Below, piece by piece: positions 1 to 64,000 of a stretch of 64,000 nt of DNA. How positions within the stretch are numbered: the first letter of the stretch is position 1; every line of letters starts with the position of its first letter. The notes beneath the pieces were generated by a model, which worked only from the letters and a program-made list of their open reading frames with translations, searched no databases and had not been told where the DNA came from. The stretch is from the IMG/VR virus record IMGVR_UViG_3300046674_000532; one strand, 5' to 3'. The stretch is from a virus. The position numbers and the translations under genes were made by a program.

Positions 1-124
1 GGAGCGCGGTCATGGGCTGGCCGTCGGCGAACACTCCGGTCAGGCTGTGGCCGGCCAACGCGTCGGGCTTGGGCAGGTGGTAGGCGAAGCGGCCGTCGGG
101 GAGCTTAAGCGCGTACACGGTCAC
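1..124 (-). CDS. Hypothetical protein, N-terminal part only (gene runs off left edge)
   Basis: GTG at 124 preceded by a GAGAGG-like RBS. GC3-rich frame VTVYALKLPDGRFAYHLPKPD... Too short in the window to appear in the ORF track. Confidence 0.3.
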   Translation of the reverse strand, partial: MTVYALKLPDGRFAYHLPKPDALAGHSLTGVFADGQPMTAL

Positions 125-159
125 AGGTGGTGCCTCTCGAACAGGACTGGATATGGGGA

Positions 160-199
160 GGGCCGCCCACCGCGGGCTGCGAGTCTGGGTGGGCGGCCC
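160..199 (-). terminator. GC-rich hairpin downstream of the 295..729 gene
   Basis: 12-bp stem GGGCCGCCCACC / GGTGGGCGGCCC with a 16-nt loop. A second hairpin lies at about 219..256. There is no U-tract, as is common in high-GC actinobacteria. Confidence 0.45.
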
Positions 200-294
200 G
201 CATGTGGTGGGGGGATCGGGGTCCCGCCCCAGGAGTTGGGGGTGGGACGGGACCCCTGTGGCCTCCGAGGGGGACGGAGGCCGGGGTGGGTGGT

Positions 295-729
295 CTAGTA
301 CCAGTGGCCGGCGTCGTTCCGGCGGTTCACCCAGCTCTGTGTGAACGGCTCCGTGGAGCCCTCCGGGTTGGGGTACCGGTAGACGGCGTGGTGGCGGTAG
401 GTCGCCACGACCGTGGCCCTGGTCGGCTCGCTGCCCTGAAGACTGTGCAAGCTGATCTCGTCACCGACGCGCAGGCCAAGGAAGTCGGTCACCGGGTTTA
501 TGGCGTGGTTCTTCCGCCACCAGGCCCAGCCCTTGGGGCTCCGAGGGGCTTCTGGGAGCGGCTCGAAGTCGTTTCCGGGCCGGTAGTCGTAGATGTACGA
601 CGGGTTGAGGGCGTACGCGGTGAGGCTCAGGGTGGGGCTGTAGAGGTGGCCGCGGTCGAAGGCGGCGGGGACAGCCGAGTCGGGCAGGACGGTGAGGTCC
701 TCCGTGGGCGTTGCGGTCATGGTGTCCAC
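295..729 (-). CDS. Hypothetical protein (144 aa)
   Basis: GC3-rich track ORF. GTG start at 729 has AGGAG about 6 nt upstream. No recognisable motif. Confidence 0.6.
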   Translation of the reverse strand: MDTMTATPTEDLTVLPDSAVPAAFDRGHLYSPTLSLTAYALNPSYIYDYRPGNDFEPLPEAPRSPKGWAWWRKNHAINPVTDFLGLRVGDEISLHSLQGSEPTRATVVATYRHHAVYRYPNPEGSTEPFTQSWVNRRNDAGHWY

Positions 730-852
730 GGGTGCTCCTACTGGCCGTAGTGGTCGGACTGGTCGTCGGGCGCGCCGTCGTGGGAGGCGCAGCCGGGGTA
801 GTGGATGCCGGCCGCGATCTCTTCCGGACGGGCGCCGCAGTCGCAGTTCACG

Positions 853-1464
853 TCAGGCGGCCTGGGCGTACATGCGGCTGGCCATCTGGGCGAAGAACCG
901 CTCGCCCTCGGCGACGTTGCTGATCTCGGCGTCGATCATTTCGGCGATGAGGCCGACGAACTGGTGCGGGGTCATCGAGTTGATGTGGGAGACGAGGACC
1001 GCATCGGCGCGGTAGCCGTCGATGTGCTTCTCCCAGGACCGGAGTGCGGCAGACGCGGTCTCGAAGATGGCCTCGCTGTCGGCGTTCCGCATGCCCGGGT
1101 TGTAGCTGGCCTCGGCGATCAGGTCCATGACGTCGCGGTGTCCGTCCTTCAGCCACTTCTTGCTGTTGAAGCGGCGGGTGCTGACTCCGATGCGGAGGTA
1201 GGAGCGCATTTCGCGGGCGAAGATCTGGCCCTTGGTGGAGCGGGCGGTCAGCTTGGCGGCCTTCTCGGCCTTGCGCTCGGCGGCCAGCAGGTTGTCGGTG
1301 GCGGCCTGGGCGGTGTCGCCATGGCCTTCGAGCTGGCCGCGGGTGGCGCGCCAGGTGACGTCGGGGCGTAGGCGGAGGCTGATGTCCGAGGCGGTCCAGG
1401 TCATGAAGCCTGCGGCGGTGAGGGTGGTCTCGGTGCCGTGGATGCTGATGGCCTCGGTGTTCAT
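853..1464 (-). CDS. Hypothetical protein (203 aa)
   Basis: Track ORF 853..1521 trimmed to the ATG at 1464 (MNTEAISIHG...), which is preceded by GGGGGAG. Confidence 0.6.
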   Translation of the reverse strand: MNTEAISIHGTETTLTAAGFMTWTASDISLRLRPDVTWRATRGQLEGHGDTAQAATDNLLAAERKAEKAAKLTARSTKGQIFAREMRSYLRIGVSTRRFNSKKWLKDGHRDVMDLIAEASYNPGMRNADSEAIFETASAALRSWEKHIDGYRADAVLVSHINSMTPHQFVGLIAEMIDAEISNVAEGERFFAQMASRMYAQAA

Positions 1465-1515
1465 GGCTCCCCCTACGGGTGGTGTCTTGGTGCGATGTAT
1501 CCACCGTACCGTGCC

Positions 1516-1536
1516 AGGCATTGCACTGCAATGCCT
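1516..1536. promoter_or_regulatory. 21-bp palindrome AGGCATTGCAcTGCAATGCCT (operator-like site, copy 1)
   Basis: Perfect 10-bp arms around one central base. It lies 52 nt upstream of the 1464 start and downstream of the ssb stop. Same motif as 8337, 22189 and (degenerate) 22117. Confidence 0.6.
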
Positions 1537-1604
1537 GACGCTGAACCGGGCACAGAAAAGGGGCCCAACCCGAAGGCCAGACCCCTACGCCACACCCCAC
1601 AAGA

Positions 1605-2132
1605 TCAGAAAGGCGGCTCGTCCGAATACCCGCCATCCCCCGCACCCGCCCAAACCGACTGCCCGCCCTGCTGCGCCGCCGCACCCGACGTCGCCCACGA
1701 ATCCTCACGCCCCTCCCGCGACGACTCCTGACGCGCCTGCGCGTACGCCTGCTTACCGGCACCGCTCGAGCCGGCCTTCGTCACCTTCGCCGTCGCCATC
1801 TTCAGCGACACAGCCACCTCGTCGGCCTCCAGCTCGTAGACCGTCCGCTTCACGCCCTCACGGTCCTCGTACGACCGCTGCGACAGCCGCCCCTGGATGA
1901 CGACCCGGCAGCCTTTCACCACCGACTCGGCCACGTGCTCGGCCTGCTGCCTCCACACCGACACCGGCAAGAACAGGGTCTGCCCGTCCACCCAGGCCTG
2001 CTTCTCCCGGTCATAGGTCCGCGGTGTCGACGCCACCGTGAACTTCGCAACGCCCGCGCCAGACGGCGTAAAACGCAGCTCAGGATCCGATGTCGCATTG
2101 CCAATCACCGTGATGACGGTTTCCCCACTCAT
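1605..2132 (-). CDS. ssb: Single-stranded DNA-binding protein
   Basis: OB-fold N-terminus [35 protein letters not shown]..., Gly/Gln-rich linker and acidic tail ending DEPPF. ATG at 2132 overlaps the upstream stop (ATGA). Confidence 0.9.
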
Positions 2133-3058
2133 GCCGCTTCCTCCATCTGGTTCTTCGTCAGGGTTCGTTCCCGCGGTACGTACACGCGCCGCCACACGCG
2201 CCGGCCGTCGGCGGCCGCGCGCTCCTTGATGCGCTCCCAGGTCCGCTCCGCGGCGTCCGGGTTCATGTCCAGGCGGGCAGCTATCTCCGCGGTGGTGTCG
2301 TTGGTCCACTCGAACAGGTGGGTCAGGACTTCCCGCCGGGCAGCCCGGTCGAGGATCACGGCCTCACCCATCAGCCAGCGCGCCGCCAGGTTCCCGCCCT
2401 CCGAGACGATCGGGTCGGCAGCATCCGTCTGAGGGACAGCCTGCGGGTCGTCGATCGTGTCGTCGTCCCACGCAAGCGGCCCATCCCAGCCCTGCCGTTG
2501 TGCGGCACGCCGAGTCCGGTCCGCCACCCATTCCTTGACCCCCTGGTCACACGGGTCAGCGTTCCACCAGGCCCCGTACACGTCCCTCACGGCGCGGGCT
2601 ATGCGGGCGGTCACCTTCTCGCTGATCACGGCCTTCTGGAAGTAGCGGGAGGGGATCCCTGCCTTCCGTGCGATGGCAACCAGGTTGAAGCCGCGTACCT
2701 GGAGCGCCTGGAGACGGCGCCGGGTTCCGGTCGGATCGATGCGGGCCGCGTCAGGGAAGTTGTCCAACTTGGGCCAGTAGGCGAGGAGGAGTTCCGCGGT
2801 CTCCGTATGAAACTTCTCGCTCGGCCCCCCTCCTTCCTGTGAACCCCACAGGAGATGGTCCAGGTAGTGGGCGCAGAGACCGAAGTGCTTCTCCAGGGCC
2901 CGGACCGGCATGCCAGCAGCACGTATCCGGTTGACATGGTCGCGTACGGGCTGCGCAGGCACGAACGGCTGCCACTCGCCCGCAGCGATGAGCTGTTCCC
3001 GGCGGCTCCGCCAGCGTGACCTTGCGACCTTCTGCGCGTAGGACGTCGTGGTGCTCAT
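2129..3058 (-). CDS. HTH DNA-binding protein with sigma-70 region-4/LuxR-like C-terminus (309 aa)
   Basis: Track ORF 2129..4195 trimmed to the ATG at 3058 ([10 protein letters not shown]...); the upstream part is a Pro/Arg shadow frame. HTH-like segments are [20 protein letters not shown] and [25 protein letters not shown]. Confidence 0.65.
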
Positions 3059-3732
3059 GCCGCCACCGCCAGCTCCGCCGCCTGCTCTGCGGCGCCCTGG
3101 ACGTTCCACGCGCGGACGGCCTTGCCCAGGTAGTCCTCGCACACCTGCAAATAGGCGGCGATGTCCCGGTTCCCGACGCCCATCTCCCGCAGCTGGGTGA
3201 CGACGTCCCGGGATTCGTCCCGCACGATCTCCCACAGGGCCCGGGTGTCGCCGTTGCCGCGGCGGGGCAGGATGCCGCCCTTGCCACCCGCCCACCACAC
3301 CGCCAGACGGACGGTGACCGGCAACGCCAGGACGTCGTACTTCTGCAGCTCCACGACCATCTGCGCCGGCGTCAGACCGCGCTGCCGGAGCGGCATCATC
3401 CGCGACGACCACTCCGGGGACGCCAGCACCCGGGCCTGCCGCAGATCCGGATCCGCACCCAGGAGCGCCTCCACGCGCAGCGCACGCCGCTGCACCGTCG
3501 TCAGACCGCCGACGACACCCCACAGCATGTAACTGGACTGCTCGTACTCGAGCGCGTCGGACAGGCACGTCGTCCTCACCGGGCAGCCACGGCAGATCCC
3601 CTGAACGCGCTTCTGCGTGCCGGGACTGTCGGAGAACATGGTCTCGGTGTCGACTCCCTGGCAGCCGGAGGAGTCCCGCCAGTCGATGCTGCGCGCGGCG
3701 CGTTTCCTGGCGTGGCGGGTCGGGGTGTTCAT
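3055..3732 (-). CDS. WhiB-like Fe-S transcription factor domain fused to a C-terminal HTH-like region (225 aa)
   Basis: Cys pattern GC-x25-CRGCPVRTTC (C..CxxC..5..C), typical of the WhiB/Wbl family. A long C-terminal extension includes REMGVGNRDIAAYLQV. Confidence 0.75.
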   Translation of the reverse strand: MNTPTRHARKRAARSIDWRDSSGCQGVDTETMFSDSPGTQKRVQGICRGCPVRTTCLSDALEYEQSSYMLWGVVGGLTTVQRRALRVEALLGADPDLRQARVLASPEWSSRMMPLRQRGLTPAQMVVELQKYDVLALPVTVRLAVWWAGGKGGILPRRGNGDTRALWEIVRDESRDVVTQLREMGVGNRDIAAYLQVCEDYLGKAVRAWNVQGAAEQAAELAVAA

Positions 3733-4331
3733 GAGGTGGCTCCGGGAAGGGTCGGCCAGACCGCCTTTTCGATGGCGGCCCGGTGGGTTTTGGGCATGTC
3801 AGTGATCGGGTGGCCGATCCAGTCGCGGCCGGCGGCCATGAGGACGACGGCGTCGGCGGCGTTGTCGTCGCCTCCGGTGGTCCAGGCGGGGAAGCGTCGG
3901 GAGACCTGGTCGATGACGGCTCCCTTGGCGGCGGTGCCCTTGCCGGTGGCGTAGAGAGCGCGCTGGTTGGGGGACAGCAGGCCGACCGGGATGCTGCGTC
4001 GGGTGAGGCGGTTGTAGAGCTGCCACCAGAGCCAGCCGCGTTCGTGGGCGCCTCCTCCGCTGCGGGAGACGGCGGGGAGTTCCATGACGACGAGGTCGGG
4101 GCTGTCGATGGCGGCCAGGATGTTCTCGAGGAGGTTCTGCAGCTCGGTGAGGCGTTGCGGGTGTGGGAGTTGGGTGATGCCGGGGTCCTTGGCACGCTGC
4201 TTCTTGTAGCCGATGACTTCGCACCAGCCGCGGGTGGAGGCGAGGCCTGTGGCGGTGAGGCTGGGGTCGAGGCCGATGACGTGGGGGCCGGGGAGGGTGG
4301 TGGTGAGGGGGGCGGGGGCGGTGATGGTCAC
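3729..4331 (-). CDS. RuvC-like Holliday junction resolvase
   Basis: VIGLDPSLTATG (catalytic Asp), VVMELP (Glu) and DDNAADAVVLMAAG (C-terminal acidic pair). GTG start at 4331 overlaps the upstream stop (GTGA). Confidence 0.75.
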   Translation of the reverse strand: MTITAPAPLTTTLPGPHVIGLDPSLTATGLASTRGWCEVIGYKKQRAKDPGITQLPHPQRLTELQNLLENILAAIDSPDLVVMELPAVSRSGGGAHERGWLWWQLYNRLTRRSIPVGLLSPNQRALYATGKGTAAKGAVIDQVSRRFPAWTTGGDDNAADAVVLMAAGRDWIGHPITDMPKTHRAAIEKAVWPTLPGATS

Positions 4332-4537
4332 TGGGTGATCTCCTGGAGGGGTTGTCCGTGGCGCAGGTAGGTGGCGTGGCCGGGGCGGTGGCCGAGGTGG
4401 TGGAGGCCGCAGAATTCGCATTCGTACGGTCGGAGTCGGGGGCCGCCGATGCGTCGTATTTGGCGGGCTCGGCGTCGGGCGGTGGCGCGGTCGTAGAACC
4501 GGCTTTTACCGAGGCAGGCGACTTCGTACTCGGTCAC
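4328..4537 (-). CDS. Small basic protein with a CxxC pair (69 aa)
   Basis: Track ORF. ...YECEFCGLHHLGH... Translationally coupled on both sides. Confidence 0.5.
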   Translation of the reverse strand: MTEYEVACLGKSRFYDRATARRRARQIRRIGGPRLRPYECEFCGLHHLGHRPGHATYLRHGQPLQEITQ

Positions 4538-5547
4538 CCGGCGGGCACCGGGAAGGCGTCGTGGGTGCGCCCGTCGAGTTCGCGGCCGGCGTTCTTCTTG
4601 CCGACGCGGGCGAGTTCGATGCGGTGGCCGAGGTCATCGACCGGATCTCCAGCGAGGAGGGTGCCCTTGCTGGTGGCGCCGATGACGAGGTAGCCGGTGG
4701 GCGCGTACTCGCCCCACTGCTTGAAGAAGAACGGCACGTCTGCTTCGGCGCACTGGTCGCGCAGTGCCGTGGCCCACTGGGGTGCCATGGGGCGGGCGCT
4801 GCGGCCGGACTCGCCGCCGACGATGACCCAGTCGATGCCGTGGAACTTCTTGCAGCAGTCGCCCGCGTGGACGTAGGAGGTGTTCAGGCCGTGGCCTCGT
4901 TCGCTGCCCATGGTCCGGACGGCATGCTTGAGGTCGACGGGGCCGAGGAGCGGTTCACAGGACAGGAAGCGAACGGCGGCCGGGGTGTCCAGGAGTGCGG
5001 GGATGCGGAGGTCGGCTCGCTTCTGGTCCTCGACGCTGACGCCCAACCAGACGTTCCGGAGCGGCTTGGCGAAGTCACTCCACCACTGCGAGGTCTTCTG
5101 CTCCCGCTCGTACCGCGGCATCGGCGTCGCCTCGTCGTTGACGAGCACGGCCTGGGCCGCCTCGCATGCCAGGCGAAAGTCGCTGCTGTTGAGCAGGGCC
5201 CGCATGCGTCCGTGGCGCTTCGTCAGCACCTGGTACGTGTGCTGGGGGGTGAGCGCCATGACGGCGAAAACGCTGGCGATGTACTCGGTCGGAATGTCCT
5301 TGTGGAACAGGTCGGACATCGAGTTGACGAAGACGCGCTTCGGCTTCCGCCACCGCAGCGGAAGGGTCAGTCGTTCGGGGCGGAGGGTGACATCGAAGCC
5401 GGTCTCGAAGTGGTGGCCGGGGGTGCCGCGCCAGCGTTCGGCGAAGGTCTCGGCGTAGCAGTTGTCGCAGCCGGACGAGACTTTCTCGCAGCCGGTGACG
5501 ACGTTCCAGGTGGCGTCCGTCCATTCGATCTTGCTGGTGTCAGCCAT
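4534..5547 (-). CDS. Phage Gp37/Gp68 family protein (DUF5131)
   Basis: N-terminal signature KIEWTDATWNVVTGCEKVSSGCDNCYAE. Length 337 aa is typical of the family. Confidence 0.8.
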   Translation of the reverse strand: MADTSKIEWTDATWNVVTGCEKVSSGCDNCYAETFAERWRGTPGHHFETGFDVTLRPERLTLPLRWRKPKRVFVNSMSDLFHKDIPTEYIASVFAVMALTPQHTYQVLTKRHGRMRALLNSSDFRLACEAAQAVLVNDEATPMPRYEREQKTSQWWSDFAKPLRNVWLGVSVEDQKRADLRIPALLDTPAAVRFLSCEPLLGPVDLKHAVRTMGSERGHGLNTSYVHAGDCCKKFHGIDWVIVGGESGRSARPMAPQWATALRDQCAEADVPFFFKQWGEYAPTGYLVIGATSKGTLLAGDPVDDLGHRIELARVGKKNAGRELDGRTHDAFPVPAG

Positions 5548-5764
5548 GGGTCTTCTCCGGGGAGGGTTCAGGGAGTCCGAGGGTCTGGGCGAGGGAGCGG
5601 CGGGCGTTGTGGTCGTTGGCGGGGTTGTTGATCCAGCGGGATACGAGGGCGAGGCGTGCTCGGAGGATGGCGAGGTCGTTCTCGGCGCGGGCGAGCAGGT
5701 CGGGGTGCCTGGCCTGGAGTTGGCCAGCGAGGGTGGCGACGTAGGCCGGGTCTGCGGCGCTCAC
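5540..5764 (-). CDS. Hypothetical protein (74 aa)
   Basis: Track ORF. GTG start overlaps the upstream stop (GTGA). Helical-looking sequence. Confidence 0.5.
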   Translation of the reverse strand: MSAADPAYVATLAGQLQARHPDLLARAENDLAILRARLALVSRWINNPANDHNARRSLAQTLGLPEPSPEKTHG

Positions 5765-6348
5765 GGCTCCGGGTGCTCCTTCGCGGTCTCCTTGTCGGCG
5801 GTCCGGGCGGCGAGGCCATCGGCGATGGCGGCGAGGGGCAGGGGCTGGGTGGAGGTGGTGGTCTTCTTCGCGGCCTGGAGGGCTTCGGCGGCGGTCTGCT
5901 TGGGCGTGTAGTGGCGGGCGTGGCAGTGGGTGGCGCGGGCGGCGGCCATGCGGAGGTCGGCGGGGGTGTGGATGGGGTCGGCGTGGTGGGCGCCCTGGTT
6001 GCAGGGGGTGAAGGCGTGGAAGGGGGCGGCGGACTGGTCGTCGGGCGTGTAGGCGAGGACGGCGCCGGAGGGGAAGGCACGGGCTGCGGTGCCGTCGGGG
6101 CGCTGCTGCCAGTCGCGTACGAGCCCGTGGGGCAGGCCGTGAACTTTGGCGGCGTGGTAGGCGGCGAGTTGGAGTTCGGTGATGAACTCGGTGGTGCGGA
6201 CGGGGAGCGGGGGCGTCGGCTTGACGAGGGAGAGGGCGGCCGCGGTCTTGCGCGGGGCGCGGGTGCGCTTGGCGGTCGGTTTCTTGGCCTGGGTCTTCTT
6301 CGCTGCGGTCTTGGCGGGGGTGCTGCTGGTGCGTGCCCTGGTGGTCAT
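5761..6348 (-). CDS. Hypothetical protein with a Lys/Ala/Thr-rich basic N-terminus (195 aa)
   Basis: Track ORF. ATG at 6348 overlaps the upstream stop. The N-terminal 40 aa are histone-H1-like and basic. Confidence 0.55.
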   Translation of the reverse strand: MTTRARTSSTPAKTAAKKTQAKKPTAKRTRAPRKTAAALSLVKPTPPLPVRTTEFITELQLAAYHAAKVHGLPHGLVRDWQQRPDGTAARAFPSGAVLAYTPDDQSAAPFHAFTPCNQGAHHADPIHTPADLRMAAARATHCHARHYTPKQTAAEALQAAKKTTTSTQPLPLAAIADGLAARTADKETAKEHPEP

Positions 6349-6473
6349 GCCTGTTCTCCGTCCTGCGGATGCTGGTGCTGTTCGGTGGTGCTCCGGTGGT
6401 TGTGCTGGTGGTGGGTGATGAGGAGTGCGAAGGCGGTGAGGACGGCGGCGGCGATGCCGTCCGGCCAGGTCAC
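6345..6473 (-). CDS. Possible small membrane peptide (42 aa)
   Basis: GTG at 6473 overlaps the protease stop (GTGA). VTWPDGIAAAVLTAFALLITHHQHNH... has one hydrophobic helix followed by a His/Gln-rich tail. Below the track size cutoff. Confidence 0.3.
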   Translation of the reverse strand: MTWPDGIAAAVLTAFALLITHHQHNHRSTTEQHQHPQDGEQA

Positions 6474-7165
6474 TGCGTGGATTCCTTGGCCGGCGTGAGG
6501 GTGAGCGGCCGCAGTTTGGTGCGGTTGGCGACGAGGTTCTTGAACCCGGTGGTGTCCTGCGGGGTGTAGTCGTCGGCGTAGGTGGCGGTGGTGTAGCCGC
6601 CCCAGGTGTCGCCGCGCATGAGGGGGGAGGGGTTGGTGGTCCAGGTGTTGGGGTGGGTGAGGCCGAAGGAGTGGCCGAGTTCGTGGGAGATGACCTTGCG
6701 GCGGTAGATCTCGTGCTGGCCGTTGACGATCTGGGTGGTCCAGTTGCCGAGGGCGATGCTGGCGCGGGAGCCGTCGGCGGCGCCGGTGGCGGTGTGGCAC
6801 TGGGATGCGTTGGACCTGGTCACGGTGGACGTCAGCCGCATGATGATGGTGTGGCTGGTCGGGCAGGCCGTGGCGCCCTTGGAGATGGTGGTGGTGACGG
6901 TGACCGTCAGGCCGGTGGCTGCCTTCACGTGGGCGGCGGTCAGCTTCGCGTACGCGGTGAGCTTCGTCCGGGATGTGCTGTCGTAGAAGACGATCGTCCA
7001 GGGCTTGCTGTCGAGGTAGCGGACGCCGTTGCCGTCGCCGATGTTCCAGCCGGTTCCCTCGTAGACCTGGTAGAGGCCCGCGCCGTGGGCACGCCCGGGG
7101 GCGGCAACCACGGCGGAGGCGGCCAGGGTGAGGGCGAACGCCGCGCTGGCTATTCGGGTTCTCAT
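6470..7165 (-). CDS. Secreted metzincin-type zinc metalloprotease (snapalysin/M7-like)
   Basis: Signal peptide MRTRIASAAFALTLAASAVVAAPGRAHG. Zinc motif HELGHSFGLTH (HExxHxxGxxH) is followed by a Met-containing turn (PLMRGD). Confidence 0.75.
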   Translation of the reverse strand: MRTRIASAAFALTLAASAVVAAPGRAHGAGLYQVYEGTGWNIGDGNGVRYLDSKPWTIVFYDSTSRTKLTAYAKLTAAHVKAATGLTVTVTTTISKGATACPTSHTIIMRLTSTVTRSNASQCHTATGAADGSRASIALGNWTTQIVNGQHEIYRRKVISHELGHSFGLTHPNTWTTNPSPLMRGDTWGGYTTATYADDYTPQDTTGFKNLVANRTKLRPLTLTPAKESTQ

Positions 7166-7458
7166 GCGGGTCGTCCGTTCTTCCGGGCCCACCACTTCTG
7201 GGCCTTGTCGGTCTGGGTGGTCTTGTCGGCGAGGTGGGACTGCATGACCTCCAGGGCGGCGCGTCCGTAGCCGGCGGCGTACATCCGTTCCGGGAGGGTG
7301 GAGGTGGGGGTGATGAAGTCGAGGGCGAGGGTGGCGTTGACTCGGACGGTGTCGGGCTGGTGGTGCTGGGCGTCGTCGTAGGCGTCGGCGCGGCCGCGGG
7401 CGAAGTCGGGGTTGGTGGAGAACGGGGGCGGTCCGGGGGCGATGTCGGTGATCGTCAT
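7162..7458 (-). CDS. Hypothetical protein (98 aa)
   Basis: Track ORF with an ATG start. Its stop overlaps the protease start. Confidence 0.55.
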   Translation of the reverse strand: MTITDIAPGPPPFSTNPDFARGRADAYDDAQHHQPDTVRVNATLALDFITPTSTLPERMYAAGYGRAALEVMQSHLADKTTQTDKAQKWWARKNGRPA

Positions 7459-7496
7459 GGCGGTGGGGATCCGTTTCGTGTCAGGGGGCGGTGGGG

Positions 7497-7820
7497 TCAG
7501 GCGACGGATTCGGTGATGTCCGGGTGGATGGGCTCTTCGGTGAGGGCCAGGGCGTGGACCAGGACCGGGGTGCGGGAGCCGTCGGAGCGGGGCTCGGTGT
7601 GGGTGCGCAGCGTCCAGAGGGTGACGCCGAGGCTGGCGCGTTCGCGGGTGATGTAGCCGCCGCAGGCGGTCAGCCAGGCCTGCAGGTGCTGGATGTCGTC
7701 GGTGAAGATGTGGGCGGCGTCGTTGCGGGCGATGAGGCGGCCGATGGGCAGGCCGTGCAGGTCGGCGGTGACGAGGGCCGCTGTGGTGGGGTCTGTGCTG
7801 GTGCGTGCGGTGGTGGCCAT
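7497..7820 (-). CDS. Hypothetical protein (107 aa)
   Basis: Track ORF 7497..8273 trimmed to the ATG at 7820 (MATTARTSTD...). The upstream part is an Arg/Pro shadow frame. Confidence 0.5.
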   Translation of the reverse strand: MATTARTSTDPTTAALVTADLHGLPIGRLIARNDAAHIFTDDIQHLQAWLTACGGYITRERASLGVTLWTLRTHTEPRSDGSRTPVLVHALALTEEPIHPDITESVA

Positions 7821-7859
7821 GTGGTGCTCCCCTGCTGGCGGTTCGGTGGTGGTTGTGGT

Positions 7860-7901
7860 CCCGCCCGGCCGGGGCCTTGTGGTCATCCGCGGCCGGGCGG
7901 G
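7860..7901 (-). terminator. GC-rich hairpin downstream of the 7913..8278 gene
   Basis: 12-bp stem CCCGCCCGGCCG / CGGCCGGGCGGG with an 18-nt loop, starting 12 nt after the stop codon. Confidence 0.5.
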
Positions 7902-7912
7902 GAATCTGTGGG

Positions 7913-8278
7913 TCAGTCGAGGTCCGGGGCGGGGTGCCGGTCGGCGCACAGGGGGCATTGGCGGATCGGCAGGTTGAAGCCGTTGGACTCTTCGATGGTT
8001 CGGGCGTCGGGGTCGGCGTTGTCGAAGACGGCCGGGCAGACGCAGGTGCACTTGCAGGGGAGGACTTCGCCGCCGTACTCGATGTGGAGGCCGGCGAGCG
8101 CGGCGACGCCGAGCATCAGGGAGTTGTATTCGCCTGCGTCGCTGGTGTCGTCGGCGCGCTGGAGGAGCTGGTCGAGGCGGTTCTGCTGGGTGGCGGTGAG
8201 GTCGCGGTAGTCGACGCTGGTGGGCGTCTTTCGGGCGTGCGTCATCAGGGCCACGGGGTCTCCTGGGGTGCAAGTCAC
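7913..8278 (-). CDS. Cys-rich hypothetical protein (up to 121 aa)
   Basis: Track ORF containing ...LPCKCTCVCPAV...RQCPLCADRH. The start is ambiguous: GTG at 8278 has no RBS, and ATG at 8245 is the alternative. Confidence 0.5.
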   Translation of the reverse strand: MTCTPGDPVALMTHARKTPTSVDYRDLTATQQNRLDQLLQRADDTSDAGEYNSLMLGVAALAGLHIEYGGEVLPCKCTCVCPAVFDNADPDARTIEESNGFNLPIRQCPLCADRHPAPDLD

Positions 8279-8336
8279 GTCGTCAGACCGGGTTTTGGGT
8301 GGTCTGTCGTTGTCGGCTTAATCACCGTACCCGTTC

Positions 8337-8357
8337 AGGCATGGCAGTGCAATGCCC
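8337..8357. promoter_or_regulatory. Near-palindrome AGGCATGGCAgTGCAATGCCC (operator-like site, copy 2)
   Basis: Same 21-bp family as 1516 and 22189 with two arm mismatches. It lies 59 nt upstream of the 8278 start. Confidence 0.55.
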
Positions 8358-8434
8358 ACGCTGTGCGGGCATGAGAAAGGCCCCGCCCCGGAAGTTCGGG
8401 TGCAGGGCCTGTGGGGGTGCGGACAGTGGGCCGG

Positions 8435-8662
8435 TCAGTCCGGGTACAGCTCGGCATGGACGTCGAGGAGGTCGCTCCACGACGCGTAGTCGGTCCGGCC
8501 GCACCGGATGATTTCCACGGGATCCGGCTTGTGGGCCAGGGCGTGCTTCTTCAGGGTCCGCGGGGCGACCGGGCGGCCCGTCTCCTCGAGGAGGTCACAG
8601 GCCTCGCGGAGGCTGACGAGGTCCGACGTGGCGGCGTAGGGACTCGGGTTGGCGATGGCCAT
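8435..8662 (-). CDS. Excisionase/MerR-type small HTH DNA-binding protein (75 aa)
   Basis: Track ORF. ...LVSLREACDLLEETGRPVAPRTLKKHA... resembles excisionase-family HTH. The assignment is tentative. Confidence 0.5.
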   Translation of the reverse strand: MAIANPSPYAATSDLVSLREACDLLEETGRPVAPRTLKKHALAHKPDPVEIIRCGRTDYASWSDLLDVHAELYPD

Positions 8663-8788
8663 GGCGGTGCTCCCATGTACGGCGGGCCATCGTTCGCAGC
8701 TCCGGCGGCCGGACGGGGTGGACCTTGCGGGTCCAGTTGTGATGAAACCGTGTGCAGGTGTTGGAGTGCTAGACCCGCGTACCCCCGA

Positions 8789-9349
8789 TTAGGTTGCACG
8801 CACCTGGCGAGAATTTTTTTGTCCTACAACGTGGTGGTAGGCGAGCTGTGCGAGCGTCCAGGCGTTGGTCATACCGTCCTCGTCGCGGCACCGGGTGTGG
8901 GTGCATACCGCGCGCTCCCGGCCGTGGTCCCACCTCAGACCGAACGTGCGGCAGGCGGGGCAGCGGTGGGGCGGGATGACGCCGGTGTCGCCCATGGTGA
9001 TGGCGAACTCCAGGGCCTGGCGGAACACGACGGTGGCGCGGCGCTGCACCTGGGCGTCCGTGGCGTTCTCGGTGTTGGCGATGTACCAGTCGTAGACGGC
9101 GTCGATCTGGCTGGGCCGCGGTTCGGCGGCCGGGTTCACGGCCTCCACGTGGTGTACGACCTCGTTGACGGAGTCGGTGATCTGGTCGACGACGCGGAGG
9201 TTCACGGGGGCGCCGCCGTCCGTGCGGGTGCCTCGGGGTTCGGAGCTGATGTAGGAGTGGCCGTCGGGTCCGGTGACAGGGCGCTGCAGGAAGTGCTGGT
9301 GCATCTGCCGCAGGCGGGTTGCTGCAATGTTCTCGTGTCCGTTGCCCAT
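8789..9349 (-). CDS. Hypothetical protein with a C-terminal zinc-ribbon-like CxxC...CxxxxC (186 aa)
   Basis: Track ORF 8789..9532 trimmed to the ATG at 9349 (MGNGHENIAA...). Contains ...HRCPACRTFGLRWDHGRERAVCTHTRCRD. Confidence 0.55.
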   Translation of the reverse strand: MGNGHENIAATRLRQMHQHFLQRPVTGPDGHSYISSEPRGTRTDGGAPVNLRVVDQITDSVNEVVHHVEAVNPAAEPRPSQIDAVYDWYIANTENATDAQVQRRATVVFRQALEFAITMGDTGVIPPHRCPACRTFGLRWDHGRERAVCTHTRCRDEDGMTNAWTLAQLAYHHVVGQKNSRQVRAT

Positions 9350-9602
9350 GGTGACCCCGTCCCGTAGGGCGGCCCCGGGGGAGCGCGGGACGTCCATGCA
9401 TGGCGGGGCGCGCGCCGGGGGCCGGAAGTGCGAACTCCGGGTGATTCCGGACGCCCCACTATGGCACGTGGGTGGCTGGAGTTGAACAGATCGTCGCAGT
9501 TGATCAACGCTGTGTGGTGGGCGGTTGCACAACGGCCCACGTCAACGGGCATGATCCGCCCGGCTCTTATCAACACAACGTCTTACAAGGGTCGCTTTGT
9601 CG

Positions 9603-10004
9603 TCATTCCTCGGCGATGATCTCGGGTGCCTGACGCATCCCCTGGAACAGTTCGCCGAGCTTTCCCCGCTGCGCCTCGTCGATGATTCCCTCCGCGTGCG
9701 CGCCCTCGAGCATCCCCGTCACGATCTGCAGGGTGGTGTCGTAGGCGCGGGCGGTCCGGACGTCGGTCAGGGACAGCCGGTGCGCGTTGAACGTGATCTC
9801 GACGTGCTCGGCCAAATCGTGCATCGTGCGGGCACTGCTCTGGTGGGCGCTGTTCGCGTGGGAGTTGTTCACGTCCCGATGCCACCGCCCCCCGGGGCCA
9901 GTCCCGCTGCTCCTGCTCCCGCCGTGCTTCCTGAAGTCAATTACGGCCGCCTCGCCCTGCCCGTTCACTGCGGGCGTGGGGCGAACCGGTTCTGCTGCGG
10001 ACAT
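9603..10004 (-). CDS. Hypothetical protein (133 aa)
   Basis: Track ORF with an ATG start. The N-terminus looks disordered and the C-terminal half helical. Confidence 0.5.
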   Translation of the reverse strand: MSAAEPVRPTPAVNGQGEAAVIDFRKHGGSRSSGTGPGGRWHRDVNNSHANSAHQSSARTMHDLAEHVEITFNAHRLSLTDVRTARAYDTTLQIVTGMLEGAHAEGIIDEAQRGKLGELFQGMRQAPEIIAEE

Positions 10005-10666
10005 GGGGCGTCTCCGCTCCTCCGGCAGATATCGGGAAGGGTCTCGTGCAGCACGGCCTTGGGCCGCGCCCCGTCCCGCGTCACGGCTGCCAGTCCGAAC
10101 CGCGGGAAGCCCACTGTGGCACCACTACCGGCGTGGCGGGTAGGACAGATGCAGATTTCACCGATCATTGCGGCGCGACGTGTACAGATCCGGCCTGATC
10201 ACTCACGGGCCGCCACCGTTCCGGCCATTCCGGCGAGTTGACGTGTAAGGCCCCGCCAGGGGGTGGGGTGACGTGTTTTGCCGACAACGACTCCCGCAGG
10301 CCGGCGGGGCCTCGAGACCTCACGGGCATGCCCGCCAGATGACGGTGATTGTAGTCGCGCTATGTGCACGAAGGGGAGTGGCTTGCCCCGGCGGAAATCC
10401 CGCCTGGGGCATGACGGTACAAGGTGGGGCTGGTGCCGGGCTGGGGTGGCTGGCCGCCCTGACCGAGGTGAGGCACTGGAGGGCTGCGATCCACACAGGC
10501 CCTGCCCGGCCGGGCGGCCGGCCCTCCCAACGCGTGGGGGGTCGGCGCACCCTAGCCAACCTGCAGTGATTGCCTGAGGCAAGAGATTGGTAAGAGGCTC
10601 ACACGATCGACGGACGAAAAACCCCGACAACACTCGCAAACACGACCGAATTTTGTCGGTGTACAC

Positions 10667-10706
10667 CGCTGGCCCCGCTCCGGATGTAACCGGAACGGGG
10701 CCAGCG
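10667..10706 (-). terminator. Long hairpin immediately downstream of parB
   Basis: CGCTGGCCCCGCTCCGG-atgtaa-CCGGAACGGGGCCAGCG, beginning about 19 nt after the parB stop at 10725. Confidence 0.6.
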
Positions 10707-10724
10707 GTCTGTCTTCCCGGCGGG

Positions 10725-11828
10725 CTATACCGAGGGAACCTCCAGTCCAGCGCTGTCCGCGTACTCGTTCATCACACGCAGCGCCTTCACAAACGCACCC
10801 GTCGGCATCTTCCGGATGAGGTGCTGTGCAACGAAGTTCCCGTCGTCGTAGGGCAGGGTCCGCGGCGCAGGGTCCCCGCCGTCCTCGGCCTGCTGGACGG
10901 TCCGCGGTTCAGGGATCGGCTGCTCCGCCAGCACCACCGCGGGCGCATGGAGGTCCGGTGCGGTCTCCGGGACCGGAGCAGGGCCCGGCATCGGATCGGC
11001 ACCTGCTGGCTTGGACTTGGAGACGTCCGGAATTATCACGCCGTGATATTCGGCGGGCCCGGCCGAGCGTTCCGGCGCCGGGTATGGCGCGGGTTGCGGC
11101 GAAGCCGACCGGGCGGCCGCCTGGCTTTGAGCGGCTTCGGCGCGCGCGTCGGCCTTCTCAACCTGCTCCTGCGGGGTCAGCTTCCCGAGGTTGCGGACGT
11201 GCTCCACCCTGCGTGCACCGGTGACGAGGTCCTTCTGCAGCTCGGGGGTGAGCTTCAGCAGGGACAGCTTGGTGGAGAGCGTGGCCTGCGGGATCCCGAG
11301 CCGTTTCGCGGCCTTGAGCTGGGACCCGTAGTGGTCCACCAACTGCTTGAGCGCGTGGGCCTCCTCGAGGTCCGTCATGTCGTCGCGGTGGTAATTCGCG
11401 ATGAACGCGGCCTCGAGGAGGGTCTCGTCGGTGGCCAGCCGCGAGTTGTCGACCCTGACCGGGATGGTGGCCAGTCCGACGCGGCGGGAGGCCTCGAGGC
11501 GTCGGTGGCCGTCGATGACGACGTACTGGGCTCCGTCGTCGATGTCGTCGGCGCGGGCGGCCCGGTCACGGAGATAGGCCTCTGTCGTTCCGACGACGAT
11601 GGGCAGGATGATGCCGACCTGGCGGACGGACTCCACGGTCTCGTCGAGGTTGCGGAGGTGGTTGCGCGGGTTGTCGGGGTTGTCGCTGATCAGCGTGACG
11701 GGCAGTTCGGTGATGGCCGCGGTCGCTGCCGCGTCCCCTCCTATGGCGCTGTTGATGGCGTCGCGCCGTGGGCTGCGCCGGGCCGCGGCGAAGGCGGGCG
11801 CCGGGCCGAGGGTGTCGGCCTTGCTCAT
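10725..11828 (-). CDS. parB: ParB/Spo0J-family partition protein
   Basis: ParB N-terminal box ...YVVIDGHRRLEASRRVGLATIPVRV..., followed by an HTH (AAKRLGIPQATLSTKLSLLKL). Its start overlaps the parA stop. Confidence 0.85.
   Translation of the reverse strand: MSKADTLGPAPAFAAARRSPRRDAINSAIGGDAAATAAITELPVTLISDNPDNPRNHLRNLDETVESVRQVGIILPIVVGTTEAYLRDRAARADDIDDGAQYVVIDGHRRLEASRRVGLATIPVRVDNSRLATDETLLEAAFIANYHRDDMTDLEEAHALKQLVDHYGSQLKAAKRLGIPQATLSTKLSLLKLTPELQKDLVTGARRVEHVRNLGKLTPQEQVEKADARAEAAQSQAAARSASPQPAPYPAPERSAGPAEYHGVIIPDVSKSKPAGADPMPGPAPVPETAPDLHAPAVVLAEQPIPEPRTVQQAEDGGDPAPRTLPYDDGNFVAQHLIRKMPTGAFVKALRVMNEYADSAGLEVPSV
11032..11051. promoter_or_regulatory. parS-like palindrome AATTATCACGCCGTGATATT (copy inside parB)
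   Basis: Same ATTATCACG-N-CGTGATA(A/T)T motif as the two copies upstream of parA. GC-clamped flanks (CCGG...GGCGG). Confidence 0.55.
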
Positions 11829-12988
11829 CGGGTGGCCCCCTTCGCGACCTGCCGCATGGCCTCCGCCTGGTCGGACAGGGGTGCGTACGACAGCAGCGGC
11901 ATCCGCTTGCGGACCGCTTCCCGCTGTTCCTTCAGATCACCGATGACGGCCAGGACTCTCGGGTCACCGATGGCCTTCCAGCTATCCAGGGAGGAGGTGG
12001 CGACGTAACCGCGGCGCGAGTCGTACAAATTGACGACCAGGCCGAGGTAGTCGACGTCCAGGCTGAGGTCTTCGCACAGGGCTTCGATCTGCTGGTCGAG
12101 CATGCTGTACGCGGTGGCGGAGGAGTCCTCGGCGAGGACGGGAATGATGACGCCGGACTTGCCCTTGGCCTCGTTGCGGCGGCGGCGCGCGTAGTAGAGG
12201 GCGGCGTCCATGGCGATGCCGAGGCTGGGCGGGCAGTCCACGACGATGACGTCGTAGTCGGCCTCGAGGGGACGAAGTGCCATCTCCAGGGCGACTTCCT
12301 TCTGGAAGCCTCGCTTGTTCGCGGACAGGACGGCGATCCTCGAGTCGAGGAGGAATCCGTCGAAGCAGGCGGGCAGTACGTGCAGTCGCTTCTCGAACCG
12401 CGGATCGTCTATGACCACGACCAGGTCGCGGAGGTCTCCCTTGTCCTCGCCGCACATGTGGGAGACGAGGCTGTCGTGGTCGGGTGCGATCTGCAGGACA
12501 CCGAGTTGCTCGCTGAGGTGGCCTTGCGGGTCGTAGTCGACGAGCAGGACGCGCTTGCCCTGCTCGGCGTACGCCTGGGCGACGCCGGCGGAGATGGCGG
12601 TCTTGCCGACGCCGCCCTTCTGGTTGCAGACGACCTTGCGTTCGGCTTCTTCGTCCTGGGCGCCGTGCTGCGGGGAAGGGTTGGCGTCCAGCCACATCCG
12701 GACCGACTGCGCGAGGCCCTGGGTGTAGGAGACGGAGCGTTCGGTGCAGGCGTCCTTGAACGCGTCGTACTGGCCGGACGGGAGCCATGTGGAGAACGAG
12801 CGGGCGCCGGCCGTGTCGATGTCCGGGCTGATGCCGGGTTCGGCGCGCCATTGGGCGATGCCCGCGGTGACGGCGTCCTGGATGTCCAGGCCGAGCTCGG
12901 CGGCGCGGACCTTGAGTGCTTGTTGGAGCGCCGAGGGCAGCTTCGACGCTACCTTTTCCCGGTCTCCTTGGAGATATGGAGAGGCCAT
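11825..12988 (-). CDS. parA: ParA partition ATPase with a roughly 110-aa N-terminal DNA-binding-like extension
   Basis: Deviant Walker A NQKGGVGKTA, followed by VLLVDYDPQGH. The long N-terminal extension is as in type Ia ParA and has two RHH-like segments. Confidence 0.9.
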   Translation of the reverse strand: MASPYLQGDREKVASKLPSALQQALKVRAAELGLDIQDAVTAGIAQWRAEPGISPDIDTAGARSFSTWLPSGQYDAFKDACTERSVSYTQGLAQSVRMWLDANPSPQHGAQDEEAERKVVCNQKGGVGKTAISAGVAQAYAEQGKRVLLVDYDPQGHLSEQLGVLQIAPDHDSLVSHMCGEDKGDLRDLVVVIDDPRFEKRLHVLPACFDGFLLDSRIAVLSANKRGFQKEVALEMALRPLEADYDVIVVDCPPSLGIAMDAALYYARRRRNEAKGKSGVIIPVLAEDSSATAYSMLDQQIEALCEDLSLDVDYLGLVVNLYDSRRGYVATSSLDSWKAIGDPRVLAVIGDLKEQREAVRKRMPLLSYAPLSDQAEAMRQVAKGATR

Positions 12989-13074
12989 GGCGTCACCTTA
13001 CTGACTCTCCTGTCGCTCCTGTCACCCGGTTCGCCGTTCCTGACACGGTTTCATCCTTCCGGTGAGGTACCGGG

Positions 13075-13093
13075 ATTATCACGGCGTGATAAT
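13075..13093. promoter_or_regulatory. parS-like palindrome ATTATCACGgCGTGATAAT (copy A upstream of parA)
   Basis: Perfect 9-bp arms around a central G, 87 nt upstream of the parA ATG. Confidence 0.6.
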
Positions 13094-13132
13094 TCGCCGG
13101 GGTCCAAGACGATCCGGCGCCGGGAAGCCGTG

Positions 13133-13151
13133 ATTATCACGCCGTGATATT
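13133..13151. promoter_or_regulatory. parS-like palindrome ATTATCACGcCGTGATATT (copy B upstream of parA)
   Basis: One arm mismatch. Overlaps the stop codon of the small ORF 13137..13268. Confidence 0.55.
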
Positions 13152-13268
13152 TGCCGGGTCCTCGAGGACGTCGTCCTCGTCGCCCTGGTCGTACGGTCCG
13201 TCGACGTACACCGGCTCCCGGAACAGGTCCTCGTACGCCGGCTTCCGCGGTGTGGCGGTCTGTGTCAT
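13137..13268 (-). CDS. Small acidic hypothetical protein (43 aa)
   Basis: ATG at 13268 overlaps the upstream stop (ATGA). GC3-rich codons. Below the track size cutoff in its trimmed form. Confidence 0.45.
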   Translation of the reverse strand: MTQTATPRKPAYEDLFREPVYVDGPYDQGDEDDVLEDPANITA

Positions 13269-13507
13269 CCCAGGCTCCCGGCGGCCGCCCCGAGGTGGGC
13301 GTGCATGTGGTGGTCGAGCATCTTGCGTTCCACGGCGGCCAGGTAGCGGTCGCGGGCCTCCTGCGGCGGCAGGTCGGCGTGCTCGAGATGGAAGTCGAGG
13401 GTGACGCCCCAGCAGGCCTGGCCCATGGTGTGGAAGTCGCCGTGGAGGAGGCACATGGTGGGGGCCGCCTGGCCGGTGGTCTGTGCGGGTGCTGCGGGTG
13501 TGGTCAA
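13265..13507 (-). CDS. Hypothetical His-rich small protein (80 aa)
   Basis: TTG at 13507 has GGAGA 7 nt upstream, right after the previous stop. An ATG at 13456 is the alternative start. Confidence 0.45.
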   Translation of the reverse strand: MTTPAAPAQTTGQAAPTMCLLHGDFHTMGQACWGVTLDFHLEHADLPPQEARDRYLAAVERKMLDHHMHAHLGAAAGSLG

Positions 13508-13521
13508 GGGTGGTTCTCCGT

Positions 13522-14568
13522 TCAGGCGGACGTGGGTGCGCTGTAGCCGTAGCGGGCCCGGTCGCGTACGCACCGTGCGGCGATTTCCTCGGCTGCAACC
13601 TGCGGCCAGTTCGGGGTGTCGGTGGTGAGGTGCTGGACGGGCTGACTGCCGCCGAACCAGGAGTCGCCGGCCCGGTAGGGGATGCCGGGCTTGCAGTCCC
13701 AGTCCAGGGTCCAGTGCTCGCGGCGCCGGCCGCGTTGGCGTCCGATGGACCAGCACTCGAGGCGGACGGTCACCTCGTAGGCCTCGCCGTCCGGCATCCG
13801 AACGGTGGCAGGCGCCTTCGCCGTGACGGACACCTGCCGGTTGGTGACCTTGCCGAGCAGGTAGTGGCGGGGGTCGATGGGGATGCTGCCGCGCCACCAC
13901 CACGGGTCGTCCTTGGAGGAGCTGTCGCGGGGCGCCCACAGCTTCCAGTTGAGGCGGCCGCGATGGAGGTCGACGCCGGTGACCCTGGACTCGGTGGACA
14001 GGTCCCGGTTGCCGTTGAAGCGGCGTTGGATGAACCGGCCGTGGTCTTCGGTGTGGACGTAGATGGCGCCGAGCGGGCCAAGGGAGATGCTGGCGGCTAG
14101 GCACTGCTCGCTGCTACCGGAACCGACCTTGAGTTGAGCGCTGACGAAGTTGGACCGTCCGATGATGACCTGGGCGCCGACCGCGCTTTCCGGGTTCATC
14201 GACCAGTCACCGGGCAAGCGGATTCCCGCGTCGTGGCCGAGGCGGATGAGTTGCTTGCGCACGGTCGGGGACATCGGCTGTGTGGGATTAAACGGGCCGG
14301 TGTAGCGCTGTCCCAGATGCCACTGGTCAGGGTCCAGCCAGCCCTGGGGCTCGGGACGAATGCCACACTGTCCGCAGTTGATCCAGCGGGCCCGGCGTTC
14401 CTCTTCGGGACCGTACTTCGAGTCGTATCCGTCGACTACCGGCCGGTGACCGATCAGGCGGCACAGCAGGATGACGCGGGGCAGGCCGGAGAGGAAGAAG
14501 CCGCGGTTCATCAGGACCCAGCGGTCGGCGGAACGGTCCTTGCTGTAGTCGACGGTGAACCAGTGCAT
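13522..14568 (-). CDS. Hypothetical protein (348 aa), Trp-rich, no recognised domain
   Basis: Clean track ORF with an ATG start and an N-terminal hydrophobic segment (FFLSGLPRVILLCRLIG). Confidence 0.65.
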   Translation of the reverse strand: MHWFTVDYSKDRSADRWVLMNRGFFLSGLPRVILLCRLIGHRPVVDGYDSKYGPEEERRARWINCGQCGIRPEPQGWLDPDQWHLGQRYTGPFNPTQPMSPTVRKQLIRLGHDAGIRLPGDWSMNPESAVGAQVIIGRSNFVSAQLKVGSGSSEQCLAASISLGPLGAIYVHTEDHGRFIQRRFNGNRDLSTESRVTGVDLHRGRLNWKLWAPRDSSSKDDPWWWRGSIPIDPRHYLLGKVTNRQVSVTAKAPATVRMPDGEAYEVTVRLECWSIGRQRGRRREHWTLDWDCKPGIPYRAGDSWFGGSQPVQHLTTDTPNWPQVAAEEIAARCVRDRARYGYSAPTSA

Positions 14569-14640
14569 AACGTCTCCCGGGGGGCGGTTTGGTTTACCGC
14601 GGTAAACCGTCTCGCAGATCCGGCGAACCCTTCCCTCCGC

Positions 14641-15087
14641 TCAGGCGGTGATCCGGTGGATCGGGATGCCGGCCTTCTTCGCCCGGCGCATGCAGTCCGC
14701 AGTGCCGGACGACTTGCCCACCTGCGCGGCGACGAGCAGCAGGGGGAGTTCGTCGATGATGGCCTGGTTGCGGCGGTGGCCGGCGACCGGACAGTACGTT
14801 CGACCGCCTGCCTTGGCGCGGCGGTGTCCGGGCTGGCATTCCGGTCCGCAGGGTCCTTCCCAGTCCGCGGGGCGCCGGCGGCGTGGGACGTGGTGGCGGA
14901 TGGCCCAGGCGTCGCCCATGGCGTCGGCCCCGTCCTGGCAGTCGCCGTGGATGAGTTCGATGCCGCTGTATCCGACCTCGAGAGCCTCGTGCCAGACGAG
15001 GAGCAGGGTGGTCTCGAGCAGGCCCGGGTCGGGCCATGTGCGGCTGCCGGTGAGGCCGATCAGAGCGAGTTGTGGGGGCGCGTTCAT
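14641..15087 (-). CDS. SLOG-superfamily DUF2493 (YspA-like) protein
   Basis: LIGLTGSRTWPDPGLLETTL...LIHGDCQDGADAMGDAWA matches the DUF2493 pattern (TGSR...HGg..GaD). ATG at 15087 overlaps the rep-like stop. Confidence 0.7.
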   Translation of the reverse strand: MNAPPQLALIGLTGSRTWPDPGLLETTLLLVWHEALEVGYSGIELIHGDCQDGADAMGDAWAIRHHVPRRRRPADWEGPCGPECQPGHRRAKAGGRTYCPVAGHRRNQAIIDELPLLLVAAQVGKSSGTADCMRRAKKAGIPIHRITA

Positions 15088-16238
15088 GCGGTGGCTCCGG
15101 CCAGGCGGTGGGCGTTGTCGTAGAGCATCCGTCCGTACAGGGCGACCGCGGCGGCCTCGCCGGCCATGACCGCGTAGTCGACGACCAGGCGGGGGTGCCG
15201 ACGGCCTAGGTCCCTCAGCTCCTGGATCTCCCCGTCCGACAGGGGCACTTCCTCGACGTCGGGCAGGACCTCGCCGTCCGGTTCCTGGCCGCGGACCACA
15301 GCGGCGGCAGCAGCGAAGGCAGCGTTCGGTGCAGTCGCGGCAGCCTCCTCGGCCTCCTGGACGGCACGGCGCGCCTGCTGGGCGGTTTCCTCGGCGAGGA
15401 CGGACTGGATGAACTCGGCGGGCTTCGCGGGCTTCCACCGGCCGACCATTCCGATCAGCTCTGCGGCGATCCGCTGGGCGTCCCAGCCGCGGTCCGTCCA
15501 CGGGCGCAGGACGAACTCGAGGCGGCGCAGCGGCACCCGCTGGGTCCAGTTGACGAGGGCGCGCACCAGCCGAATGGTGCGCATCGCCCGTTCGACGTCG
15601 CCCGCGGTGCGGCGGTGCCCGTTCTTGCTGCTGGCCTGGTGGGGGATGAATCGTTCGCGCCCCGCCTGCGGGGTGTAGTTACAACCACTCTCTACCTTCA
15701 GCTTTCCCTCTTCCTCTACCCAGGTAAGGGAAGGGGGCGCACAGGCCTCGGAACTGGGGTTGTCCACAGGCGGGTTATCCACAGGGCGGTCCTGGCCCCG
15801 CTGGTCGATGACGATCCGCGCCGTGTACCCGGAGCCGACGACCGTGTGCCCCATCGCGTGGTCGTACATGGGGGGGATGACGGCGGCGTACACGGTGGCG
15901 GTGGCGGCGTACCCGCCCATGCCGAGTGCCCGGCGGATGTTGGCCCGGGTTCCGTGCTGTACCCAGGCGAGCGCGCCCAGCTCCCGCAGGACGGCGATGT
16001 GCCGCTTGACGGTGGCCTTGTCGACGCCGAGGCGGTGCGCGGTCTCGAGCATGCAGTACCGGCCGTGCCCGGTGTCGTAGTCCATCCGCAGGGCGAGGTC
16101 CTCGGCGACCTTCTGCGTGGTGGCGTTCGCGCGGCCGTGGAGGCCGGCTGCGATCAGCCACGCGACCGCGCGAAGCCACCGTCGCGGGCCCGTTCGGCGC
16201 GAGGCAGTGCACGCCACCTCTTGGGCGGCGCCGCGCAC
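15084..16238 (-). CDS. Putative replication initiator / winged-HTH DNA-binding protein (start uncertain)
   Basis: HTH segment MLETAHRLGVDKATVKRHIAVLRELGALAWVQHG, as in actinomycete plasmid Rep-type proteins. Start guessed at the GTG at 16238; 16271 and 16217 are alternatives. Confidence 0.55.
   Translation of the reverse strand: MRGAAQEVACTASRRTGPRRWLRAVAWLIAAGLHGRANATTQKVAEDLALRMDYDTGHGRYCMLETAHRLGVDKATVKRHIAVLRELGALAWVQHGTRANIRRALGMGGYAATATVYAAVIPPMYDHAMGHTVVGSGYTARIVIDQRGQDRPVDNPPVDNPSSEACAPPSLTWVEEEGKLKVESGCNYTPQAGRERFIPHQASSKNGHRRTAGDVERAMRTIRLVRALVNWTQRVPLRRLEFVLRPWTDRGWDAQRIAAELIGMVGRWKPAKPAEFIQSVLAEETAQQARRAVQEAEEAAATAPNAAFAAAAAVVRGQEPDGEVLPDVEEVPLSDGEIQELRDLGRRHPRLVVDYAVMAGEAAAVALYGRMLYDNAHRLAGATA
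15757..15785 (+). promoter_or_regulatory. Two tandem DnaA boxes (TTGTCCACA, TTATCCACA) within 14-bp direct repeats GGGTT(G/A)TCCACAGG
   Basis: 15760..15768 is the Streptomyces DnaA-box consensus and 15775..15783 the E. coli consensus. Spacing is 15 bp. The boxes lie inside the rep-like ORF, where they encode VDNPPVDNP. Confidence 0.6.
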
Positions 16239-16658
16239 GGGGTGGGCCCGACCTGCACTGTATTCGATCAGGTGTTCGGTTTCGAGGGTGGTGGTGTGCG
16301 TGTCTCGTGTGGGCTGGGGGCACTGGGTGCCGCCCAACCGGGGGGAGATAAGCCGCGAATCGCCCGACGAGGGGACCCTGAGCTGACAAGAGGGTGCCGA
16401 GTGCTGCACTATGTACCTGCCGTCCTGCGGACATGCAAAAGCCCGCTCGGTGGTGAAGGTGGTTCTGGGATGAACCTGAAGGTCGCTCGAATCTCGGGCC
16501 GGTCGCCAAACCGGATCTGAAGTTCGGGCCTTAGCTCCGAGGGCCAACTCGGAGCAGTTGCACGAAGGCCGCGCACGGTGCGCCAACACCAGCGGCCAGC
16601 GGTAGAGGAAGCGCCCCCGCCAAGGGGCACCGGACCTCCCGCTCAGGAAGTTCCTAGG

Positions 16659-17102
16659 TCACTCGTTCTCCTTCACTGGTCGGATCTTGTTCGTCCGTCG
16701 GGCCTCCAACTTGGAAACGCCGTAACGGACTTCATCGGCACGATCGCAGGCGGCCAGGATGGACATCGCCAGTTCGCGAGCCGTGGTGGTGGGGACAGCC
16801 ATGAAGTCTTCCGCGACCATGGCGTCCGGTGTGGAGATGAAGACACAGTCGGCGTCGTCGGGGAGGTCCGTCGCTCGGACCAACCAGCCGTCCCGCTCCC
16901 GCCGGTAGAAGTGGTCGTAGACCTTCCTGGGCATCGGGGCGGACACTGACCACTCACGTCCCGGCATGGGGTGAGGGCGCTGGTGGACAACGCTGGGTCG
17001 GGGCTTCTCCGCGGTGTGGGCCAGGGCAAGGATCTCTGAAAGCTGCTGGCGCAGGTCTCCGAGAGTCACCTCAGCGGCCGACTGCTCGGCCGGGCTGCTC
17101 AT
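16659..17102 (-). CDS. Hypothetical protein (147 aa)
   Basis: Track ORF 16659..17177 trimmed to the ATG at 17102 (MSSPAEQSAA...). Confidence 0.55.
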   Translation of the reverse strand: MSSPAEQSAAEVTLGDLRQQLSEILALAHTAEKPRPSVVHQRPHPMPGREWSVSAPMPRKVYDHFYRRERDGWLVRATDLPDDADCVFISTPDAMVAEDFMAVPTTTARELAMSILAACDRADEVRYGVSKLEARRTNKIRPVKENE

Positions 17103-17380
17103 GCTGCTGAGGGGGTAGTGGTGACAGGGCCCGATCGCGCCAGCGGTGTGATGTTCACGCCGGGATCGCGGGTCCACCTGTCTACGGGGTCACGGCCCCG
17201 GGTACTCTGCTCCATGTCGGCACCTTCGTCGCTGTTGAGTGTCGGCCCGGCCCCGCACCGGTTGTTGACGCAACCGGGATACTGCGGGGCCGTTCCAATG
17301 TCTTGGGCGCCCTGTCCGTCCAGACCACGTTCTGACTGGACGTCTGGGGCTAGGCGCAGCCTATCGGTTGGGCGTGTCAT
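17099..17380 (-). CDS. Questionable ORF (93 aa) with atypically low GC3
   Basis: ATG at 17380 has GGAGG about 10 nt upstream, and its stop overlaps the next start (ATGA). However, many codons end in A/T, so it may be non-coding. Confidence 0.3.
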   Translation of the reverse strand: MTRPTDRLRLAPDVQSERGLDGQGAQDIGTAPQYPGCVNNRCGAGPTLNSDEGADMEQSTRGRDPVDRWTRDPGVNITPLARSGPVTTTPSAA

Positions 17381-17430
17381 CTGTCCCCTGCCTCCCCATA
17401 CGTGTCGTCTGTACGACCAATCACACCGGC

Positions 17431-17910
17431 TCAGTGCTCCCGAGCGTCCTCGTCGTCCGCCGGGTGCCACTCCGGGGCACGCTCCGCGACCTGCCGGGAC
17501 CGGCCCGCCATCCCACCCATCGCCCGGAACCCCGCCTGCGCCAACTCGCCCTGCAACCGGGCCAGCCGGTCCCGGTTGAAGCGGGGCGCCGCCATCAACT
17601 GCCCGGCCCGCACCCCCACCACCAGCGCCCGGTCCCAGATCTCCTGCACGTCCGCCGGATCCATCCCCGGGAACAAGTCCCGCGGCAGTTTCCGCGGCGT
17701 TCCCGCCGTGTCCAACTGGGCGGCCGCGATCAGCCCGGCCAGATGCTGGCCCGTCGATGCGGCCCGCCCCGCCAGGACGAGGTCGCACATCGCGTCCTGG
17801 CCGACGTCGGCCGACCACCCGGCCTTGACGACCCCGCCAGCGGCCGGACCGCCCACGGCCCCCGTCCCGATGGAGGCGGGCAGGGAGGTGGAGTCAGGGG
17901 TGTTGCTCAT
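17431..17910 (-). CDS. Hypothetical protein (159 aa)
   Basis: Track ORF 17431..18198 trimmed to the ATG at 17910 (MSNTPDSTSL...), which overlaps the upstream stop. Confidence 0.55.
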   Translation of the reverse strand: MSNTPDSTSLPASIGTGAVGGPAAGGVVKAGWSADVGQDAMCDLVLAGRAASTGQHLAGLIAAAQLDTAGTPRKLPRDLFPGMDPADVQEIWDRALVVGVRAGQLMAAPRFNRDRLARLQGELAQAGFRAMGGMAGRSRQVAERAPEWHPADDEDAREH

Positions 17911-18833
17911 GCTGCAGCCTCCAGCGGCGTAGCGGGGAACAGGGAACACACATCGGCGACCTGGGCCAGGTCGGCTTCCATCTCGGCGAGCAGCAGATCC
18001 AACTGCCCGGGTACCTCCACGAACCGCTCCCGCAACGACAGCCGGCGCACCCGCTCCGTACGCCGCCCCGGCACACGCTGCTCGCCCTCGTCGACGTCGG
18101 CGACCGGCAGCCGGGCCAGGAGCCGCTCGAACTCCACCGCCCACAACAGCAACTGCCCGTTCGCCTCCACGGTGTGCGTCTTCACCCCCGACGGACACGC
18201 CAGCACCGACCCGTCATCCGCCACCACCAGGCCAGCGTCGACCAGGCCACGCTCCACCGCCGCGGCGAGCAGCTCCATCCGCGACGCCTCACGCGACAGG
18301 CCCATCAGCGTGACAATCGCCGACCGCTGCCAACCCGCCGTCCGCACATCCATCCGCGCCGCCGCAGCCACCCGATACGGATCCGCGTGCCCGGCCAGCG
18401 CAGCCAGAACGGCCAGCTTCTGCTCCGTCCGCAACTTCGCGTCCGCGGCCGCACCCATCACCTCGTGACGGTGCCGGATGAACGCCGTGTGCCGCTCCGT
18501 CTGCGTCTCCGCGCCCCACACCCCGTGCGGCTCCGCCAACCGCGCCACATCCCCGTCCATCACCACGGTGTTGGCGTACGCGGCGCACTGCACCATCACC
18601 GGACAGTCCAGACACACTTCGACCGCCGCGGCCTCCCGCGCCCGGCGTACCGGCTGCCTCTCCCCACCATCCACATCCGGAGCGAAATGCGCCCCCAGCG
18701 GCAGGTCCAGGTTCCCCGCCATCCGCGACGGCAGCACCGGATCCGGCGCACACCCCCGATACCGGAACCGCGGATGCGTCTCCCACGCCGCACGCGCCAC
18801 CGCCACACTCACCTGCTCACCGGTGCCCGTCAT
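17907..18833 (-). CDS. Second WhiB-like domain protein fused to a long C-terminal region with a LuxR-like HTH (308 aa)
   Basis: Cys pattern GC-x47-CLDCPVMVQC. The later segment WQRSAIVTLMGLSREASRMELLAAAVERGLV is HTH-like. Confidence 0.65.
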   Translation of the reverse strand: MTGTGEQVSVAVARAAWETHPRFRYRGCAPDPVLPSRMAGNLDLPLGAHFAPDVDGGERQPVRRAREAAAVEVCLDCPVMVQCAAYANTVVMDGDVARLAEPHGVWGAETQTERHTAFIRHRHEVMGAAADAKLRTEQKLAVLAALAGHADPYRVAAAARMDVRTAGWQRSAIVTLMGLSREASRMELLAAAVERGLVDAGLVVADDGSVLACPSGVKTHTVEANGQLLLWAVEFERLLARLPVADVDEGEQRVPGRRTERVRRLSLRERFVEVPGQLDLLLAEMEADLAQVADVCSLFPATPLEAAA

Positions 18834-19132
18834 GCCGGACCCCCTTCCGAACTCGGATCACCCGAACCACTCGAACGCGCCTGCGCGGCCAACGCCGCAT
18901 CCACCACCCGATCCGCCTCCGCCAGCACCGCCCGCTGAGCCAGCACGGCATTCATCCGGGCGCGGAACTCCTCGAGGTCCCGGTCCCGGCAGCCCTCCGT
19001 CAGCCGGGCCGCGGCCTTCTCCCGGTCCAGCAGCCGGTACAGGCGCCGCAGCCGGCGCACTGTGCAGATGGCGACGGCCGCCGCGGCGAGTGCCGCGACG
19101 GCCAGAACAATCAGTAGAAACACGGCACTCAC
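18830..19132 (-). CDS. N-terminally membrane-anchored coiled-coil protein (100 aa)
   Basis: GTG start with GGAGAAAG upstream. TM helix AVFLLIVLAVAALAAAAVAI. Confidence 0.55.
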   Translation of the reverse strand: MSAVFLLIVLAVAALAAAAVAICTVRRLRRLYRLLDREKAAARLTEGCRDRDLEEFRARMNAVLAQRAVLAEADRVVDAALAAQARSSGSGDPSSEGGPA

Positions 19133-19168
19133 CTTTCTCCAGGGAAGGGGACGGCCACCGGACCCCGG

Positions 19169-19462
19169 TCAGGGCCGGTACCAGGCGTTCGTCTTCACCA
19201 CGCTGTCCAGCGCCCGCAGGCCTGCCAGCTCGGCCGCATCCGCCCGCGCCCCGACCTCCGCGTCCGCCACCGCCTCGAGCGCCTCCGCATCACGGACCGC
19301 CTGCTCGGCCGTCGACCGCCGCCGCCACGCCCGCAGCTCCACCACGTTGTCCGGCACACTCGGACGGCGCTTCTCCCACCACAAGGCCACCGGCACCCCG
19401 AGCAGGGCCAAGAGCAGGATCGCCGGAATCACCCAGCGCTGGGCGTCAGAGAAAGGGGGCAT
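19169..19462 (-). CDS. N-terminally membrane-anchored protein (97 aa)
   Basis: ATG start. TM helix WVIPAILLLALLGVPVALWW followed by a helical Ala/Glu-rich tail. Confidence 0.55.
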   Translation of the reverse strand: MPPFSDAQRWVIPAILLLALLGVPVALWWEKRRPSVPDNVVELRAWRRRSTAEQAVRDAEALEAVADAEVGARADAAELAGLRALDSVVKTNAWYRP

Positions 19463-19774
19463 GACGGAACTCCGTTCGGCGACAGCCGGGATGAGGTGGG
19501 TGGTGGTGCGGCGGCCCGCCGGAGCGGGCCGGATGGTCAGGCGGCGGAAATGACCTCGTCCGCGCCATTCATCGGGATACCGAACCCGGCAGCGACAACA
19601 TGCTGGAGGACAACCGGAGTACGGGAGAAACAGGCAACAGGCGGGACGGCGGTCAGTTCTCTTCTTGATCCGGCTTGGGGGCCAGCCGAGATACAGCCGA
19701 AAGGGATATGCAGGACCTCGTGCGAGGAGTCGTTCCCTCTACTGGGCAGCTCGTCCTTCGGTACGGGGCGGTGA

Positions 19775-20167
19775 TCACTGCTCGCCGCCCTCGGCGCCTG
19801 CGGCCAGGAGGCCGGCAAGGCTCTGGAGGTGGGCGGCCGGGCCGAGGTCGGTGTAGAAGGAGCCTGCGGGCAGCGGGGGCAACTGCGCGGGCACGGCCTG
19901 GTGCACGAGCGGCTGGTCCGCCAGACCGAGCCCCTTACCGGCGCGCGACCACGCCTGGCACGGCGGAGACCAGATCTGCTTCTTCGACCGCCCCTTGAAT
20001 GGAGCGGTCGGGTACTGGGCGACGTCGCACTGGATAGTCAGGTGGCCCGCCGCCGCGCGGGTCTTGCACGCTGCGGTGTCCCACTCCAGCCCCACATCGC
20101 GAAGGCCAAGCAGCCGCAGCCCTTCCGACCAGCCACCAGGCCCTGCGAACCCGTCGAGGATCGTCAT
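19775..20167 (-). pseudogene. Truncated DNA (cytosine-5) methyltransferase (N-terminal 130 aa only)
   Basis: Motif I (ILDGFAGPGGWSEG) and motif IV (SPPCQAWSRAGKG) are present. ENV, the QxRxR/TRD and motifs IX-X are absent. The ORF stops after 130 aa and the 240 nt downstream have no continuing frame. Confidence 0.6.
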
Positions 20168-21123
20168 CAGGCGGCGCTCCTCTCTGCGGCGTTGGCCTGG
20201 GCGGCCTGTTCCTTCAACTGGGCGATGCGGCGCGTCAGGAGGTCCTCAACGCGCACGTCCATCTCGCCGACCTTCACCGTCTCGTCCAGAAGGCCGTGCT
20301 TCCTGGCGTCGGCAAGGTTCTGCTCGCACGACAGACGGTTCTTCCACCCGGCGTTGATTTTCTCCTTGAGGCCTTCCAGCGTGGTCCCCGCAGCCTGCTC
20401 CTGCCGGTGCACGTCCTCCCGCTGCTCTTCCGTAGGACTGGCAGGCACGGCATCTACCGCTTCCTGCTTCGCGGCCGCTACATCCGGCTCGGCCTCCACC
20501 TTGTCGTCCTTGAACTCGGCCTCCTTCGGCGCCTTCCAGTACGGAAGCGACGACTGCACCACCGGGGACAGACGGCCCTTGTTGTACAGGGACAGGCCGA
20601 ACTGATCACCCAGGTTGGTGGCCGCCCGCTTCAAGGCCTGCGAGTCGGCGGTCTTCAGCGCCAGGTCGTGAGCATCGGCCCGGGACGGCTGGTTCGTGGC
20701 GTCCCCGGTGGCGATGCCGTGCCAGTGGCCCAGCTCGATCCCGTCCACCTTCACCGACAGGCGAACCGCGACGCGGTAGATGACCGTCCACGCATCGAAG
20801 GGGTTCCCGTACGGGCGACCGTTCTTGTCCTTCTTCTGGTGGTCCGGGATGCAGGTCTCGGCGATCAGCGTCGACTCCAGCAGGTCGGTGTCGTGCCCGC
20901 CGAACCCGAAGATGCGGATCAGGTAGCGCCGAATGTCCCAGGCCTCCATGTGCGCGAAGCCCTTGCCGTCCGAACCCACCCGGTCCGGGTCAACGGGGCG
21001 CAGCAGCTGGGCGATCTGGAGGTCGGACAGGGTGCCCAGGCGGCGGGCCGGGGCCTGGTTTTGGGTGTGCGAGGTGGGGCCCTCCGCCGTCGTGCTGGCG
21101 AGGGCCTCGGTGGCCGGGGCCAT
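20167..21123 (-). CDS. Rad52/Sak-type single-strand annealing protein
   Basis: EAWDIRRYLIRIFGFGGHDTDLL and AHDLALKTADSQALKRAATNLGDQFGLSLYN parallel the Rad52 motifs (..NE.FG..GW.. and ..A.TD.LKRAL..FGN.LG). Confidence 0.75.
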   Translation of the reverse strand: MAPATEALASTTAEGPTSHTQNQAPARRLGTLSDLQIAQLLRPVDPDRVGSDGKGFAHMEAWDIRRYLIRIFGFGGHDTDLLESTLIAETCIPDHQKKDKNGRPYGNPFDAWTVIYRVAVRLSVKVDGIELGHWHGIATGDATNQPSRADAHDLALKTADSQALKRAATNLGDQFGLSLYNKGRLSPVVQSSLPYWKAPKEAEFKDDKVEAEPDVAAAKQEAVDAVPASPTEEQREDVHRQEQAAGTTLEGLKEKINAGWKNRLSCEQNLADARKHGLLDETVKVGEMDVRVEDLLTRRIAQLKEQAAQANAAERSAA

Positions 21124-21206
21124 GAGGTCTCTCCTATGAGGTTGTGCGAAGTACGGGGCGCGGGGCCCGGCTGGTGTCGGCGTCCAGGCCGACCCCGCGC
21201 AGACGG

Positions 21207-22100
21207 CTATGCGGCGGGCTCGCCGAGGCGGTCCTTCAGGATCGCCACCGCGATCGAACCGGGGAACATCTTGTAATCCAGGGCCTCAGATACCCGCGGC
21301 TCCACGTCACGGAGCTGCTCGAGCAGGTCGGCGTTCACCCGGACCGGCAGCCACGTCGCATCGTCCAGCGACCGGCTACCCGGCGCCGCCTTCGACGGAC
21401 GCGGCGGCAGCCACTCCCCGCCGGCCAGCGAACGGATCCCGTCCTCCAGAACCTTCTGCAGCGCCACGCCCTGACGGCCGGACTCGGCAATGAGGTGCTG
21501 CTCCAGGGGCTTCAGGACCCGCAGCTTCAGCATCTCCACACCGACCGGACTGTCGACGCCCAGCTCCTCCGTCATCCACAGCAGAGCGATACCGCCCTCC
21601 GTGATGGGATAGCCGGCCTCCTCCGACAGCGACGCCAGCCGCTCCTGCACCTGCGCCCGCAGGTCCGCGTCGATGTTGACGGTCATCACCGCGCGGCCGG
21701 GGCGCCGTTCACCCTTCAGCCAGCGCTTCGTCTTACGCTGCGGCGGCAGCCACCTGCCCTCCAGCACCAGTCGGTAGCCGTCCTCGACCACATCGGTCAG
21801 CAGCACACCCAGCTCGTCCGCAGCCGCCCTCAGGGCGTCCCGCATATCCGTGTTCGTGGTGATGGTCAGCGGCGACTTGCCGGGCCCGTCAGCGGGAGCG
21901 GCGTCACGCAGCAGCGTCCACCCGCCCCGCACCAGGACCGCCCGGACATCGGCAGCCGAGTCGGGATGGCCGGCGTCCTCCAGACGCTGGGCGGCGAGGG
22001 TCAGACGGTCGTGGATGGGACGGGCCACGTGGAGCGGTCCTCTCGGATGGCACCTCCCCGGCTCCTTGCGGGCCGGCGGGTGCGTGGGGGCGTTGGCCAC
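21207..22100 (-). CDS. Hypothetical protein with three ribbon-helix-helix-like repeats (297 aa); candidate DNA-binding regulator
   Basis: GTG at 22100 has GGAGGA 7 nt upstream. Modules recur as L-T/N-I/V-x-x-D/N-x-D/A-L-R...L (LTITTNTDMRDALR, MTVNIDADLRAQV, LPVRVNADLLEQL). Confidence 0.55.
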   Translation of the reverse strand: MANAPTHPPARKEPGRCHPRGPLHVARPIHDRLTLAAQRLEDAGHPDSAADVRAVLVRGGWTLLRDAAPADGPGKSPLTITTNTDMRDALRAAADELGVLLTDVVEDGYRLVLEGRWLPPQRKTKRWLKGERRPGRAVMTVNIDADLRAQVQERLASLSEEAGYPITEGGIALLWMTEELGVDSPVGVEMLKLRVLKPLEQHLIAESGRQGVALQKVLEDGIRSLAGGEWLPPRPSKAAPGSRSLDDATWLPVRVNADLLEQLRDVEPRVSEALDYKMFPGSIAVAILKDRLGEPAA

Positions 22101-22116
22101 GCCAGTTTCCTCCAAA

Positions 22117-22137
22117 CGGCAGTTCAATGCCATGCCC
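22117..22137. promoter_or_regulatory. Degenerate copy of the 21-bp palindrome (cGGCAgTtCAaTGCcATGCCc)
   Basis: About 15 of 20 arm positions match the consensus. It lies 17 nt upstream of the 22100 start. Confidence 0.4.
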
Positions 22138-22188
22138 GGAGGCTCTGGCAGTGGGGCGGCACCCCAACAACCCCAACGATACTGCCAC

Positions 22189-22209
22189 AGGCATTGCAAT
22201 GCAATGCCT
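22189..22209. promoter_or_regulatory. 21-bp palindrome AGGCATTGCAaTGCAATGCCT (operator-like site, copy 3)
   Basis: Perfect 10-bp arms. Central in the divergent intergenic region 22101..22253, 45 nt upstream of the 22254 start. Confidence 0.6.
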
Positions 22210-22253
22210 CACGGGTCTATGGTGGAACCAACACCACGAACCAGGGGGCCACC

Positions 22254-22703
22254 GTGCGGAATACCAAGAACCAGACCACCACCCGCACGCTCACCGACCT
22301 CCTCCGCGCCGCCGGCCGCCAGCACGCCGTCACCATCACCTACCTCAAGCCCGGCGAGACCGAGCCCACCGTCCGCACCATCGAGATCCACGAGATCCGC
22401 ACCACCGCCGTGAAGATCAAGAAGACCGGCAAGGTCACCGGCGGAGGCCTCGTCATCATCGCCATGTGCCGACTCCGCGGAGAGGGAAGGGAATTCCACC
22501 TCTCCGGCATCCTCGCCTACACGCTCCACCGCATCCCCTACGTCCTCAAGCGCCCCGCCAACACCACCTACCAGCCCGCCGCCCCCCAGCCCACCGACGA
22601 CGCGGACGCCCTCTTCTTCCACGAGCTCGCCCGCGACCAGGACGACGCCGACTACCGTCCCCGCGTCAAGCTCACCCAGGCCGACACCGACCTCGCCGCC
22701 TGA
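22254..22703 (+). CDS. Small beta-rich protein, possibly WYL/SH3-like (149 aa)
   Basis: GTG at 22254 has AGGGGG 6 nt upstream, in frame with track ORF 21144..22703. TITYLKPGETEPTVRTIEIHEI...AMCRLRGEGREFHLSGI is WYL-domain-like. The call is tentative. Confidence 0.5.
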   Translation: MRNTKNQTTTRTLTDLLRAAGRQHAVTITYLKPGETEPTVRTIEIHEIRTTAVKIKKTGKVTGGGLVIIAMCRLRGEGREFHLSGILAYTLHRIPYVLKRPANTTYQPAAPQPTDDADALFFHELARDQDDADYRPRVKLTQADTDLAA

Positions 22704-22713
22704 AAGGCACCCC

Positions 22714-22989
22714 GTGATTACCTACTTCACTGCGCCTGGCACGCTCGCCGAAGCCCTGCATGTACTGGCGGAACGGATGGAACGTGTCGAGGAGCGCATC
22801 GGGCACGTCGCGCTGGCCAACATGATGAGCGCCGTACTCGACGGCCCCGGGCATACCGCCTGGACACCGACCGAACACCCGGAGCTGGCCCGGAAGATGC
22901 AGGACGCCATCGTCCCGGACGGCTTCCTGAGCCCGGTTCCGACGGCCGGGCAGGTGCGGCAGGCCGCCGACGCCGCCCGCAGTTCCTGA
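22714..22989 (+). CDS. Hypothetical protein (91 aa)
   Basis: Track ORF with a GTG start, 11 nt after the previous stop. Confidence 0.5.
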   Translation: MITYFTAPGTLAEALHVLAERMERVEERIGHVALANMMSAVLDGPGHTAWTPTEHPELARKMQDAIVPDGFLSPVPTAGQVRQAADAARSS

Positions 22990-23005
22990 CCCCGGACATG
23001 ACGAA

Positions 23006-23037
23006 GGCCACCACCCTCAAGGGGGTTGGTGGCCTTT
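23006..23037 (+). terminator. Hairpin followed by TTT after the 22714..22989 gene
   Basis: GGCCACCACCC-tcaa-GGGGGTTGGTGGCC followed by TTTCC, 17 nt after the stop. Confidence 0.55.
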
Positions 23038-23115
23038 CCATACGGATCACGCACGCGCAGCGTAGCGGATCTATGTGCACGCACGCCAGACCTGTTCAGG
23101 GATGACACTGGGGAC

Positions 23116-23313
23116 ATGGCCACGAACCGTCAGGAAGCGCTGATCGAGGAGCCGTCGGGACGCCGGCGCGTGTGGTGCCGGGGTGTCGGCTGCGGCCGTG
23201 AACTGACAGATCAGGTGTCACGCACGAGAGGCTTCGGCGAGGAGTGCGACCCCGAGCCCCGAACCCGGCCGCGGACGTTCGTCATCGACCAGGATCCGAT
23301 CCCCGGGACGTAA
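23116..23313 (+). CDS. Small Cys-containing protein, DUF6011-like (65 aa)
   Basis: ATG at 23116. VWCRGVGCGRELTDQVSRTRGFGEEC resembles the CxxCGRxLTDxxSxxxGxGxxC pattern of small Streptomyces DUF6011 proteins. Confidence 0.5.
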   Translation: MATNRQEALIEEPSGRRRVWCRGVGCGRELTDQVSRTRGFGEECDPEPRTRPRTFVIDQDPIPGT

Positions 23314-23315
23314 TG

Positions 23316-23355
23316 GCCGCGGGCCCGTCGCCGATGGGGAGCGCGGGCCCGCGGC
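23316..23355 (+). terminator. 12-bp GC hairpin after the 23116..23313 gene
   Basis: GCCGCGGGCCCG / CGGGCCCGCGGC with a 16-nt loop, starting 3 nt after the TAA stop. Confidence 0.55.
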
Positions 23356-23733
23356 AGGGGGCGGGAGCTTCACCTGGGGGGATCTGCTCGACCGCCGTGC
23401 GGGAACGGTACGCCCGCCCCGGTTGGTACGTACAGCCTTCAACAGAAATATCTACGGCCCGGGTCACCGGCCGCCCCCGGGGCGCTCCGGAGGAGAGCGG
23501 GGGCAGCGGATGCGCCGTTCCGGCATAGCGTGATCCCAGGGACTTGGTAGGGGATGCCGACCCATCCTCACCCCCTCCGACCAGGACTTTACGAACCCTC
23601 CGAACCCCCACCCACCAGGAGAGGCCGCGCACGCCCCGCCCCGCACCCCCGGCCGAACCGCAACCACCACCGCACCAGGGTGGACGGTCCTGAGGGTTTG
23701 TAAAGATTGATCTATGTCGTGGCGGGCGCCACT

Positions 23734-24591
23734 ATGGACCCCATGGACCCCCGCGCCCTGCTCGACGCCTGGCTCACCTCAGGACTGCTCCGCCAGTCCA
23801 CCGTCGGCCGCTACCAGCCGCAGGTCGACCAGTGGCTCACCTGGTGCGAGGCGAATGGTGTCCACCCCTACACCGCCGGCCTGCGCGAAGTCGCCGCCTT
23901 CTGCGGCCAGCGCCTCGCCCCCCACCTCGACGGACGGCCCTTCAACGGACCCGACGACCTCGCCCGCCTCGCCCAGGAGGCCCCCGACGTCGCCGGCACC
24001 CACGACGGCTACATCACCGCCATCACCGGCTACTACACCGCCGCCCACACCCGCGGCCTCATCCCCGGCATCCCCGACCTCACCGAGCTCCGCGCCGGCA
24101 TCGACCGCGACCCCGGCGCCCCCCAGAAGCTGAACCCCCGAGAACGCGCCGTCCTCCTCTACTGCATCGGCATGTGGAACCAGACCAACGCCCGCCACTA
24201 CCGGCGCGACCGCCTCATCGCCTACCTCCTCCTCGAAGGCATGCGGCCCGGCGAGATCGTCCGACTCGACTCCCGCCACCTCTACCCCCAGCCCGACGGC
24301 ACCACCGAAGTCCGCGCCCCCGACTACGACTTCGAAGCCCTCGGCCCCCAGTTCGTCCTCGACCCCATCACCGGCGCCGCCCTCCAGGACTACCTCCCCC
24401 ACCGGCCCCGCCCCGCCGAAGGCGTCCACGCCCTCATCCTCGGCCAAGGCGGACGCCCCGTCGTCTCCCGCTACCCCAACATGCTGATCCGGCAGATCGC
24501 CGCCCTCCACCCGATCCTCGCCCAACGCCAGCCACCCGTCACCGCCGACGCCGTCGCCCACACCGGCCTCTGGGACATCCCCGAAACCTGA
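23734..24591 (+). CDS. Degenerate tyrosine-recombinase-like protein (SAM-like N-domain plus partial catalytic domain; probably inactive)
   Basis: N-terminal core-binding-like region and box I (LLLEGMRPGEIVRLD) are present. No HxxR, no second His/Trp and no catalytic Tyr before the protein ends (..ADAVAHTGLWDIPET). Confidence 0.55.
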   Translation: MDPMDPRALLDAWLTSGLLRQSTVGRYQPQVDQWLTWCEANGVHPYTAGLREVAAFCGQRLAPHLDGRPFNGPDDLARLAQEAPDVAGTHDGYITAITGYYTAAHTRGLIPGIPDLTELRAGIDRDPGAPQKLNPRERAVLLYCIGMWNQTNARHYRRDRLIAYLLLEGMRPGEIVRLDSRHLYPQPDGTTEVRAPDYDFEALGPQFVLDPITGAALQDYLPHRPRPAEGVHALILGQGGRPVVSRYPNMLIRQIAALHPILAQRQPPVTADAVAHTGLWDIPET

Positions 24592-24743
24592 CCCCAGTAG
24601 CGCTGTAGAAACTGCGGGGCCGATGTCGGGGGTGGCTTGTACGGTCTTTCTGACCAGGAACAACGTCCGATCAGGTGGATCACTTCCGAATGACGGGTTA
24701 TGTCCTTGGTGAGGGCGCACCGTGCGCCCGCCGAAGGAGCCCC

Positions 24744-24938
24744 ATGGACCGGACACCCTTTGCTCTTGCAGTGGCCAGCCTGATCCTGCAAGCCCTAACT
24801 TTCCTCAGCCCACCCAGCCCCGCCCCCATCCGGACCGAGGTCACCGTGACCCTCCAGGTGCCAGCCACCGCCCCCACCTGCATCTGGGCCACCCCACCAG
24901 GCGGCTATTCCGGCCCGGTGCGCGTCACGTCCTGGTGA
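24744..24938 (+). CDS. Small secreted/membrane peptide (64 aa)
   Basis: ATG at 24744 has AAGGAG 5 nt upstream. N-terminal hydrophobic helix FALAVASLILQALTFL. Confidence 0.5.
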   Translation: MDRTPFALAVASLILQALTFLSPPSPAPIRTEVTVTLQVPATAPTCIWATPPGGYSGPVRVTSW

Positions 24939-24989
24939 GGCCTGTCAAACTCGGCGGCGCGCGGAAGCCCGTACTGGCAGGATCGCCCC

Positions 24990-25958
24990 ATGCTCATTTC
25001 GCCCCGCCCGGGCACCGACCGGGACAACCTCCTCCAGACCCTGCGGTCCGTGCACACCAGCGCCTCCAACGAGCACGGCCGCGGCTACGACAACGCCTAC
25101 AAGCGGCTGCTGGGATATCTGGAGTGGGCGATGGGCGCAGCCCGGCTGCTGCGCAACCAGATCAGCACCGAGGACCTGCACGCCTTGGTACTGACGAAGG
25201 GCCACGACACCCTGCTGAACGGCATCGGCGACCTCGAGGGTTCACGACGGGAACGCCTGGTGAACCTGCTTGTCGACCAAGAACTCGCCGAGCGCACCGA
25301 GGCACTCGAGGCCACAGTCAACCTGCTCCAATCACTGAGGCACCGCTGGCCAGGACACGAACGGTTCGTTGTCGCCGACCCCAGCTTCTACATCCAGAAC
25401 GAGATCAAGCTGGCCGACGTCGACCTGCACCAGGTGCTCGGCATCCGGGAAGAGGCCTTCATCCGGCTGCTGTTCCCCATCGTGGTGGTCGACGAGCTCG
25501 ACGGGCTGAAGGACGCGGGCAAGCCGCGGCCCCGGTGGAGGGCAGCCCACACACTCGGCCTCCTCGACGGGGTCCTGAACGGCGACACCGAAGGTGTTCT
25601 GCACCCCGGAACCTACGACCCCAGCAACGGGGAGACCCTGGGTAAAGTCATCGTGGAAATCGTCCTCGATCCTCCCGGGCATGTCCGCCTACCGCTGGCC
25701 GACGACGAGATCGTCGACCGGGCGGTCGTCCTCCAAGCCCTCGGCGGCCGCGACGTACGTCTGCTGACGTGCGACACCAGCCAGCACACCCGCGGCTGCG
25801 CGGCCGGCCTGCAGGTGACGAAGGTCGCGACGAAAGACCCCGGCCCCGAGCCCGACTGGGAGGCCGAGGGCAAGCCGGGGACCGGCGTACGGGCGCAGCG
25901 CCGCGCCAGGCAGGAAGCCAGGAACGGCAGTTCCGCCGAGGCGCCCGCGAACTCATGA
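24990..25958 (+). CDS. PIN-domain nuclease with an N-terminal helical domain (322 aa)
   Basis: Four acidic positions in PIN order: FVVADPSF, VVVDELDGL, DDEIVDRAV, LLTCDTSQ. The 3' end overlaps the recombinase 3' end by 6 nt (convergent). Confidence 0.65.
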   Translation: MLISPRPGTDRDNLLQTLRSVHTSASNEHGRGYDNAYKRLLGYLEWAMGAARLLRNQISTEDLHALVLTKGHDTLLNGIGDLEGSRRERLVNLLVDQELAERTEALEATVNLLQSLRHRWPGHERFVVADPSFYIQNEIKLADVDLHQVLGIREEAFIRLLFPIVVVDELDGLKDAGKPRPRWRAAHTLGLLDGVLNGDTEGVLHPGTYDPSNGETLGKVIVEIVLDPPGHVRLPLADDEIVDRAVVLQALGGRDVRLLTCDTSQHTRGCAAGLQVTKVATKDPGPEPDWEAEGKPGTGVRAQRRARQEARNGSSAEAPANS

Positions 25959-27101
25959 CCCGGCAGGCCCGGCCTCCTTGACGGCTGCCTTCCCGATCTG
26001 CGCGAGCGGGTTGTTCTCGCCCTGGGCGTCGTCCTCGTCTACGTAGCCGATCAGCGCTTTGGACTGGTCGTCCCAGCCGCCGTGCCGGCCGATCTGCACG
26101 ATGTCGACGCCCGCGGTCCGGGCCGACTTCACGAAGCCGCGGCGGGAGGAGTGGGAGCGCCACCGGCCCGGCAGCCCGGTCCGCTCGATGGACCGCTGGA
26201 TGACGTCGGAGGCGGCCTCGGTCGTCAGCCGTCCGTCCTCGGCGCCGATAGGCTCACCGCCACGCTGCATCTCCGGGTTGAGGTAGCCCCAGCGGTCCAT
26301 GCGCAGGAACAGGGGGCCCACGGTGTGTCCGTTGTCGGCGAGGGCGGCAACCAGGGCGCGGACCGCGCGGACGGCGCACAGGTCGGGTTCGGGGTCGAGC
26401 GGAATGTCGGGGGTCTGCCACATCTTGCGCTTCTTGCGGTAGACGCGGACCTGCAGACCGCCGTCGGGGAGATCGGTGAAGCTGTCCGGCCAGTTCAGCG
26501 GCACGAGTTCGCTGCCGCGCGAGGCCAGCGCGTGACCGAGCAGCATCAGGGCGGCGTCCCGCTTCCCTGCCAGGGTGGTGCGGTCCAGCTCACCGAGCGC
26601 GGTGCGCAGGACGGTCCGGTCGGCGGGGCTCGCCTTCTGCGGGCGGGCGGCCGGGTCCTGGGCGAGGGCGAGCTGCTCGCGGTAGCCGGCCACGACCTTC
26701 CGGGCGCCCATGGTGTCCGGGGGCCGGTACCCGGCGGCCCGGTGGGAGGAGCGGATGGACGCGATGACGCGGTCCATCGTGTTCGGTCCGTACGGGCGTC
26801 CGGTGCGCGGCCGCGGAGTGCGCTTCAGGTAGGAGAGGTACTCGGTGACGGTCTGCGGCGCAGCCGGCAGCGGGCGGCGGCCGACGGACAGGCACCATGC
26901 GGTGAAGCGGTCCATGTCGCCCTTGTACGCCTTGGTGGTCTCCTCCGGGATTCCGGCCTTGACATCCTGCTGGGCTTCCTCGGACAGCCAGGCGTCCGGG
27001 TCCTCTTCCGTCAACGGGACGGCGGGGGCCCGGTCTTCGGGGATGGCGGGCAGCCGGTCGTCGACCAGCTCCGCGTCGACCACCTCGTCGCGCATGCTCA
27101 C
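25953..27101 (-). CDS. Tyrosine recombinase (integrase or plasmid dimer resolvase)
   Basis: Catalytic set present: ALASRGSELVPL (Arg), WRSHSSRRGF (HxxR), GRHGGW (Trp), ALIGYVDE (Tyr). The N-terminal SAM-like domain includes TVTEYLSYL. Confidence 0.9.
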   Translation of the reverse strand: MSMRDEVVDAELVDDRLPAIPEDRAPAVPLTEEDPDAWLSEEAQQDVKAGIPEETTKAYKGDMDRFTAWCLSVGRRPLPAAPQTVTEYLSYLKRTPRPRTGRPYGPNTMDRVIASIRSSHRAAGYRPPDTMGARKVVAGYREQLALAQDPAARPQKASPADRTVLRTALGELDRTTLAGKRDAALMLLGHALASRGSELVPLNWPDSFTDLPDGGLQVRVYRKKRKMWQTPDIPLDPEPDLCAVRAVRALVAALADNGHTVGPLFLRMDRWGYLNPEMQRGGEPIGAEDGRLTTEAASDVIQRSIERTGLPGRWRSHSSRRGFVKSARTAGVDIVQIGRHGGWDDQSKALIGYVDEDDAQGENNPLAQIGKAAVKEAGPAGS

Positions 27102-27493
27102 GGCCGCCAGTTCTCCTTGTAGTCCTGGTGCGTGGCGTACTCCAGCGCGTGCAGTTTGATGACGTCCATGTAAGCGACGGTGGCCACCTGGGAGTTGTCG
27201 TGGTCCCAGTTCATCTCCTTGCCGCGGAGGGTCTGGCCCAGTGCGGCTTCGAACATGTCCAGGGTGGCTTCGATCGCGTCCAGGTGAGCTTTGAAGCGTC
27301 CCAAGGGGACGAGGGCTGTCGTGCCGCCGCCGGTGCCGATCTGGTGCTGTGCCCCTGTGATGACCGGACAGTGCACGGCGTCCAGCGTGCTACGGTCGTC
27401 GGCGATGCGTTTCCGGAGGAAGGTGGTGAGGTCGTCCACCGCGGGTGGGCCGGACGCGGCAATGACGCGGTGGGCGATTTCGGCCTCGTTCAC
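27098..27493 (-). CDS. Hypothetical protein (131 aa), co-transcribed with the recombinase
   Basis: GTG at 27493 has GGGGAG 6 nt upstream. The stop overlaps the recombinase start (ATGA). Confidence 0.55.
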   Translation of the reverse strand: MNEAEIAHRVIAASGPPAVDDLTTFLRKRIADDRSTLDAVHCPVITGAQHQIGTGGGTTALVPLGRFKAHLDAIEATLDMFEAALGQTLRGKEMNWDHDNSQVATVAYMDVIKLHALEYATHQDYKENWRP

Positions 27494-27604
27494 GGGTGTC
27501 TCCCCTGCCTCGGATGATCGCTCTACAGAAGGAACATTACTTGGAGCCAGCGTGCGCATTGCCTCCGAAACAGCGATACCCCCGCACGGTGGCGGGGGTA
27601 TCGG

Positions 27605-27916
27605 CTAGGCGTTCCGAGTGATGCCGTACGGATCCCACGTCGGCTGGAAGTCGGAGTGCGTTGCCCACCGGCGAGCCACCAGCGCCAGGTAGTGGAACGG
27701 CATGGACGGGTCGTCGCCGTGCGAAAGTTCCGACTGTGCGACGCCCTTGATGTAGACGGCGAGGTCGAGAAGCGACTGGAAGGCCCTGCCTTCTTCCGAG
27801 TCGTACCGTGCAGCGTCGCGTAGCGGACCAACCCGGGCCTGGATGAAAGCGACGAGGGCGTCGATGTCTTCCTGCGAACGAGGCGGTTCAGGCGTGTACT
27901 CGGTCTGATCGGTCAC
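27605..27916 (-). CDS. Hypothetical protein (103 aa)
   Basis: Track ORF. GTG start with no RBS, and TAAGCT 8 nt upstream, so the transcript may be leaderless. Confidence 0.55.
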   Translation of the reverse strand: MTDQTEYTPEPPRSQEDIDALVAFIQARVGPLRDAARYDSEEGRAFQSLLDLAVYIKGVAQSELSHGDDPSMPFHYLALVARRWATHSDFQPTWDPYGITRNA

Positions 27917-28040
27917 GGCATGTGAGCTTATCGGGAACCAGAGCGCGTGATCCCGGCGCCGAACTACTAGTCCGGGACGAAATGGGAGACCAGTAGTAGT
28001 TCTGGGAGATGACTGACCGTTTCGATCAGTTCGATTTTTC

Positions 28041-28075
28041 GTCAGGAACGATCCTAAGCGCGGACCGTTCCTGAC
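28041..28075 (-). terminator. 10-bp inverted repeat GTCAGGAACG / CGTTCCTGAC downstream of the 28094..28519 gene
   Basis: 15-nt loop. It lies 19 nt after the stop. The adjacent T5 run is on the wrong side for a canonical intrinsic terminator on the minus strand. Confidence 0.4.
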
Positions 28076-28093
28076 GACCTGCTCCTTCGACGT

Positions 28094-28519
28094 TCAGGAC
28101 GGACGTCCCATCGTCCAGCCCTGAACTTCCTGAACCCGGACCCGCCACAACGGCGACTCCATGCCCTGAACGACGTCACCGTCCAACGTCCCCCGGTAGT
28201 TCGTGACCACCCGCGCGTTCTTCAGGTGTGCGAAGTACAGCGGGTCCTCGTCCCCCCGGGGACCGGTCTCCTCGCTGACGCTCTTCAGGAACTTGCCCAC
28301 CAGGTCGGCGCCGTCGCCGACCTCCGCCATCCACCTCTCGAAGGCGGCCACCCACTGGTCATGACCGATCAGGTCACCGCACACCAGCGTTCCCCCGACC
28401 AGGAGGCTGACCGAAATGGAAGCCTGCTTTTGGTCCTCCAAGTCCAGGAACTCCAACAGCGCGTCAAAGTAGAGGTCCCGGTACGCGCCCACGGCCGGCT
28501 GAGAGGTCTTTTCACTCAT
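28094..28519 (-). CDS. Hypothetical protein, GvpU-like pattern (141 aa)
   Basis: Clean ORF with lower GC3 than its neighbours. ISVSLLVGGTLVCGDLIG...YFAHLKNARV...WRVRVQEVQGW resembles my recollection of gas-vesicle accessory protein GvpU. The function call is weak. Confidence 0.5.
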   Translation of the reverse strand: MSEKTSQPAVGAYRDLYFDALLEFLDLEDQKQASISVSLLVGGTLVCGDLIGHDQWVAAFERWMAEVGDGADLVGKFLKSVSEETGPRGDEDPLYFAHLKNARVVTNYRGTLDGDVVQGMESPLWRVRVQEVQGWTMGRPS

Positions 28520-28615
28520 TGTGCTTCCCCGCTGTGCAGAGTCCCGGCGGGCCCTGTGCCCCCAGCCGACTCGGATGCATCAACGGTATCCCGCCCCACT
28601 GACAACGCGGCGTAG

Positions 28616-28774
28616 CTACTTCTTCGCCTGCAGCGCGAGGACGGGGGCGTGGCAGAGGACGCAGAGCGGGCTCGCCTTCTCGCCGTACCTTCGGGTGGGG
28701 TGGCCGCAGCCCGCGCACGGGCCGACCTGGGCGGGCGCGCACGTGGGCATAGGCGGAGCGGGAGGACTGGTCAT
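28616..28774 (-). CDS. Possible small zinc-ribbon protein (52 aa)
   Basis: Not in the track (under 60 aa). MTSPPAPPMPTCAPAQVGPCAGCGHPTRRYGEKASPLCVLCHAPVLALQAKK, GC3-rich, with CxxC...CxxC. The RBS is weak. Confidence 0.4.
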   Translation of the reverse strand: MTSPPAPPMPTCAPAQVGPCAGCGHPTRRYGEKASPLCVLCHAPVLALQAKK

Positions 28775-28790
28775 GCCGGGATCATCTCAC

Positions 28791-29069
28791 TCACCGGTCC
28801 TCGATCTTCAGATAGATCGACCGCTCAGCGATCAGCCCGCTGGTGGTGGTGATCTGGCAGACCACCGCGCTGACGTCACCGAGCGCCCCGCCTGATACCC
28901 GCTGGGTGACGACAGAACCGTTCACCACCGGTGCCCCGACAGCCGTGAGCCCATCATTCGCAACGACCGTTGCTTCGCTGATGGTGTCGCCTACTTCCGC
29001 GAGCCAGAGCGTCCAGTCCCAGGTGTAGTCCAGCAGCTCGGAGGGGTCTTTGGCGAAGGTGGTGGACAT
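28791..29069 (-). CDS. Hypothetical tail-associated protein (92 aa)
   Basis: Track ORF with an ATG start, lying 3 nt after the fibre gene stop. Beta-rich. Confidence 0.55.
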   Translation of the reverse strand: MSTTFAKDPSELLDYTWDWTLWLAEVGDTISEATVVANDGLTAVGAPVVNGSVVTQRVSGGALGDVSAVVCQITTTSGLIAERSIYLKIEDR

Positions 29070-29071
29070 GC

Positions 29072-30322
29072 CTACCTCACTGTCAGGGTGCGGTGCTCGG
29101 CGGGGACGACCATCCGTCGGCGCTCGGCGGGGACGGCGACCAGCCGGTCCTCGGCGGGGATCTGGACGGTGCGCTGGGGACTGGGCACGACGGTGCTTTG
29201 CCTGGCGATCGGGCGTGCCGTGGAGACGTCGATGGCCGGCGTCAGGGTGGCGGTCTTGAAGCCGGTGAGCGGTAGCGCCGTCTCGATCACGCTGGCGGTG
29301 GACAGCGTCACGACCGGGGCGGCCGGGGTGAGCGGTTGCGCTGCCTCGACCTCGCCGGCAATCCCGAGAGCGGCTGTCTTTTCCCCGGCGACGGGCTGGG
29401 CGGTGCTCTCCTCCGTGGCGGGCGGGAGGGCGGCGCTCTTGGCGCCGGTGAGGTCCTGCGCCGATGCGGCTTCGACCGCGGTGGGGAGCGCGAGCGACCG
29501 GGTGCCCGTGAGTGCTTGCCCGGCCTCGGTGGCTGTGGCAGTGCTGAGTTCGCTCGTCTTGCTGCCGGTCGGGATCTGCGCCGTCTCCACGACGGTGGCC
29601 ACGCCCAGCGTTGCCGTCTTGACGCCAGTGAGGGGCTGGGCCGTCTCCAGTACAGAACCTGGGCCAAGCGTTGCCGTCTTGGTGCCGGTGAGGGCCTGGG
29701 CCGTCTCCACCGCAGCGCCTGCGCTGAGGCTGGTGGTCTTCGCCCCGGTGAGCGCTTGGGCGGCTTCGGATGCGCTGGCCAGCGTGAGGGAACTGGTCGT
29801 TCCCGTGGTCACGTCGGCTGCGGAGAAATCATCGAAGCGGAGCGCGGACACGGACTCGGCTCGGATACCGACGCTCGTTCCGGTGGCCACGTTGGTGTCC
29901 GTGACGCTGACCCTCTGGACACCGTTGACAAAGCCCTTGATCGTCGTGCCGACGACCTGGAGCTTGGCGACGTCGCCCGAGACGGCCGCTGCGGCGTAGC
30001 TGCCGATGCTGATGAACGAGCCGCCGACGACCGCGAACAAGGTCCAGTTCGAGCCGTCATTACGCCACAAATAGCCGCTCGTGATGTTGCTGTTGCCTCT
30101 GCACCATATGCCGTGGCTGACTGCTGCGGTGACAGCGATCGTCGTCTGCACGTAGTGGTCGTTGCTGGCCATCGCTCCGGCGGCGCGGAGGATGATGGTG
30201 CCGCCGGCCGAGCCCGAAGACAGTCGGTTGGAGACGATCGACCAGTCCCCCGACACCTCGACCCAGCCGGCGCCCAGGCTGGAGCTGTCCGACCGGTTGA
30301 AGTCGTCGGTGAAGGTGGTCAC
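29072..30322 (-). CDS. Tail fibre-like protein: LamG/concanavalin-like N-domain plus about ten 20-aa tandem repeats
   Basis: N-terminus FTDDFNRSDSSSLGAGWVEVSGDWSIVSNRL is LamG-like. The repeats follow the pattern (A/T)TL....V.ETAQ.LTG.KT. The C-terminus has three short VPAE(D/R/H)R repeats. Confidence 0.7.
   Translation of the reverse strand: MTTFTDDFNRSDSSSLGAGWVEVSGDWSIVSNRLSSGSAGGTIILRAAGAMASNDHYVQTTIAVTAAVSHGIWCRGNSNITSGYLWRNDGSNWTLFAVVGGSFISIGSYAAAAVSGDVAKLQVVGTTIKGFVNGVQRVSVTDTNVATGTSVGIRAESVSALRFDDFSAADVTTGTTSSLTLASASEAAQALTGAKTTSLSAGAAVETAQALTGTKTATLGPGSVLETAQPLTGVKTATLGVATVVETAQIPTGSKTSELSTATATEAGQALTGTRSLALPTAVEAASAQDLTGAKSAALPPATEESTAQPVAGEKTAALGIAGEVEAAQPLTPAAPVVTLSTASVIETALPLTGFKTATLTPAIDVSTARPIARQSTVVPSPQRTVQIPAEDRLVAVPAERRRMVVPAEHRTLTVR
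29190..29794 (-). repeat. About 10 x 60-nt in-frame tandem repeats (20-aa units) inside the fibre gene
   Basis: Units counted by eye in the translation: SSLTLASASEAAQALTGAKT / TSLSAGAAVETAQALTGTKT / ATLGPGSVLETAQPLTGVKT ... The boundaries are approximate. Confidence 0.7.
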
Positions 30323-30325
30323 GGG

Positions 30326-30775
30326 CTATGCCGCCGAGGTGACCCGCGCGAAGTCCGCGACCGTCAGGGTGAAGTTGTTGCCGTCCGGGGTGAGGGTCAC
30401 GTCGTGGAGGCTCAGCGGCACGATGCTGGAGTCGGTCCCCGTGGTCGTGTCCGGGTCGAAGCAGATCAGCAGCTTCGAGATCGCGTTGCCCGAGGCCGCG
30501 GTCCACGTCTGGTCGGCGAAGTCCAGGGCGAGCCGGTCATTCGTGTCGTCGACGGTGGCAGTGCAGGCGGTAACCGTCTTCCTGCCCATGGTCGTCTGCT
30601 CGTTGGTGGTGCCGGACAGGAACGCTGCGAGGTCGTCTTTGTCGCGCAGGACCGAGTCCGTTTCCAGGCCCGAGGTTTCGATGGGGACGAGGATGAGTGC
30701 GGCGTTTCCGACGCCGACCTGTTCGGCGTACCGCTTCAGGTAGCCGAGCGCGATGTTCAGGACGATGTTGGCCAT
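30326..30775 (-). CDS. Hypothetical tail-region protein (149 aa)
   Basis: Track ORF 30326..30931 trimmed to the ATG at 30775 (MANIVLNIALGYLK...). Confidence 0.55.
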   Translation of the reverse strand: MANIVLNIALGYLKRYAEQVGVGNAALILVPIETSGLETDSVLRDKDDLAAFLSGTTNEQTTMGRKTVTACTATVDDTNDRLALDFADQTWTAASGNAISKLLICFDPDTTTGTDSSIVPLSLHDVTLTPDGNNFTLTVADFARVTSAA

Positions 30776-30807
30776 GGTCACTCCAGTTCTTGCGGGTCGA
30801 TGCGGCG

Positions 30808-31131
30808 TTACGGGCTTGGGGCCGAGGAGGTCGACGGGGTCGGGGTGGGAACGGTGGCGCAGATCTTGTCGGCGGCCGTACGGACGGCGCCGGACAGCTT
30901 CGCCTGGGCGTCGTCGCGCATTACCGCCCACAGGGCGCAGGTGAGTTGCTGCTGGTCGGTGCGCTGGGCGAGGCCGGTGGTCTGCCCGGATCGCAGGGTG
31001 GCGAGGCGGTCCTGGGCGCGGGAGTTCTGCCAGATCAGTAGGACGGCCAGGATGAGCATGGTGGCCAGCACGACAGCGATGACGGGGGTGGTGTCATGCC
31101 GGGGGCGGCGCAGGGGAATCGGTGCGGCCAC
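30808..31131 (-). CDS. Single-pass membrane protein (107 aa)
   Basis: GTG start with GAGAGGAGG upstream. TM helix VIAVVLATMLILAVLLIW and a Pro/Thr/Ser-rich C-terminus. Confidence 0.55.
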   Translation of the reverse strand: MAAPIPLRRPRHDTTPVIAVVLATMLILAVLLIWQNSRAQDRLATLRSGQTTGLAQRTDQQQLTCALWAVMRDDAQAKLSGAVRTAADKICATVPTPTPSTSSAPSP

Positions 31132-31146
31132 GATGGCCTCCTCTCT

Positions 31147-31776
31147 TCAGGGGGCTATCAGGCCGAGGAGGCCGGACAGCAGGGACGTGTCGGTCGGGGT
31201 GGGGGATGCGGTCGGGGTGGGGCTGGTCGTGGGGGTGCGGCGGCAGACGAGGGTGTCGGGGTCGTCCGGGGCCGGTTGGAGGGTGTAGCCGTCGGGGCAG
31301 GTCTGGCCGTCCTTGCCGTCGGCGCCGTTGGATCCGTCCTGTCCGCTGGTGCCGTCGGTTCCCTTCGCGCCGTCTTGTCCTGCCGCTCCGGAGGAGCCGG
31401 CGGCGCCCGGCTGCCCGGTGGGGCCGGGTGAGCCGTCCGGTCCCGGAGCCCCAGCGGGTCCGGGCGGGCCGGGCACGGTGGACGTCGGCCCGGGGGAACC
31501 GGTGTCGCCCTTCTCGCCCGGTTCACCGGGAAGGCCCGGGGATCCGGTGGCGTCCTGGCCGGGCTTGCCGGACGGTCCGGCGACGGGGTCGCCGCCCAGT
31601 TCGCGTACCTGCGCTGCGAGGGCGTCACGGTCCTTGCGCGCTTCGTGGAGCGAGGCGGACAGGTCCCGCATCGTGACGACGATCCACCCCAGCACAGTGA
31701 TCAGTAAGGCGACGCCGACTACCCAGACCACGTCGGTACGCCGTTTGCGGCGCCTGGACGCCGGACTCTCCCTCAC
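31147..31776 (-). CDS. Membrane-anchored collagen-like (Gly-X-Y) repeat protein (209 aa)
   Basis: N-terminal TM helix VVWVVGVALLITVLGWIVV, a short coiled coil, then about 30 G-X-Y triplets (GPSGKPGQDATGSPGLPGEPGEKGDTGSPG...). Confidence 0.7.
   Translation of the reverse strand: MRESPASRRRKRRTDVVWVVGVALLITVLGWIVVTMRDLSASLHEARKDRDALAAQVRELGGDPVAGPSGKPGQDATGSPGLPGEPGEKGDTGSPGPTSTVPGPPGPAGAPGPDGSPGPTGQPGAAGSSGAAGQDGAKGTDGTSGQDGSNGADGKDGQTCPDGYTLQPAPDDPDTLVCRRTPTTSPTPTASPTPTDTSLLSGLLGLIAP
31303..31578 (-). repeat. Gly-X-Y collagen-like triplet region
   Basis: About 92 aa of near-continuous GXY with one interruption (PTSTVP). Coordinates derived from residue counts. Confidence 0.7.
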
Positions 31777-32117
31777 GATGACCCCTTACTGGCCAGGTAG
31801 ACCTGCAGAAGTAGGAGCAGGAGGGGGGCGACGAGAGCGGTCAGCATGAGCCGTTTGTCGCCTGCTCTACGGGTTTCCAACTCGCGCTGCTCTGTCTGCT
31901 TCTGCTGCGCTTCCCGCTCCCGGGCCTGCTCGATCGCGGCGATCCGAGCGACAGCGGCGGCGTGGCGGTCGTCCTGCGCCTGCTGCTGGAGGGCGAGCAG
32001 GCTGGTGTCGGCCTTGGTGTCCAGGCGCCCCGCGAGGGTGCGCATGTCCTCCTTGAGGTCGTCGAATCCGGCGTCGAGGCGACGAGCCAGCTCCCCGTTC
32101 GTTGGCTCGTCGCCCAC
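31773..32117 (-). CDS. Coiled-coil protein with a C-terminal TM anchor (114 aa); lysis-associated by position
   Basis: GTG at 32117 has TAGGAG 7 nt upstream. C-terminal helix LMLTALVAPLLLLLLQVYL. Confidence 0.55.
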   Translation of the reverse strand: MGDEPTNGELARRLDAGFDDLKEDMRTLAGRLDTKADTSLLALQQQAQDDRHAAAVARIAAIEQAREREAQQKQTEQRELETRRAGDKRLMLTALVAPLLLLLLQVYLASKGSS

Positions 32118-32134
32118 GGCAGCGGCTCCTAAAT

Positions 32135-32497
32135 TCAGGCCTGCACCGACCGCACGGCGGCGGCCGGAACGGGGGCGGTGACCTGGGTGCGGTCCCACAT
32201 GCCGACGACGATGGTGACTGCGGTCAGGACGACGGCCTGCTTCTCCGAGGACCAGTCCAGGCCGAGGCCGACGGCCAGGGCGAGGGCGGCCTGCGCGAAG
32301 CCGATCAGCGCGGCGCCGACGGCGTCGTGGGCGATGAGGGCGACCAGAACGCCGACGGCGGCCGCAGCCGCGCCGTTGACCCAAGCCTGGGTGTCGGCGG
32401 AGGCGTCCCAGCCGAACGCGGCGGACAGCTTCACGCAGATCGCAACGAGGGCCAGGATGGCGGCGGGCTCACGCCCGAGGATCTTTACCGGGGACAC
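32135..32497 (-). CDS. Holin-like multi-TM membrane protein (120 aa)
   Basis: GTG start with AAGGAGA 5 nt upstream. Three to four hydrophobic helices. Immediately downstream of the endolysin. Confidence 0.65.
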   Translation of the reverse strand: MSPVKILGREPAAILALVAICVKLSAAFGWDASADTQAWVNGAAAAAVGVLVALIAHDAVGAALIGFAQAALALAVGLGLDWSSEKQAVVLTAVTIVVGMWDRTQVTAPVPAAAVRSVQA

Positions 32498-32539
32498 GAC
32501 GGTCTCCTTCTGGAGGGATGGGGTGGGGCGGGGGGTGGG

Positions 32540-33763
32540 TCAGACGTTGGGTACGCGAAGGGCGTCCCACGACTTTTTGCCGGGGATGCCGTCGCACTCG
32601 GCATCCGTCCAGCCCAGGGCGTTGGCCTTGGAGAATTTTCGCTGCCACGCCGCGTAGGAACGGCGGTCGGAGTTCGTCCAGTTCGGGCCGGGGCCGGAGG
32701 CGTACCTGCCGCAGCCCTCGGCGACCAGGCGCCGGCCCATCGCGGTGACGATCGGCGAGTGGCGGCCGCCGTGGAAGAACGCGGCACCGGGGAACGGCTC
32801 GGTCGACGGCCTGGCAGGCTTCGTGGGTGTGGCCGGGGTGGTCGGCTTCGGCGCGGGAGCAGCAGCAGGCTTGCCGGGCACGATGGCGGTGTCGATCGCT
32901 CCGGGGTCCCAGTGGTCGTTTCCGGGGACCTGCGCGTGCGCGTAGTGCCCGCCTTCGTTCTGCCACGTGGTCCGCGACCGGGAGCCCTTCGCCGCGGCCG
33001 CAGCAGTGGCGGGCGGCTTTCCGGCGGGCCAGACGTCGGGAATGCCGTGCGCGCGCAGAGCGGCCTTCAGCTTCTGGAAGTTCGGCTTCTTCGTCTCGTC
33101 GAACCCGTTGGTCCATGGCGAGGCGGCGCGGCCGAGGACCTCGATCTGGACGTTCACCTTGCCCTCGCGGTTGGTGCGCCGGGTGCCGTCGTTCTTCAGG
33201 GCGCGCGCGGAGGCGGTGAGCGGGCCGAACTGGCCGATGAGGTCGGAGTCCGGGCAGTAGATGACCTGTGGTTCGGATGCGACGCGGATCAGGTAGGCGG
33301 CGACGGACGCGAAGTACGCGGCGCCGGCCGGGGACTCGGTGGTGTGCCAGGTTGCCCGGGGCGGGTTGCCGGGGTAGTCCATGGCGCCGCCGATGGCCTG
33401 GCTGCCGAACTTGGTGGCGCCGGAGATGTAGGCCGGGCCCGCCGTGGTACCGCGCGGCAGGTCCGCGCTCTCCTTGACGGCCCGCTTCTTCGCGGCGGGG
33501 TCCGGGTCGTACACCCGGTACTCGGGGGCGCCGACGGGGACGTACACGTCCAGGTTGTCGTCGTCGCGGAGCACCATGAAGGCGCCCTCGATGTGCGGGT
33601 GGTCCTTCACGAACTGCGGGGAGTCATCCAGCGCGGCGATCGCGCGGACTTCGTCGACGTGGGCCTGGTCGCAGGTGCCCAGGTAGACGGTCTCCGTGTG
33701 AAGTTCGGGGGTGTCCGGATCGGGGGAGGCGAGGGTGTCGACTGCGACGTGGTACTCGGTCAT
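32540..33763 (-). CDS. Endolysin: N-acetylmuramoyl-L-alanine amidase with a C-terminal wall-binding domain
   Basis: Amidase_2-type residues (WHTTESP, HYAHAQVPGNDHWDPG), a Pro/Ala/Thr linker, and a C-terminal ...WTDAECDGIPGKKSWDALRVP domain. ATG at 33763 overlaps the upstream stop. Confidence 0.8.
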   Translation of the reverse strand: MTEYHVAVDTLASPDPDTPELHTETVYLGTCDQAHVDEVRAIAALDDSPQFVKDHPHIEGAFMVLRDDDNLDVYVPVGAPEYRVYDPDPAAKKRAVKESADLPRGTTAGPAYISGATKFGSQAIGGAMDYPGNPPRATWHTTESPAGAAYFASVAAYLIRVASEPQVIYCPDSDLIGQFGPLTASARALKNDGTRRTNREGKVNVQIEVLGRAASPWTNGFDETKKPNFQKLKAALRAHGIPDVWPAGKPPATAAAAAKGSRSRTTWQNEGGHYAHAQVPGNDHWDPGAIDTAIVPGKPAAAPAPKPTTPATPTKPARPSTEPFPGAAFFHGGRHSPIVTAMGRRLVAEGCGRYASGPGPNWTNSDRRSYAAWQRKFSKANALGWTDAECDGIPGKKSWDALRVPNV

Positions 33764-34602
33764 CGGCTGGCGTCCAATCGGGGCTGGACGAGGTCGATCT
33801 CGTCCCGGAGGGCCTGGTAGAGGGCGAGGGACATGCGGAACTCGCCGGCGTCGCCCCAGGAGGCGGACCAGCTGTTGCGTACGCGCAGGACGGTCTGCTC
33901 GAGGACCAGGTGGCCGTCCGGGTCGGTGACGGCGGACTCGAGGGCGGTGATGCACACCTCGTGGCCGCCGGCGACGGGTGAGTCCTGCCAGCCGGGAATG
34001 TCGTCGAGGACGGCGTGGGCGCCGGACGGCTCGAAGAACGCCTGGTACCAGGGCATGCCCATCAGTACCGGTCCGGTCTGCAGGAGGGCGCAGAGTTCCG
34101 CGGCAGTGGTGGCGTGCCCGTACTGGTCGATGAGGCCACGCGAGCGCAGGGCTTTGGCGACGCCGAGGCCGGAGGAGCCGCAGTCGTCGGAGGGCCACTG
34201 CTGGTCCAGCCACTGGTCATGTCGGGTGGCGTCGGAGTACAGGCCGATCGCCCATTCCTCGGCGGCCAGCGGATCGGAGACGTCCAGGCCCTTCGCGGTC
34301 AGTGTCTCCGTGTCGTGGAGGACGGAGACCAGCGCGGTGGCGGCGTTGGCGGTGCAGGAGCCCAGAGCGTCGACGTCGGGTGCGCCGGGGGCCAGGAGGC
34401 TGGTGCGGATGCCCTGGCCGAGGAGGTCCTGCTGGTCCAGGACCGGAATCTTGGGCTGCCACGCGGTGGGATGCAGCGGTCCGCCGTCGTAGCGGCGCCG
34501 GTAGGCGAGGCTGCGCGGGTCCAGCACTAGGTGCCGGCCGAGCTGTCCGGTGACGTCGTACCGCTTGATGTCGAGGTCGGGCACCCGACCCTGCTCCTGC
34601 AC
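33760..34602 (-). CDS. Papain-like (C1-type) cysteine peptidase, second lysin component
   Basis: Catalytic-triad contexts LGSCTANAA (Cys), AGGHEVCI (His) and VRNSWSASWGDAGEF (Asn/Trp). GTG start. Confidence 0.7.
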   Translation of the reverse strand: MQEQGRVPDLDIKRYDVTGQLGRHLVLDPRSLAYRRRYDGGPLHPTAWQPKIPVLDQQDLLGQGIRTSLLAPGAPDVDALGSCTANAATALVSVLHDTETLTAKGLDVSDPLAAEEWAIGLYSDATRHDQWLDQQWPSDDCGSSGLGVAKALRSRGLIDQYGHATTAAELCALLQTGPVLMGMPWYQAFFEPSGAHAVLDDIPGWQDSPVAGGHEVCITALESAVTDPDGHLVLEQTVLRVRNSWSASWGDAGEFRMSLALYQALRDEIDLVQPRLDASR

Positions 34603-34729
34603 TCCCCGCGCCTGAGCTGCTGTGTGGCGGACCGCTGTGGTGCGGTCGTCCCTCGGGGTGTGGAGTGTGGGGCGGAGGGTCGCCCGGTGATCTCAGGCTA
34701 CGGCCTGACGGGGCGTGTGTTGCCCCGGC

Positions 34730-34954
34730 TCATTCGCCGAGCGGCGGGAGCGGGGTGACGGGGAAGATCTGCTCGTGCCGGGCTGCGGTGACGGACGCGA
34801 AGTCGGTGCCAGTCTGGATGAGCCATTCCTGGATGTGGTGGGCGAGGGCGACTTCGTCGACGCGCTGGTTGTCGGACTGCACGTGCACGGTGACGACGGT
34901 GGGGTTCTCGTCACCGTTGCTGGTGCAGGTGAGGACAGTGCTGGGGAAGTCCAT
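34730..34954 (-). CDS. Hypothetical protein (74 aa)
   Basis: ATG at 34954, 2 nt after the fibre gene stop (MDFPSTVLTCTSNGD...). Confidence 0.5.
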   Translation of the reverse strand: MDFPSTVLTCTSNGDENPTVVTVHVQSDNQRVDEVALAHHIQEWLIQTGTDFASVTAARHEQIFPVTPLPPLGE

Positions 34955-34956
34955 GA

Positions 34957-37875
34957 TCAGGCCACCCTTTCGAGTGTGAGGTAGGAGTCGAGGTAGAGAG
35001 TGGTGGCGGTTGCGTCGCTGGTTCCCTGGGCCCATTGGAGGGCGAACGTTCCAGCGGTGCCACCGACACGGACGGTTGCTTTGACCTGGACGCCGTATCC
35101 GTTGGCCGCGATGCCGCCGTAGGTGCGGGGGCTGGCCAGGTCGGTGGATTCGGTTCGGACGGCGTACCCCCAAGTGGAGGATGTGTCCTGCTGAGTTCCT
35201 CCGCCGCTTGTCCCGGAGATGACGGTGACGCCGTTTCCGAGGCCCTGCCAGGTGCCGTCCGTTCCGGACGGGAAGGTCCATCCCATCTTGAAGTCGCCGG
35301 GCCCAGAGTGCAGGAGGAGGCCTTCCACCGTGTACACGGCTCCCGCGTCCACGGCGAAGGTGATCTGGGTGTCGGTGGCCAGGGTGGTGTTGCTGGTCTT
35401 GGTCGCGTTGCTGGTGCGGTACTTGGTCTGGCGGCTTCCGATACCGGAGACGGTCAGGTTCCCGGCCACGGTGGCGTTGCCGTCCTTGTCGACCTTGAAC
35501 TTGTCGACGGAGTTGTACTGGGCGCGTACCAGGCTGGCGGTGTGCCCGGTCTCGGCATTGACGTAGAGGGCTGCGGATGAGGAGGCGGGTGCGAAGATCT
35601 CGAGTCGGGCTTTGTTGATCTGTCCGACTCCCTGCTGGAGCGTCAGGACGGCGTCCTGGGTGGAGTCGGCGGAGTTGCGGAATCCGATGCTTGCCGAGGT
35701 GCTGGAGAGGAAGATCCGTCCGCCGAGGTAGACCGAGGTGTCGGAGTCACGGACCCGTTCCGCGCACCAGAAGTCGGTGCCCAGGGCGCTGCCGAAGATG
35801 GTGCGCCACTTCATGTCGGAGAAGGCGCCCGCGGTGAAAAGGCCCGAGTTCATGCCGAGGACGGCGGCCGAGCCGGACACGTTGATGACGGCAGAGTTCG
35901 TACCTGCCGCGTTCGTCAGCCGCAGGTTCGGGAAGACGTCGTTCGGGTCGAGCCAGAGGATGGCGCCGTTGGTGCCTTTGACCAGCAGGCCGGAGGCGGA
36001 CAGTTCACCGATCGCGGTGCCGCTCGAGTCGTAGACGAGGACCTTGTTGGCGGAGGACTCGTTCAGGGTGATGCGCTGCCCGGAGGCGGCGGTCTGGATG
36101 AGGGCGCCGGTGATGGTGCCGCCCGTGATGGTCTTGCCCGTGATGGCGGTCGCCGACAGGGCGGTCGCGTCCACCGCCCCAGCCGTGATCTTCGCCGCCG
36201 TAATCGCACCATCGGCGATGTTGACGGTGTTGACCACACCGGTCGGCAGGGTCTCCACGGTGACCTGGTCGACCTGCATGACGCCGCCGGTGGCGCCCGT
36301 CAGGAGCCGGACGACCGGGCGGACGTAGCGGACGTTCGTGTGGACTTTGCCGGGTGATTTCGGGTCCGGGCTGGCCGCGGTGGTGCCGGTGGACGCTGTG
36401 CCCTGGACGTAGCCGGTAAACGTGGTCCAGGCGGTGCCGACGCTGACCGTGACAGCGTTCGCGGCAATGTAGTGCTGGCCGGTGACGACGGCGTTGGCGC
36501 CGGTGGAGGAGACGCGGGTGGTGCCGTCCGCAGCGATCCCGACCAGGCCCATGGACACGTTCGCGGTGCCCGCGGAGGGCGCGGTGGTGGTGCGGACGCG
36601 GGCGGTGACCCGGTACATCGTGTCTGGGTCGTAGGGCGTGTTGACGTTCCGTTCGAGGGTGACCGGCCCGGCAGCCTGGGCGACGGTGCCGCCGGCGGCC
36701 GCGTCGGAGACTGCGGTGAGCCAGGTCGGGGTGCCGGCGTCGGAGGTCTGCGTCCACAAGGTGGAGTCGCCCATGGCGTCGACCATTTTCGAGGCGATGG
36801 CCTGGGCGATGCCGACGGTCAGGGCGGTCGCGGTGACCGCTCCGGCCTGGATGTTGCCCGCGGCCACCGAGTTCACTGCGAGTTTCCCGGCCGTGACCGC
36901 GAGGGCGTTGAGCTCGCGCGCGGTGATGGCGTTCGCGTCCACCGTCCCGGCCTGGACCGCGTTCGCGGCGATGTTGCCCGCTTGCACGCTGTTCGCGGCC
37001 AGGTTCCCCGCCTGGACGGCCGCTGCCGCAATGTTCCCGGCCACCACGCTGCTGGCGTCGAGCTTGCCCGCGATGACGGCCCCGGCCGCAATCTTTGCCG
37101 CAGTCACGCAGGTCGCAGCCAACTCGTTCGCTGTGATAACGCTCGCGACCAGCTTTGGCGTGGTTATCGCGCCGTCGCTGATTTCGGTGTTCCCCACCGC
37201 TCCAGCCGCGATGGCTGCATTCGTGACGGCGTCCGCGGCGATGATGGCTGCCGTGACCGCCGCGTTGGCCAGGGCATCTGTGTCGATGGCCCCGGCCGCT
37301 ACCTTCGCGGAGGTGACCGCGTCGTCGGCGAGTTTGAGCGTGGTGACGATGCCGTCGAGGATGTCGTCCGCGACCACCGGTGTCGGGCCGAACGGCCCCA
37401 CCGTCACGGAGGGCGGGGAGGCGGCGCCGGAGGTGTTGCGGGCCAGGAGGCGGACGTAGACGGGGGTGTCGCAGGAGTGGACGACGGTGGCGCCTTGCGC
37501 GGTCTCGATCGTGGTGACGAGGGTGGCAGGGACCGGCGTGTAGACGGGGGTGATGGAGGCGTGGACTTCGACGCGCTGCCAGTCCATCGGAATGACCGTG
37601 CCGCCCGCGAACAGGCCGTCCCAGGAGACGGTGACTCCGCCGAGGACGGACGCGACGATCGGGTCGGACGGCTGGGGCGGGGGCGGCCCGTTGACCGCTT
37701 GGACGCCTACGGTGCCGTCGCCCTGGACGCCGAGGATCGCCCGGACCTGACCGGAGCCGCTGTTCACGGTGACGGCGGCGTTCTCGATGGACGCGCCGTG
37801 TGCGAGCCGCTGCCCTTTGCGGACCTGGGCCAGGGCCCGCTCGAGTGCGGCGACCTTCTCGGGGACGGTGGCCAT
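34957..37875 (-). CDS. Large tail fibre / receptor-binding protein (972 aa)
   Basis: Track ORF 34957..38625 trimmed to the ATG at 37875 (MATVPEKVAALERA...). A long run of short Ala-rich repeats (AANAVQAGNIAANSVQAGNLAA...) is followed by beta-rich C-terminal domains. Confidence 0.8.
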   Translation of the reverse strand: MATVPEKVAALERALAQVRKGQRLAHGASIENAAVTVNSGSGQVRAILGVQGDGTVGVQAVNGPPPPQPSDPIVASVLGGVTVSWDGLFAGGTVIPMDWQRVEVHASITPVYTPVPATLVTTIETAQGATVVHSCDTPVYVRLLARNTSGAASPPSVTVGPFGPTPVVADDILDGIVTTLKLADDAVTSAKVAAGAIDTDALANAAVTAAIIAADAVTNAAIAAGAVGNTEISDGAITTPKLVASVITANELAATCVTAAKIAAGAVIAGKLDASSVVAGNIAAAAVQAGNLAANSVQAGNIAANAVQAGTVDANAITARELNALAVTAGKLAVNSVAAGNIQAGAVTATALTVGIAQAIASKMVDAMGDSTLWTQTSDAGTPTWLTAVSDAAAGGTVAQAAGPVTLERNVNTPYDPDTMYRVTARVRTTTAPSAGTANVSMGLVGIAADGTTRVSSTGANAVVTGQHYIAANAVTVSVGTAWTTFTGYVQGTASTGTTAASPDPKSPGKVHTNVRYVRPVVRLLTGATGGVMQVDQVTVETLPTGVVNTVNIADGAITAAKITAGAVDATALSATAITGKTITGGTITGALIQTAASGQRITLNESSANKVLVYDSSGTAIGELSASGLLVKGTNGAILWLDPNDVFPNLRLTNAAGTNSAVINVSGSAAVLGMNSGLFTAGAFSDMKWRTIFGSALGTDFWCAERVRDSDTSVYLGGRIFLSSTSASIGFRNSADSTQDAVLTLQQGVGQINKARLEIFAPASSSAALYVNAETGHTASLVRAQYNSVDKFKVDKDGNATVAGNLTVSGIGSRQTKYRTSNATKTSNTTLATDTQITFAVDAGAVYTVEGLLLHSGPGDFKMGWTFPSGTDGTWQGLGNGVTVISGTSGGGTQQDTSSTWGYAVRTESTDLASPRTYGGIAANGYGVQVKATVRVGGTAGTFALQWAQGTSDATATTLYLDSYLTLERVA

Positions 37876-37877
37876 GG

Positions 37878-38975
37878 TCAGGAGTCCTCCGGCGATCCGT
37901 AGTGGAAGCTGTCGGCGCGCCGCAGCGTCAGGACGGCCTGGTCGGGGTTGTCGCCGGGCTGGTAGGAGTCGGCCGTGATGCGCGCCCATCCGGTGTACGA
38001 CGTCCACTCGTTGTGCACTGCTACCTGGACGTCGTCGCCGATCTGCCAGGACCCGAGGCGGGCGTTGGGGTGGTCGCGGACGGTGATCTGGTCGACCTGG
38101 CCCATGATCTGAAGCTTGCGGCGTTCGGCGGTCGCGCGGCGGCCGAGGACGTCGTTGCCGTTGACGGTGGGCAGGGCCAGCACGGTCTCCATGCGGAGGC
38201 GGCCGTCGCGGGCGGGGTCGACGGCGAAGCGGGTGGCGGTGCCTTCGCCGCTGCCGGTGGCGATGACGACGTTGGCGTAGTCGTCCCCGGACCGCTTGAC
38301 CGGCGGCGCGTTGATGATGTTCACGCCGGACCGGAAGCTGATGTCGGTGCGGCGGGCGCCCAGACGCGGGTAGCCGAGCGCGAGGCGCCGGCGGATGCTG
38401 CCGTTGGACTGGAAGGAGCAGAGGTTGGTGTACTGCGGGGCGCCGTCCTCGGACACCAGGTCGTCTACCAGCTCGCCCAGCACCGGGGTCTCGTACCAGT
38501 AGGAATGCCACGGCTCGGCCGGCGTCCCGGACTTCGCGCTGGACGTGGTGGAGTCGACGACGACGCCGAGGTTCCCGTCCGGCTGCTCCTGCGCGTACGC
38601 CCAGATGTCGCGGATGATGTCGCACGGGTCGGCGTACGTGTACGGACCGCGTCCGTTCAGTTCGCCGTGCTCGTCGTGCCGCTTGGTCAGGTACGACGAC
38701 CAGGACGCGGCCTCGAGCCGGTACTCACCGCCTTCGGCTTCCACGGACCAGACGAGGCCGCCCCAGCGCAGGAACCCGTCCGCTTCCGCGTAGATCAGGG
38801 CGACGGCCGGTTCGACCAGTGCAGCGTTCGCGGCGACCCAGTGCGGGGCGAGGGTGGCGGAGAAGCTGCCGGGGCCGTTGAGTTCGTTGCCGAACTCCAC
38901 CCCGGACAGCGGCAGTGCGGGGTGGAGGACGGCGCCAGTCAGCGCGTGCTGCGTGAAAAAGCGCCAGCGCCCCAT
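37878..38975 (-). CDS. Minor tail / baseplate-hub-like protein (365 aa)
   Basis: ATG at 38975 (MGRWRFFTQH...) overlaps the upstream stop. Position lies between Dit-like and fibre genes. Confidence 0.7.
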   Translation of the reverse strand: MGRWRFFTQHALTGAVLHPALPLSGVEFGNELNGPGSFSATLAPHWVAANAALVEPAVALIYAEADGFLRWGGLVWSVEAEGGEYRLEAASWSSYLTKRHDEHGELNGRGPYTYADPCDIIRDIWAYAQEQPDGNLGVVVDSTTSSAKSGTPAEPWHSYWYETPVLGELVDDLVSEDGAPQYTNLCSFQSNGSIRRRLALGYPRLGARRTDISFRSGVNIINAPPVKRSGDDYANVVIATGSGEGTATRFAVDPARDGRLRMETVLALPTVNGNDVLGRRATAERRKLQIMGQVDQITVRDHPNARLGSWQIGDDVQVAVHNEWTSYTGWARITADSYQPGDNPDQAVLTLRRADSFHYGSPEDS

Positions 38976-39928
38976 CAGATGGCGCCCTCGGTGAACTCCA
39001 CGTCGATGATGAAGCTGGTGGCGCCGTCCACGCCGATCTTCCCCGCGTTGGAGGACCGGGTCCGCATGCGGGCCTTGAAGGCCTGGTTGGTGCCGCGCAT
39101 CGCGGCGCCCGCAGTGGTGGTGAGGCTGATCGTCTCGGCCATCACCAGGGAGGGGACGCGGCGGGCGGCGGAGCCCTGGTTGTCGTCGATGGAGACCCAC
39201 TGGGCGGCCTCTTCGGTGCCCAGCATAAAACGGAAGCCGCCGAACACGTTGCCGTCGACCAGGCGTATGCCGCCGGCGGAGAAAACGACCTTTGCGGAGG
39301 CGGCCCAGGCGGGGATCGCGATGGTCGCCATGGTCAGGTTGGGGTGGGTCTTCCACGTCTCCGAGGTGCCGGAGATCTCCACCAGCGGGTCGGACGCGTA
39401 GTACGGGTACAGGATGCGTTCGCGGCGCGGGTTGGCGACCTTCCGCAGGTCCACGATCATCGCGGCGGTGATGGTCGCGGTCGAGGCCGGGATGTCGATG
39501 CGGGCCAGCGGGATCGCCGAGTACCCGGAGGGCACCGTCGTCGCGGACGAGCCGACGTTGGTGACGACCTGCCAGTAGACGATCGGGTCCTCGGCCGGGT
39601 CGCGGGTGCCCTCGTAATCGGGGTCTTCGACGCGCAGGATCAGCATGTCGGAGCGCGGTGACCCGCCGGTGGCGGAGATCGACACGGTGTCGGAGCCGAT
39701 GTTGTAGGCCGAGTAGTAGCCCTGGAACGTGTTCGCCTTCCCGGCGATGACGGCCGATCCGTCACTGATCTGGACGCCGGCGCCGGGCGTGGACAGGGCG
39801 GACACCTTCAGGTCCAGGCCGGTGGTGACGCCCTGGTTGTCCCGCGCCAGGTCTTTAATCATCATGCGGAACTGCTGGGCGGTGTGCTCGGCCCCGGTGG
39901 TTGCGATCGGGGTGCCGTTGAGCGCCAT
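38975..39928 (-). CDS. Minor tail protein (317 aa)
   Basis: Clean track ORF, beta-rich, within the tail module. Confidence 0.65.
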   Translation of the reverse strand: MALNGTPIATTGAEHTAQQFRMMIKDLARDNQGVTTGLDLKVSALSTPGAGVQISDGSAVIAGKANTFQGYYSAYNIGSDTVSISATGGSPRSDMLILRVEDPDYEGTRDPAEDPIVYWQVVTNVGSSATTVPSGYSAIPLARIDIPASTATITAAMIVDLRKVANPRRERILYPYYASDPLVEISGTSETWKTHPNLTMATIAIPAWAASAKVVFSAGGIRLVDGNVFGGFRFMLGTEEAAQWVSIDDNQGSAARRVPSLVMAETISLTTTAGAAMRGTNQAFKARMRTRSSNAGKIGVDGATSFIIDVEFTEGAI

Positions 39929-39938
39929 GACGGGCCTC

Positions 39939-40835
39939 CTACAGGGCCTTGTAGGCGGGCCACCAGGTGACGGCCAGCGTGGACGTGAGCGTGTTGTCGG
40001 TGGCGTTCCACCGAATCTCGTTGAGGCCCGGGGTGAGGACGAACTGGTCGATGCGGGAGACGGCGGTGAGGGGGGCGCCGCCGCCGTTCTCGCGCAGCAC
40101 GGTGCGCCAGCCGGGCCGGGTGTCGATCTGCACCCACTCCCCGGCGGCCAGCGTCGTCTGCACGGTCAGCGTCCGGCCGGAGCCGACGTGGGTGATGGAG
40201 GGGTTGGCGCACGGCCCGTTGACCCGCAGAACGGGTGCGGTGGCCTTGGTGCCGTCGACCTGGATGTAGCCGGGGCGGGCGATTGCGGATGCGGCTCCGG
40301 CGATCGTGAACGGGAACTGCAGGGGGAAGGTCATGCCGCCCTCGGTGAGGCTGCCGAGCGGCATGGACGTCGTCTCCGCCTGGTCGGCGTAGTAGAGGTG
40401 GTCCTGCGCCTGGAACTCGATGTCGAGCGGCGCGTAGCCGAAGATGACCTGTTCCAGGTTGGGTTCGAACTTTCGCAGGCGGCCGCGGACGACGCGGGTG
40501 GTACGGCCGGGGAACTTCAGCCGCAGGTCCATGGTCGTGCCGGCCTGCCCGCGGACGGCGTCGGTGTCGGCGAGGTCCTGGAGGTCGGCGGCGATGTCGA
40601 GGACGCCGGGCACGTCCTCGACGACCTTGACGGCGGCGTCGATGCGGATGAGGCGGCCGGCGTAGTAGTCGGTGCCCAGCCAGGTGCCGTCCTCCCCGGG
40701 CGGGTCCACGTCGGCGGTGCGCAGCGGGGGCTGGCCGAGGCCTTCGACGGTTTTGATGGGGATGCTGGTGCCGCGTCCGATGAGGACGCCGCCGAGTTCG
40801 TGCTGGAAGTCGCTCAGCTCGATGGGTGTGCTCAT
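39939..40835 (-). CDS. Distal tail protein (Dit)-like (298 aa)
   Basis: ATG at 40835 overlaps the tape-measure stop (ATGA). The size and the position directly after the tape-measure gene are typical for Dit. Confidence 0.65.
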   Translation of the reverse strand: MSTPIELSDFQHELGGVLIGRGTSIPIKTVEGLGQPPLRTADVDPPGEDGTWLGTDYYAGRLIRIDAAVKVVEDVPGVLDIAADLQDLADTDAVRGQAGTTMDLRLKFPGRTTRVVRGRLRKFEPNLEQVIFGYAPLDIEFQAQDHLYYADQAETTSMPLGSLTEGGMTFPLQFPFTIAGAASAIARPGYIQVDGTKATAPVLRVNGPCANPSITHVGSGRTLTVQTTLAAGEWVQIDTRPGWRTVLRENGGGAPLTAVSRIDQFVLTPGLNEIRWNATDNTLTSTLAVTWWPAYKAL

Positions 40836-43800
40836 CCGCGTGCCCCTACTCCGCCGCGGGCCAGGCGCCGCAGCTGGTAGCCCTGACGGCTGTCGATGTC
40901 GCGGGCCAGGTCGCGGTCGGACCGGCGGTCGCCGATGTGGTAGTGGTTCTCGCCGATCAGGGGGGCCTGCTGACGGATGATGATGATCTTTTCTTTGGTG
41001 GCGTCCCGCAGGCCCACGCCGAACCGTCCGGCGACGTCGGCCAGGACCGGCATCGCGGAGCTGCGCTTGTTCGCGCCGAGCGGGATGTACGCCTCGCCGC
41101 CGGTGGACGGCTCGGCGAAGGTGACGGCGCCGCCGCTGGTGGAGTAGATTCCGGAGCGGATCCCGCCGTCGGCGTACGCGAGGCCCTTGTTGGCCTTGCC
41201 CAGGTCGGACAGGAAGCGGGTGGCGCGGGTGCCGAGGCTCTTGCTGATCTGGCTCTTGGCCTTGTTGGCGACCGTGATGATCTCGTCTTCGCCCAGTGCG
41301 GTGGTCGCGGCGACGTCGTGCAGGCCGGTCTTGCTCGTCTTGATCGCGGCGATGATGGAGACCAGTTCGGACACCTCGTCGGCCGTCAGGGCCTTGTTCG
41401 CGGTCTTCGCTGCGTCGTTGGCCTTGGACGCCTTGCCCTTGTCCTTGACCGCGGCCGCGGCGAGGTCCTGCGCGGCCTGGTCGTTCTGGGCGGCCAACTG
41501 GGCGGCGAGGTCCCCGAAGCCTTCGGCGGCCAGCTTGGCCAGGTTGTCGCTGAACGTCTTGTTCAGCACGTTGGCCTTGCCCAACTGGCGGGTGTAGTCC
41601 TCGAGCGTGGCCTTGGCCGTCTTCTGCAGGTCCCGGAGCGCCTTGGACATGTCGTTGATGTACTTGGTGGAGCCGGTGGCCATTTTGTGGGCGAGTTTCA
41701 TGCCGTCCTCGCCCATCGCGGCGAGGGCGTCGGCGACGTCCCCGCCGGCCCGGCGGGCGACGGCCTCGAGGTCCTTGTTCCAGGCGGTGGTGGCCTTCGC
41801 GGCGGACTTCAGCTTCTTCTCCACCGCGCCGATGTCGAAGTACTCGACCTCTTTGGTCTTCCACTTGCCCTTGACCTTGACCTTGACCTTCTTGGTCTTG
41901 TGGCCTGCCTGCCCGGCGTCGGAGGCGGAGTAGAGGGACCCGCTGGTGGGGTCGTAGCGCCAGTCGGTGACGTTGCCGTCGGCGTTCCAGTTGATGCCGC
42001 CCGGGTTGCCGCCCAGACGGCGGACGATCTCTTCGGTGATGGCGCGGGAGCGGGGCCGCTTGGAGGCGGCGAACGGAACGTAGCCCTCGCCCTGCGTCTC
42101 GGGCTCACCCCACACCCGCCACGATCCGCCGGGGGCGATCTGCGCGACGTGGTTCTCGGCGCCGCCAGCGAAGCGCTGTACGCCGCCGCGCTGGATGCCG
42201 CCGTTGGCGTAGTGGTCGACGATGCCGCCGTTGGAGTATCCGGCAAGGTTCTTGTTGGTTCGCGCGACGGTCGCTTCGACGTTGATGGTGTGCCGGACGG
42301 TGGTGAGCGTGACGGTTTTGCTGCGGATCCTGTCGATCGCGGCCTGGATGGCGCGGGCGGTCGCGCTGGCCCGGTCGATGACGCCTACGGGGACGTTCTT
42401 GCCCTTGACGCTGGACAGTTTCGCGATGAGCAGGTCGAGGTCGGCGCGAGCTCCCTGCGTCGGTGCGGTGATCTTGTATTCGCGGGTGCCGGGGATCAGC
42501 TTGATTTTGTAGCCGAGGTCCTCTAGTTCCCTCTTCGCGTCCTCGCCCAGAGCGTCAATCTTGATGGTCTTCTTGGTGGGCTGCGCTTTGAACTGGGCCT
42601 GCACCGCCATCAGTTCGGCGAGGGTGGAGTCGACGCCGTGGGTGGACAGCAGGATGGACACCTGTCCGGGGATCAGCCCCATGGAGTCGGCGACCCTCCC
42701 GGCCTGCGTCGCGGTCAGCCCGTACCCGCCCATCAGGTCGATGGCGGCCTTGCGGGACTTCTCCATCTCCGCGCGCGCGGCCGCCATCGACTCGGGCAGT
42801 CCCTTGCCCTGCGAGTCGGCAAAGTCGTAGGCGGCCACCGCCGCGGAGGCACTTCCGTCGGCGACGGTGTTGAGGGTGTTGAAGAGGTCCTGGCCGTTCT
42901 TGGTGGTGGTGTCGAGCTGCCCGTTGGTCTTCACCAGGGCTTTGCCGTAGCCGGCCGTGTGGTCGATGCCGTTCTTCATCGCCTCGTTGGCGTTGGAGAT
43001 GGCCTCGTTCACCCGGGCCTGCGCGGCCTGCAGGGAGACGCTGCCGCCGGACAGCAGGTCCAGGGCTTCGCGCAGGGCGCGGGTACGGGTGTCGGCGTCG
43101 CCGGTCCTGTCGGCCAGCGCGCCGACGGCGGTCTTGAGCCGGTCGTAGGCGGTGACGCCGTTGCTGGCCCCGTTGACGCCTTCGTTGTAGTCGCGGGCGT
43201 CTGCGGCGGCTTTCTTGAAGTCACCGGACAGGCCGGACAGCCCTTGGCGCAGGTCGTCTGCTGCCTGGCCCTGTTTGTTGAGGGCATCGCCGCCGACACC
43301 GGACTCGGGGTCCAGAACCCAGTGGTGGTTCGCTGCGGCGACATCCTCGAGGTGTTTTTGCAGCTTGCCCAGGCTGGTGCCCTGGTTGGTGTAGGCGTCG
43401 ACCAGTTCGGACATCGGGACTTTCGCGGTCCGCGCGAGGTCGACGAGGCGCTGCTGTCCGTCCAGCGTTGTTTTGATCTTCTGCTGCATCAGGTTCTCGG
43501 TGGCGATGGAGCGCACCGATTCGTTCACGACGCCGTTGGAGTCGCGTAGTGCCTGGGACAGGCTGCTGATCTGCTGCTGGTGCTCGGCGGCTGCCTGGGC
43601 GGCCTGCTGCTGCTTGGTGGCGAGGAAGCCGAGTCCGATGGTGGCGGCGGTGATGGCCAGGCCCCACGGTCCGCCGAGGGCGCCCATGAGGCCGCTGCCG
43701 AGTCCGCGGGCGGCGGTCCCGGCGGCTGCGCCGATCCCGCGCAGGGTGCCGGTGAAGCCGGTTCCGGCGGCTGCGGCGGTACGGAACGAGGCCCCCATCC

Positions 43801-45925
43801 GGCCGATGATCGGGACCCGGGCCTGGAGGACGGAGAGCGCTGCCCCGTACCGGGTCAGGGACACGCCGGCCGCGGCGGCCAGCGACCGCTGCACGGCCAT
43901 CTGCCCGCTCAACGATCGGAAGGCACCGGTGACGCGTCCGGACACGGTGCCGGCGAGCGCTGCCATACGCGGCTGGATGCGGGAGGTCAGCATCGCGGCG
44001 AGGACGAACTGCTGGATCGGGCCGGGCAGCGCGCCGAACGCGGAGACCAGCGTGCCGACGAGGTGGCCGATCGGGCCCAGTACGACGGAGACCGCTGATA
44101 CGGCGGCCATGACGAGGTCCAGGGCTCCCACGACGATGTCGAGGGTGGAGGCCACGGTGCTGCCCTCGCCGGTGAGGTCGCCGAAGGCGGACACGACGGG
44201 CTGGACGCCGTCGGCGAGGTTGCCGAGGACGTCCATGACCATCTTCCCGGCGTTGATGATCAGGTGGAAGAAGGCGGCGATGCCTTCGCCCGCGAGGTCC
44301 TTGAACGGCTCGGCCAGGCCTTCCGCGGAGTCCTTGATCCCGTCGAACTGGGCGCGGGCGGCCGCGAGAAGGTCGGGCCCGAACACGGAGCCCAGGTCGT
44401 TCATGTGCTTGAAAAACTGTTCGATCTTCGGGGTGGCGTCGGACAGGCCGGCAGTGATGCCGCGGGTGAGGAACTCCAGGCCGGGCGCCATGCCCTGGTA
44501 GATCGTCAGGCCGGTCTGCTTGGCCTGGGTCTTGAGCTGGAGCATGGCGCCGGCGAGGCCCTTGCCCTTGGCGGCGGCGATCTCGGAGGCGGCGCCGGTG
44601 TCGGACACCGCGGCCATCAGGTTGTCGAAGCTGTCGACGCCCTGGTGGGCGAGGGCGATGGCGCCGGACATGGCCGGCTTGCCCATGGACTTCTTGACGG
44701 CGGCCGCGAAGTCCTTCTGGCTCATCTTGTGCTGGGCGTGGGACAGGCCGTCGATGACGTAGCGCAGGCCTTTGAACTGCCCGGACGCAGACCACGCTTC
44801 GATGCCCATGGCCTTGAGGCCTTCGATCATCTGCGGGGTGGGGGCGGCCAGGTTGGCCATCATGCCGCGCAGTGTCGTACCGGCGGTCTGGCCGAGGATG
44901 CCGGCCTTGCCGAGCATGCCGACCGCGGACGCGGTCTCCTGCATGGTGACGCCGAGCCCGTGCGCGACCGGGCCCGCGTACTTCATGGCGTAGTAAATGT
45001 CGATAATGTCGCCGGATGCGGCATTTGCCGTAGCGGCGAGGGTGTCGGCGGCCTTGCCCGCCTGGTCGGCGCCCATGCCGAACTGGTCCATCATGTCGCC
45101 GAGATACTTCGCGCTGTCGGCGGCGTCTACCTGCGCGGCGGAGGCGAGGATCAGGCTGGCGCGGGTGGAGGAGATGGCCTGGTCGGTACGGAACCCGGCC
45201 TTGGCGAGTTCCACCATCGCCTCGGCGGCGTCCGCGGCGGTGGCGCCGGGGATGCTGAGGTCGTTGCCGAGCTGGTTGGCGGTCGCCCCTGCGCGCTGCA
45301 TCTGCATGGCGGTCGCGCCGGTCGTCGCCCCGAACGCGTTCATCGACTGCTGGAGTTCGCCGCCCATCTTCAGCAGCTCGGCGCCGCCGATGACGAACGC
45401 CCCGCCGGTCAGCAGGTTGGCCAGGGACATGAGCTGGCGGCGGGCGTGCCCGGACTCGTCACCGATGCGGCGCAGGCCACGGACGCTGCCGCCGCCGACC
45501 CGGGCCAGGCGTGAGTCGGCGCGTCGGGCCGCGTCGGCCAGGCGCAGCAGGTCCCGGACCGCACCGTCGATCTGCCCGGACATGCGGGCGAGTTGCCGGG
45601 CGGTGGTGCGGGAGTGATCGCCCAGGGTGTTGACGTGCCGCTGGGCGCGCTGCGCGGCATCCCCGTAGCGGCCGAGGTGGCGGGCCGCGGCCTGGGCGCC
45701 CTCTCCCAGCCGGGTCAGGTTGCGGCCTGCCGTGCGGGCTTCGCGACCCAGGGTGCGCAGGTGCCGGGTCGCGGTGTCGGCGGCCTGCCCGAGTTCCTTG
45801 ACCTCGGTCTTCGCGGTACGTGCGGCATTCCCGAGGCTGCGGGCGTGCTTCGCCGACGACTTCAGCGACTGGGCGAGATCATTACCGTGCCCGCGGATGT
45901 CCACGGACAAGTTCCAGTTGGCCAC
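40832..45925 (-). CDS. Tape measure protein (1697 aa)
   Basis: Largest ORF; GTG start with GAGGGAGGGG upstream. The N-terminus is helical and repetitive, with Gly/Ala-rich TM-like segments. It follows the frameshifted chaperone genes. Confidence 0.9.
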   Translation of the reverse strand: MANWNLSVDIRGHGNDLAQSLKSSAKHARSLGNAARTAKTEVKELGQAADTATRHLRTLGREARTAGRNLTRLGEGAQAAARHLGRYGDAAQRAQRHVNTLGDHSRTTARQLARMSGQIDGAVRDLLRLADAARRADSRLARVGGGSVRGLRRIGDESGHARRQLMSLANLLTGGAFVIGGAELLKMGGELQQSMNAFGATTGATAMQMQRAGATANQLGNDLSIPGATAADAAEAMVELAKAGFRTDQAISSTRASLILASAAQVDAADSAKYLGDMMDQFGMGADQAGKAADTLAATANAASGDIIDIYYAMKYAGPVAHGLGVTMQETASAVGMLGKAGILGQTAGTTLRGMMANLAAPTPQMIEGLKAMGIEAWSASGQFKGLRYVIDGLSHAQHKMSQKDFAAAVKKSMGKPAMSGAIALAHQGVDSFDNLMAAVSDTGAASEIAAAKGKGLAGAMLQLKTQAKQTGLTIYQGMAPGLEFLTRGITAGLSDATPKIEQFFKHMNDLGSVFGPDLLAAARAQFDGIKDSAEGLAEPFKDLAGEGIAAFFHLIINAGKMVMDVLGNLADGVQPVVSAFGDLTGEGSTVASTLDIVVGALDLVMAAVSAVSVVLGPIGHLVGTLVSAFGALPGPIQQFVLAAMLTSRIQPRMAALAGTVSGRVTGAFRSLSGQMAVQRSLAAAAGVSLTRYGAALSVLQARVPIIGRMGASFRTAAAAGTGFTGTLRGIGAAAGTAARGLGSGLMGALGGPWGLAITAATIGLGFLATKQQQAAQAAAEHQQQISSLSQALRDSNGVVNESVRSIATENLMQQKIKTTLDGQQRLVDLARTAKVPMSELVDAYTNQGTSLGKLQKHLEDVAAANHHWVLDPESGVGGDALNKQGQAADDLRQGLSGLSGDFKKAAADARDYNEGVNGASNGVTAYDRLKTAVGALADRTGDADTRTRALREALDLLSGGSVSLQAAQARVNEAISNANEAMKNGIDHTAGYGKALVKTNGQLDTTTKNGQDLFNTLNTVADGSASAAVAAYDFADSQGKGLPESMAAARAEMEKSRKAAIDLMGGYGLTATQAGRVADSMGLIPGQVSILLSTHGVDSTLAELMAVQAQFKAQPTKKTIKIDALGEDAKRELEDLGYKIKLIPGTREYKITAPTQGARADLDLLIAKLSSVKGKNVPVGVIDRASATARAIQAAIDRIRSKTVTLTTVRHTINVEATVARTNKNLAGYSNGGIVDHYANGGIQRGGVQRFAGGAENHVAQIAPGGSWRVWGEPETQGEGYVPFAASKRPRSRAITEEIVRRLGGNPGGINWNADGNVTDWRYDPTSGSLYSASDAGQAGHKTKKVKVKVKGKWKTKEVEYFDIGAVEKKLKSAAKATTAWNKDLEAVARRAGGDVADALAAMGEDGMKLAHKMATGSTKYINDMSKALRDLQKTAKATLEDYTRQLGKANVLNKTFSDNLAKLAAEGFGDLAAQLAAQNDQAAQDLAAAAVKDKGKASKANDAAKTANKALTADEVSELVSIIAAIKTSKTGLHDVAATTALGEDEIITVANKAKSQISKSLGTRATRFLSDLGKANKGLAYADGGIRSGIYSTSGGAVTFAEPSTGGEAYIPLGANKRSSAMPVLADVAGRFGVGLRDATKEKIIIIRQQAPLIGENHYHIGDRRSDRDLARDIDSRQGYQLRRLARGGVGARG

Positions 45926-45967
45926 CGGTACGCCCCTCCCTCGCTGCTCGACTCGTGCGGTGTGCGG

Positions 45968-46899
45968 TTACCGGGCGCCGAGTTCGGCGGCCAGCTGCTG
46001 CGCTGCGTGGATGTGCGCGGGCAGCAGCAGGACCTTCAGGCCGCCCCCGGCCTGCCCGTCGGGGATCTCCTTCTGCCTCATGGCGATCTCCTCGCAGCCG
46101 AAGCAGTTGTGCGTGACGGCGATGTAGGAGTCCACGTATTCGCCGTTCTCGTCGACCCACTCCGATTCGCGGGTGCCGCACTGCGGGCACATCCCGCGCA
46201 GGTAGTCGGCGTAGGCGAGGGCCTTGTCCCGGTCGCCGGCCGACCAGGTGCCGTCGCCGAGGCCCCGGAACTGCGAGTACGGGATGCGGTACTCGCGGCA
46301 CAGGGCCATCTCGGCGCGGAACCGTAGGTCATCGGTCAGCCTTTTCCCAGGTCGGCCCGGGTGGTGTTCTGCACCCCGTAGGCGGCGTTGAACATCGCGT
46401 TGGCCTCGGCAAGCGACCAGGACTCGAGGAGCTCGCGCGCTTCGGTCTCGGTCATACCGTCGACGGACGCGGCCGCGATCAGCGCGGCGGGGTATCCCTC
46501 GCCCCACTCCTTGCCGTCTTCGGATTCCGCCTCGGACGCCGGATGCGCCTTGAAGACGGCTTCGTAGGCCGGGCGGGGCAGGGCGCGGAAGCGGATGGCG
46601 ATGGCGACCTGGTCGTAGGCGGCGTTCGCCTCGTCCCGCTCCCGGGTGGCGGTGGCGAGGTCGGCGGCCGCCTCAGCGTCCTTGGGGTGGGCCTTGGCGT
46701 AGTTCTCGGCCAGGTCGAACGCGCGGGCGGCCCGGTTGTGGCGGTCGCGGACGGCCTGGTCGTCGCAGATGACGAAGGTGGTCTCGGCGAGCGACCGGTT
46801 GCGGAGCCGGTTCATCTTGGCGGACCAGTGCGCGTCGGCGGCCACAGCCTGCGCGGGCGGCTCGGGGGTGGCGGTCTGCCGGGTTCGGGTGGTGGTCAT
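45968..46899 (-). CDS. Tail assembly chaperone -1 frameshift fusion product (gpGT analogue)
   Basis: A -1 slip on G_GGA_AAA (46342..46348) continues as GKRLTDDLRFRAEMALCREY..., exactly the frame of track ORF 45968..46507. Confidence 0.75.
46336..46899 (-). CDS. Tail assembly chaperone (gpG analogue, 187 aa)
   Basis: Lies between the major tail and tape-measure genes. It ends ...ADLGKG* with the slippery heptamer GGGAAAA at its 3' end. Confidence 0.8.
   Translation of the reverse strand: MTTTRTRQTATPEPPAQAVAADAHWSAKMNRLRNRSLAETTFVICDDQAVRDRHNRAARAFDLAENYAKAHPKDAEAAADLATATRERDEANAAYDQVAIAIRFRALPRPAYEAVFKAHPASEAESEDGKEWGEGYPAALIAAASVDGMTETEARELLESWSLAEANAMFNAAYGVQNTTRADLGKG
46342..46348 (-). 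other. Programmed -1 ribosomal frameshift slippery site GGGAAAA
   Basis: Canonical X_XXY_YYZ heptamer in the zero frame (CTG GGA AAA GGC TGA), 4 nt before the chaperone stop. Confidence 0.75.
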
Positions 46900-46920
46900 G
46901 GCGGGTGGGTCCTCCGGTTC

Positions 46921-46961
46921 GGGAAGGGGACCCGGCCGGGCGCCGATGGGCGCCCCTTCCC
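46921..46961 (-). terminator. Bulged GC hairpin between the major tail and chaperone genes (attenuator-like)
   Basis: Outer stem GGGAAGGGG / CCCCTTCCC and inner stem GGGCGCC-gatg-GGCGCCC. It sits within the late operon. Confidence 0.45.
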
Positions 46962-47014
46962 GAACGCGTCGGGGCCCGGCCGGGCGTAGAGGGGGTGTTG
47001 CGGTCCGGCTGGGG

Positions 47015-47818
47015 TCAGCCGCCCGGCGTGGTCGTGGAGACCGTGACGGTCGGTGTGGTGCCGCCGGTCAGGGTCGCGGTCGCGGTCATCTGCGGGACGT
47101 CGGCGCCGTCGTAGGCGCCACCGAACGTGACGACGACCGGGGTTCCCGGGTGCGGGCCGCCGGTGCAGACGACGTCGCCGGACGCGATGTTCGACAGCGC
47201 CTCGAGCGCGGACTGCACGGCGGACGCGGCAGCGTTGTACACGATGGCCGCGGTGGTCTGCCCGGAGAAGGTCAGCGTGTACGAGCCACCGGTGGGGGTG
47301 CCGGTGATCGTGATCGTCTGGACCTCGTCCGTGCCCGCGGCGGGCACCGGTGCGCCCTGGAGCGGCCGGCTCGTGATGGAGCAGGTGGCCATGAACTTGG
47401 CGGCCTCGTTGTCGGCGGTGTACTGCGGCGACTGGGAGGCGACCCGGATCGGGAAGACGTCCATCGAGTTGTTCGCGGGGACGTCGCCCTTACGCATGAT
47501 CACGATGTAGGCGTTCGTGCCCTTCGCGAAAAGCTGCTCCAGGTCGGCGTCTTCCTCGTCCTCGTAGAACGTGAAGCTGCTGGAGTCGGCCTTGTCGCTG
47601 CCGGGGATGGTGGAGTCGTAGGTGTCCGCCATGTCCGGCGTGTCGATCTCGTTGTTGGCGACCGTCCACCCGTCCATCGCGGCGATGTAAGGGGAGAACT
47701 CGGTGCCGGCGGAGATCTCGCTGCGCGTGGGCAGCATGTCGTCGGACGCGATCGACGGCACGAAGAAGAACTTCGACGTACCGCGCCGCATGTACTTCTT
47801 CGGCTTGGCAAGCAGCAT
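47015..47818 (-). CDS. Major tail protein with a C-terminal roughly 100-aa display-type module (267 aa)
   Basis: ATG at 47818 (MLLAKPKKYMRRGTSKFFFVP...). Position is upstream of the chaperones. The C-terminal module is shared with the decoration protein. Confidence 0.75.
   Translation of the reverse strand: MLLAKPKKYMRRGTSKFFFVPSIASDDMLPTRSEISAGTEFSPYIAAMDGWTVANNEIDTPDMADTYDSTIPGSDKADSSSFTFYEDEEDADLEQLFAKGTNAYIVIMRKGDVPANNSMDVFPIRVASQSPQYTADNEAAKFMATCSITSRPLQGAPVPAAGTDEVQTITITGTPTGGSYTLTFSGQTTAAIVYNAAASAVQSALEALSNIASGDVVCTGGPHPGTPVVVTFGGAYDGADVPQMTATATLTGGTTPTVTVSTTTPGG
47018..47326 (-). repeat. Shared protein module, copy 1 (C-terminus of the major tail protein)
   Basis: EVQTITITGTPTGGSYTLTFSGQTTAAIVYNAAASAVQSALEALSNI...TFGG...LTGGTTPTVTVSTTTPGG. 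By-eye alignment with 52500..52802 shows roughly two thirds identical residues. Confidence 0.7.
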
Positions 47819-47957
47819 TCGTGGGCCCCTTGGTCCCGGGGCCTTCGAGGTCTGTGGGACCCGGCCCCTTACACGGTGTGTATGGGTGGCGGCCACCTGC
47901 CTGGTGGCGTCCGCGTGGGGTCCCGCCGCGGTGCGGTCATACAGCCCTGACCTTCGG

Positions 47958-48407
47958 TCAGGTGGAAGTCAGGTCGAACCTGAACCTGCTGGCACTGCTC
48001 ATGATTCCATCGGCGGCGTCAGGTGTTCCCCCCGCTTCGACCTCGGCGGCCCGGCCGATGACCCTGGCGCCGGACACGGCCAGGGCGTGAAGCCACGCGC
48101 GGGTGACCGGGTTGCGGCCGAGGAGGACTTCGCGGGCGGTGTCGGCCAGCCACTCCATCTGGTCCTGGGTGCCGTGCGAGTCCGGGGCGGCCAGGTCGCG
48201 GGCGGAGATGCAGTTGACCTGGTAGATGAGGCTGCAGTCCTCGTTCAGGTCCGAAAACGGCGCTCCGGAGGTCTGCCGGTCGATGAAGTGCAGGATGTAG
48301 TACTCGGTCGGGTTCCCGTCCGGGATCACGCCCTCCCCGACCGGCTTCCCGGTGCCGGTGGCGAGCAGGGTGACGAGCGCGTTGGTGACCAGCCGCGTTT
48401 TGATCAC
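47958..48407 (-). CDS. Head-tail joining / tail terminator-like protein (149 aa)
   Basis: GTG at 48407 overlaps the upstream stop (GTGA). Position is immediately upstream of the major tail gene. Confidence 0.55.
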   Translation of the reverse strand: MIKTRLVTNALVTLLATGTGKPVGEGVIPDGNPTEYYILHFIDRQTSGAPFSDLNEDCSLIYQVNCISARDLAAPDSHGTQDQMEWLADTAREVLLGRNPVTRAWLHALAVSGARVIGRAAEVEAGGTPDAADGIMSSASRFRFDLTST

Positions 48408-48790
48408 AGCAGGACCTCCGCGAGGGCGAGGCGCATCGTCGCCATCAGCGTGGCCTCGATGAACGGCAGGGCCGGCTGGACGTGCGGGAACGGCGGCTGG
48501 TTGTAGTTGCGGCCGATGCTGTCCATGCCGACGAAGCCGAACTCGAGGCGTCGGCCCTGGGGCGCGTTGGTGCCCAGGGTGCAGATCGCCCCGTGGGGAA
48601 TCCTTCGGGTGTCGGTCTGCCAACTGTTGCGGTAGGCGCCGGTGATGACGTTCGGTCCGGGCCGGCCGGAGGCGTTGCCCCGGATCCTGGCCTGCCCGAG
48701 CGTGCCGGTGTGCTCGACGGCGTGCGCGATGGCCGGGCCGACCTTCTTCGCGGCGAGCTCGAGCTTGGCGGCCAGTTCATCCGGGGTCAC
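48404..48790 (-). CDS. HK97 gp10-like head-tail connector protein (128 aa)
   Basis: GTG at 48790 (GTGA overlap). TGAYRNSW...QGRRLEFG resembles the HK97 gp10 family pattern. Confidence 0.6.
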   Translation of the reverse strand: MTPDELAAKLELAAKKVGPAIAHAVEHTGTLGQARIRGNASGRPGPNVITGAYRNSWQTDTRRIPHGAICTLGTNAPQGRRLEFGFVGMDSIGRNYNQPPFPHVQPALPFIEATLMATMRLALAEVLL

Positions 48791-49236
48791 AACGGTGCTC
48801 CGGGGGCCTGGTTCTGGTCCAGCGGGGTGATGCGGACGACTTCGGTGGTGGCGGCGCGGGACGGGTCCTGGCACGTCCACGTGCGGCCGATCAGAGCCGT
48901 GTTGGCGGGGTCATGGACCTGGACGACGGTGACAATGGCGTCCTTGGGCACGATGGGCGCCTCGAGCGGCGTCATCAGCCGGTACCTGGACTTGGTCTCC
49001 TGCACCCACGGCTGGAGCGCGCCGGGTGTCGCGGAGATCTCCGACTGCGCGGTCCCGCCCTGCACAGCCCCCGGCCCCTCGTACAGGATCTCCCCGTCCG
49101 GACGGGCCAGCTTGCCCGTGACCTCGTCGAGGACGGGCTTGCCGGTTGCAGGCAGTTCGACCCGCACGGTGTCCAGGAGCAGGTTCTTGCCCACCCAGGC
49201 GCGTACGCCGGCGAGGGCTGCGTCCAGTCCGGGCAT
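48787..49236 (-). CDS. Head-tail adaptor-like protein (149 aa)
   Basis: ATG at 49236 (TGATG overlap with the upstream stop). The call rests on position in the connector module. Confidence 0.55.
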   Translation of the reverse strand: MPGLDAALAGVRAWVGKNLLLDTVRVELPATGKPVLDEVTGKLARPDGEILYEGPGAVQGGTAQSEISATPGALQPWVQETKSRYRLMTPLEAPIVPKDAIVTVVQVHDPANTALIGRTWTCQDPSRAATTEVVRITPLDQNQAPGAPL

Positions 49237-49634
49237 CAGGTCCTCCCCTGCGCCCACTCGGCGAGCTGCTTGAGGATCGCCTCGGTGACGCCCGTCTTCC
49301 CGTCCTCGAGGTCCATGCGGTCCAGCGCGGCACGTTGCACGGCCGCCGGGTCCAAGCCGAGGACGAATTCGGCGATGGCGGCGCCAGTGTCCTGCTGGAC
49401 GGCGACCGCCACCCGGGACAGGCCTTCGAACGCGACGTGGTCGGCCTGCCGGATGTGCAGGACCAGCATGGGCAGGGAGTCGGCGATGGAGTGCTCGAGT
49501 TGGTAGCCCACGATCTGCCCGGCTGGCAGGGGGGTGCCGTCGATGCTGATGGTGGCGCTGCCGGGCTGCGCCTCGATACGGACGCCGCGCGCGGCCGACT
49601 CGGCGGGCCCGGTCTGCTGGGGCTGTTCGGTCAT
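49236..49634 (-). CDS. Hypothetical head-tail module protein (132 aa)
   Basis: ATG at 49634 overlaps the upstream stop (ATGA). MTEQPQQTGP... Confidence 0.5.
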   Translation of the reverse strand: MTEQPQQTGPAESAARGVRIEAQPGSATISIDGTPLPAGQIVGYQLEHSIADSLPMLVLHIRQADHVAFEGLSRVAVAVQQDTGAAIAEFVLGLDPAAVQRAALDRMDLEDGKTGVTEAILKQLAEWAQGRT

Positions 49635-50485
49635 ACAGGATCTCCCGATACGAGGCCGCGGCGGCTGTTCAGGTCGGGGCGCGGGACCCACTGGCGGATA
49701 CAGCCGTGGTGGGCGAGGGGGAAGGCGGCCGCGTCGTCTGCGGATCGGATGGTGCCGTCGGCATGGTCGGTGTCGGGGTGGGACTGGAATCCGCACTCCG
49801 GGCCGTCGATGCATTCGAACCAGTCGGCCTCGATGTCTAGGCGGCCGGTGTTGATGGCGCCGGCGTTCGCGGCGCTGACGCCCTGCCACATGAGGGCGGA
49901 ACGAGCCCAGGCTTTGACGGGGTGGCGTGACTGGTCCGCGTAGATGACGGTGCTCAGCGGGTGGTCTGCGGTGAGTTTCGGGCTGTCGACGCGCGGGGTG
50001 CTGTATTCGACGATGACCTGCCGGACGGCAGTCTGCACTGCGCGGGCGAATGCTTGGGCGCGGCGGACTGCTTCGGAGATGCGCTGGATGAGGTCGACGT
50101 AGAACCCGGCGGTCAGGGTGGTGAGGGCTGCCTGGTGGGGGGTGGTCCAGCGGAACAGGGTGACGTCGGCGGCAGCACGCTCGAGGGCGCGCAGGGCGCC
50201 GTCGCGGTAGATGGTGGGCAGCGTGGTCGCGGCCCAGCGTTCGGTGAACGCGCGGGCGGACCGGTCGAACTGGGCGACTTGGCCGTTGAAGACGGCCAGG
50301 GCTGTACGGAAGCGGCTGGTGGCCTGGTAGCCGGGCCGGATCTGCTCGACGGCGCGCAGGAGGTCGTCCTGGGCGAGGGTGAGGCGTTTCCATTCCCGGG
50401 TGAGCTGGGCGACGGCGGCCGCGATGGCCAGGAGGAGTTCCTCCCGTCCGTCGACGGTCCGGTCGACTGGGGTGGGGGTGGTCAT
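49631..50485 (-). CDS. Minor capsid / head morphogenesis protein (SPP1 gp7 / Mu F-like, 284 aa)
   Basis: Clean track ORF. The C-terminal ...CIDGPECGF...LAHHGCIRQW recalls the HxxCxC end of gp7/MuF-family proteins. The call is tentative. Confidence 0.55.
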   Translation of the reverse strand: MTTPTPVDRTVDGREELLLAIAAAVAQLTREWKRLTLAQDDLLRAVEQIRPGYQATSRFRTALAVFNGQVAQFDRSARAFTERWAATTLPTIYRDGALRALERAAADVTLFRWTTPHQAALTTLTAGFYVDLIQRISEAVRRAQAFARAVQTAVRQVIVEYSTPRVDSPKLTADHPLSTVIYADQSRHPVKAWARSALMWQGVSAANAGAINTGRLDIEADWFECIDGPECGFQSHPDTDHADGTIRSADDAAAFPLAHHGCIRQWVPRPDLNSRRGLVSGDPV

Positions 50486-50829
50486 CGCCGGGGCCGTTCG
50501 CGGAGGAAGAACACGCCCAGCGCGTCGGGGTCGCTGGCTTCGGGGTCCACCGGGTCGTCAGGCGCCGGCGGCTGACCGGCTTCGAGTGCGGCGATCTGCC
50601 GTTCGTAGGCGGCGATGTTCGCAGCGGTGTTGATGGCGACGACAGACACGACGGTGATCCCGGACGGCTGGGCCAACAGGGCGGCGAGCCGTTCGCGGGC
50701 GATCTCGATGGCGACGGCGCGGGCGGTGCCGAGGCGGGTGTAGCGGGATACGAGGTCGGCCAGGTCGGTGTCGGTGCCGAGTTGGGCGAGCAGCCACGCT
50801 CTGACGGCGGTGTTCACTGCTGCCTCCAT
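50482..50829 (-). CDS. Hypothetical head-completion protein (115 aa)
   Basis: Track ORF trimmed to the ATG at 50829 (MEAAVNTAVRAWLL...). Confidence 0.5.
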   Translation of the reverse strand: MEAAVNTAVRAWLLAQLGTDTDLADLVSRYTRLGTARAVAIEIARERLAALLAQPSGITVVSVVAINTAANIAAYERQIAALEAGQPPAPDDPVDPEASDPDALGVFFLRERPRR

Positions 50830-50859
50830 CCGGGGTGGTGGTGGGAAGGGGGTGTGCGG

Positions 50860-50907
50860 GTGCGGGCCCGCCGGGTGGCGCCCCCACCACTGGTGGCGGG
50901 CCCGCAC
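50860..50907 (-). terminator. 13-bp GC hairpin after the capsid gene pair (attenuator-like)
   Basis: GTGCGGGCCCGCC / GGCGGGCCCGCAC with a structured 22-nt loop. It starts 5 nt after the 50912 stop. Confidence 0.5.
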
Positions 50908-50911
50908 GCCG

Positions 50912-51223
50912 CTAGTCGCCGCTGTTGCCCTCTCCAGCGGCGTCCCGGCCCCGAGACCGGCTTGACGCCGCGGTCTTCTTCGCGGCCGTCTTCTTGGCCG
51001 CGGATGCGGCCTGCTTGGTGTCAGCTCCGTCCGAGTCGTCCGAGTCGTCGCCAGAGGCGTCGTCCTCGTCGGCTTCGGCGGGGAGGTTCCCGTCGATCCA
51101 GGCGGACGGGTTCGTCACCAGGGCGGCCAGCCGCGGTTCCGGGCAGGTGCCCGGGTCGAGGATGACCGTCTCGTGCGTCTCCGGGTCCGTCAGGTGCACG
51201 CTCGTTGCGAGTTGGGCGCCCAT
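50912..51223 (-). CDS. Hypothetical acidic protein with a Lys/Ala-rich tail (103 aa)
   Basis: Track ORF with an ATG start, 4 nt after the capsid stop. Confidence 0.5.
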   Translation of the reverse strand: MGAQLATSVHLTDPETHETVILDPGTCPEPRLAALVTNPSAWIDGNLPAEADEDDASGDDSDDSDGADTKQAASAAKKTAAKKTAASSRSRGRDAAGEGNSGD

Positions 51224-51226
51224 GGC

Positions 51227-52288
51227 TCACCACACCGTCGCAGCGATGTGGATGTCGGGGGTGTACATGATGGGCATCGCCGCGGCGGAGCCCTTCGTCC
51301 ACACCTCGACCGGGTCGTCCTCGTACCCGGAGGTGACGATGATGCCGGGGGCCTCCTCCTTGGTGATGGAGGGGTTGCCGCCGAAGGACAGCTTGATGCC
51401 CTCGGCGGTGAGGCCGTACTGGGTTTCGCCCATCTGGCGGGCGTCGGGCGGCAGCAGGAAGAACATGTTCTCCGGCAGGGGCCGCTTTGACGTGCCGTCG
51501 TCGAGGGGGATGGTGACGTCGTAGGCCTCGATGGGCGGCAGGTTGTACTGCGCGCGGACCACGTTGACGGCTTCCGGGGACAGGACGGCGGTCGGGGTGG
51601 CGCTGGGCGCTACGGACCGGTAGTACGCCGCCCGGTAGGAGTCGTTGGCCATGGCCAGCGACCTCGTCTTGTACGAGGTGAGCGCGCGGGTGGGGAGCGG
51701 TGCGCCGGTGGAGCGCAGGTACTCGATCCAGCGCATCTCGTCGCCGAGCATGTCGGCAGCCGGGTTGGTCCAGACGGTCCCGGCGGTCGGCATGTTGTTG
51801 GCCGGCACGTTGTGGTTGGCCTCGATGGTGAGGCCGTTCTCGCCGACCAGGGTGAACTTGCCGTCGACCAGGAGGTCGCCAGCGGCCAGCTCGAGGCGGT
51901 GCTTGATGGACAGGACGTGGGCGGCGGTGTCGTCCCAGATGCTGTCCTTGAGGTCCTCGCCGTCCATGCCGCGGGAGACGGCCTCAAGGATGACCTGGAG
52001 TTCGTCGATCGTGTACTTCTGGCCGAGCGGCAGAAGCTGACCCTCGGTCTCGTACCGCTGGATCTCGCGGTCGGCGACCTTGACCTGGGCGTTCCACGCC
52101 CGGTACGACGCGGCGGCGACGCGCCGCTTGGTGCCGCGAGTCTTCCACTTCACCGAGTTGACTGTGCGCTCGGGGAAGACGGACTGCGTCAGCAGGTAGT
52201 CGGCCGGCGTCTGGATCTGCCGTACGAACGCGTTGATGACGGTGGGGTTGATGTCGCGGAGCAGGAGCTCCAGCATGTCGTCAGCCAT
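51227..52288 (-). CDS. Major capsid protein (lambda gpE-like family suspected, 353 aa)
   Basis: The size, the position after the decoration and scaffold genes, and a clean GC3-rich ORF support the call. Family assignment is from overall resemblance only. Confidence 0.8.
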   Translation of the reverse strand: MADDMLELLLRDINPTVINAFVRQIQTPADYLLTQSVFPERTVNSVKWKTRGTKRRVAAASYRAWNAQVKVADREIQRYETEGQLLPLGQKYTIDELQVILEAVSRGMDGEDLKDSIWDDTAAHVLSIKHRLELAAGDLLVDGKFTLVGENGLTIEANHNVPANNMPTAGTVWTNPAADMLGDEMRWIEYLRSTGAPLPTRALTSYKTRSLAMANDSYRAAYYRSVAPSATPTAVLSPEAVNVVRAQYNLPPIEAYDVTIPLDDGTSKRPLPENMFFLLPPDARQMGETQYGLTAEGIKLSFGGNPSITKEEAPGIIVTSGYEDDPVEVWTKGSAAAMPIMYTPDIHIAATVW

Positions 52289-52301
52289 GTCGGGCCCCTA
52301 C

Positions 52302-53039
52302 TCAGGCGGTCTTGTAGATGAAGTGGACGTTGGATCCGGCGGGTACGTCGGCCGGGTCGAAGGCGACGGGCAGGTACTTGGGGTTGACCTGGCCGAAGAC
52401 CATGAGCGCCGCCTCGGACTTCGTGGCGCCCGGGTAGAAGGCGACCTCGGCGTAGAGGAACCCGGCGAACTTCTGGGTGCCGTCGGACGCGGTCGCGGTA
52501 CCGCCCGCGGTGGTGGTGGCCATCGTGACGCCGGGGGTGGTGCCGCCGGTCAGGGATGCGGTGGCCGTGGCGGAGGCGACGTTGTCGCCGAGGTACTGGC
52601 CGCCGAAGGTGAGCGTGTACGGGCCGCCCGCGTTGCCGGTGACCTTGATGTCGCCCGGGTTGACGTTGGACAGCGCCTCGAGAGCCGTCTGCACGGCGGC
52701 CGCGGTGGCGTTGTAGGCGATGGCCGCGGTGGTCTGCCCGGAGAACGTGAGGGTGAACGTGCCACCCGTCGGGGATCCGGTGACCGTGGCGGTCTGGACC
52801 TCGTTGGTGACCGGGCTGTAGGGCTCGTACAGCGTGGTCGTGGTGTTGTAGCCGAGCGGGATGCCGGACTTCAGCTTGCGCTGCGGCTGGTGGGCGGTGC
52901 CCTCGACCCAGTGCAGGGTCTCGTCGAACGCCGTCAGGTCGAGAGTGATGGTCTCGTTGGTCTGCGACCCGAACGTGTTCATCAGCCAGCGGCGGCCGAA
53001 CCCAAGGGTCTCTGTGGTGGTGTACGGCTGGATGGACAC
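52302..53039 (-). CDS. Head decoration-like protein with an inserted roughly 100-aa module (245 aa)
   Basis: GTG start with AAAGGGG upstream. Lies between the scaffold and the capsid gene. The inserted module is shared with the major tail protein. Confidence 0.6.
   Translation of the reverse strand: MSIQPYTTTETLGFGRRWLMNTFGSQTNETITLDLTAFDETLHWVEGTAHQPQRKLKSGIPLGYNTTTTLYEPYSPVTNEVQTATVTGSPTGGTFTLTFSGQTTAAIAYNATAAAVQTALEALSNVNPGDIKVTGNAGGPYTLTFGGQYLGDNVASATATASLTGGTTPGVTMATTTAGGTATASDGTQKFAGFLYAEVAFYPGATKSEAALMVFGQVNPKYLPVAFDPADVPAGSNVHFIYKTA
52500..52802 (-). repeat. Shared protein module, copy 2 (inside the decoration-like protein)
   Basis: EVQTATVTGSPTGGTFTLTFSGQTTAAIAYNATAAAVQTALEALSNV...TFGG...LTGGTTPGVTMATTTAGG. 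Confidence 0.7.
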
Positions 53040-53140
53040 GCCGTGCCCCTTTCGCGTGTTCCGCGGGTGTGGGAGAGGTCGCCTGCCTGGCGCCGTCCAC
53101 GGGGGTCAGGGCGTGGTCCCTTGGGTGGTGCTGGTCTGGG

Positions 53141-54037
53141 TCAGGCTGCGTCCGGGGCGCGCAGGCCCCGGTCGATGGCCATCTGCCGGGCGGCTGCGTT
53201 GATGGCGTCCTTGTCGCCGACGGGCTGGCGGGGGGCGTTGCCTCCGGCCGGGCCGCCGGACGGGGCGGGGGGAAGCGTCAGGGGGGCGGCCGGGGCGCCG
53301 AACAGTTCGGGCCGGCGCTGCTTCAGCTTGTCGGCGGCCGCGGCAAGGGTGGCGGCGTCGGCGTCCGGGTTGTCGCGCAGGTCGCGGTCCAGCATGGCGA
53401 GCGCGTCCTGGAGGTTCGGGGCGGTGACGTTTCCCTGGTCGTCGGCGATGTCGAGGGCGCCGAGCCGGGTGAGGGCCTGCTCGCGGGCCAGCGCGCGCCG
53501 GTCCGCGGCGATCTGGGCGCGGTCCTGGTCCAGCTTGGTCCGGTCGTCCTGGAGGGTCTGGGCCTGGGTGGTGAGCTCCTCCTGGCGGCGCTGCTCCTCG
53601 GTGAGGCGTTCCTTGCGGGTGACCTCGGCGTCCTTGAGGAGTTGTCCGAACTTTTTGGGGTCGAAGTCGTCGGGGTCGAAGGGCAGTCCGGCGGATTCGG
53701 CGAGTTCACGCAGGGCGGCGCGGCGGCCCTTGGAGTTCTCCCGGGCCATGATCTTGGTGAAGGCGCTCTGGGTCATCGGGGCGCCGGTGCCGTGGTCGAG
53801 GAGGACGGCTTCGTCCACGCCCGCGGTCTGCGGCGCGGCAGGCTGTGGGGTGGGAGGCTGCTGGCCTGCGCGGGCGGCGACGTCGGCCGGGGAAGGCACG
53901 GCGGGAGCTGCCGGGGCGGGCGCTCCGCCCTGTCCGCCGTCGTTGTAGAACACGGCGGCCGCGAGGACACCCGTGTACGGGTGCGCCCAGGCGGTGCGCG
54001 GGGTGGGGCCGAGGTGGTGCTGCGCGGGGCGACGCAT
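53141..54037 (-). CDS. Scaffolding protein (298 aa)
   Basis: ATG at 54037 has GGGAGGA 9 nt upstream. Central charged coiled coil (TRKERLTEEQRRQEELTTQAQTLQDDRTKLDQDRAQ). Position follows the portal gene. Confidence 0.65.
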   Translation of the reverse strand: MRRPAQHHLGPTPRTAWAHPYTGVLAAAVFYNDGGQGGAPAPAAPAVPSPADVAARAGQQPPTPQPAAPQTAGVDEAVLLDHGTGAPMTQSAFTKIMARENSKGRRAALRELAESAGLPFDPDDFDPKKFGQLLKDAEVTRKERLTEEQRRQEELTTQAQTLQDDRTKLDQDRAQIAADRRALAREQALTRLGALDIADDQGNVTAPNLQDALAMLDRDLRDNPDADAATLAAAADKLKQRRPELFGAPAAPLTLPPAPSGGPAGGNAPRQPVGDKDAINAAARQMAIDRGLRAPDAA

Positions 54038-54069
54038 CTGTCCAAGTCCTCCCAGACTCGTACTGTTTC

Positions 54070-54084
54070 CAGGCCCCGCGCCTG
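54070..54084 (-). promoter_or_regulatory. Start-associated motif CAGGCGCGGGGCCTG (minus-strand sense), copy a
   Basis: 33 nt upstream of the scaffold start. Flanked by GATC (TGATCTCAGGCGCGGGGCCTGGA). Confidence 0.5.
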
Positions 54085-54105
54085 AGATCAAGGACATCAC
54101 AGATG

Positions 54106-55995
54106 TCACGAGGTGTTCCCCCCGCTCCCCTGCTGCCCCTGCGCGGCCGGGCCCTGGGCGGCAGCGGCTGCGGGGTCGTCGGACGGCAGGGCGGGCAGCT
54201 GGACCGCGGGCGCTTCGGGCTCGTCGGGGGCTTCGCGGCCGAGGAACTTCGCGGTCTCGTCCACGTTGCCGAGGGCGTCGGCGAGGTTGCGGGCGTCGTC
54301 GAAGGAGCGGGCGTCGATCCGCTTGATCTCTTCCTCGGCGTCGTCGATGGGCCAGCCGATGTCCTGCAGCATTCGGATCGCCGTCTCCAATGAGATCAGC
54401 TTGTCGGTGCGGGCGTTGCGAATGGACTCGAGGGCTGCCGTCTTGTCGGTGGGACGGAACGAGCCGCGCACGATCTTCGCCGGGAGGGGGGTGATGCCCG
54501 CCCAGTCGGGGTGCTGGCCGGCGAGGAACAACCGTTGGACGAACTTGGGGAGGAGCCGGTCGGCGTGGTCGCGGGCCAGGCGCATCCCGGCGATCAGGGA
54601 GTCCTCCGGGCCCAGCGCCAACTCGAGAGCGTACCCGGACGGCATCTTGGACGGGTCCAGGGTGCCAAGGGCGACGGGCGGGATACGGACGACGTTCGCT
54701 GCGCGTTCGCCGAGGTCGTGGACCTGGTTGCGGAGTTCGGCGAGGTTGCGGCTGGTGTCGACGGTGGTGATGCCGCCGCCCTCGCCGAGCGTGAACACCA
54801 GACCCGGCCCGGCCTCATAGTGCTGCTGCCCGGACACCGACTTCCCGGAGATGCCGATCATCGGGGAGCCGGTGGTGGCCGAGGCGCGGCTGGAGTCGGT
54901 GTCGGAGCCGGACAGTTCGTCGAAGATCTGCAGGGCCTTGGCGAGGCTGGACTGCCCCCAGTGCTCCCCCGGCTCGGGCACGGTGTTGGGGACGTGGATG
55001 ACCGGCAGGAAGTCCTGGTACAGGTCGAGGCGGTCGAGGATCTCGCCCTGCTCGTTGGTGGCGAAGGACGCCTTGCCCATGGGCAGGCTGTCGATGTCGA
55101 CAGGGCCCTTGAGGTCGCCGAGGTCCCAGGTCGCGTCGGTGAGGTAGCAGGTCCTGAACGACGGCTTCTCGGACCAGGGGTACAGGCGGGTGATGGAGCC
55201 GTTGGCGTCGACCTGGTCGCCCTGGCCGAGGACCGGGGCGGACGGGGTGGTGTCGGTGGCTTCGGACATGACGGGGGCGCGCAGGGCCCGGCCGGTGCGG
55301 TCGACACCGTTCGCGGTGCGAGGGCCGATCCAGTCGAGGTGGTAGGTAATGCGGCGCAGCCGGGCCGGCAGCTTGCGGGCCTTGTCCTCCGGGAGTTCCC
55401 ACGCGAAATGCACTTTGTCGGGGTAGTCGGAGCCGTCGTCGTCTTCCCCCACGACCGGGAAGTAGAAGCCGGGGTCGAAGGTTTTCACGCGAACGCGCTG
55501 CTTGTCGCCGTCCCAGTACAGGAGGTAGACGCCGTCGCCGAGGCCTACGGCCTTGCGTTCGGTCTGGAGCATCCGCATCGGCAGGAGTTCCTCGTCGGCC
55601 CACTCCCGCAGCAGCGTCTGGACGCGTTCTGCGGCCGCCGACTCCGGGGTCTGCTGGTCGCCTTCGGCGCCGGGCACGGTGATGATCTGCTCACTGCCCA
55701 GGACGTCCGAGGTCAGCTTGTCGACGAACATCGACGGGTCACCGAACTCGCGCCGGTCGCGGGCCGTATCCCCGTCGACGAAGGCCGACAGTTCGGCGAC
55801 CTGGTTGTGGTCGTAGGCCTTCAGCAGCTTGTAGGAGGCCAGGCGGCGCTCGTCGGCGGCGGGGACCCAGGTCGCGGCGGCTTCCGGAAAGGCGCGGCGG
55901 TGGGGCATGCCGAGGCTGTCGGAGAAGATCGGCTTGTAGTTCAGCCACGACCAGCCGTCGATGACGGCCTCTCTCAAGCCGGTGAAGAGGCCCAC
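54106..55995 (-). CDS. Portal protein (629 aa)
   Basis: GTG start with GGAAGGA upstream. The size and the position after the terminase/nuclease genes are typical. Confidence 0.85.
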   Translation of the reverse strand: MGLFTGLREAVIDGWSWLNYKPIFSDSLGMPHRRAFPEAAATWVPAADERRLASYKLLKAYDHNQVAELSAFVDGDTARDRREFGDPSMFVDKLTSDVLGSEQIITVPGAEGDQQTPESAAAERVQTLLREWADEELLPMRMLQTERKAVGLGDGVYLLYWDGDKQRVRVKTFDPGFYFPVVGEDDDGSDYPDKVHFAWELPEDKARKLPARLRRITYHLDWIGPRTANGVDRTGRALRAPVMSEATDTTPSAPVLGQGDQVDANGSITRLYPWSEKPSFRTCYLTDATWDLGDLKGPVDIDSLPMGKASFATNEQGEILDRLDLYQDFLPVIHVPNTVPEPGEHWGQSSLAKALQIFDELSGSDTDSSRASATTGSPMIGISGKSVSGQQHYEAGPGLVFTLGEGGGITTVDTSRNLAELRNQVHDLGERAANVVRIPPVALGTLDPSKMPSGYALELALGPEDSLIAGMRLARDHADRLLPKFVQRLFLAGQHPDWAGITPLPAKIVRGSFRPTDKTAALESIRNARTDKLISLETAIRMLQDIGWPIDDAEEEIKRIDARSFDDARNLADALGNVDETAKFLGREAPDEPEAPAVQLPALPSDDPAAAAAQGPAAQGQQGSGGNTS

Positions 55996-56013
55996 AGCGA
56001 TCCTTCCGCTATC

Positions 56014-56028
56014 CAGGCCCCGCGCCTG
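56014..56028 (-). promoter_or_regulatory. Start-associated motif CAGGCGCGGGGCCTG, copy b
   Basis: 19 nt upstream of the portal GTG. Context TGATCACAGGCGCGGGGCCTGGA overlaps the nuclease stop codon region. Confidence 0.5.
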
Positions 56029-56031
56029 TGA

Positions 56032-56418
56032 TCAGCGTACGGGCTGGGCATGGTCGGGTTCCCCCGGCTGTTCGGGCAGCGGGACCGTGCGGCGGCCGCC
56101 GTCGTAGTCGACGGCGTGCCCGGCGGCGACGAGGTCCGCGTTGAGGGTGCGGGCGCCCGCGGTGATGGTGCCGAGGATCCGCCCGTACTTCTCGGTCTTG
56201 TCGAGTTCGGTGCGCAGGATCAGGTCGGGCCCGTTCTCGGCGAGCCACTGGGTGGTGAACGCGGTGGCGGCGTCTCCGGCCGGGCTGCCGTGTTCGGGGC
56301 AGTTCACGCCGAGGAGTCGGACGCGTTCGTGGATCTGGATGTGAAATCCCAGGTCGGCGAGGACGTCCAGGGTGTCGCCATCGACGACTCTGGACAGCCG
56401 CGCAGCGTAGACATACAT
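56032..56418 (-). CDS. Staphylococcal-nuclease-like (SNase/thermonuclease) protein (128 aa)
   Basis: VVDGDTLDV...ERVRLLGVNCPE...DKTEKYGRILGTI...LVAAGHAV follows the SNase pattern (DGDT..RL.GIDAPE..D.YGR). Confidence 0.75.
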   Translation of the reverse strand: MYVYAARLSRVVDGDTLDVLADLGFHIQIHERVRLLGVNCPEHGSPAGDAATAFTTQWLAENGPDLILRTELDKTEKYGRILGTITAGARTLNADLVAAGHAVDYDGGRRTVPLPEQPGEPDHAQPVR

Positions 56419-56427
56419 CGGGTTCTC

Positions 56428-58050
56428 CTATCGGCGGCCGCGGAGGCGTTGGTCGCGGTAGTTGGAGGTGCCGAGGCCCTGGGTGGAGGGGTCGGCGAGT
56501 TCGGTGAGGGCGTGGACGGCGGCGTCCATGCGGTCGGGTGAGTCCATGCCGGGGATCCAGGTGACCATCTGGCCCTCGAGGCGGGGGAATTCGCCGAGGT
56601 GGTGGACGAGGCCTTGGGCGTAGAGCTGGGCGATGGGTTCGGCGCGTAGCCGTTTGCCTTGCTTGGCGTGGACTTCGATGATCGATGGCATGAGGAGGCC
56701 GCGGGTTTCGCCTCGTTCGGCAAGCTCTTTCCAGGCCTGGCGGATGATCTGCTTGGCCATGTCGCCGCCGAAGTTGGCTTCGACGACGATGGCGTCGGCC
56801 TGGTACTCGATGGCGAGTTGGCAGGCGGCGAGGCCCCAGGTGTCGGCGCCCATGCGGTCGGATGCGTCGGCGAGGAGGTAGAGGTGGCCTTCGCGGTCGC
56901 GTCCTGCTGCGCACAGGCCGGCTTCGTCGTTTCCGTCTCCTTCTCCGCCGGCGTGGTCGACGGCGACGATGCTGCGGGTGAGGTCGATGCCGCGGAACGC
57001 CATGGGGGTGATGCGGTGGTCGGTGATCCATGGCCATTTCCACACGCCGCCCTCGAGTGGGCGGGGTTTTTGCATGTAGAGGGACCACCAGACGCGTTCC
57101 CCGACGGCGCGGCGGATCTTCTGGAGGGCTTTGGTGCCGTAGCGGATGGGCCACAGGGGGCGGCCGATGTCGCGGCCGAGGGCGTCGTTTTCGCTGTCGG
57201 CGATGGCGGGGAGGTCGAGGATGGTCCAGTCGTCGGCGTCTTCTCCGGCGAGGATGCGGCCGGCGAGGTCCTGTTCGTGCCAGCGGGTCTGGATGACCAG
57301 GATGGATCCGCCGGGTTCGATGCGGGTGTTGAGGACGGATGTCCACCAGTCCCACAGGCGGCGCCGCATGGTGGGGGATTCGGCGTCGGCGGCGTCTTTG
57401 ATGGGGTCGTCGACGACGGCGAGGTGGGCGCCCTTGCCGGTGAGGCCGCCGCCGACGCCTGCGGTGACGAGGCCGCCTTCGAGGCGTTCGCCGGTGTCGG
57501 GGTCGGCGAGGTCGAACCGGTTCGCCGCTTTGCTGCCGGAGTGGAGGGCGAGGCCGATCTGGGGGCCGTAGGAGACGATCGCGTCGCGGATCCACCGTCC
57601 GTGGTCGTCGGCGAGGTCCGCGGAGTATGAGGCGATCATGACGCGGTGGTCGGGGTGCCTCGACAGGTACCAGAGCGGCGCCCACCGGGCCGCACGCCGG
57701 CTTTTGCCGTGCCGCGGAGGCATGGTGATGAGGACCTTGCGGGGCCGGCCGCGGGCGATGTCGCGGAACACCTGGTCGATCAGGTCCAGGTGGCGGGCCT
57801 GCTTCTCCTTCCCGTCGGTGAGGATCGCCGACATGGCGCCCGGCGACCGCTTGAGGGCCATGTCGCGTTCGACCCCGGCGAGGACGGTGCGGACCTCTCC
57901 ACTGGCCCGGCAGGCGATATGGCGGCGCTGAGCCCGGTTCAGGCGCCGGTACTGGGCGACCAGTTGGAGTAGCTCCTCCGCTCCCTGGACGACGTCATCA
58001 ACGTCCTCGTCGTGCCCCGGGCCGACGTCAGGTGTCGTCGCTGTGGTCAT
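56428..58050 (-). CDS. Terminase large subunit (540 aa)
   Basis: Walker A-like MPPRHGKSRRAA, then ...VMIASYSADLADDHG... and a C-terminal nuclease-type acidic region (IVAVDHAGGEGDGNDEAG). Confidence 0.9.
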   Translation of the reverse strand: MTTATTPDVGPGHDEDVDDVVQGAEELLQLVAQYRRLNRAQRRHIACRASGEVRTVLAGVERDMALKRSPGAMSAILTDGKEKQARHLDLIDQVFRDIARGRPRKVLITMPPRHGKSRRAARWAPLWYLSRHPDHRVMIASYSADLADDHGRWIRDAIVSYGPQIGLALHSGSKAANRFDLADPDTGERLEGGLVTAGVGGGLTGKGAHLAVVDDPIKDAADAESPTMRRRLWDWWTSVLNTRIEPGGSILVIQTRWHEQDLAGRILAGEDADDWTILDLPAIADSENDALGRDIGRPLWPIRYGTKALQKIRRAVGERVWWSLYMQKPRPLEGGVWKWPWITDHRITPMAFRGIDLTRSIVAVDHAGGEGDGNDEAGLCAAGRDREGHLYLLADASDRMGADTWGLAACQLAIEYQADAIVVEANFGGDMAKQIIRQAWKELAERGETRGLLMPSIIEVHAKQGKRLRAEPIAQLYAQGLVHHLGEFPRLEGQMVTWIPGMDSPDRMDAAVHALTELADPSTQGLGTSNYRDQRLRGRR

Positions 58051-58531
58051 CCAGTGCGCCTTCGTCGCCCTCGTCGGGGGCTTCGTCGTCCTCGGGATCG
58101 GGGTCGCCTGCTGCTCCGATCAGGCTGCGGAGTTCGGCGATGCTGGCCTGGCTGATGGGGACGGCTCCCCCGCCGGGCCCGGACACCTCGGCGCGGATGG
58201 GTTCGGCCACCCCGTACAGGCGGATCCGTTCGGCGATGAGCCGGCGGGCCGCCTCGACGGCCTTGAGGTCGCCCTTGAGCGCTTTGGGCCACACGGCGGC
58301 CAGGAGGCGTTCGAAGCGGGCTCCTTCGACCTCGCGCAGGTTCTCGACTGCTTCCTTCTCTTCCAGCCGGTTGCGCTGGATGGCGCGCCAGAAGTCTTTG
58401 CGGGCAGCGCCGTCGTCGGCGTAGTCGAGGCGGTCGGCGATGGCTTCGAAGTCCATGCCGGCGAGCTTCAGTGCGATGAGCTGCTTGCGTCGCTGCGCGG
58501 TGACGGCCTGCTGGGCTTTGGATGCGGGCAT
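58028..58531 (-). CDS. Terminase small subunit (167 aa)
   Basis: N-terminal HTH-like region (RRKQLIALKLAGMDFEAIADRL), central coiled coil and acidic tail. Overlaps the large-subunit start. Confidence 0.7.
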   Translation of the reverse strand: MPASKAQQAVTAQRRKQLIALKLAGMDFEAIADRLDYADDGAARKDFWRAIQRNRLEEKEAVENLREVEGARFERLLAAVWPKALKGDLKAVEAARRLIAERIRLYGVAEPIRAEVSGPGGGAVPISQASIAELRSLIGAAGDPDPEDDEAPDEGDEGALDDHSDDT

Positions 58532-58620
58532 CAGTCGTCACCGTCCTGGGCGGTGGTGAGGTCGTGTTCCTCGCCGGCTGCCTGCTGGTGGGTGTGGCTG
58601 CTGTGTGCGCTGGTGGTCAT
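58531..58620 (-). CDS. Possible 29-aa leader ORF upstream of the small terminase
   Basis: MTTSAHSSHTHQQAAGEEHDLTTAQDGDD, GC3-rich. TGATG overlap with the terS start. Its 5' leader is near-identical to that of gene 61590..62165. Confidence 0.3.
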   Translation of the reverse strand: MTTSAHSSHTHQQAAGEEHDLTTAQDGDD

Positions 58621-58654
58621 GGCGGTGGGGGCTCCCGCTCGTATGTCTGACTGT

Positions 58655-58669
58655 CAGGCCCCGCGCCTG
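58655..58669 (-). promoter_or_regulatory. Start-associated motif CAGGCGCGGGGCCTG, copy c
   Basis: 35 nt upstream of the 58620 ATG. Part of a roughly 65-bp leader (58616..58680) that is duplicated at 62161..62221. Confidence 0.55.
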
Positions 58670-58795
58670 CTCCTGATGATCCCTGGTTTCCTCCGTTTCC
58701 TTCCCCCAGCAGGGGTGTTGCGCGTGGCCGGGAGGGGGGCCGGGTCGCGGGCCGGCGGGCGGTGCTGCTCCCCGAATTAGGTTGTCCATCTCATG

Positions 58796-58824
58796 TTGAC
58801 GGCCCATCGGGGCTCCGTTAGATT
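58796..58824 (+). promoter_or_regulatory. Near-consensus sigma-70/HrdB-type promoter TTGACG-17nt-TAGATT
   Basis: -35 at 58796..58801 and -10 at 58819..58824. Followed by GTCCAT, then the GGAGGGAG RBS (58849..58856) and the ATG at 58862. Confidence 0.65.
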
Positions 58825-58861
58825 GTCCATATCAACACGACAACCTACGGAGGGAGCACCG

Positions 58862-59266
58862 ATGCAGAACCTGCGGAGCCTGACGGACAACCAGCTCGCC
58901 GAGGTGTACAGCGACGGCGACGAGGCCACCCAGGCCGCGGTGCTCCGCGAGGCCGCCCGCAGGGACCGCAAGGACGCACAGACCGCCCGCGACAAGGCCC
59001 GCTGGGCGGCCGTGAACGACCAGTGGATGAGCTGGGCCGAAGCGCAGTTCGCCGCCGCCGAGGCCGAGTGCCGCGGATACCTGCTCAACAAGGCCGGCCA
59101 GGCCGAGGGCATGACCCCGTGGACGCTGTGGACCGGCCCCGCAGCCCGCGCGACGCGGTACGCCTCCGAGGAGCTGCTGGAGTTCTGGGACACCCACCCG
59201 CGCCTGACCGTCAGCGAGTACCGCAACGAGCTGCGCCGCGCGAACCACGACCAGCCGGCCGCCTGA
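58862..59266 (+). CDS. Hypothetical protein (134 aa)
   Basis: Track ORF 58793..59266 trimmed to the ATG at 58862, which has a strong RBS. Confidence 0.6.
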   Translation: MQNLRSLTDNQLAEVYSDGDEATQAAVLREAARRDRKDAQTARDKARWAAVNDQWMSWAEAQFAAAEAECRGYLLNKAGQAEGMTPWTLWTGPAARATRYASEELLEFWDTHPRLTVSEYRNELRRANHDQPAA

Positions 59267-59299
59267 ACCGCCCATCCCACCCGCCGAAAGGACACGACC

Positions 59300-59635
59300 A
59301 TGACCGACTCCTCCTCCACCACCCGCTTCCAGGCCCGCAAGGCGCGCTCCGGCTGGTACGTCCAGGACTCCGTCACGGGCGACGTGTGGACGGGACTGTC
59401 CCGGCCCGGTGTGGACAACCTGATCGGCCACCTCGCCAAGGACAGGGCGTCCGCCCCGGTGGTCACGGCGGTCGCGGACGAGCCCGCCACCGCGGACGAG
59501 CCCGGCCAGCAGCCGCTGTGGGTGGAGATGATGGGCGCGGACTTCGGCGAGAGCCGTGGGCCGGTGCAGGGTTCGCTGTTCCAGGCTCCGGATGCGTGCG
59601 GAACGCTGGACCTGTTCGCCGCCATGGGCGAGTAG
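59300..59635 (+). CDS. Hypothetical protein (111 aa)
   Basis: Track ORF. ATG with GAAAGGA upstream. Confidence 0.55.
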   Translation: MTDSSSTTRFQARKARSGWYVQDSVTGDVWTGLSRPGVDNLIGHLAKDRASAPVVTAVADEPATADEPGQQPLWVEMMGADFGESRGPVQGSLFQAPDACGTLDLFAAMGE

Positions 59636-59672
59636 CTTGTCTCTATCAGAACGACTATCTATGGAGGTTGTG

Positions 59673-60032
59673 ATGGGTGCTGAGCCCGCAGGGCTGCCGG
59701 ACGCCGACGAGCTGATCGCCGTGGCGCAGGGGGCGCTGGCCGGCGGCACGGCCGACGACGCGCGCCGCGCGCTGGACGCTTACGCCCCGGCCGTCGACAC
59801 GCTGGTCGATGCGGCCGCGGCCGCGGCGTGGCTGGGCATCTCGCCATCCTCCATCTACCGCGAGCGCTCGCGCGAGCGCGCGGACGGGACGCCCGGCTGG
59901 CCCGACCCGGACAGGAAGTTCGGCCGGTCGGGGGTCTGGAGCTACCGGACGCTGGTGCTGCACCGGGCGACGATGCCGGGCCGGGGTTCGGCCGGCCGGG
60001 GTCGTCCGCGTCGGGCCGGCCAGTCGGGTTGA
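59673..60032 (+). CDS. HTH DNA-binding protein, excisionase/MerR-like (119 aa)
   Basis: ATG at 59673 has GGAGG 6 nt upstream. AAAWLGISPSSIYRERSR is HTH-like. The C-terminus is basic. Confidence 0.55.
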   Translation: MGAEPAGLPDADELIAVAQGALAGGTADDARRALDAYAPAVDTLVDAAAAAAWLGISPSSIYRERSRERADGTPGWPDPDRKFGRSGVWSYRTLVLHRATMPGRGSAGRGRPRRAGQSG

Positions 60033-60058
60033 CGGGGTTCTCACCCGGAAGATAGGTT
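60029..60058 (+). promoter_or_regulatory. Near-consensus promoter TTGACG-18nt-TAGGTT giving a leaderless ASCH mRNA
   Basis: -35 at 60029..60034 and -10 at 60053..60058. The ATG at 60065 lies 6 nt after the -10 and has no RBS. Confidence 0.6.
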
Positions 60059-60064
60059 GTCCAT

Positions 60065-60505
60065 ATGGACGAGACAAGCTTTCAGGATGCCCTGTTCGCC
60101 ACGGACACCGAGCCCACGCCGTACGTGCTCACCGTGAAGCAGCCCTGGGCGTGGGCCATCATCCACGCGGGCAAGGACGTCGAAAACCGCAGCAGGCCTG
60201 TCAACTACCGGGGCAAGCTGCTCATCCAGGCTGGCAAGAGCTACGCCCCCGAGGGTGACAAGTACCTGCGCGATCTGGGCATCACTCCCCCGGCCGACCT
60301 GCCGCGCGGCTGCATCATCGGCTCTGTCGAGGTCGTCGGCTCCACCAGCCGGTCCACCTCCGAGTGGGCCATGGACGGATACCAGCACTGGCTGCTCGCC
60401 GACCCGAAGCCTGCTGCGCAGCTCCTGCCGTGCCGGGGATCGCTGAGCATGTTCCGCGCCCCCGAGGGTTGGGAGCAGGCGTTCACGTCGCCTTCGGGGG
60501 CATGA
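60065..60505 (+). CDS. ASCH-domain protein (146 aa)
   Basis: LTVKQPWAWAIIHAGKDVENRSRPVNYRGKLLIQAG matches the ASCH N-terminal pattern (..QPWA..I..G.K..E.R......G...IHA). Confidence 0.7.
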   Translation: MDETSFQDALFATDTEPTPYVLTVKQPWAWAIIHAGKDVENRSRPVNYRGKLLIQAGKSYAPEGDKYLRDLGITPPADLPRGCIIGSVEVVGSTSRSTSEWAMDGYQHWLLADPKPAAQLLPCRGSLSMFRAPEGWEQAFTSPSGA

Positions 60506-61574
60506 ACTCGAAACTGCGCGTGAGAAGGCGTCGGGGGTCGGAGTAGCGCTTCCTCAGCGAGCCCGTGAGGCTCTTGCCGGGCTTTCCTGTACTCACCTTC
60601 CCGGTCTCGCGCCAGCGTGGGGAGCGCACGCAGTAGGCGATGACTGCCGGATGGGCGACAACTCGCCTGTAACGGCAGCCTTGCTGGTACAAGTGCTGGC
60701 CGATCCATTCGGAGATACGGCCGCTGATCCCCAGCCCCTGGTAGTCGGGCAGGACGACGGACCGGTGGTCCATCTTGATGTTCTTCGCCTGGGCGTGCGG
60801 GAAGTGCATGTAGGCGCTGAAGGCTACGAGGTCGTCACCGATGAAGCCGCCGAAGCAGCGTGCGGAGCGGTTCAGGTCGGCGCTCAGATAGTGATGGCGG
60901 CGAAACAGCGGCCAGACGGTGTGATCGACCTGGTGGATGCGGAGTTCGAGCGCGGGGTGGGGTTGAACCTGCCTCCACGCGAAGGAGTTGGCCGCGACGT
61001 CGAACACCCAGTCGGGCTGGAGCCAGTCGGTGACGTCGTAGTGGCAGGTGACGGCGACGAACTGGCGGTCCTGGCGGCGCACTGCCTTTTGCACCGTGTG
61101 GGAGGCGACCTTGGCGACCTGACGGTCGACGACCGAGGTGAACTCGTCGACGACGACCAGGCCGTCGGTCTCGGCGAGGGAGCGGGCGATGGAGGCACGG
61201 AACGCCTCGCCGTTGGACAGCGTGTGGTGCGGGCGCATCCACGCGGGCGGTGAGCCGAGGCCGACCGAGGTGAGCAGACCGATGATGTCCTTGATGCTCA
61301 TGCTGGCCGGGAAGTCGTCGAGCAGCGACGCGTCCGGGGACCATACATAGTTCGCGGCCATCTCCTCGGGCCACACGTGCCGGGCCAGGGTGGACTTGCC
61401 TGCTCCGGAGGGTCCGACGATGAGACCGACGTTCCAGGGCCGGTCCTCGATGGGCAGGTTCGCGTCGAGGGTGTGGCCGGCTTTCTGCTCGATCGGGACG
61501 TCGAACATGCCGGCCATCTGCAGGACGCGGGCGGAGCTGCAGACGGTGGTGCTGACGTTGACTTGTGCGCGCAT
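60483..61574 (-). CDS. ABC-type ATPase fused to a GNAT-like acyltransferase domain (363 aa)
   Basis: Walker A GPSGAGKST, ABC signature LSNGEAFR, Walker B LVVVDEFTS. The C-terminal half has RSVVLPDYQGLGISGRISEW (acetyl-CoA Q/RxxGxG/A-like motif). Confidence 0.7.
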   Translation of the reverse strand: MRAQVNVSTTVCSSARVLQMAGMFDVPIEQKAGHTLDANLPIEDRPWNVGLIVGPSGAGKSTLARHVWPEEMAANYVWSPDASLLDDFPASMSIKDIIGLLTSVGLGSPPAWMRPHHTLSNGEAFRASIARSLAETDGLVVVDEFTSVVDRQVAKVASHTVQKAVRRQDRQFVAVTCHYDVTDWLQPDWVFDVAANSFAWRQVQPHPALELRIHQVDHTVWPLFRRHHYLSADLNRSARCFGGFIGDDLVAFSAYMHFPHAQAKNIKMDHRSVVLPDYQGLGISGRISEWIGQHLYQQGCRYRRVVAHPAVIAYCVRSPRWRETGKVSTGKPGKSLTGSLRKRYSDPRRLLTRSFEFMPPKAT

Positions 61575-61589
61575 GCCGGGGTGTCCCTT

Positions 61590-62165
61590 CTATGCCATGA
61601 GGGCGCGGACGCGGCGCCCTTCGGCGGCCAGCCGCTCGAGGAGTTCGGTCTGCTGCTGCTCGTCCAGGCATTCGACGATGACGCCCCACGTTGCTTCGGT
61701 GTCCTCGATGGGGGCGTCGCCCTCTTCGGGGAGCTGCGGGGGGACGATCAGTGCGGCGACGTCTTCGTCGGTGTATCCGGTGCCTTCGTAGTCGCCGTCG
61801 AGGTAGGAGATGAGTTCGGCGAGGGCGTCTTTGTCGTTCTCTCCGAGCTCGGCGGTGCGGTTGTCGGCGAGGTTGATCCGGCGGGCGGTGTTGTCGTCGC
61901 AGACGACGACTTCGCAGCGGGCTGTCTCGTGCCCTTCGGCGGCGAGCCCCTGCATGGTGTGGTTGCCGGCCAGGACAATGAGGGGGCCGTCAGGGATTTC
62001 CCGGACGACGAGCGACCTGTACTGGCCGTTGCGGCGGAGGGATTTGCGGATGGCGTCGACGTCGCCGCGTTTCGCGTTGCCGGGGAACGGGGTGAGTTCA
62101 TCCAGGGGGATGTCGGCGGTGCGGACGTAGGTGACGCCGGCGTCGGAGTCGGTGCTTTCGGTCAT
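61590..62165 (-). CDS. ParB-like nuclease (ParB/Srx N-terminal) domain protein (191 aa)
   Basis: LTPFPGNAKRGDVDAIRKSLRRNGQYRSLVV...LAGNHTMQG follows the ParBc pattern (..NPR......l..Si...G...P..V....i.G.HR). The C-terminal half is acidic. Confidence 0.75.
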   Translation of the reverse strand: MTESTDSDAGVTYVRTADIPLDELTPFPGNAKRGDVDAIRKSLRRNGQYRSLVVREIPDGPLIVLAGNHTMQGLAAEGHETARCEVVVCDDNTARRINLADNRTAELGENDKDALAELISYLDGDYEGTGYTDEDVAALIVPPQLPEEGDAPIEDTEATWGVIVECLDEQQQTELLERLAAEGRRVRALMA

Positions 62166-62193
62166 GGCGGTGGGGCTCCCGCTGTGTGGTTGT

Positions 62194-62208
62194 CAGGCCC
62201 CGCGCCTG
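62194..62208 (-). promoter_or_regulatory. Start-associated motif CAGGCGCGGGGCCTG, copy d
   Basis: 29 nt upstream of the 62165 ATG, within the duplicated leader 62161..62221. Confidence 0.55.
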
Positions 62209-62267
62209 TCACAGATGATCGCCGATTTCCGTGGTTCTGTTCCCTGCGCCCTGGTTGGGGCGTCACG

Positions 62268-62975
62268 ATGCCCGGCATGAGAGATGTGCGTGTGAGGGGG
62301 GCTGTGGCGGCGTGTGTGGCTGCTGCGGTGGTGGTGTTGGCGGGTTGCGGGGGCGGATCGGACGACGGCGGGAAGTCGAAGGCGTCGCCGTCGGTGTCGG
62401 CGGTGGGTTCGTCGCCGCCTGCTGAGGTGGAGCCGTCGCCGACGTATCCGCCGGGCCCGGAGGGGGATGTGGACCGGGCCGTGGATGAGGCGGGTCTGGT
62501 GTATGACGATTCGTCGTACACCGATGCGGCCGCGTTCGTGCAGGACATCTGCGACTCGATGGTGACGCAGTCGAAGAACTGGAACCCGGCGCAGTGGCTG
62601 GCGGAGGGTGGCTATCTCGGGGATGACGGGGAGCAGATCCTGGATGTGGGGGTGCCGAAGCTGTGCCCGCGGTGGAAGTCGGCGTTGAAGCAGGCGGAGG
62701 CGGGGACGTACGTGCGGTTCATCTCGTCTGGGGAGTTCGAGGTGAAGGCGGATCCGGCGCCGTATGACTCTGACAGCGATTCGGATGTTGAGGAGATCAA
62801 GGCGGGCACGTATGTGGCGCGGGGGCATTTCTCGGACTGCTACTGGGAGCGGACCGGGGCGGACGGTCAGATTATTGAGAATCGTGCGGTGACTCAGGCG
62901 ACGCGGATGACGGTGACGTTGCGGGTTGGGGAGCTGTTCTCGAATGACTGCGGGACGTTTCGGCCGGTCGGCTGA
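62268..62975 (+). CDS. Lipoprotein (235 aa)
   Basis: Signal peptide with lipobox AAVVVLAGC, then a Ser/Pro-rich linker. The mature domain has four Cys. Confidence 0.7.
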   Translation: MPGMRDVRVRGAVAACVAAAVVVLAGCGGGSDDGGKSKASPSVSAVGSSPPAEVEPSPTYPPGPEGDVDRAVDEAGLVYDDSSYTDAAAFVQDICDSMVTQSKNWNPAQWLAEGGYLGDDGEQILDVGVPKLCPRWKSALKQAEAGTYVRFISSGEFEVKADPAPYDSDSDSDVEEIKAGTYVARGHFSDCYWERTGADGQIIENRAVTQATRMTVTLRVGELFSNDCGTFRPVG

Positions 62976-63199
62976 CCGATCCCGGATACGCGAAGGTCCC
63001 CGCCGCGCTCCCGGGGGGTGGGGTGCGGGCGGGGCCGGGTGCTCGGCCTGCCTGGGGGGATGGGCGGGTTCGAGCGGTGGGGGTGTGGGGGTTACGGCCT
63101 GCCCCGCCCCGGCGCGGGGGTGCTAGGACGGGACAGGCTGTGCACTTTTGATGGTGGGGTATGGCCGCGCGTTTGTCCGAGGCGCTTCCCCTCTGGGTG

Positions 63200-64000
63200 C
63201 TACTCCCCTGCGTCCGGGCCGGGTCCCGGGCCGTACTTGCCGCGGACGGCCTGGCCGCTGCCGGGCATGCGGTGGATGCGGCCTTCCTTGACCATCCGGG
63301 ACAGCCGGTTCTCGAGCGTGGAGGAAGTCAGCCCGGTGAGGCGCTCGATGTCGTCCTTGTGCAGGTAGTTGACCTCCTCCCCCATCGGGTCGGCGGCGTC
63401 CTCGAGGACGGTGAGGATCTTTTCGTCTGCGTTGGGCCCCTTCGGCGGTCCGGTGAGGGTGGCCCCGCCGCCGGCCTGTCCCGTCTCGCCGTCTTCGTCG
63501 TCCGGGAGGATGGAGGTCCGGCCGATCTCGTCCGCGCGCTCGAAGTCCGGCCAGTCAGCGGGGTGGGCGATGGCGGTTTCGTCGATGTAGGGGGCGGCGG
63601 ACTCGAGGATGAAGTCGCGCATCATCTCGGCGGCTCCGCCGGGGCCCAGGGTGTAGCCGAGCCCGTAGGTGGATTCGGGGTCCTGGAGGGCGACGCTCTC
63701 GTCGTAGATGAGGGGCCGGTTGACGTCCCAGGCCGGGGGGATCTGGCCGGGGTCGACGCCTTCGAAGCCGGTGGTGACGAGGTTGGACTGGTCGGAGTCG
63801 GTGCGGAGCATGACCAGGGAGCCGCCCTGGATGACGTTGGTCCGCAGGGCGGTTGAGCCGCCGAGCTTGTCGGCGTTCACGGCCTGGTTGACGATGGTGA
63901 GGATGATGCCGAGGGAGCGGGCCTTCGCGGCCAGCGCCTCCACGATGATCTTTGCTTCCTTGCGGTGGTCGACCAGCTCGGACAGCGGGACGTGGGCTTC
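63200..64000 (-). CDS. FtsK/SpoIIIE-family DNA translocase, C-terminal part (gene continues beyond the right edge)
   Basis: Motor-domain end ...ARSLGIILTIVNQAV...TNVIQGGSLVMLRTDS..., followed by a C-terminal winged-helix segment (LTGLTSSTLENRLSRMVKEGRIHR). Confidence 0.7.
   Translation of the reverse strand, partial: EAHVPLSELVDHRKEAKIIVEALAAKARSLGIILTIVNQAVNADKLGGSTALRTNVIQGGSLVMLRTDSDQSNLVTTGFEGVDPGQIPPAWDVNRPLIYDESVALQDPESTYGLGYTLGPGGAAEMMRDFILESAAPYIDETAIAHPADWPDFERADEIGRTSILPDDEDGETGQAGGGATLTGPPKGPNADEKILTVLEDAADPMGEEVNYLHKDDIERLTGLTSSTLENRLSRMVKEGRIHRMPGSGQAVRGKYGPGPGPDAGE

Follow-up and report, generated by a model that had tools for sequence, protein, structure and literature searches.

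The window analysed here, a 64-kb stretch of viral DNA (IMG/VR record IMGVR_UViG_3300046674_000532), carries on its minus strand a putative initiator gene (15084..16238) homologous to pZL12.20c. The open reading frame in which it lies (15084..16589) is over-extended at its 5' end and, since GC3 places the start of coding near the GTG at 16238, we took the gene to run from about 16238 to 15084 and to encode 384 rather than 501 amino acids, its precise start being uncertain. The AlphaFold2 model of the product comprised a winged-helix N-domain (residues 13-125), which was also highly conserved in the homologue alignment, a disordered linker (126-199) and a helical C-domain (205-384). The linker appeared as a 74-residue low-confidence stretch (pLDDT 26-42) between two confident domains, in agreement with the linker-like location that the original prediction, made from the letters of the sequence, had assigned to the duplicated peptide described below, and it accepted indels N-terminal to the DnaA boxes in the alignment of homologues.

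No match to a known initiator family was obtained for the protein in Pfam (E ≤ 0.01), NCBIfam, PHROGs or PDB sequences. The N-domain gave only sub-threshold generic HTH matches, and Foldseek against the PDB returned only generic winged-helix repressors (E ≥ 0.2), with the RepA_N N-domain structure 4pql at rank 31 (E 0.5). The RP-C domain (PF03428) was not detected in the window protein; distant family members scored 16-18 bits for it against a cut-off of 24.4, and in these HTH_36 rose just above its own cut-off. A profile search of 1.84 billion representatives delimited a narrow family of 199 clusters, found on 91 PLSDB plasmids and limited to Streptomycetaceae plasmids and plasmid-prophages. 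The earlier description of the product as Rep-like is thus backed by its architecture and its neighbours, but not by homology to any known Rep family.

Directly downstream lies a YspA/SLOG (DUF2493) gene (14641..15087, minus strand), whose ATG and the initiator-like gene's stop codon overlap as ATGA, and further downstream on the same minus strand are parA (about 12997..11825; AAA_31/CbiA) and parB (about 11936..10725; ParB_N and HTH_ParB). This gene order is the same as that of pZL12 genes 20c to 16c, where 20c, 38.6% identical to the window protein, is accompanied by DciA-like 18c, ParA 17c and ParB 16c, and the window is a pZL12-like plasmid-prophage. A gene for the helicase loader DciA occupies or follows the SLOG position in many relatives. 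It stands directly downstream of the initiator-like gene in about half of all relatives, including pZL12 (PF05258, E 3.9e-8) and CP075614 (E 1.1e-16), and tblastn located it downstream in 32 loci, often abutting the stop codon; the same type of search (tblastn) found no DciA gene in the window. The pZL12 replication locus was reportedly called 'repA' by Zhong et al. (2010, J Bacteriol 192:3747). That label is absent from the pZL12 GenBank record, and papers citing the pZL12 report give no ORF detail.

DnaA boxes in the linker-coding sequence

The plus strand at 15757-15785 reads GGGTTGTCCACAGG-C-GGGTTATCCACAGG and contains, as originally noted, two perfect DnaA boxes in the same orientation, 15 bp apart from start to start. 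The first in the direction of the gene (15775..15783, minus strand) is TGTGGATAA when the coding strand is read and TTATCCACA when the plus strand is read, and the second (15760..15768, minus strand) is TGTGGACAA and TTGTCCACA, respectively. Both match the DnaA-box consensus without mismatch, in the form TTATCCACA or in the Streptomyces form TTGTCCACA, the latter being the Streptomyces oriC DnaA-box consensus (PMC3583192). The minus-strand codons at the boxes (CCT GTG GAT AAC CCG CCT GTG GAC AAC CC) encode P-V-D-N-P-P-V-D-N-P, and the duplicated VDNP-P-VDNP peptide was accordingly recovered by translation within ORF 15084..16589; the boxes encode residues 152-160 of the 384-aa protein. The reading frame of the first box is (CC)T GTG GAT AA(C), a position kept in homologues with its synonymous sites fixed.

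Shuffles predicted 0.21 copies of the motif TTRTCCACA for the 64-kb window, which has 3, a count reached by no shuffle, and TTNTCCACA occurs 4 times against 0.60 expected. These expectations rule out a chance origin of the boxes and agree with the earlier argument that an adjacent pair inside a direct repeat is improbable by chance; a repeat search recovered the pair as a 15-nt direct repeat (family D3). Across homologous loci of about 6 kb, the boxes were nearly confined to the linker and lay on the coding strand every time, and the complete pZL12 sequence (90,435 bp) contains only two copies of TTNTCCACA, at 12358 and 12382, both in the homologous linker. A second box-like pair is present in the window at 59385-59418, in an ORF that is an orphan in genome contigs and PLSDB.

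Codon usage at the boxes was analysed in 81 homologous loci, 57 of them genomic (including the window and pZL12) and 24 from viral contigs. Their linkers contained 85 V-[D/E]-N tripeptides and all 85 carry a box, so the boxes are retained in homologues with the same peptide, the point on which the original prediction had proposed to be judged. The codon preceding Val ended in T in 85/85 cases (51/51 and 34/34), being CCT, GCT, TCT or CTT, in genes where NNT codons make up 5.9% and CCT 6%. Both the first two bases of this codon and the residue encoded (P, A, S, L) varied while the third-base T stayed, and A-ending rare codons were never found there. Selection on the peptide cannot explain the boxes, because this T is kept in every one of the 85. 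Val itself was encoded by GTG in 84/85 (baseline 40%) and by GTC in 0/85, GTC being the commonest Val codon in these genes and GTG also common; Asp was GAT in 46/79 (baseline 8%) and Glu was GAA in 6/6. Elsewhere in the gene, the top codon had a share of just 0.60 at 32 conserved four-fold-degenerate columns, indicating that synonymous sites are otherwise free.

Within the box, the sole variable position was the third (A/G/T), which also distinguishes the E. coli consensus from that of Streptomyces. The flanks outside the 9-mer varied among homologues (the residue after Asn being P, S, A, L, R, C or E), which indicates that the conserved unit is the DnaA-box 9-mer itself. As judged from these substitution patterns, the boxes are maintained by selection on the DNA, independently of coding function, and the VDNP repeat is best explained as their by-product.

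Approximately 10 of the 57 genomic and 5 of the 24 viral homologues are box-less, and the DnaA boxes are therefore not indispensable for the whole family. Box-less members have an unrelated S/E/Q-rich linker and an unchanged N-domain, and the ten genomic homologues lacking any VDN still keep a 15-mer located further along the linker-coding sequence. The predicted disorder of the linker, the indels it tolerates and these ten homologues without VDN together indicate that the linker peptide is dispensable.

Spacing, an invariant 15-mer and a low-GC tract

Box-to-box spacing was exactly 15 bp (31 loci) or 24 bp (15 loci), the gap between boxes being 6 bp in the window and, in some relatives, 15 bp. 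Measured from start to start, the last box and the 15-mer were 27 bp apart in 35/43 genomic and 13/17 viral loci. In the window, the spacer between the second box and the 15-mer (15742..15759, minus strand) is 18 bp long, and among homologues its length is fixed while its sequence and codons vary. The 15-mer itself, TGCGCCCCCTTCCCT (TGMGMCCCCTTCCCT; 15727..15741, minus strand), is invariant and kept also in box-less homologues, with the family consensus T-G[AC]G-[AC]CC-CCT-TCC-CT. Its Pro codon was CCT in 54/55 sequences against a baseline of 6%, and the third-base T of its first codon was kept while the residue varied (C/L/R/G/S). Two family members co-resident in one strain were found to share the same 15-mer (loci L011/L030; L034/L050).

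The 15-mer opens a low-GC tract (15674..15733, minus strand) with 48% GC against about 70-75% in its flanks and purine-rich on the coding strand, which is a candidate DNA-unwinding element or Rep-binding core. In 52/57 loci the 60 bp with the lowest GC in the coding sequence fell in the tract opened by the 15-mer, and these 60-bp segments averaged 53% GC and ranked, on average, at the 1.4th percentile of their locus. A/T-ending codons were conserved in the tract more than the exact sequence, and over positions 15788-15674 of the window GC3 dropped from about 0.9 to 0.46-0.7. The constraint at the DNA level was confined to 113 bp of linker-coding sequence.

A repeat search of 14900-17300 gave two-copy families only: iterons were found neither in the gene nor upstream of it, and the box pair itself was the only tandem repeat family in the segment. 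We found no internal sigma-70-type promoter or terminator in the segment. An internal in-frame start after the SD-like AAGGAAGAGG was discarded, the start column being ATG, GTA, CTA, GAA or GCT in homologues and GTA in the window. GC skew, which the original prediction had proposed to plot, was computed for the window and the complete pZL12; it tracked gene orientation in both, marked no origin and was thus uninformative on its position. Basal unwinding employs at least three trios of the 3'-GAT-5' type, which stand 5' of the box on the TGTGGATAA strand and are separated from it by a GC-rich spacer. Such a DnaA-trio arrangement was rejected here, since the sequence at 15786-15830 is ordinary coding sequence (GYxARIVIDQ) in which GC3 is about 0.9 and trio-like repeats are absent. 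Relative to the boxes, the low-GC tract is on the opposite side from that in the chromosomal box/DnaA-trio geometry, as known from E. coli oriC. The orientation of the proximal DnaA box matters (PMC6669920).

A candidate origin inside the initiator-like gene

From the observed box sequences, their non-random occurrence, the purifying selection on the DNA, the spacings, the low-GC tract, the protein architecture and the gene neighbourhood, we infer DnaA binding and origin activity, and consider it probable that an origin of replication assisted by host DnaA is embedded in the linker-coding part of the initiator gene. The 9-mers would be host DnaA sites at one end of a cis-acting replication element of about 113 bp (approximately 15674-15786), consisting, in the direction of the gene, of box, 6 bp, box, 18-bp spacer, the 15-mer TGMGMCCCCTTCCCT and about 55 bp of low-GC, easily melted DNA. 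Host DnaA would occupy the box pair, and the invariant core 27 bp away would be bound by a plasmid protein and/or a conserved host factor. Both would then jointly open the low-GC tract, the presumed unwinding site, and recruit the host DnaB helicase, a step presumably aided by the plasmid-encoded DciA in those relatives having one and dependent on host DciA in the window. Copies would be partitioned by the downstream parAB, and the element would serve as the plasmid-state replicon of a pZL12-like plasmid-prophage. The original prediction had suggested either host-DnaA-assisted initiation or DnaA titration, a suggestion that the sequence comparisons support; the 27-bp spacing, the low-GC tract, the downstream parAB and the DciA of relatives favour initiation at an origin inside rep over titration. 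It should be considered that the sharing of one 15-mer by co-resident family members is unusual for a Rep-specific origin core and counts against such an origin.

A broader claim, which we put forward tentatively and would sooner doubt than assert, is that the family constitutes a previously unrecognised class of DnaA-dependent replicons with the origin in frame in the linker, working with a plasmid-borne DciA and spanning Streptomycetaceae plasmid-prophages and large linear or circular plasmids. The factor that reads the 15-mer in such a class may be a conserved one of the host and not the plasmid protein, since it is identical in co-resident and in box-less family members. If so, these elements would be largely 'host-initiated', and the winged-helix protein would be a specificity or recruitment adaptor.

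The boxes could instead be genuine DnaA sites with a regulatory role (as a transcriptional roadblock or as targets of DnaA acting as a transcription factor) or a titrating one, without being parts of an origin. In the regulatory version, expression of the initiator-like protein, the co-transcribed SLOG or DciA gene and parAB would be tied to the DnaA status of the host. Selection at the DNA level shows that the sites matter, not what they do, and the downstream genes lie on the same strand and are partly coupled translationally, through the ATGA overlap or a DciA gene abutting the stop codon. DnaA is reported to double as a transcription factor in many bacteria (PMC8203912), and in Streptomyces a cluster of DnaA boxes reportedly regulates replication (Smulczyk-Krawczyszyn 2006). 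However, two sites per low-copy element of about 90 kb would make a feeble sink for titration, a roadblock needs neither a fixed distance of 27 bp to a second motif nor an adjoining low-GC tract, and a promoter-like site was not found in the segment, so that we regard these roles as unlikely.

It is less likely still that the 9-mers are iteron-like or operator sites whose ligand is not DnaA but the winged-helix protein of the element itself or a different protein of plasmid or phage origin, their match to the DnaA-box sequence being a coincidence. The N-domain is a highly conserved winged helix, the window repeat GGGTTRTCCACAGG extends over 14-15 bp and is thus longer than a DnaA box, and in pSK41 the repeats to which the initiator's N-domain binds lie in the centre of the initiator gene (PMC5703833). 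Nevertheless, only the 9-mer is conserved while its flanks vary, and the variable position within it is likewise the variable one in chromosomal boxes. Sites of plasmid initiators normally differ from one related or co-resident plasmid to the next, whereas these boxes are identical across homologous proteins that are only 35-70% identical, and box-less members keep the same N-domain.

Finally, conservation at the level of the protein or its translation, through a VDNP-P-VDNP linear motif or slowing at rare codons with the likeness to DnaA boxes being incidental, is highly improbable: the VDNP peptide is nearly invariant in the protein alignment and its segment is rich in rare codons, but the synonymous-site data with their controls contradict this reading, the T-ending codon before Val being kept across P, A, S and L with no A-ending rare codons and Val using the common GTG and never the commonest GTC, the region is predicted to be disordered, the linker of box-less homologues is unrelated, and no conserved RNA or ssDNA structure was found (RNAalifold gave an energy of about 0 for either strand with 49-56 distinct sequences, and the fold predicted from the window segment alone is not conserved).

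An origin embedded in the initiator gene and assisted by host DnaA would bear on several questions. We found no published demonstration that the replicon of a Streptomyces plasmid or an actinophage uses host DnaA, and the approximately 80 or more elements with selected DnaA boxes would offer an entry to the coupling between replication and the host cell cycle in large Streptomyces plasmids and plasmid-prophages. They also raise the question of DciA-type helicase loading in mobile elements. The linker would be a case of overlapping codes, in which the protein sequence is dictated by DNA-binding sites, and its codon signature could be used to find embedded origins elsewhere. The gene with its promoter (about 1.3 kb plus promoter) is a candidate compact replicon for low-copy Streptomyces vectors, and the 'cell wall protein' and 'hypothetical' annotations of family members can be corrected.

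Comparison with known replicons

The origins of P1 (oriR), F (ori2), pSC101 and RK2 (oriV) have one or two DnaA boxes edging an AT-rich region beside the DNA bound by the initiator, and in them DnaA is accessory to the plasmid initiator (see del Solar 1998, cited in PMC5703833); P1 is itself a plasmid-prophage with the order rep-then-parAB. The boxes described here similarly adjoin an AT-rich region, the last of them lying 27 bp from the 15-mer that opens the lowest-GC 60 bp. These iteron origins, however, lie outside the rep coding sequence and combine Rep_3-family initiators with arrays of 17-22-bp iterons, whereas the window has boxes inside a coding sequence, no iteron array and no Rep_3-type initiator.

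An origin within the coding sequence of an initiator is found in lambda, inside gene O, in the segment for the connection between the DNA-binding domain and the protein-recruiting one, with iterons bound by the initiator. The Streptomyces linear plasmids pSLA2 and pSCL1 are also said to have their origin inside rep1 (Chang, Kim & Cohen, 1996), which would be a precedent from the same genus. In these systems the origins consist of initiator-bound iterons; here there are no iterons and the sites are those of the host initiator.

Origins inside the linker-coding part of an initiator gene have been described for the RepA_N replicon of pSK41 (PMC5703833) and for RepC (PMC3155836). The pSK41 initiator and the window protein share a three-part layout, in which a winged-helix N-domain (about 120 aa) is followed by a linker, covering residues 121-199 in pSK41 and 126-199 in the window protein, and by a C-domain whose conservation is limited to the host group (PMC5703833). 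In both, cis-acting DNA would lie in the linker-coding centre of the gene and the linker peptide would be dispensable or unconstrained, as reported for pSK41 (PMC5703833) and as suggested here by sequence constraint. The two differ in that the window protein lacks the RepA_N domain (PF06970) and the centre of its gene lacks Rep boxes or iterons. RepA_N replicons, moreover, belong to Firmicutes, while DnaA boxes and high-GC Actinobacteria hosts characterise the present family; a review of Gram-positive (staphylococcal) plasmids states that DnaA boxes were undetected in staphylococcal plasmids (PMC5703833).

The alphaproteobacterial repABC replicons have their oriV inside repC, where silent mutations that raise GC abolish replication, and RepC origins are without DnaA boxes or iterons (PMC3155836). 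They share with the window an A+T-rich region kept inside the initiator gene by codon choice and a linkage of the parAB type. They differ from it in that the window has DnaA boxes, that RP-C was matched, below threshold, in distant members of the family only, and that the initiator-like gene here lies upstream of parAB.

Codon choice at the DnaA box pair

The plus strand at 15757-15785 reads GGGTTGTCCACAGG C GGGTTATCCACAGG and contains two boxes in one orientation, TTGTCCACA (15760-15768) and TTATCCACA (15775-15783), lying 15 bp apart within a 15-nt direct repeat. The former matches the Streptomyces oriC box consensus, TTGTCCACA, whose degenerate form is [T/C][T/C][G/A]TCCAC[A/C] (PMC3583192). 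The minus-strand codons at the pair, CCT GTG GAT AAC CCG CCT GTG GAC AAC CC (PVDNPPVDNP; ORF 15084..16589), together with the window sequence, confirmed the original prediction of two same-orientation DnaA boxes encoding a duplicated VDNP. Such a pair had also been judged unlikely to arise by chance, and this was borne out: TTRTCCACA occurs 3 times in the 64-kb window versus 0.21 expected, a count reached by no shuffle, and TTNTCCACA occurs 4 times versus 0.60 expected.

P-V-D-N-x-P-V-D-N is nearly invariant in the protein alignment, though it stands amid insertions of variable length. Codons were read in the 55 genomic loci fetched, whose linkers hold 51 V-[D/E]-N tripeptides. The codon preceding the valine ended in T in all 51 (CCT in 42, GCT in 6, TCT in 2 and CTT in 1), the residue varying while the third base stayed constant. 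Valine was encoded by GTG in 50 of the 51 tripeptides and by GTC in none, asparagine by AAC in 51/51, aspartate by GAT (25) or GAC (23), and glutamate by GAA (3/3). The corresponding 9-mers were TGTGGATAA (25), TGTGGACAA (22), TGTGGAAAA (3) and TGTAGACAA (1), pooled as TTNTCCACA, with position 3 alone free. As a baseline, the domains of these genes that align well had 5.9% T-ending codons, with CCT used for 6% of Pro, GTG for 40% of Val and GAT for 8% of Asp. The commonest codon had a share of 0.96 in the two box Val columns and just 0.60 in 32 conserved four-fold-degenerate columns outside the boxes, indicating that synonymous sites are otherwise unconstrained. An independent check set of 24 non-duplicate IMG/VR contigs agreed with the genomic loci, the preceding codon being NNT in 34/34 cases and the valine GTG in 34/34. 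With T-ending codons throughout both sets (51/51 and 34/34), box conservation in homologues encoding the same peptide came out clearly in favour of the original prediction. Moreover, the only two TTNTCCACA sites of the complete pZL12 genome both lie in the homologous linker, and in homologous loci of ~6 kb the motif is almost confined to the linker, in every case on the coding strand. By these codon patterns, the object under selection is the box, and the VDNP repeat is its translation.

A second pair of box-like 9-mers, in one orientation and 25 bp apart, is found at 59385-59418 (+), in a 111-aa ORF (59300-59635) with no relatives in the genomic contigs collection or PLSDB. It consists of a degenerate TGTGGACGG and a perfect TGTGGACAA, the latter read as GGT GTG GAC AAC (G-V-D-N), where the valine again follows a rare codon ending in T.

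The 15-mer, the low-GC tract and their spacing

In a codon alignment of 57 loci, GC3 was ~0.85-0.95 across the N-domain (16240-15790), 0.46-0.70 over 15788 to 15674, and ~0.85-0.92 across the C-domain. The central segment contains an invariant 15-mer (15741..15727, minus strand; DNA consensus T-G[AC]G-[AC]CC-CCT-TCC-CT), whose Pro codon is CCT in 54/55 sequences and whose first codon has a constant T and a variable residue. The lowest-GC 60-bp window of the coding sequence begins at the 15-mer in 52/57 loci, with a mean GC of 53% and an average rank at the 1.4th percentile of the 60-bp windows per locus; here it spans 15674-15733 (48% GC). This tract is purine-rich and conserves A/T-ending codons, its precise bases being variable. 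The distance between boxes takes two exact values, 15 bp in 21 + 10 loci and 24 bp in 10 + 5 loci, and the start of the last box lies exactly 27 bp before the 15-mer in 35/43 and 13/17 loci, across an 18-bp spacer of free sequence. By these alignments, the boxes mark one edge of a longer segment that is constrained as DNA. No iterons, no promoter-like site in the segment and no conserved secondary structure on either of its strands were found. The chromosomal box/DnaA-trio geometry was rejected, as the side expected to bear the trios is ordinary coding sequence.

About a fifth of the homologues have no boxes, so these are accessory to a core; the 15-mer is found in box-less homologues too, and the core, 15-mer plus low-GC tract, is universal in the family. 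S. rectiviolaceus JCM 9092 (loci L011/L030) and Streptomyces sp. N35 (L034/L050) each harbour two different family members on separate contigs, and the invariant 15-mer is identical in them. A replicon-specific (incompatibility-determining) site would not be expected to behave in this way, which is a hint that some conserved factor recognises the 15-mer.

The initiator-like protein and its gene neighbourhood

GC3 drops to ~0.65 upstream of 16240, over the first ~115 codons of the 501-aa ORF (16240-16420, minus strand), which are probably non-coding, so the gene probably starts at GTG 16238. Short stretches conserved among homologues in this region, such as TCTTGTCAG (-35-like) and GATTCGCGGCTTATCTCC, may be its promoter or operator. 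In an AlphaFold2 model built with 55 sequences, residues 13-125 form a winged-helix N-domain and residues 205-384 a helical C-domain, both predicted with confidence; between them lies a low-confidence stretch of 74 residues (126-199; pLDDT 26-42). The low-confidence stretch holds the boxes (residues 152-160), which had been placed in a linker-like part of the protein, as well as the low-GC tract. The protein matched nothing in Pfam, NCBIfam, PHROGs or PDB sequence families, its HTH matches being all sub-threshold, and Foldseek against the PDB returned only generic winged-helix repressors (E >= 0.2). Distant family members match Pfam HTH_36 just over threshold and RP-C under threshold; HTH_36 is the family of the phage-like N-domain in the pPR9 initiator (PMC5703833). 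Given no match above threshold to any known Rep family, membership of one is not established. Databases label family members 'hypothetical', 'HTH domain-containing' or 'cell wall protein'. There are 470 members at E <= 1e-5 in a large protein collection, many on ~90-kb contigs, and 91 PLSDB plasmids (59 kb to 1.8 Mb) carry the family, all hosted by Streptomyces or Actinacidiphila; with just 199 clusters in 1.84 billion representatives, it is narrow and Streptomycetaceae-specific.

The minus-strand order is initiator-like gene (16238..15084), YspA/SLOG gene (DUF2493; PHROG 'GTP-binding domain'; 15087..14641, 148 aa), a 348-aa ORF (13522-14568), parA and parB, the last two thus lying downstream of the initiator-like gene. 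The YspA/SLOG ATG overlaps the initiator-like stop codon (ATGA), and a 286-aa ORF listed at 14641..15501 is an over-extension of this gene; the same family follows the initiator-like gene in ~10 other loci, at times before dciA. Neither of the two ORFs on either side of the module, the 348-aa one and one of 172 aa (16659-17177, minus strand), matches a family in Pfam, NCBIfam or PHROGs.

The order in pZL12 is 20c, 19c, 18c, ParA, ParB. Although annotated 'putative Tra3-like protein', pZL12.18c (5857-6621 of its locus, L001) belongs to the DciA family (PF05258, E 3.9e-8), as does its counterpart on plasmid CP075614 (1863-2645 of locus L002; PF05258, E 1.1e-16). DciA is a helicase loader/operator; its family description places it in bacteria without DnaC/DnaI, Actinobacteria included. 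By tblastn, dciA lies downstream of the initiator-like gene on the same strand within ~1.5 kb in 32 of ~58 loci, often abutting its stop codon, and no DciA gene is present in the window. Nine of 10 box-less loci carry none either, in a raw locus count that ignores kinship. Many plasmids and plasmid-prophages of Streptomyces carry such a dciA directly 3' of the initiator-like gene; the 348-aa ORF occupies its place here.

A candidate origin and its host element

The best-supported reading is a host-DnaA-assisted origin in the middle of the initiator gene, where the linker is encoded, for which we infer DnaA binding, unwinding and origin activity. The original prediction of such an origin in rep is supported as far as computation allows, by the codon test, the fixed spacing, the low-GC tract and the parAB/DciA neighbours; the box finding itself is real. 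GC skew, a check proposed with it, was uninformative in the window and in pZL12. DnaA might possibly act at the boxes as a regulator, a roadblock or through titration, but this would leave both the fixed spacing to the 15-mer and the low-GC tract unexplained. It is unlikely that the boxes are sites for a protein of the element itself, since conservation ends at the edges of the 9-mer and the boxes do not diverge along with the protein. Selection on the peptide or on rare codons is contradicted by the data.

DnaA boxes lie beside an AT-rich tract in P1 oriR and F ori2, which the window's boxes, adjoining such a tract, recall. The architecture of a host-DnaA-assisted origin within this gene parallels that of pSK41 RepA_N replicons, in which the N-domain (1-120) binds repeats mid-rep, the linker (residues 121-199) is dispensable and has ori as its coding DNA, and the C-domain makes contact with replication proteins of the host (PMC5703833). 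A second parallel is RepC of repABC plasmids, whose oriV lies at an A+T-rich region within repC, where silent mutations raising GC abolish replication (PMC3155836). The element differs in several respects: it has no iterons and no known Rep domain, its boxes are in frame in the coding sequence, its hosts are high-GC, and its invariant 15-mer is common even to co-resident members. It is a variation on two known kinds, the origin inside rep and the DnaA-assisted plasmid origin; to our knowledge, no earlier work links either kind to DnaA in this group.

The window represents a Streptomyces plasmid-prophage of the pZL12 type, with genes for the large subunit of terminase (56428-58119), portal (54106-56031), major head (51227-52297), tape-measure (40832-45967) and minor tail (38975-40165) proteins. 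The initiator-like protein shares 38.6% identity with pZL12.20c, from Streptomyces phage/plasmid ZL12; the GenBank record of pZL12 labels no gene repA. At the DNA level, the window is closest to Streptomyces plasmids of ~86-94 kb, among them pSLE1 and the 89.7-kb plasmid of S. ambofaciens. A Rad52/22-family recombinase (20167-21285) and a weak tyrosine-integrase-family match under the Pfam cut-off (25953-27389), both on the minus strand, lie a few kb from the replication/partition module, and pSLE1 has been noted to carry integrases (PMC4487206); integration may thus also be within the reach of pZL12-like plasmid-prophages. Upstream of the module, 17907-18833 (minus strand) encodes a protein of 308 aa, unusually long for WhiB, that contains a WhiB-like domain (Pfam PF02467, PHROG 472).

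Follow-up and report, generated by a model that had tools for sequence, protein, structure and literature searches.

A PIN-domain gene as candidate swappable cargo at the recombinase junction of a probable Streptomyces phage-plasmid

We analysed positions 23,316 to 28,790 of a 64,000-nucleotide stretch of viral DNA (IMG/VR record IMGVR_UViG_3300046674_000532), which as a whole is called the window below; the features of this segment and of its borders are collected in Table 1. Third-position GC places the genes between 22254 and 25958 on the (+) strand, facing (-) strand genes from 25953 onward. The mixed strands, the non-coding gaps (23314-23733, 420 bp, GC 0.71; 24592-24989, 398 bp, GC 0.67; 27917-28093, 177 bp, GC 0.56; 28520-28615, 96 bp) and the locally lower GC at 27.9-28.5 kb (0.64 for the genes 27098-28519 versus 0.694 window-wide) that a preliminary description had reported were all recovered; the segment is not the only mixed-strand part of the window, as had been claimed, since high-GC3 (+) strand ORFs also occur at 58.8-60.5 kb. 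The gene order at the left boundary is repeated in the plasmid pSLE1 and in the related loci L035 and L010. The gene at 28791-29069 is structural and therefore marks the right-hand boundary of the junction, outside the junction itself.

Table 1. Genes and sequence elements at the junction and its borders (positions in the window; a dot marks features without strand).
Feature	Position	Strand	Remarks
Left boundary, start of rightward gene block	22254-23313	+	divergent from (-) strand early genes
WYL-domain protein	22254-22703	+	Pfam WYL, E 1.6e-5
91-aa ORF	22714-22989	+	
DUF6011 protein	23026-23313	+	Pfam DUF6011, E 1.3e-7
Promoter-like block GGGGnA...N...ATAGCGTG	23500-23532	+	conserved; presumed promoter function
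Inverted repeat, left arm CTTTACGAACCCTC	23587-23600	.	full arm ~16 bp
Inverted repeat, right arm GAGGGTTTGTAAAG	23692-23705	.	~90 bp from left arm
Putative promoter, leaderless INT285 transcript	23708-23742	+	TTGATC, 17 nt, ACTATG; ATG at 23743
INT285	23743-24591	+	282-285 aa; ORF opens at 23707, alternative ATG at 23734
Lineage-specific spacer	24592-24945	.	~350 bp; contains the 64-aa ORF
Orphan 64-aa ORF	24744-24938	+	ribosome-binding site GAAGGAG
5' element of PIN cassette, CAAAC-N27-CAGGATCGCCCC, then ATG	24946-24989	+	conserved
PIN protein, 322 aa	24990-25958	+	slot cargo; helical N-domain and PIN_4/SMG6-like domain
Cre-like tyrosine recombinase, 382 aa	25953-27101	-	convergent with PIN gene
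DUF6221 protein	27098-27559	-	start uncertain, 27559 or 27493
GC-rich hairpin between the two DUF6221 genes	27573-27604	.	12-bp arms, 8-nt loop
103-aa protein, weakly DUF6221-like	27605-27916	-	
Elements of the AT-richer gap	27961-28077	.	gap 27917-28093
11-bp inverted repeat	27961-27971 and 27992-28002	.	upstream of recombinase operon
Hairpin, 16-bp arms	28039-28077	.	17 nt downstream of gene 28094-28519
GvpU-like protein, 141 aa	28094-28519	-	accessory
Zinc-ribbon-like protein, 52 aa	28616-28774	-	CxxC...CxxC; GC3 0.91
Gp77-like fiber-tail adaptor, last structural gene	28791-29069	-	Pfam PF23148, E 3.7e-20

The early and late modules of the window are collinear with those of the Streptomyces phage-plasmid pZL12 (phage ZL12, NC_013420; 30-73% protein identity, 60% for TerL), and the window encodes both ParA and ParB; the whole element (~97 kb) is therefore probably a Streptomyces phage-plasmid of the pZL12/pSLE1 type, maintained as a plasmid prophage rather than as an integrated phage.

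The leftmost gene of the segment is strongly coding (GC3 0.93) and had been overlooked in the preliminary description. The AF2 structure of its product, INT285 (pLDDT 82), matched XerA, Cre, XerH and lambda Int with a Foldseek probability of 1.0. Within the catalytic set Arg-I is retained, and Arg-II, His and Tyr are missing; an invariant PPVTAD stands in place of the HxxR box, and the ~15 aa from there to the C-terminus include neither Trp/His-III nor Tyr. By its modelled fold and its missing catalytic residues, INT285 is a C-terminally truncated, catalytically dead member of the tyrosine-recombinase fold. Its homologues form 206 clusters, mostly on contigs of 85-107 kb, and include 13 complete Streptomyces plasmids in PLSDB (86-94 kb, pSLE1 among them); in the sequences compared, the gene is a hallmark of ~90-kb Streptomyces phage-plasmids.

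The region upstream of the INT285 gene contains several conserved elements. The promoter-like block is conserved in the upstream alignment of ~18 relatives and has a single match in the window, whereas the motif of the inverted repeat is present in 64 kb as just two copies, the two arms. These arms are complementary in 93.7% of cells versus 80.8% in shuffles (0 of 500 shuffles reach the observed value), with compensatory changes at 13 of the 16 positions. The right arm adjoins the putative -35 of the INT285 gene, for which a layout of TTGATC-N17-CAnnAT-N6-8-ATG recurs in relatives and which would give a leaderless mRNA; a scan with the sigma-70 consensus found nothing, this putative promoter included. 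pZL12 lacks INT285 and likewise lacks the repeat. Having lost catalysis, INT285 was probably retained as a sequence-specific DNA binder that would recognise the co-evolving 16-bp arms next to its own promoter, a proposal drawn from adjacency and co-occurrence only. That the repeat instead acts as RNA, in an sRNA or as the attenuator hairpin of a 5' UTR, is possible but somewhat doubtful: the (+) strand folds stably (-49.7 kcal/mol, z = -4.6), the arms covary strongly and the promoter-like block lies ~55 nt upstream, but departures from pairing of the G-U type and of the A-C type are equally frequent (8 each) and therefore favour neither strand as RNA, the region has no Rfam match, its centre is not conserved and occurs in two sequence classes, and the position of the right arm against the -35 is operator-like.

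On the opposite strand the recombinase was linked to P1 Cre by tblastn; its alignment to Cre covers residues 37-327 of the latter and shows the full set of R, K, H, R, W and Y. From this complete catalytic set it is predicted to be active. The two genes upstream of it, described earlier as its co-transcribed partners, indeed overlap or abut it (the first shares 4 bp with the start of the recombinase gene) and match DUF6221 in Pfam (E 2.5e-8 and 0.006); their homologues in L008 and L009 are 74% and 50% identical, respectively, and the position of the first is likewise filled in pSLE1 and L038. In the AT-richer gap we infer an operator in the 11-bp repeat and a terminator in the 16-bp hairpin. 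The GvpU-like assignment of the 141-aa protein was recovered (NCBIfam GvpU, E 1.9e-11, 44 bits against a cut-off of 70; phrog_14356, E 4.8e-6), and the 52-aa zinc-ribbon ORF proved conserved, with tblastn matches in L008 (78%), L009 (54%) and L003.

An order of INT285 (+), 0-7 variable genes and a convergent recombinase (-) holds in ~20 loci. Their comparison shows, at the level of sequence, a backbone consisting of the inverted repeat with the promoter-like elements, INT285, the Cre-like recombinase following 1-2 DUF6221 genes, and the zinc-ribbon gene, and a variable cargo slot between the two convergent recombinase-type genes. The PIN cassette occupies this slot here; the PIN gene does so as well in L008, L041, L038-40, L009 and L035, and unrelated genes are found in other relatives. 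We probably have here the recombinase junction of a Streptomyces phage-plasmid of the pZL12/pSLE1 family, with the PIN cassette as swappable cargo. The Cre-like enzyme would then act on the plasmid itself, in multimer resolution and/or in circularising incoming DNA, and probably not in chromosomal integration of the element; this choice is argued only from the replicon state and from analogy with Cre-lox of P1. The authors of the pSLE1 paper, who noted 'two putative integrases' alongside ParAB and the synteny with pZL12, suggested integration (PMC4487206), and the two recombinase-type genes might accordingly be read as an integration/excision module with the repeat region as attP and INT285 as arm-binding or directionality factor. 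The unique conserved site adjoining these genes and a few INT285 loci on contigs of 108-156 kb would agree with this, but we judge it unlikely: almost all INT285 homologues reside on ~90-kb contigs, the 13 complete plasmids are circular, the two classes of repeat centre are uncorrelated with recombinase type, and L030 keeps INT285 and the repeat with no recombinase within 9 kb downstream.

The cargo gene encodes a PIN-domain protein, as had been described. No relatives were found for its N-terminal helical domain (residues ~1-120). The Pfam PIN_4 match is weak (E 0.006, below cut-off), and Foldseek retrieved 2dok, 2hww, 3ix7 and 1o4w with probability 1.0; four acidic motifs, D130, ELD (E169), DDEI (D238/E240) and TxD (D262), are invariant. 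Both the PIN fold and the acidic residues are confirmed, and the catalytic motifs are intact. The family counts over 600 close homologues and, at 50% identity, 1590 clusters, with the two-domain architecture common to all. Many homologues are chromosomal, and in a tree the slot copies are interleaved with these. The neighbourhoods of the homologues are mobile or defence-like (AbiTii/CTD6/MC2, DUF4238, bpMoxR, SLFN_AlbA_2), and no conserved adjacent gene was found in the contexts examined. A PADLOC search gave no match for any protein of the segment, the PIN protein included.

The accessory and stand-alone character of the gene was borne out: it is carried by 2 of the 13 complete plasmids of the family, and it has its own conserved 5' element, in that CTGGCAGGATCnnCGC-ATG with GAAAC 27 nt upstream precedes 10 of the 10 PIN homologues examined, be they on plasmid or chromosome. 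We infer that this element serves either as an SD leader or, in a leaderless promoter, as the -10. At its other end the gene overlaps the convergent recombinase gene by 6 bp, as reported before. The 64-aa ORF upstream exists and has the strong ribosome-binding site ascribed to it, but it is an orphan: no homologue was found among 5.8 billion protein clusters, and in L008, a 96%-identical relative (4 synonymous and 5 non-synonymous changes in this ORF), it is shortened by a TAT to TAG change. As a conserved partner of the PIN protein the peptide was therefore rejected. The surrounding spacer has a counterpart of 42-43 bp in L009, L035 and L038 and unrelated sequence in L041.

A gene that is accessory, stands alone, keeps its motifs intact and has conflict-type neighbourhoods remains a toxin or abortive-infection candidate without obvious antitoxin, as proposed earlier, and a function in defence or toxicity is plausible; the PIN gene alone, and not the region as a whole, is a reasonable candidate. 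The protein would act as a metal-dependent ribonuclease, with expression from the (+) strand on the maintenance side, most likely for inter-element conflict (abortive infection or exclusion), and its N-domain would restrain the PIN domain until triggered. In L009, L035 and L038 the PIN gene starts 42-43 bp after INT285 on the same strand, and in the elements that share both genes their identities to the window are alike (58-65%); in several elements the PIN gene has diverged in step with INT285, as would also be expected of a gene that has long been resident and serves the element itself, for example by processing phage-plasmid transcripts or tuning the lysis-lysogeny/recombinase circuit. We hold such a housekeeping role to be improbable, as the gene is absent from most members of the family, the slot of other elements contains unrelated genes, and the cassette is also found by itself in chromosomal islands that have no relation to phage-plasmids.

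In line with the preliminary description, the 5.5 kb might be taken for an accessory (moron) island of a temperate phage that integrates; the recombinase would then be its integrase, and the PIN gene would act in abortive infection or as a toxin, perhaps under the control of the 64-aa peptide. As a reading of the entire region this is very unlikely: the location between early and late modules, the mixed strands and lower GC, the tyrosine recombinase and the intact PIN active site would all suit it, but the element has ParAB and the collinearity with pZL12, its relatives are 86-94-kb plasmids, neither a tRNA gene nor an att-like repeat was found in the window, the 64-aa ORF lacks homologues and is cut short in L008, and the recombinase, DUF6221, zinc-ribbon and INT285 genes, and with them most of the supposed island, are conserved backbone of the ~90-kb family. 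PIN (VapC-type) toxins are the commonest toxins of plasmid toxin-antitoxin systems, and a low-copy plasmid prophage with ParAB might carry one for post-segregational killing, the antitoxin being the fused N-domain (its likeness to epsilon antitoxin is very weak and non-significant, E 0.33) or an unrecognised RNA or peptide; little probability attaches to this given the low frequency of the gene among the complete plasmids, its many chromosomal copies, the lack of a conserved neighbour in any context and a two-domain build unlike VapC.

Comparison with known systems places the PIN domain nearest to those of SMG6/EST1A and of Pfam PIN_4 (the N-terminal PIN of PhoH2/YlaK), with which it shares the fold and the ELD, DD-x-I and T-x-D motifs at 12-19% sequence identity; unlike these, it is C-terminal to the helical domain, and the protein has neither PhoH ATPase nor TRAM domain. 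With VapBC type II modules it shares a PIN nuclease on a mobile element, but it is a single-gene cassette without conserved upstream antitoxin gene, and the protein is 2.5 times longer. The tyrosine recombinase acting on or for a plasmid, together with a conserved non-coding region of ~200 bp as possible accessory site, may be likened to plasmid multimer resolution by XerC/XerD at cer/psi with its accessory DNA-binding proteins; the candidate accessory protein here is a dead recombinase paralogue. To P1 Cre the recombinase is similar over its full length, including the Trp of the Cre-type set, and each is encoded by a plasmid prophage with a partition system; however, identity is only ~23%, no lox-like site (13-bp arms, 6-8-bp spacer) was found, and P1 lacks the dead paralogue and the DUF6221 genes that are paired with the recombinase here. 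The closest systems are pZL12 and pSLE1, which also have ParA and ParB. pZL12 carries a tyrosine recombinase (gp036, 29% identical) at the syntenic position, without INT285, inverted repeat or PIN gene, and pSLE1 (from S. leeuwenhoekii) has the identical order of WYL, DUF6011, INT285 homologue, convergent recombinase and DUF6221 around an almost empty slot; to this arrangement the window element adds the PIN cassette and the lineage-specific 350-bp spacer.

The stretch proved to belong to a phage-plasmid, probably a plasmid prophage and not a classical integrated one; the preliminary description had reasoned from temperate phages. This setting follows from collinearity with the Streptomyces phage-plasmid pZL12, from the presence of ParA and ParB, from the absence of a tRNA gene in the window and from the nature of pZL12 and pSLE1, described as plasmids with phage genes that replicate autonomously (PMC4487206). 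The large terminase shared 60% identity with its counterpart in Streptomyces phage/plasmid ZL12, with no other phage close, and both the early module (~3-22 kb) and the late module (~32-58 kb) were collinear with pZL12 at 30-73% protein identity (local tblastn); at the same sensitivity nothing in common with pZL12 was found between 22.7 and 31 kb. The partition genes of a pZL12-like phage-plasmid were recovered (ParA, 11825-12988, with a ~115-aa N-terminal extension; ParB, 10725-11828), and the window further encodes a Rad52-like protein, WhiB-like proteins and a WYL protein. From the parA/parB genes together with the Rad52-like (20167-21123) and RuvC-like (3729-4421) genes, the element can be recognised as a plasmid prophage that brings recombination functions of its own. 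The contig that carries the window measures 97,174 bp and the 13 relatives in PLSDB are extrachromosomal replicons of about 90 kb. Searches against 50,697 phage records gave no match, neither for the region by megablast nor for the PIN protein and INT285 by tblastn. The idea of a tRNA-associated attP was dropped, as a tRNA gene was absent and none of the direct repeats was convincing.

Coordinates of the features in the window and in related loci, and identity of the PIN copies found between the INT285 and recombinase genes (L numbers denote fetched loci of relatives)
Feature	Coordinates	Strand	Remark
WYL protein	22254-22703	+	
91-aa ORF	22714-22989	+	
DUF6011 protein	23026-23313	+	
Gap	23314-23733		420 bp
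Conserved non-coding module upstream of INT285	23488-23742		Alignment of ~18 related phage-plasmids
Promoter-like block	23500-23532		Upstream alignment
Arms of the inverted repeat	23587-23600 and 23692-23705		16 bp, ~90 bp apart; upstream alignment
INT285 gene	23707/23743-24591	+	Strongly coding
Gap	24592-24989		398 bp
PIN gene	24990-25958	+	
Tyrosine recombinase	25953-27101	-	
DUF6221 protein	27098-27559	-	
Weakly DUF6221-like protein	27605-27916	-	
Gap	27917-28093		177 bp, GC 0.56
GvpU-like protein	28094-28519	-	
52-aa zinc-ribbon ORF	28616-28774	-	
Gp77 fiber-tail adaptor	28791-29069	-	Structural gene
Palindrome copies in relatives	L009:3998-4030, L019:14677-14709, L021:13959-13991, L024:10826-10858, L025:13171-13203, others		
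PIN in slot, window			100% (reference)
PIN in slot, L008			96% to window PIN
PIN in slot, L041			88% to window PIN
PIN in slot, L038-40			81% to window PIN
PIN in slot, L009			72% to window PIN
PIN in slot, L035 (S. europaeiscabiei plasmid)			64% to window PIN

Real genes were told apart from spurious ORFs by third-position GC, the window having a GC content of 69%. The preliminary coordinates and descriptions stand, apart from three corrections. The region is not the only part of the window with mixed strands, given a further plus-strand cluster at 58.8-60.5 kb (58793-60505; ORFs of 157, 111 and 146 aa, all with high third-position GC); the 64-aa ORF is doubtful; and a whole gene, that of INT285, had been overlooked. 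The term accessory suits the PIN gene and probably the GvpU-like gene; both recombinases, the zinc-ribbon gene and the DUF6221 genes fall outside it. What had been taken for an island is mostly conserved maintenance backbone, and the PIN cassette alone deserves the name of moron. The structural picture as a whole we consider very likely to be correct. The 141-aa protein matched GvpU (NCBIfam NF041667) over nearly its full length (E 1.9e-11) with a score of 44.3 bits against an equivalog cut-off of 70, and is GvpU-like only. The AT-rich gap ahead of the recombinase operon holds an operator-like 11-bp inverted repeat (27961-28002; GAACTACTAGT ... AGTAGTAGTTC, spacer 20 nt), 45-85 nt upstream of the first gene. 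A hairpin (AAGGCCACCACC...GGTGGTGGCCTT, 23004-23036) lies between the genes for the 91-aa ORF and the DUF6011 protein, within the rightward operon, and is conserved in relatives (L026:7978-8008, L022:3014-3046). Scans for consensus sigma-70 promoters and terminators gave no match, and are uninformative at the GC content of the window.

The overlooked gene provides the most novel lead, a putatively domesticated recombinase with a candidate site. INT285 (282-285 aa) was found in 206 homologue clusters, the longest contigs of which are overwhelmingly 85-107 kb, several labelled plasmid, and on 13 plasmids in PLSDB, all from Streptomyces, all of 86-94 kb and pSLE1 among them. It had no match in Pfam, PHROG or NCBIfam. 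Its AF2 model (pLDDT 82) adopts the two-domain recombinase fold, and Foldseek returned XerA, Cre, XerH, Tn1549 Int and lambda Int with probability 1.0. In the family alignment the Arg-I motif (LLLEGxRxxE) is retained, the HxxR position of recombinases is taken by an invariant PPVTAD and the sequence ends ~15 residues further on, short of the Trp/His-III and Tyr helices; the Arg-II/His-II box, His/Trp-III and the Tyr nucleophile are all missing, as are helices L-N from the AF2 model. A profile search against PDB sequences yielded a sub-threshold XerD-like alignment only, which was used solely for motif placement. Since PPVTAD takes the place of HxxR and the C-terminus comes early, INT285 cannot be an active integrase and should not be filed as one; the pSLE1 paper lists "two genes encoding putative integrases" (PMC4487206). 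A protelomerase acting on a telomere site is ruled out, as the Tyr is lacking and both pZL12 and pSLE1 are circular.

We aligned ~300 bp upstream of INT285 for ~18 relatives, including pSLE1, and recovered three conserved elements: the promoter-like block, the two arms of an inverted repeat and, 6-8 nt ahead of the INT285 ATG, the motif TTGATC-N17-CAnnAT, a layout that would fit a leaderless promoter. The arms keep their complementarity while their sequence changes: 93.7% of the cells pair versus 80.8% in shuffles (0 of 500 reached 93.7%), compensatory changes occur at 13 of the 16 arm positions (versus 5.7 ± 1.4) and slid controls pair at 27-52%. The repeat is best read as a DNA site for INT285 that would overlap the promoter of its own gene. 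The alternative, that it may act as an RNA element, has in its favour a fold with z = -4.6, but G-U-type and A-C-type departures are equally frequent (8 each), so that neither strand is favoured as RNA, and Rfam gave no match across 22.9-29.1 kb. A dispersed operator is ruled out by the number of motif copies, just two in 64 kb, and the two sequence classes of the repeat centre do not follow recombinase type. The repeat is absent from pZL12, itself without INT285, and in L030 both INT285 and the repeat are present with no recombinase within 9 kb downstream. Two contigs have an end within the repeat region or at its edge (L015, 86 nt upstream of the INT285 ATG; L023, 89,333 bp, starting 147 nt upstream of INT285); the cause could be reduced coverage over a strong hairpin rich in GC, or these could be genuine DNA ends.

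With its putative site, INT285 could be a DNA-looping repressor that is autoregulated, or could, as an accessory factor, give the neighbouring Cre-like enzyme resolution selectivity; the convergent junction flanked by INT285 would serve as a hotspot dedicated to cargo, and single-gene conflict cassettes, for instance the two-domain PIN nuclease, would be traded between this hotspot and chromosomes. That the dead recombinase has been domesticated, that it forms with the co-evolving 16-bp inverted sites an undescribed maintenance or regulatory module shared by a large family of Streptomyces phage-plasmids, and that the convergent junction is a cargo hotspot, is a combination we regard as rather unlikely to hold in full. 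Both the new Cre-like recombinases and the dead paralogue, with its candidate DNA site, might find use as tools in Streptomyces genetics.

The order INT285 (+), then 0-7 unrelated genes, then recombinase (-) recurred in the fetched relatives, a convergent recombinase being identifiable in ~20 of them, and this defines a precise recurrent cargo slot on at least 13 complete Streptomyces plasmids and in ~200 homologue clusters of the hallmark INT285. New conflict genes could be sought there. The PIN gene occupies it on only 2 of the 13 complete plasmids; the cargo of other slots included a PP2C/SpoIIE phosphatase, a phage zinc-finger protein, DUF6300 and many unknowns, none of which matched a PADLOC defence model.

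The PIN protein itself belongs to a large family of actinomycete two-domain proteins, uncharacterised and with more than 1500 50%-identity clusters, whose members can each be carried as one gene. Its close homologues number more than 600 (57-96% identical, 312-322 aa) and are named only "PIN domain-containing protein"; a profile search returned 1590 50%-identity clusters, 360 of them at E <= 1e-30, with the same two-domain architecture among the matches listed and with Streptomyces, Micromonospora and Actinoplanes as named members. The AF2 model (pLDDT 81.7) has the PIN fold, the top Foldseek matches being the PIN domains of SMG6/EST1A, Nmd4, TTHA0540 and AF0591 (probability 1.0). Residues D130, E169 (ELD), D238/E240 (DDEI) and D262 (TxD), which would form the metal site, showed no variation among 36 homologues. 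In the predicted structure they cap the strands and helices where a PIN domain should have them, and the PIN active site is intact. PF13638 (PIN_4) scored 17.3 bits in the window protein against a gathering threshold of 21.9, and most close homologues carry a precomputed match to it. The helical N-terminal domain (~1-120) had no match in Pfam, PHROG or NCBIfam, and a likeness to epsilon antitoxin (E 0.33) was taken as chance.

Ahead of every PIN homologue examined, in plasmid slot or chromosomal island, stands CTGGCAGGATCnnCGC-ATG, and GAAAC lies another 27 nt upstream. The PIN gene thus carries an expression signal of its own wherever it moves, possibly a leaderless promoter. A degenerate copy of this element (GAAAC...GTACGG, 24617-24655) lies just past the INT285 stop and the intact one at 24946-24989, which suggests that the ~350-bp spacer with the 64-aa ORF was inserted into the element or duplicated it. 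This ORF, which had been put forward as a peptide upstream of PIN, is doubtful: its ribosome-binding site is good and its GC3 modest, and it finds no homologue but itself in a collection of 5.8 billion clusters. Its copy in L008 is truncated by a TAT->TAG change and shows 4 synonymous versus 5 non-synonymous changes; the distance between INT285 and PIN is only 42-43 bp in L009, L035 and L038, and L041 has an unrelated spacer. The 64-aa ORF is not a conserved partner or antitoxin of PIN.

The PIN copies of the slot were scattered among chromosomal ones (neighbour-joining tree without support values), the neighbours of which included AbiTii, CTD6/MC2, RIT-type recombinases, DUF4238, bpMoxR/VWA, SLFN_AlbA_2 and transposases. 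On the S. scabiei chromosome (L005/L006/L007) a divergently transcribed AbiTii-domain gene lies 255 bp from the PIN homologue, with CTD6/MC2 genes and a recombinase trio with DUF6262 nearby, and this locus is possibly a defence island. These contexts fit, circumstantially, a mobile conflict gene, and PIN would then be an RNase used in defence or exclusion. PADLOC-DB v2 gave no match at E <= 0.01 for any of the 10 island proteins, its models covering known and candidate defence proteins; a role in defence or abortive infection is plausible, and we lean somewhat against it.

At the other side of the slot, the 382-aa recombinase aligned with Cre residues 37-327 (phmmer), with R173, K201, H289, R292, W315 and Y324 all matched, so that the catalytic R-K-H-R-(W/H)-Y set is in register. 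It scored 24.6 bits with PF00589 (gathering threshold 27.1), matched a PHROG integrase (E 6.5e-9) and returned P1 Cre by tblastn against phages. The gene at the syntenic position in pZL12, gp036, is 29% identical (pairwise BLASTP, E 2e-22), and given that value the lack of a tblastn match in pZL12 at 1e-3 is a sensitivity artefact. At this position relatives have a recombinase like that of the window, one like gp036 (L008) or one of a more distant Phage_integrase type (cluster c9). In L008 the PIN and DUF6221 proteins are 96% and 74% identical to those of the window and the recombinase between them (L008:1138-2169) is of the gp036 type, with no tblastn match to the window recombinase, which suggests allelic replacement within a conserved frame. 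A scan near the recombinase for lox-like sites (inverted 11-14-bp arms, 6-8-bp spacer) returned only hairpins at 27573-27604 and 28042-28074, neither conserved with the recombinase across loci. A palindrome, GGTGCCCCGGCT-GAGGAAAGC-AGCCGGGGCACC, is conserved in both arms and the 9-nt centre in many relatives and absent from the window; it sits at a point where genes converge, 1-6 kb downstream of INT285, and may terminate transcription in both directions or be the core site of a recombinase.

Set against known systems, the PIN gene differs from VapBC-type toxin-antitoxin pairs, which have a co-conserved adjacent antitoxin gene: the neighbours of PIN differ in each context. No core site turned up for the Cre-like enzyme, which may act in integration, a less likely role. 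As the replicons are plasmids with ParAB, we infer self-directed recombination and, by analogy, the enzyme would serve multimer resolution or cyclisation, as in P1, rather than integration.
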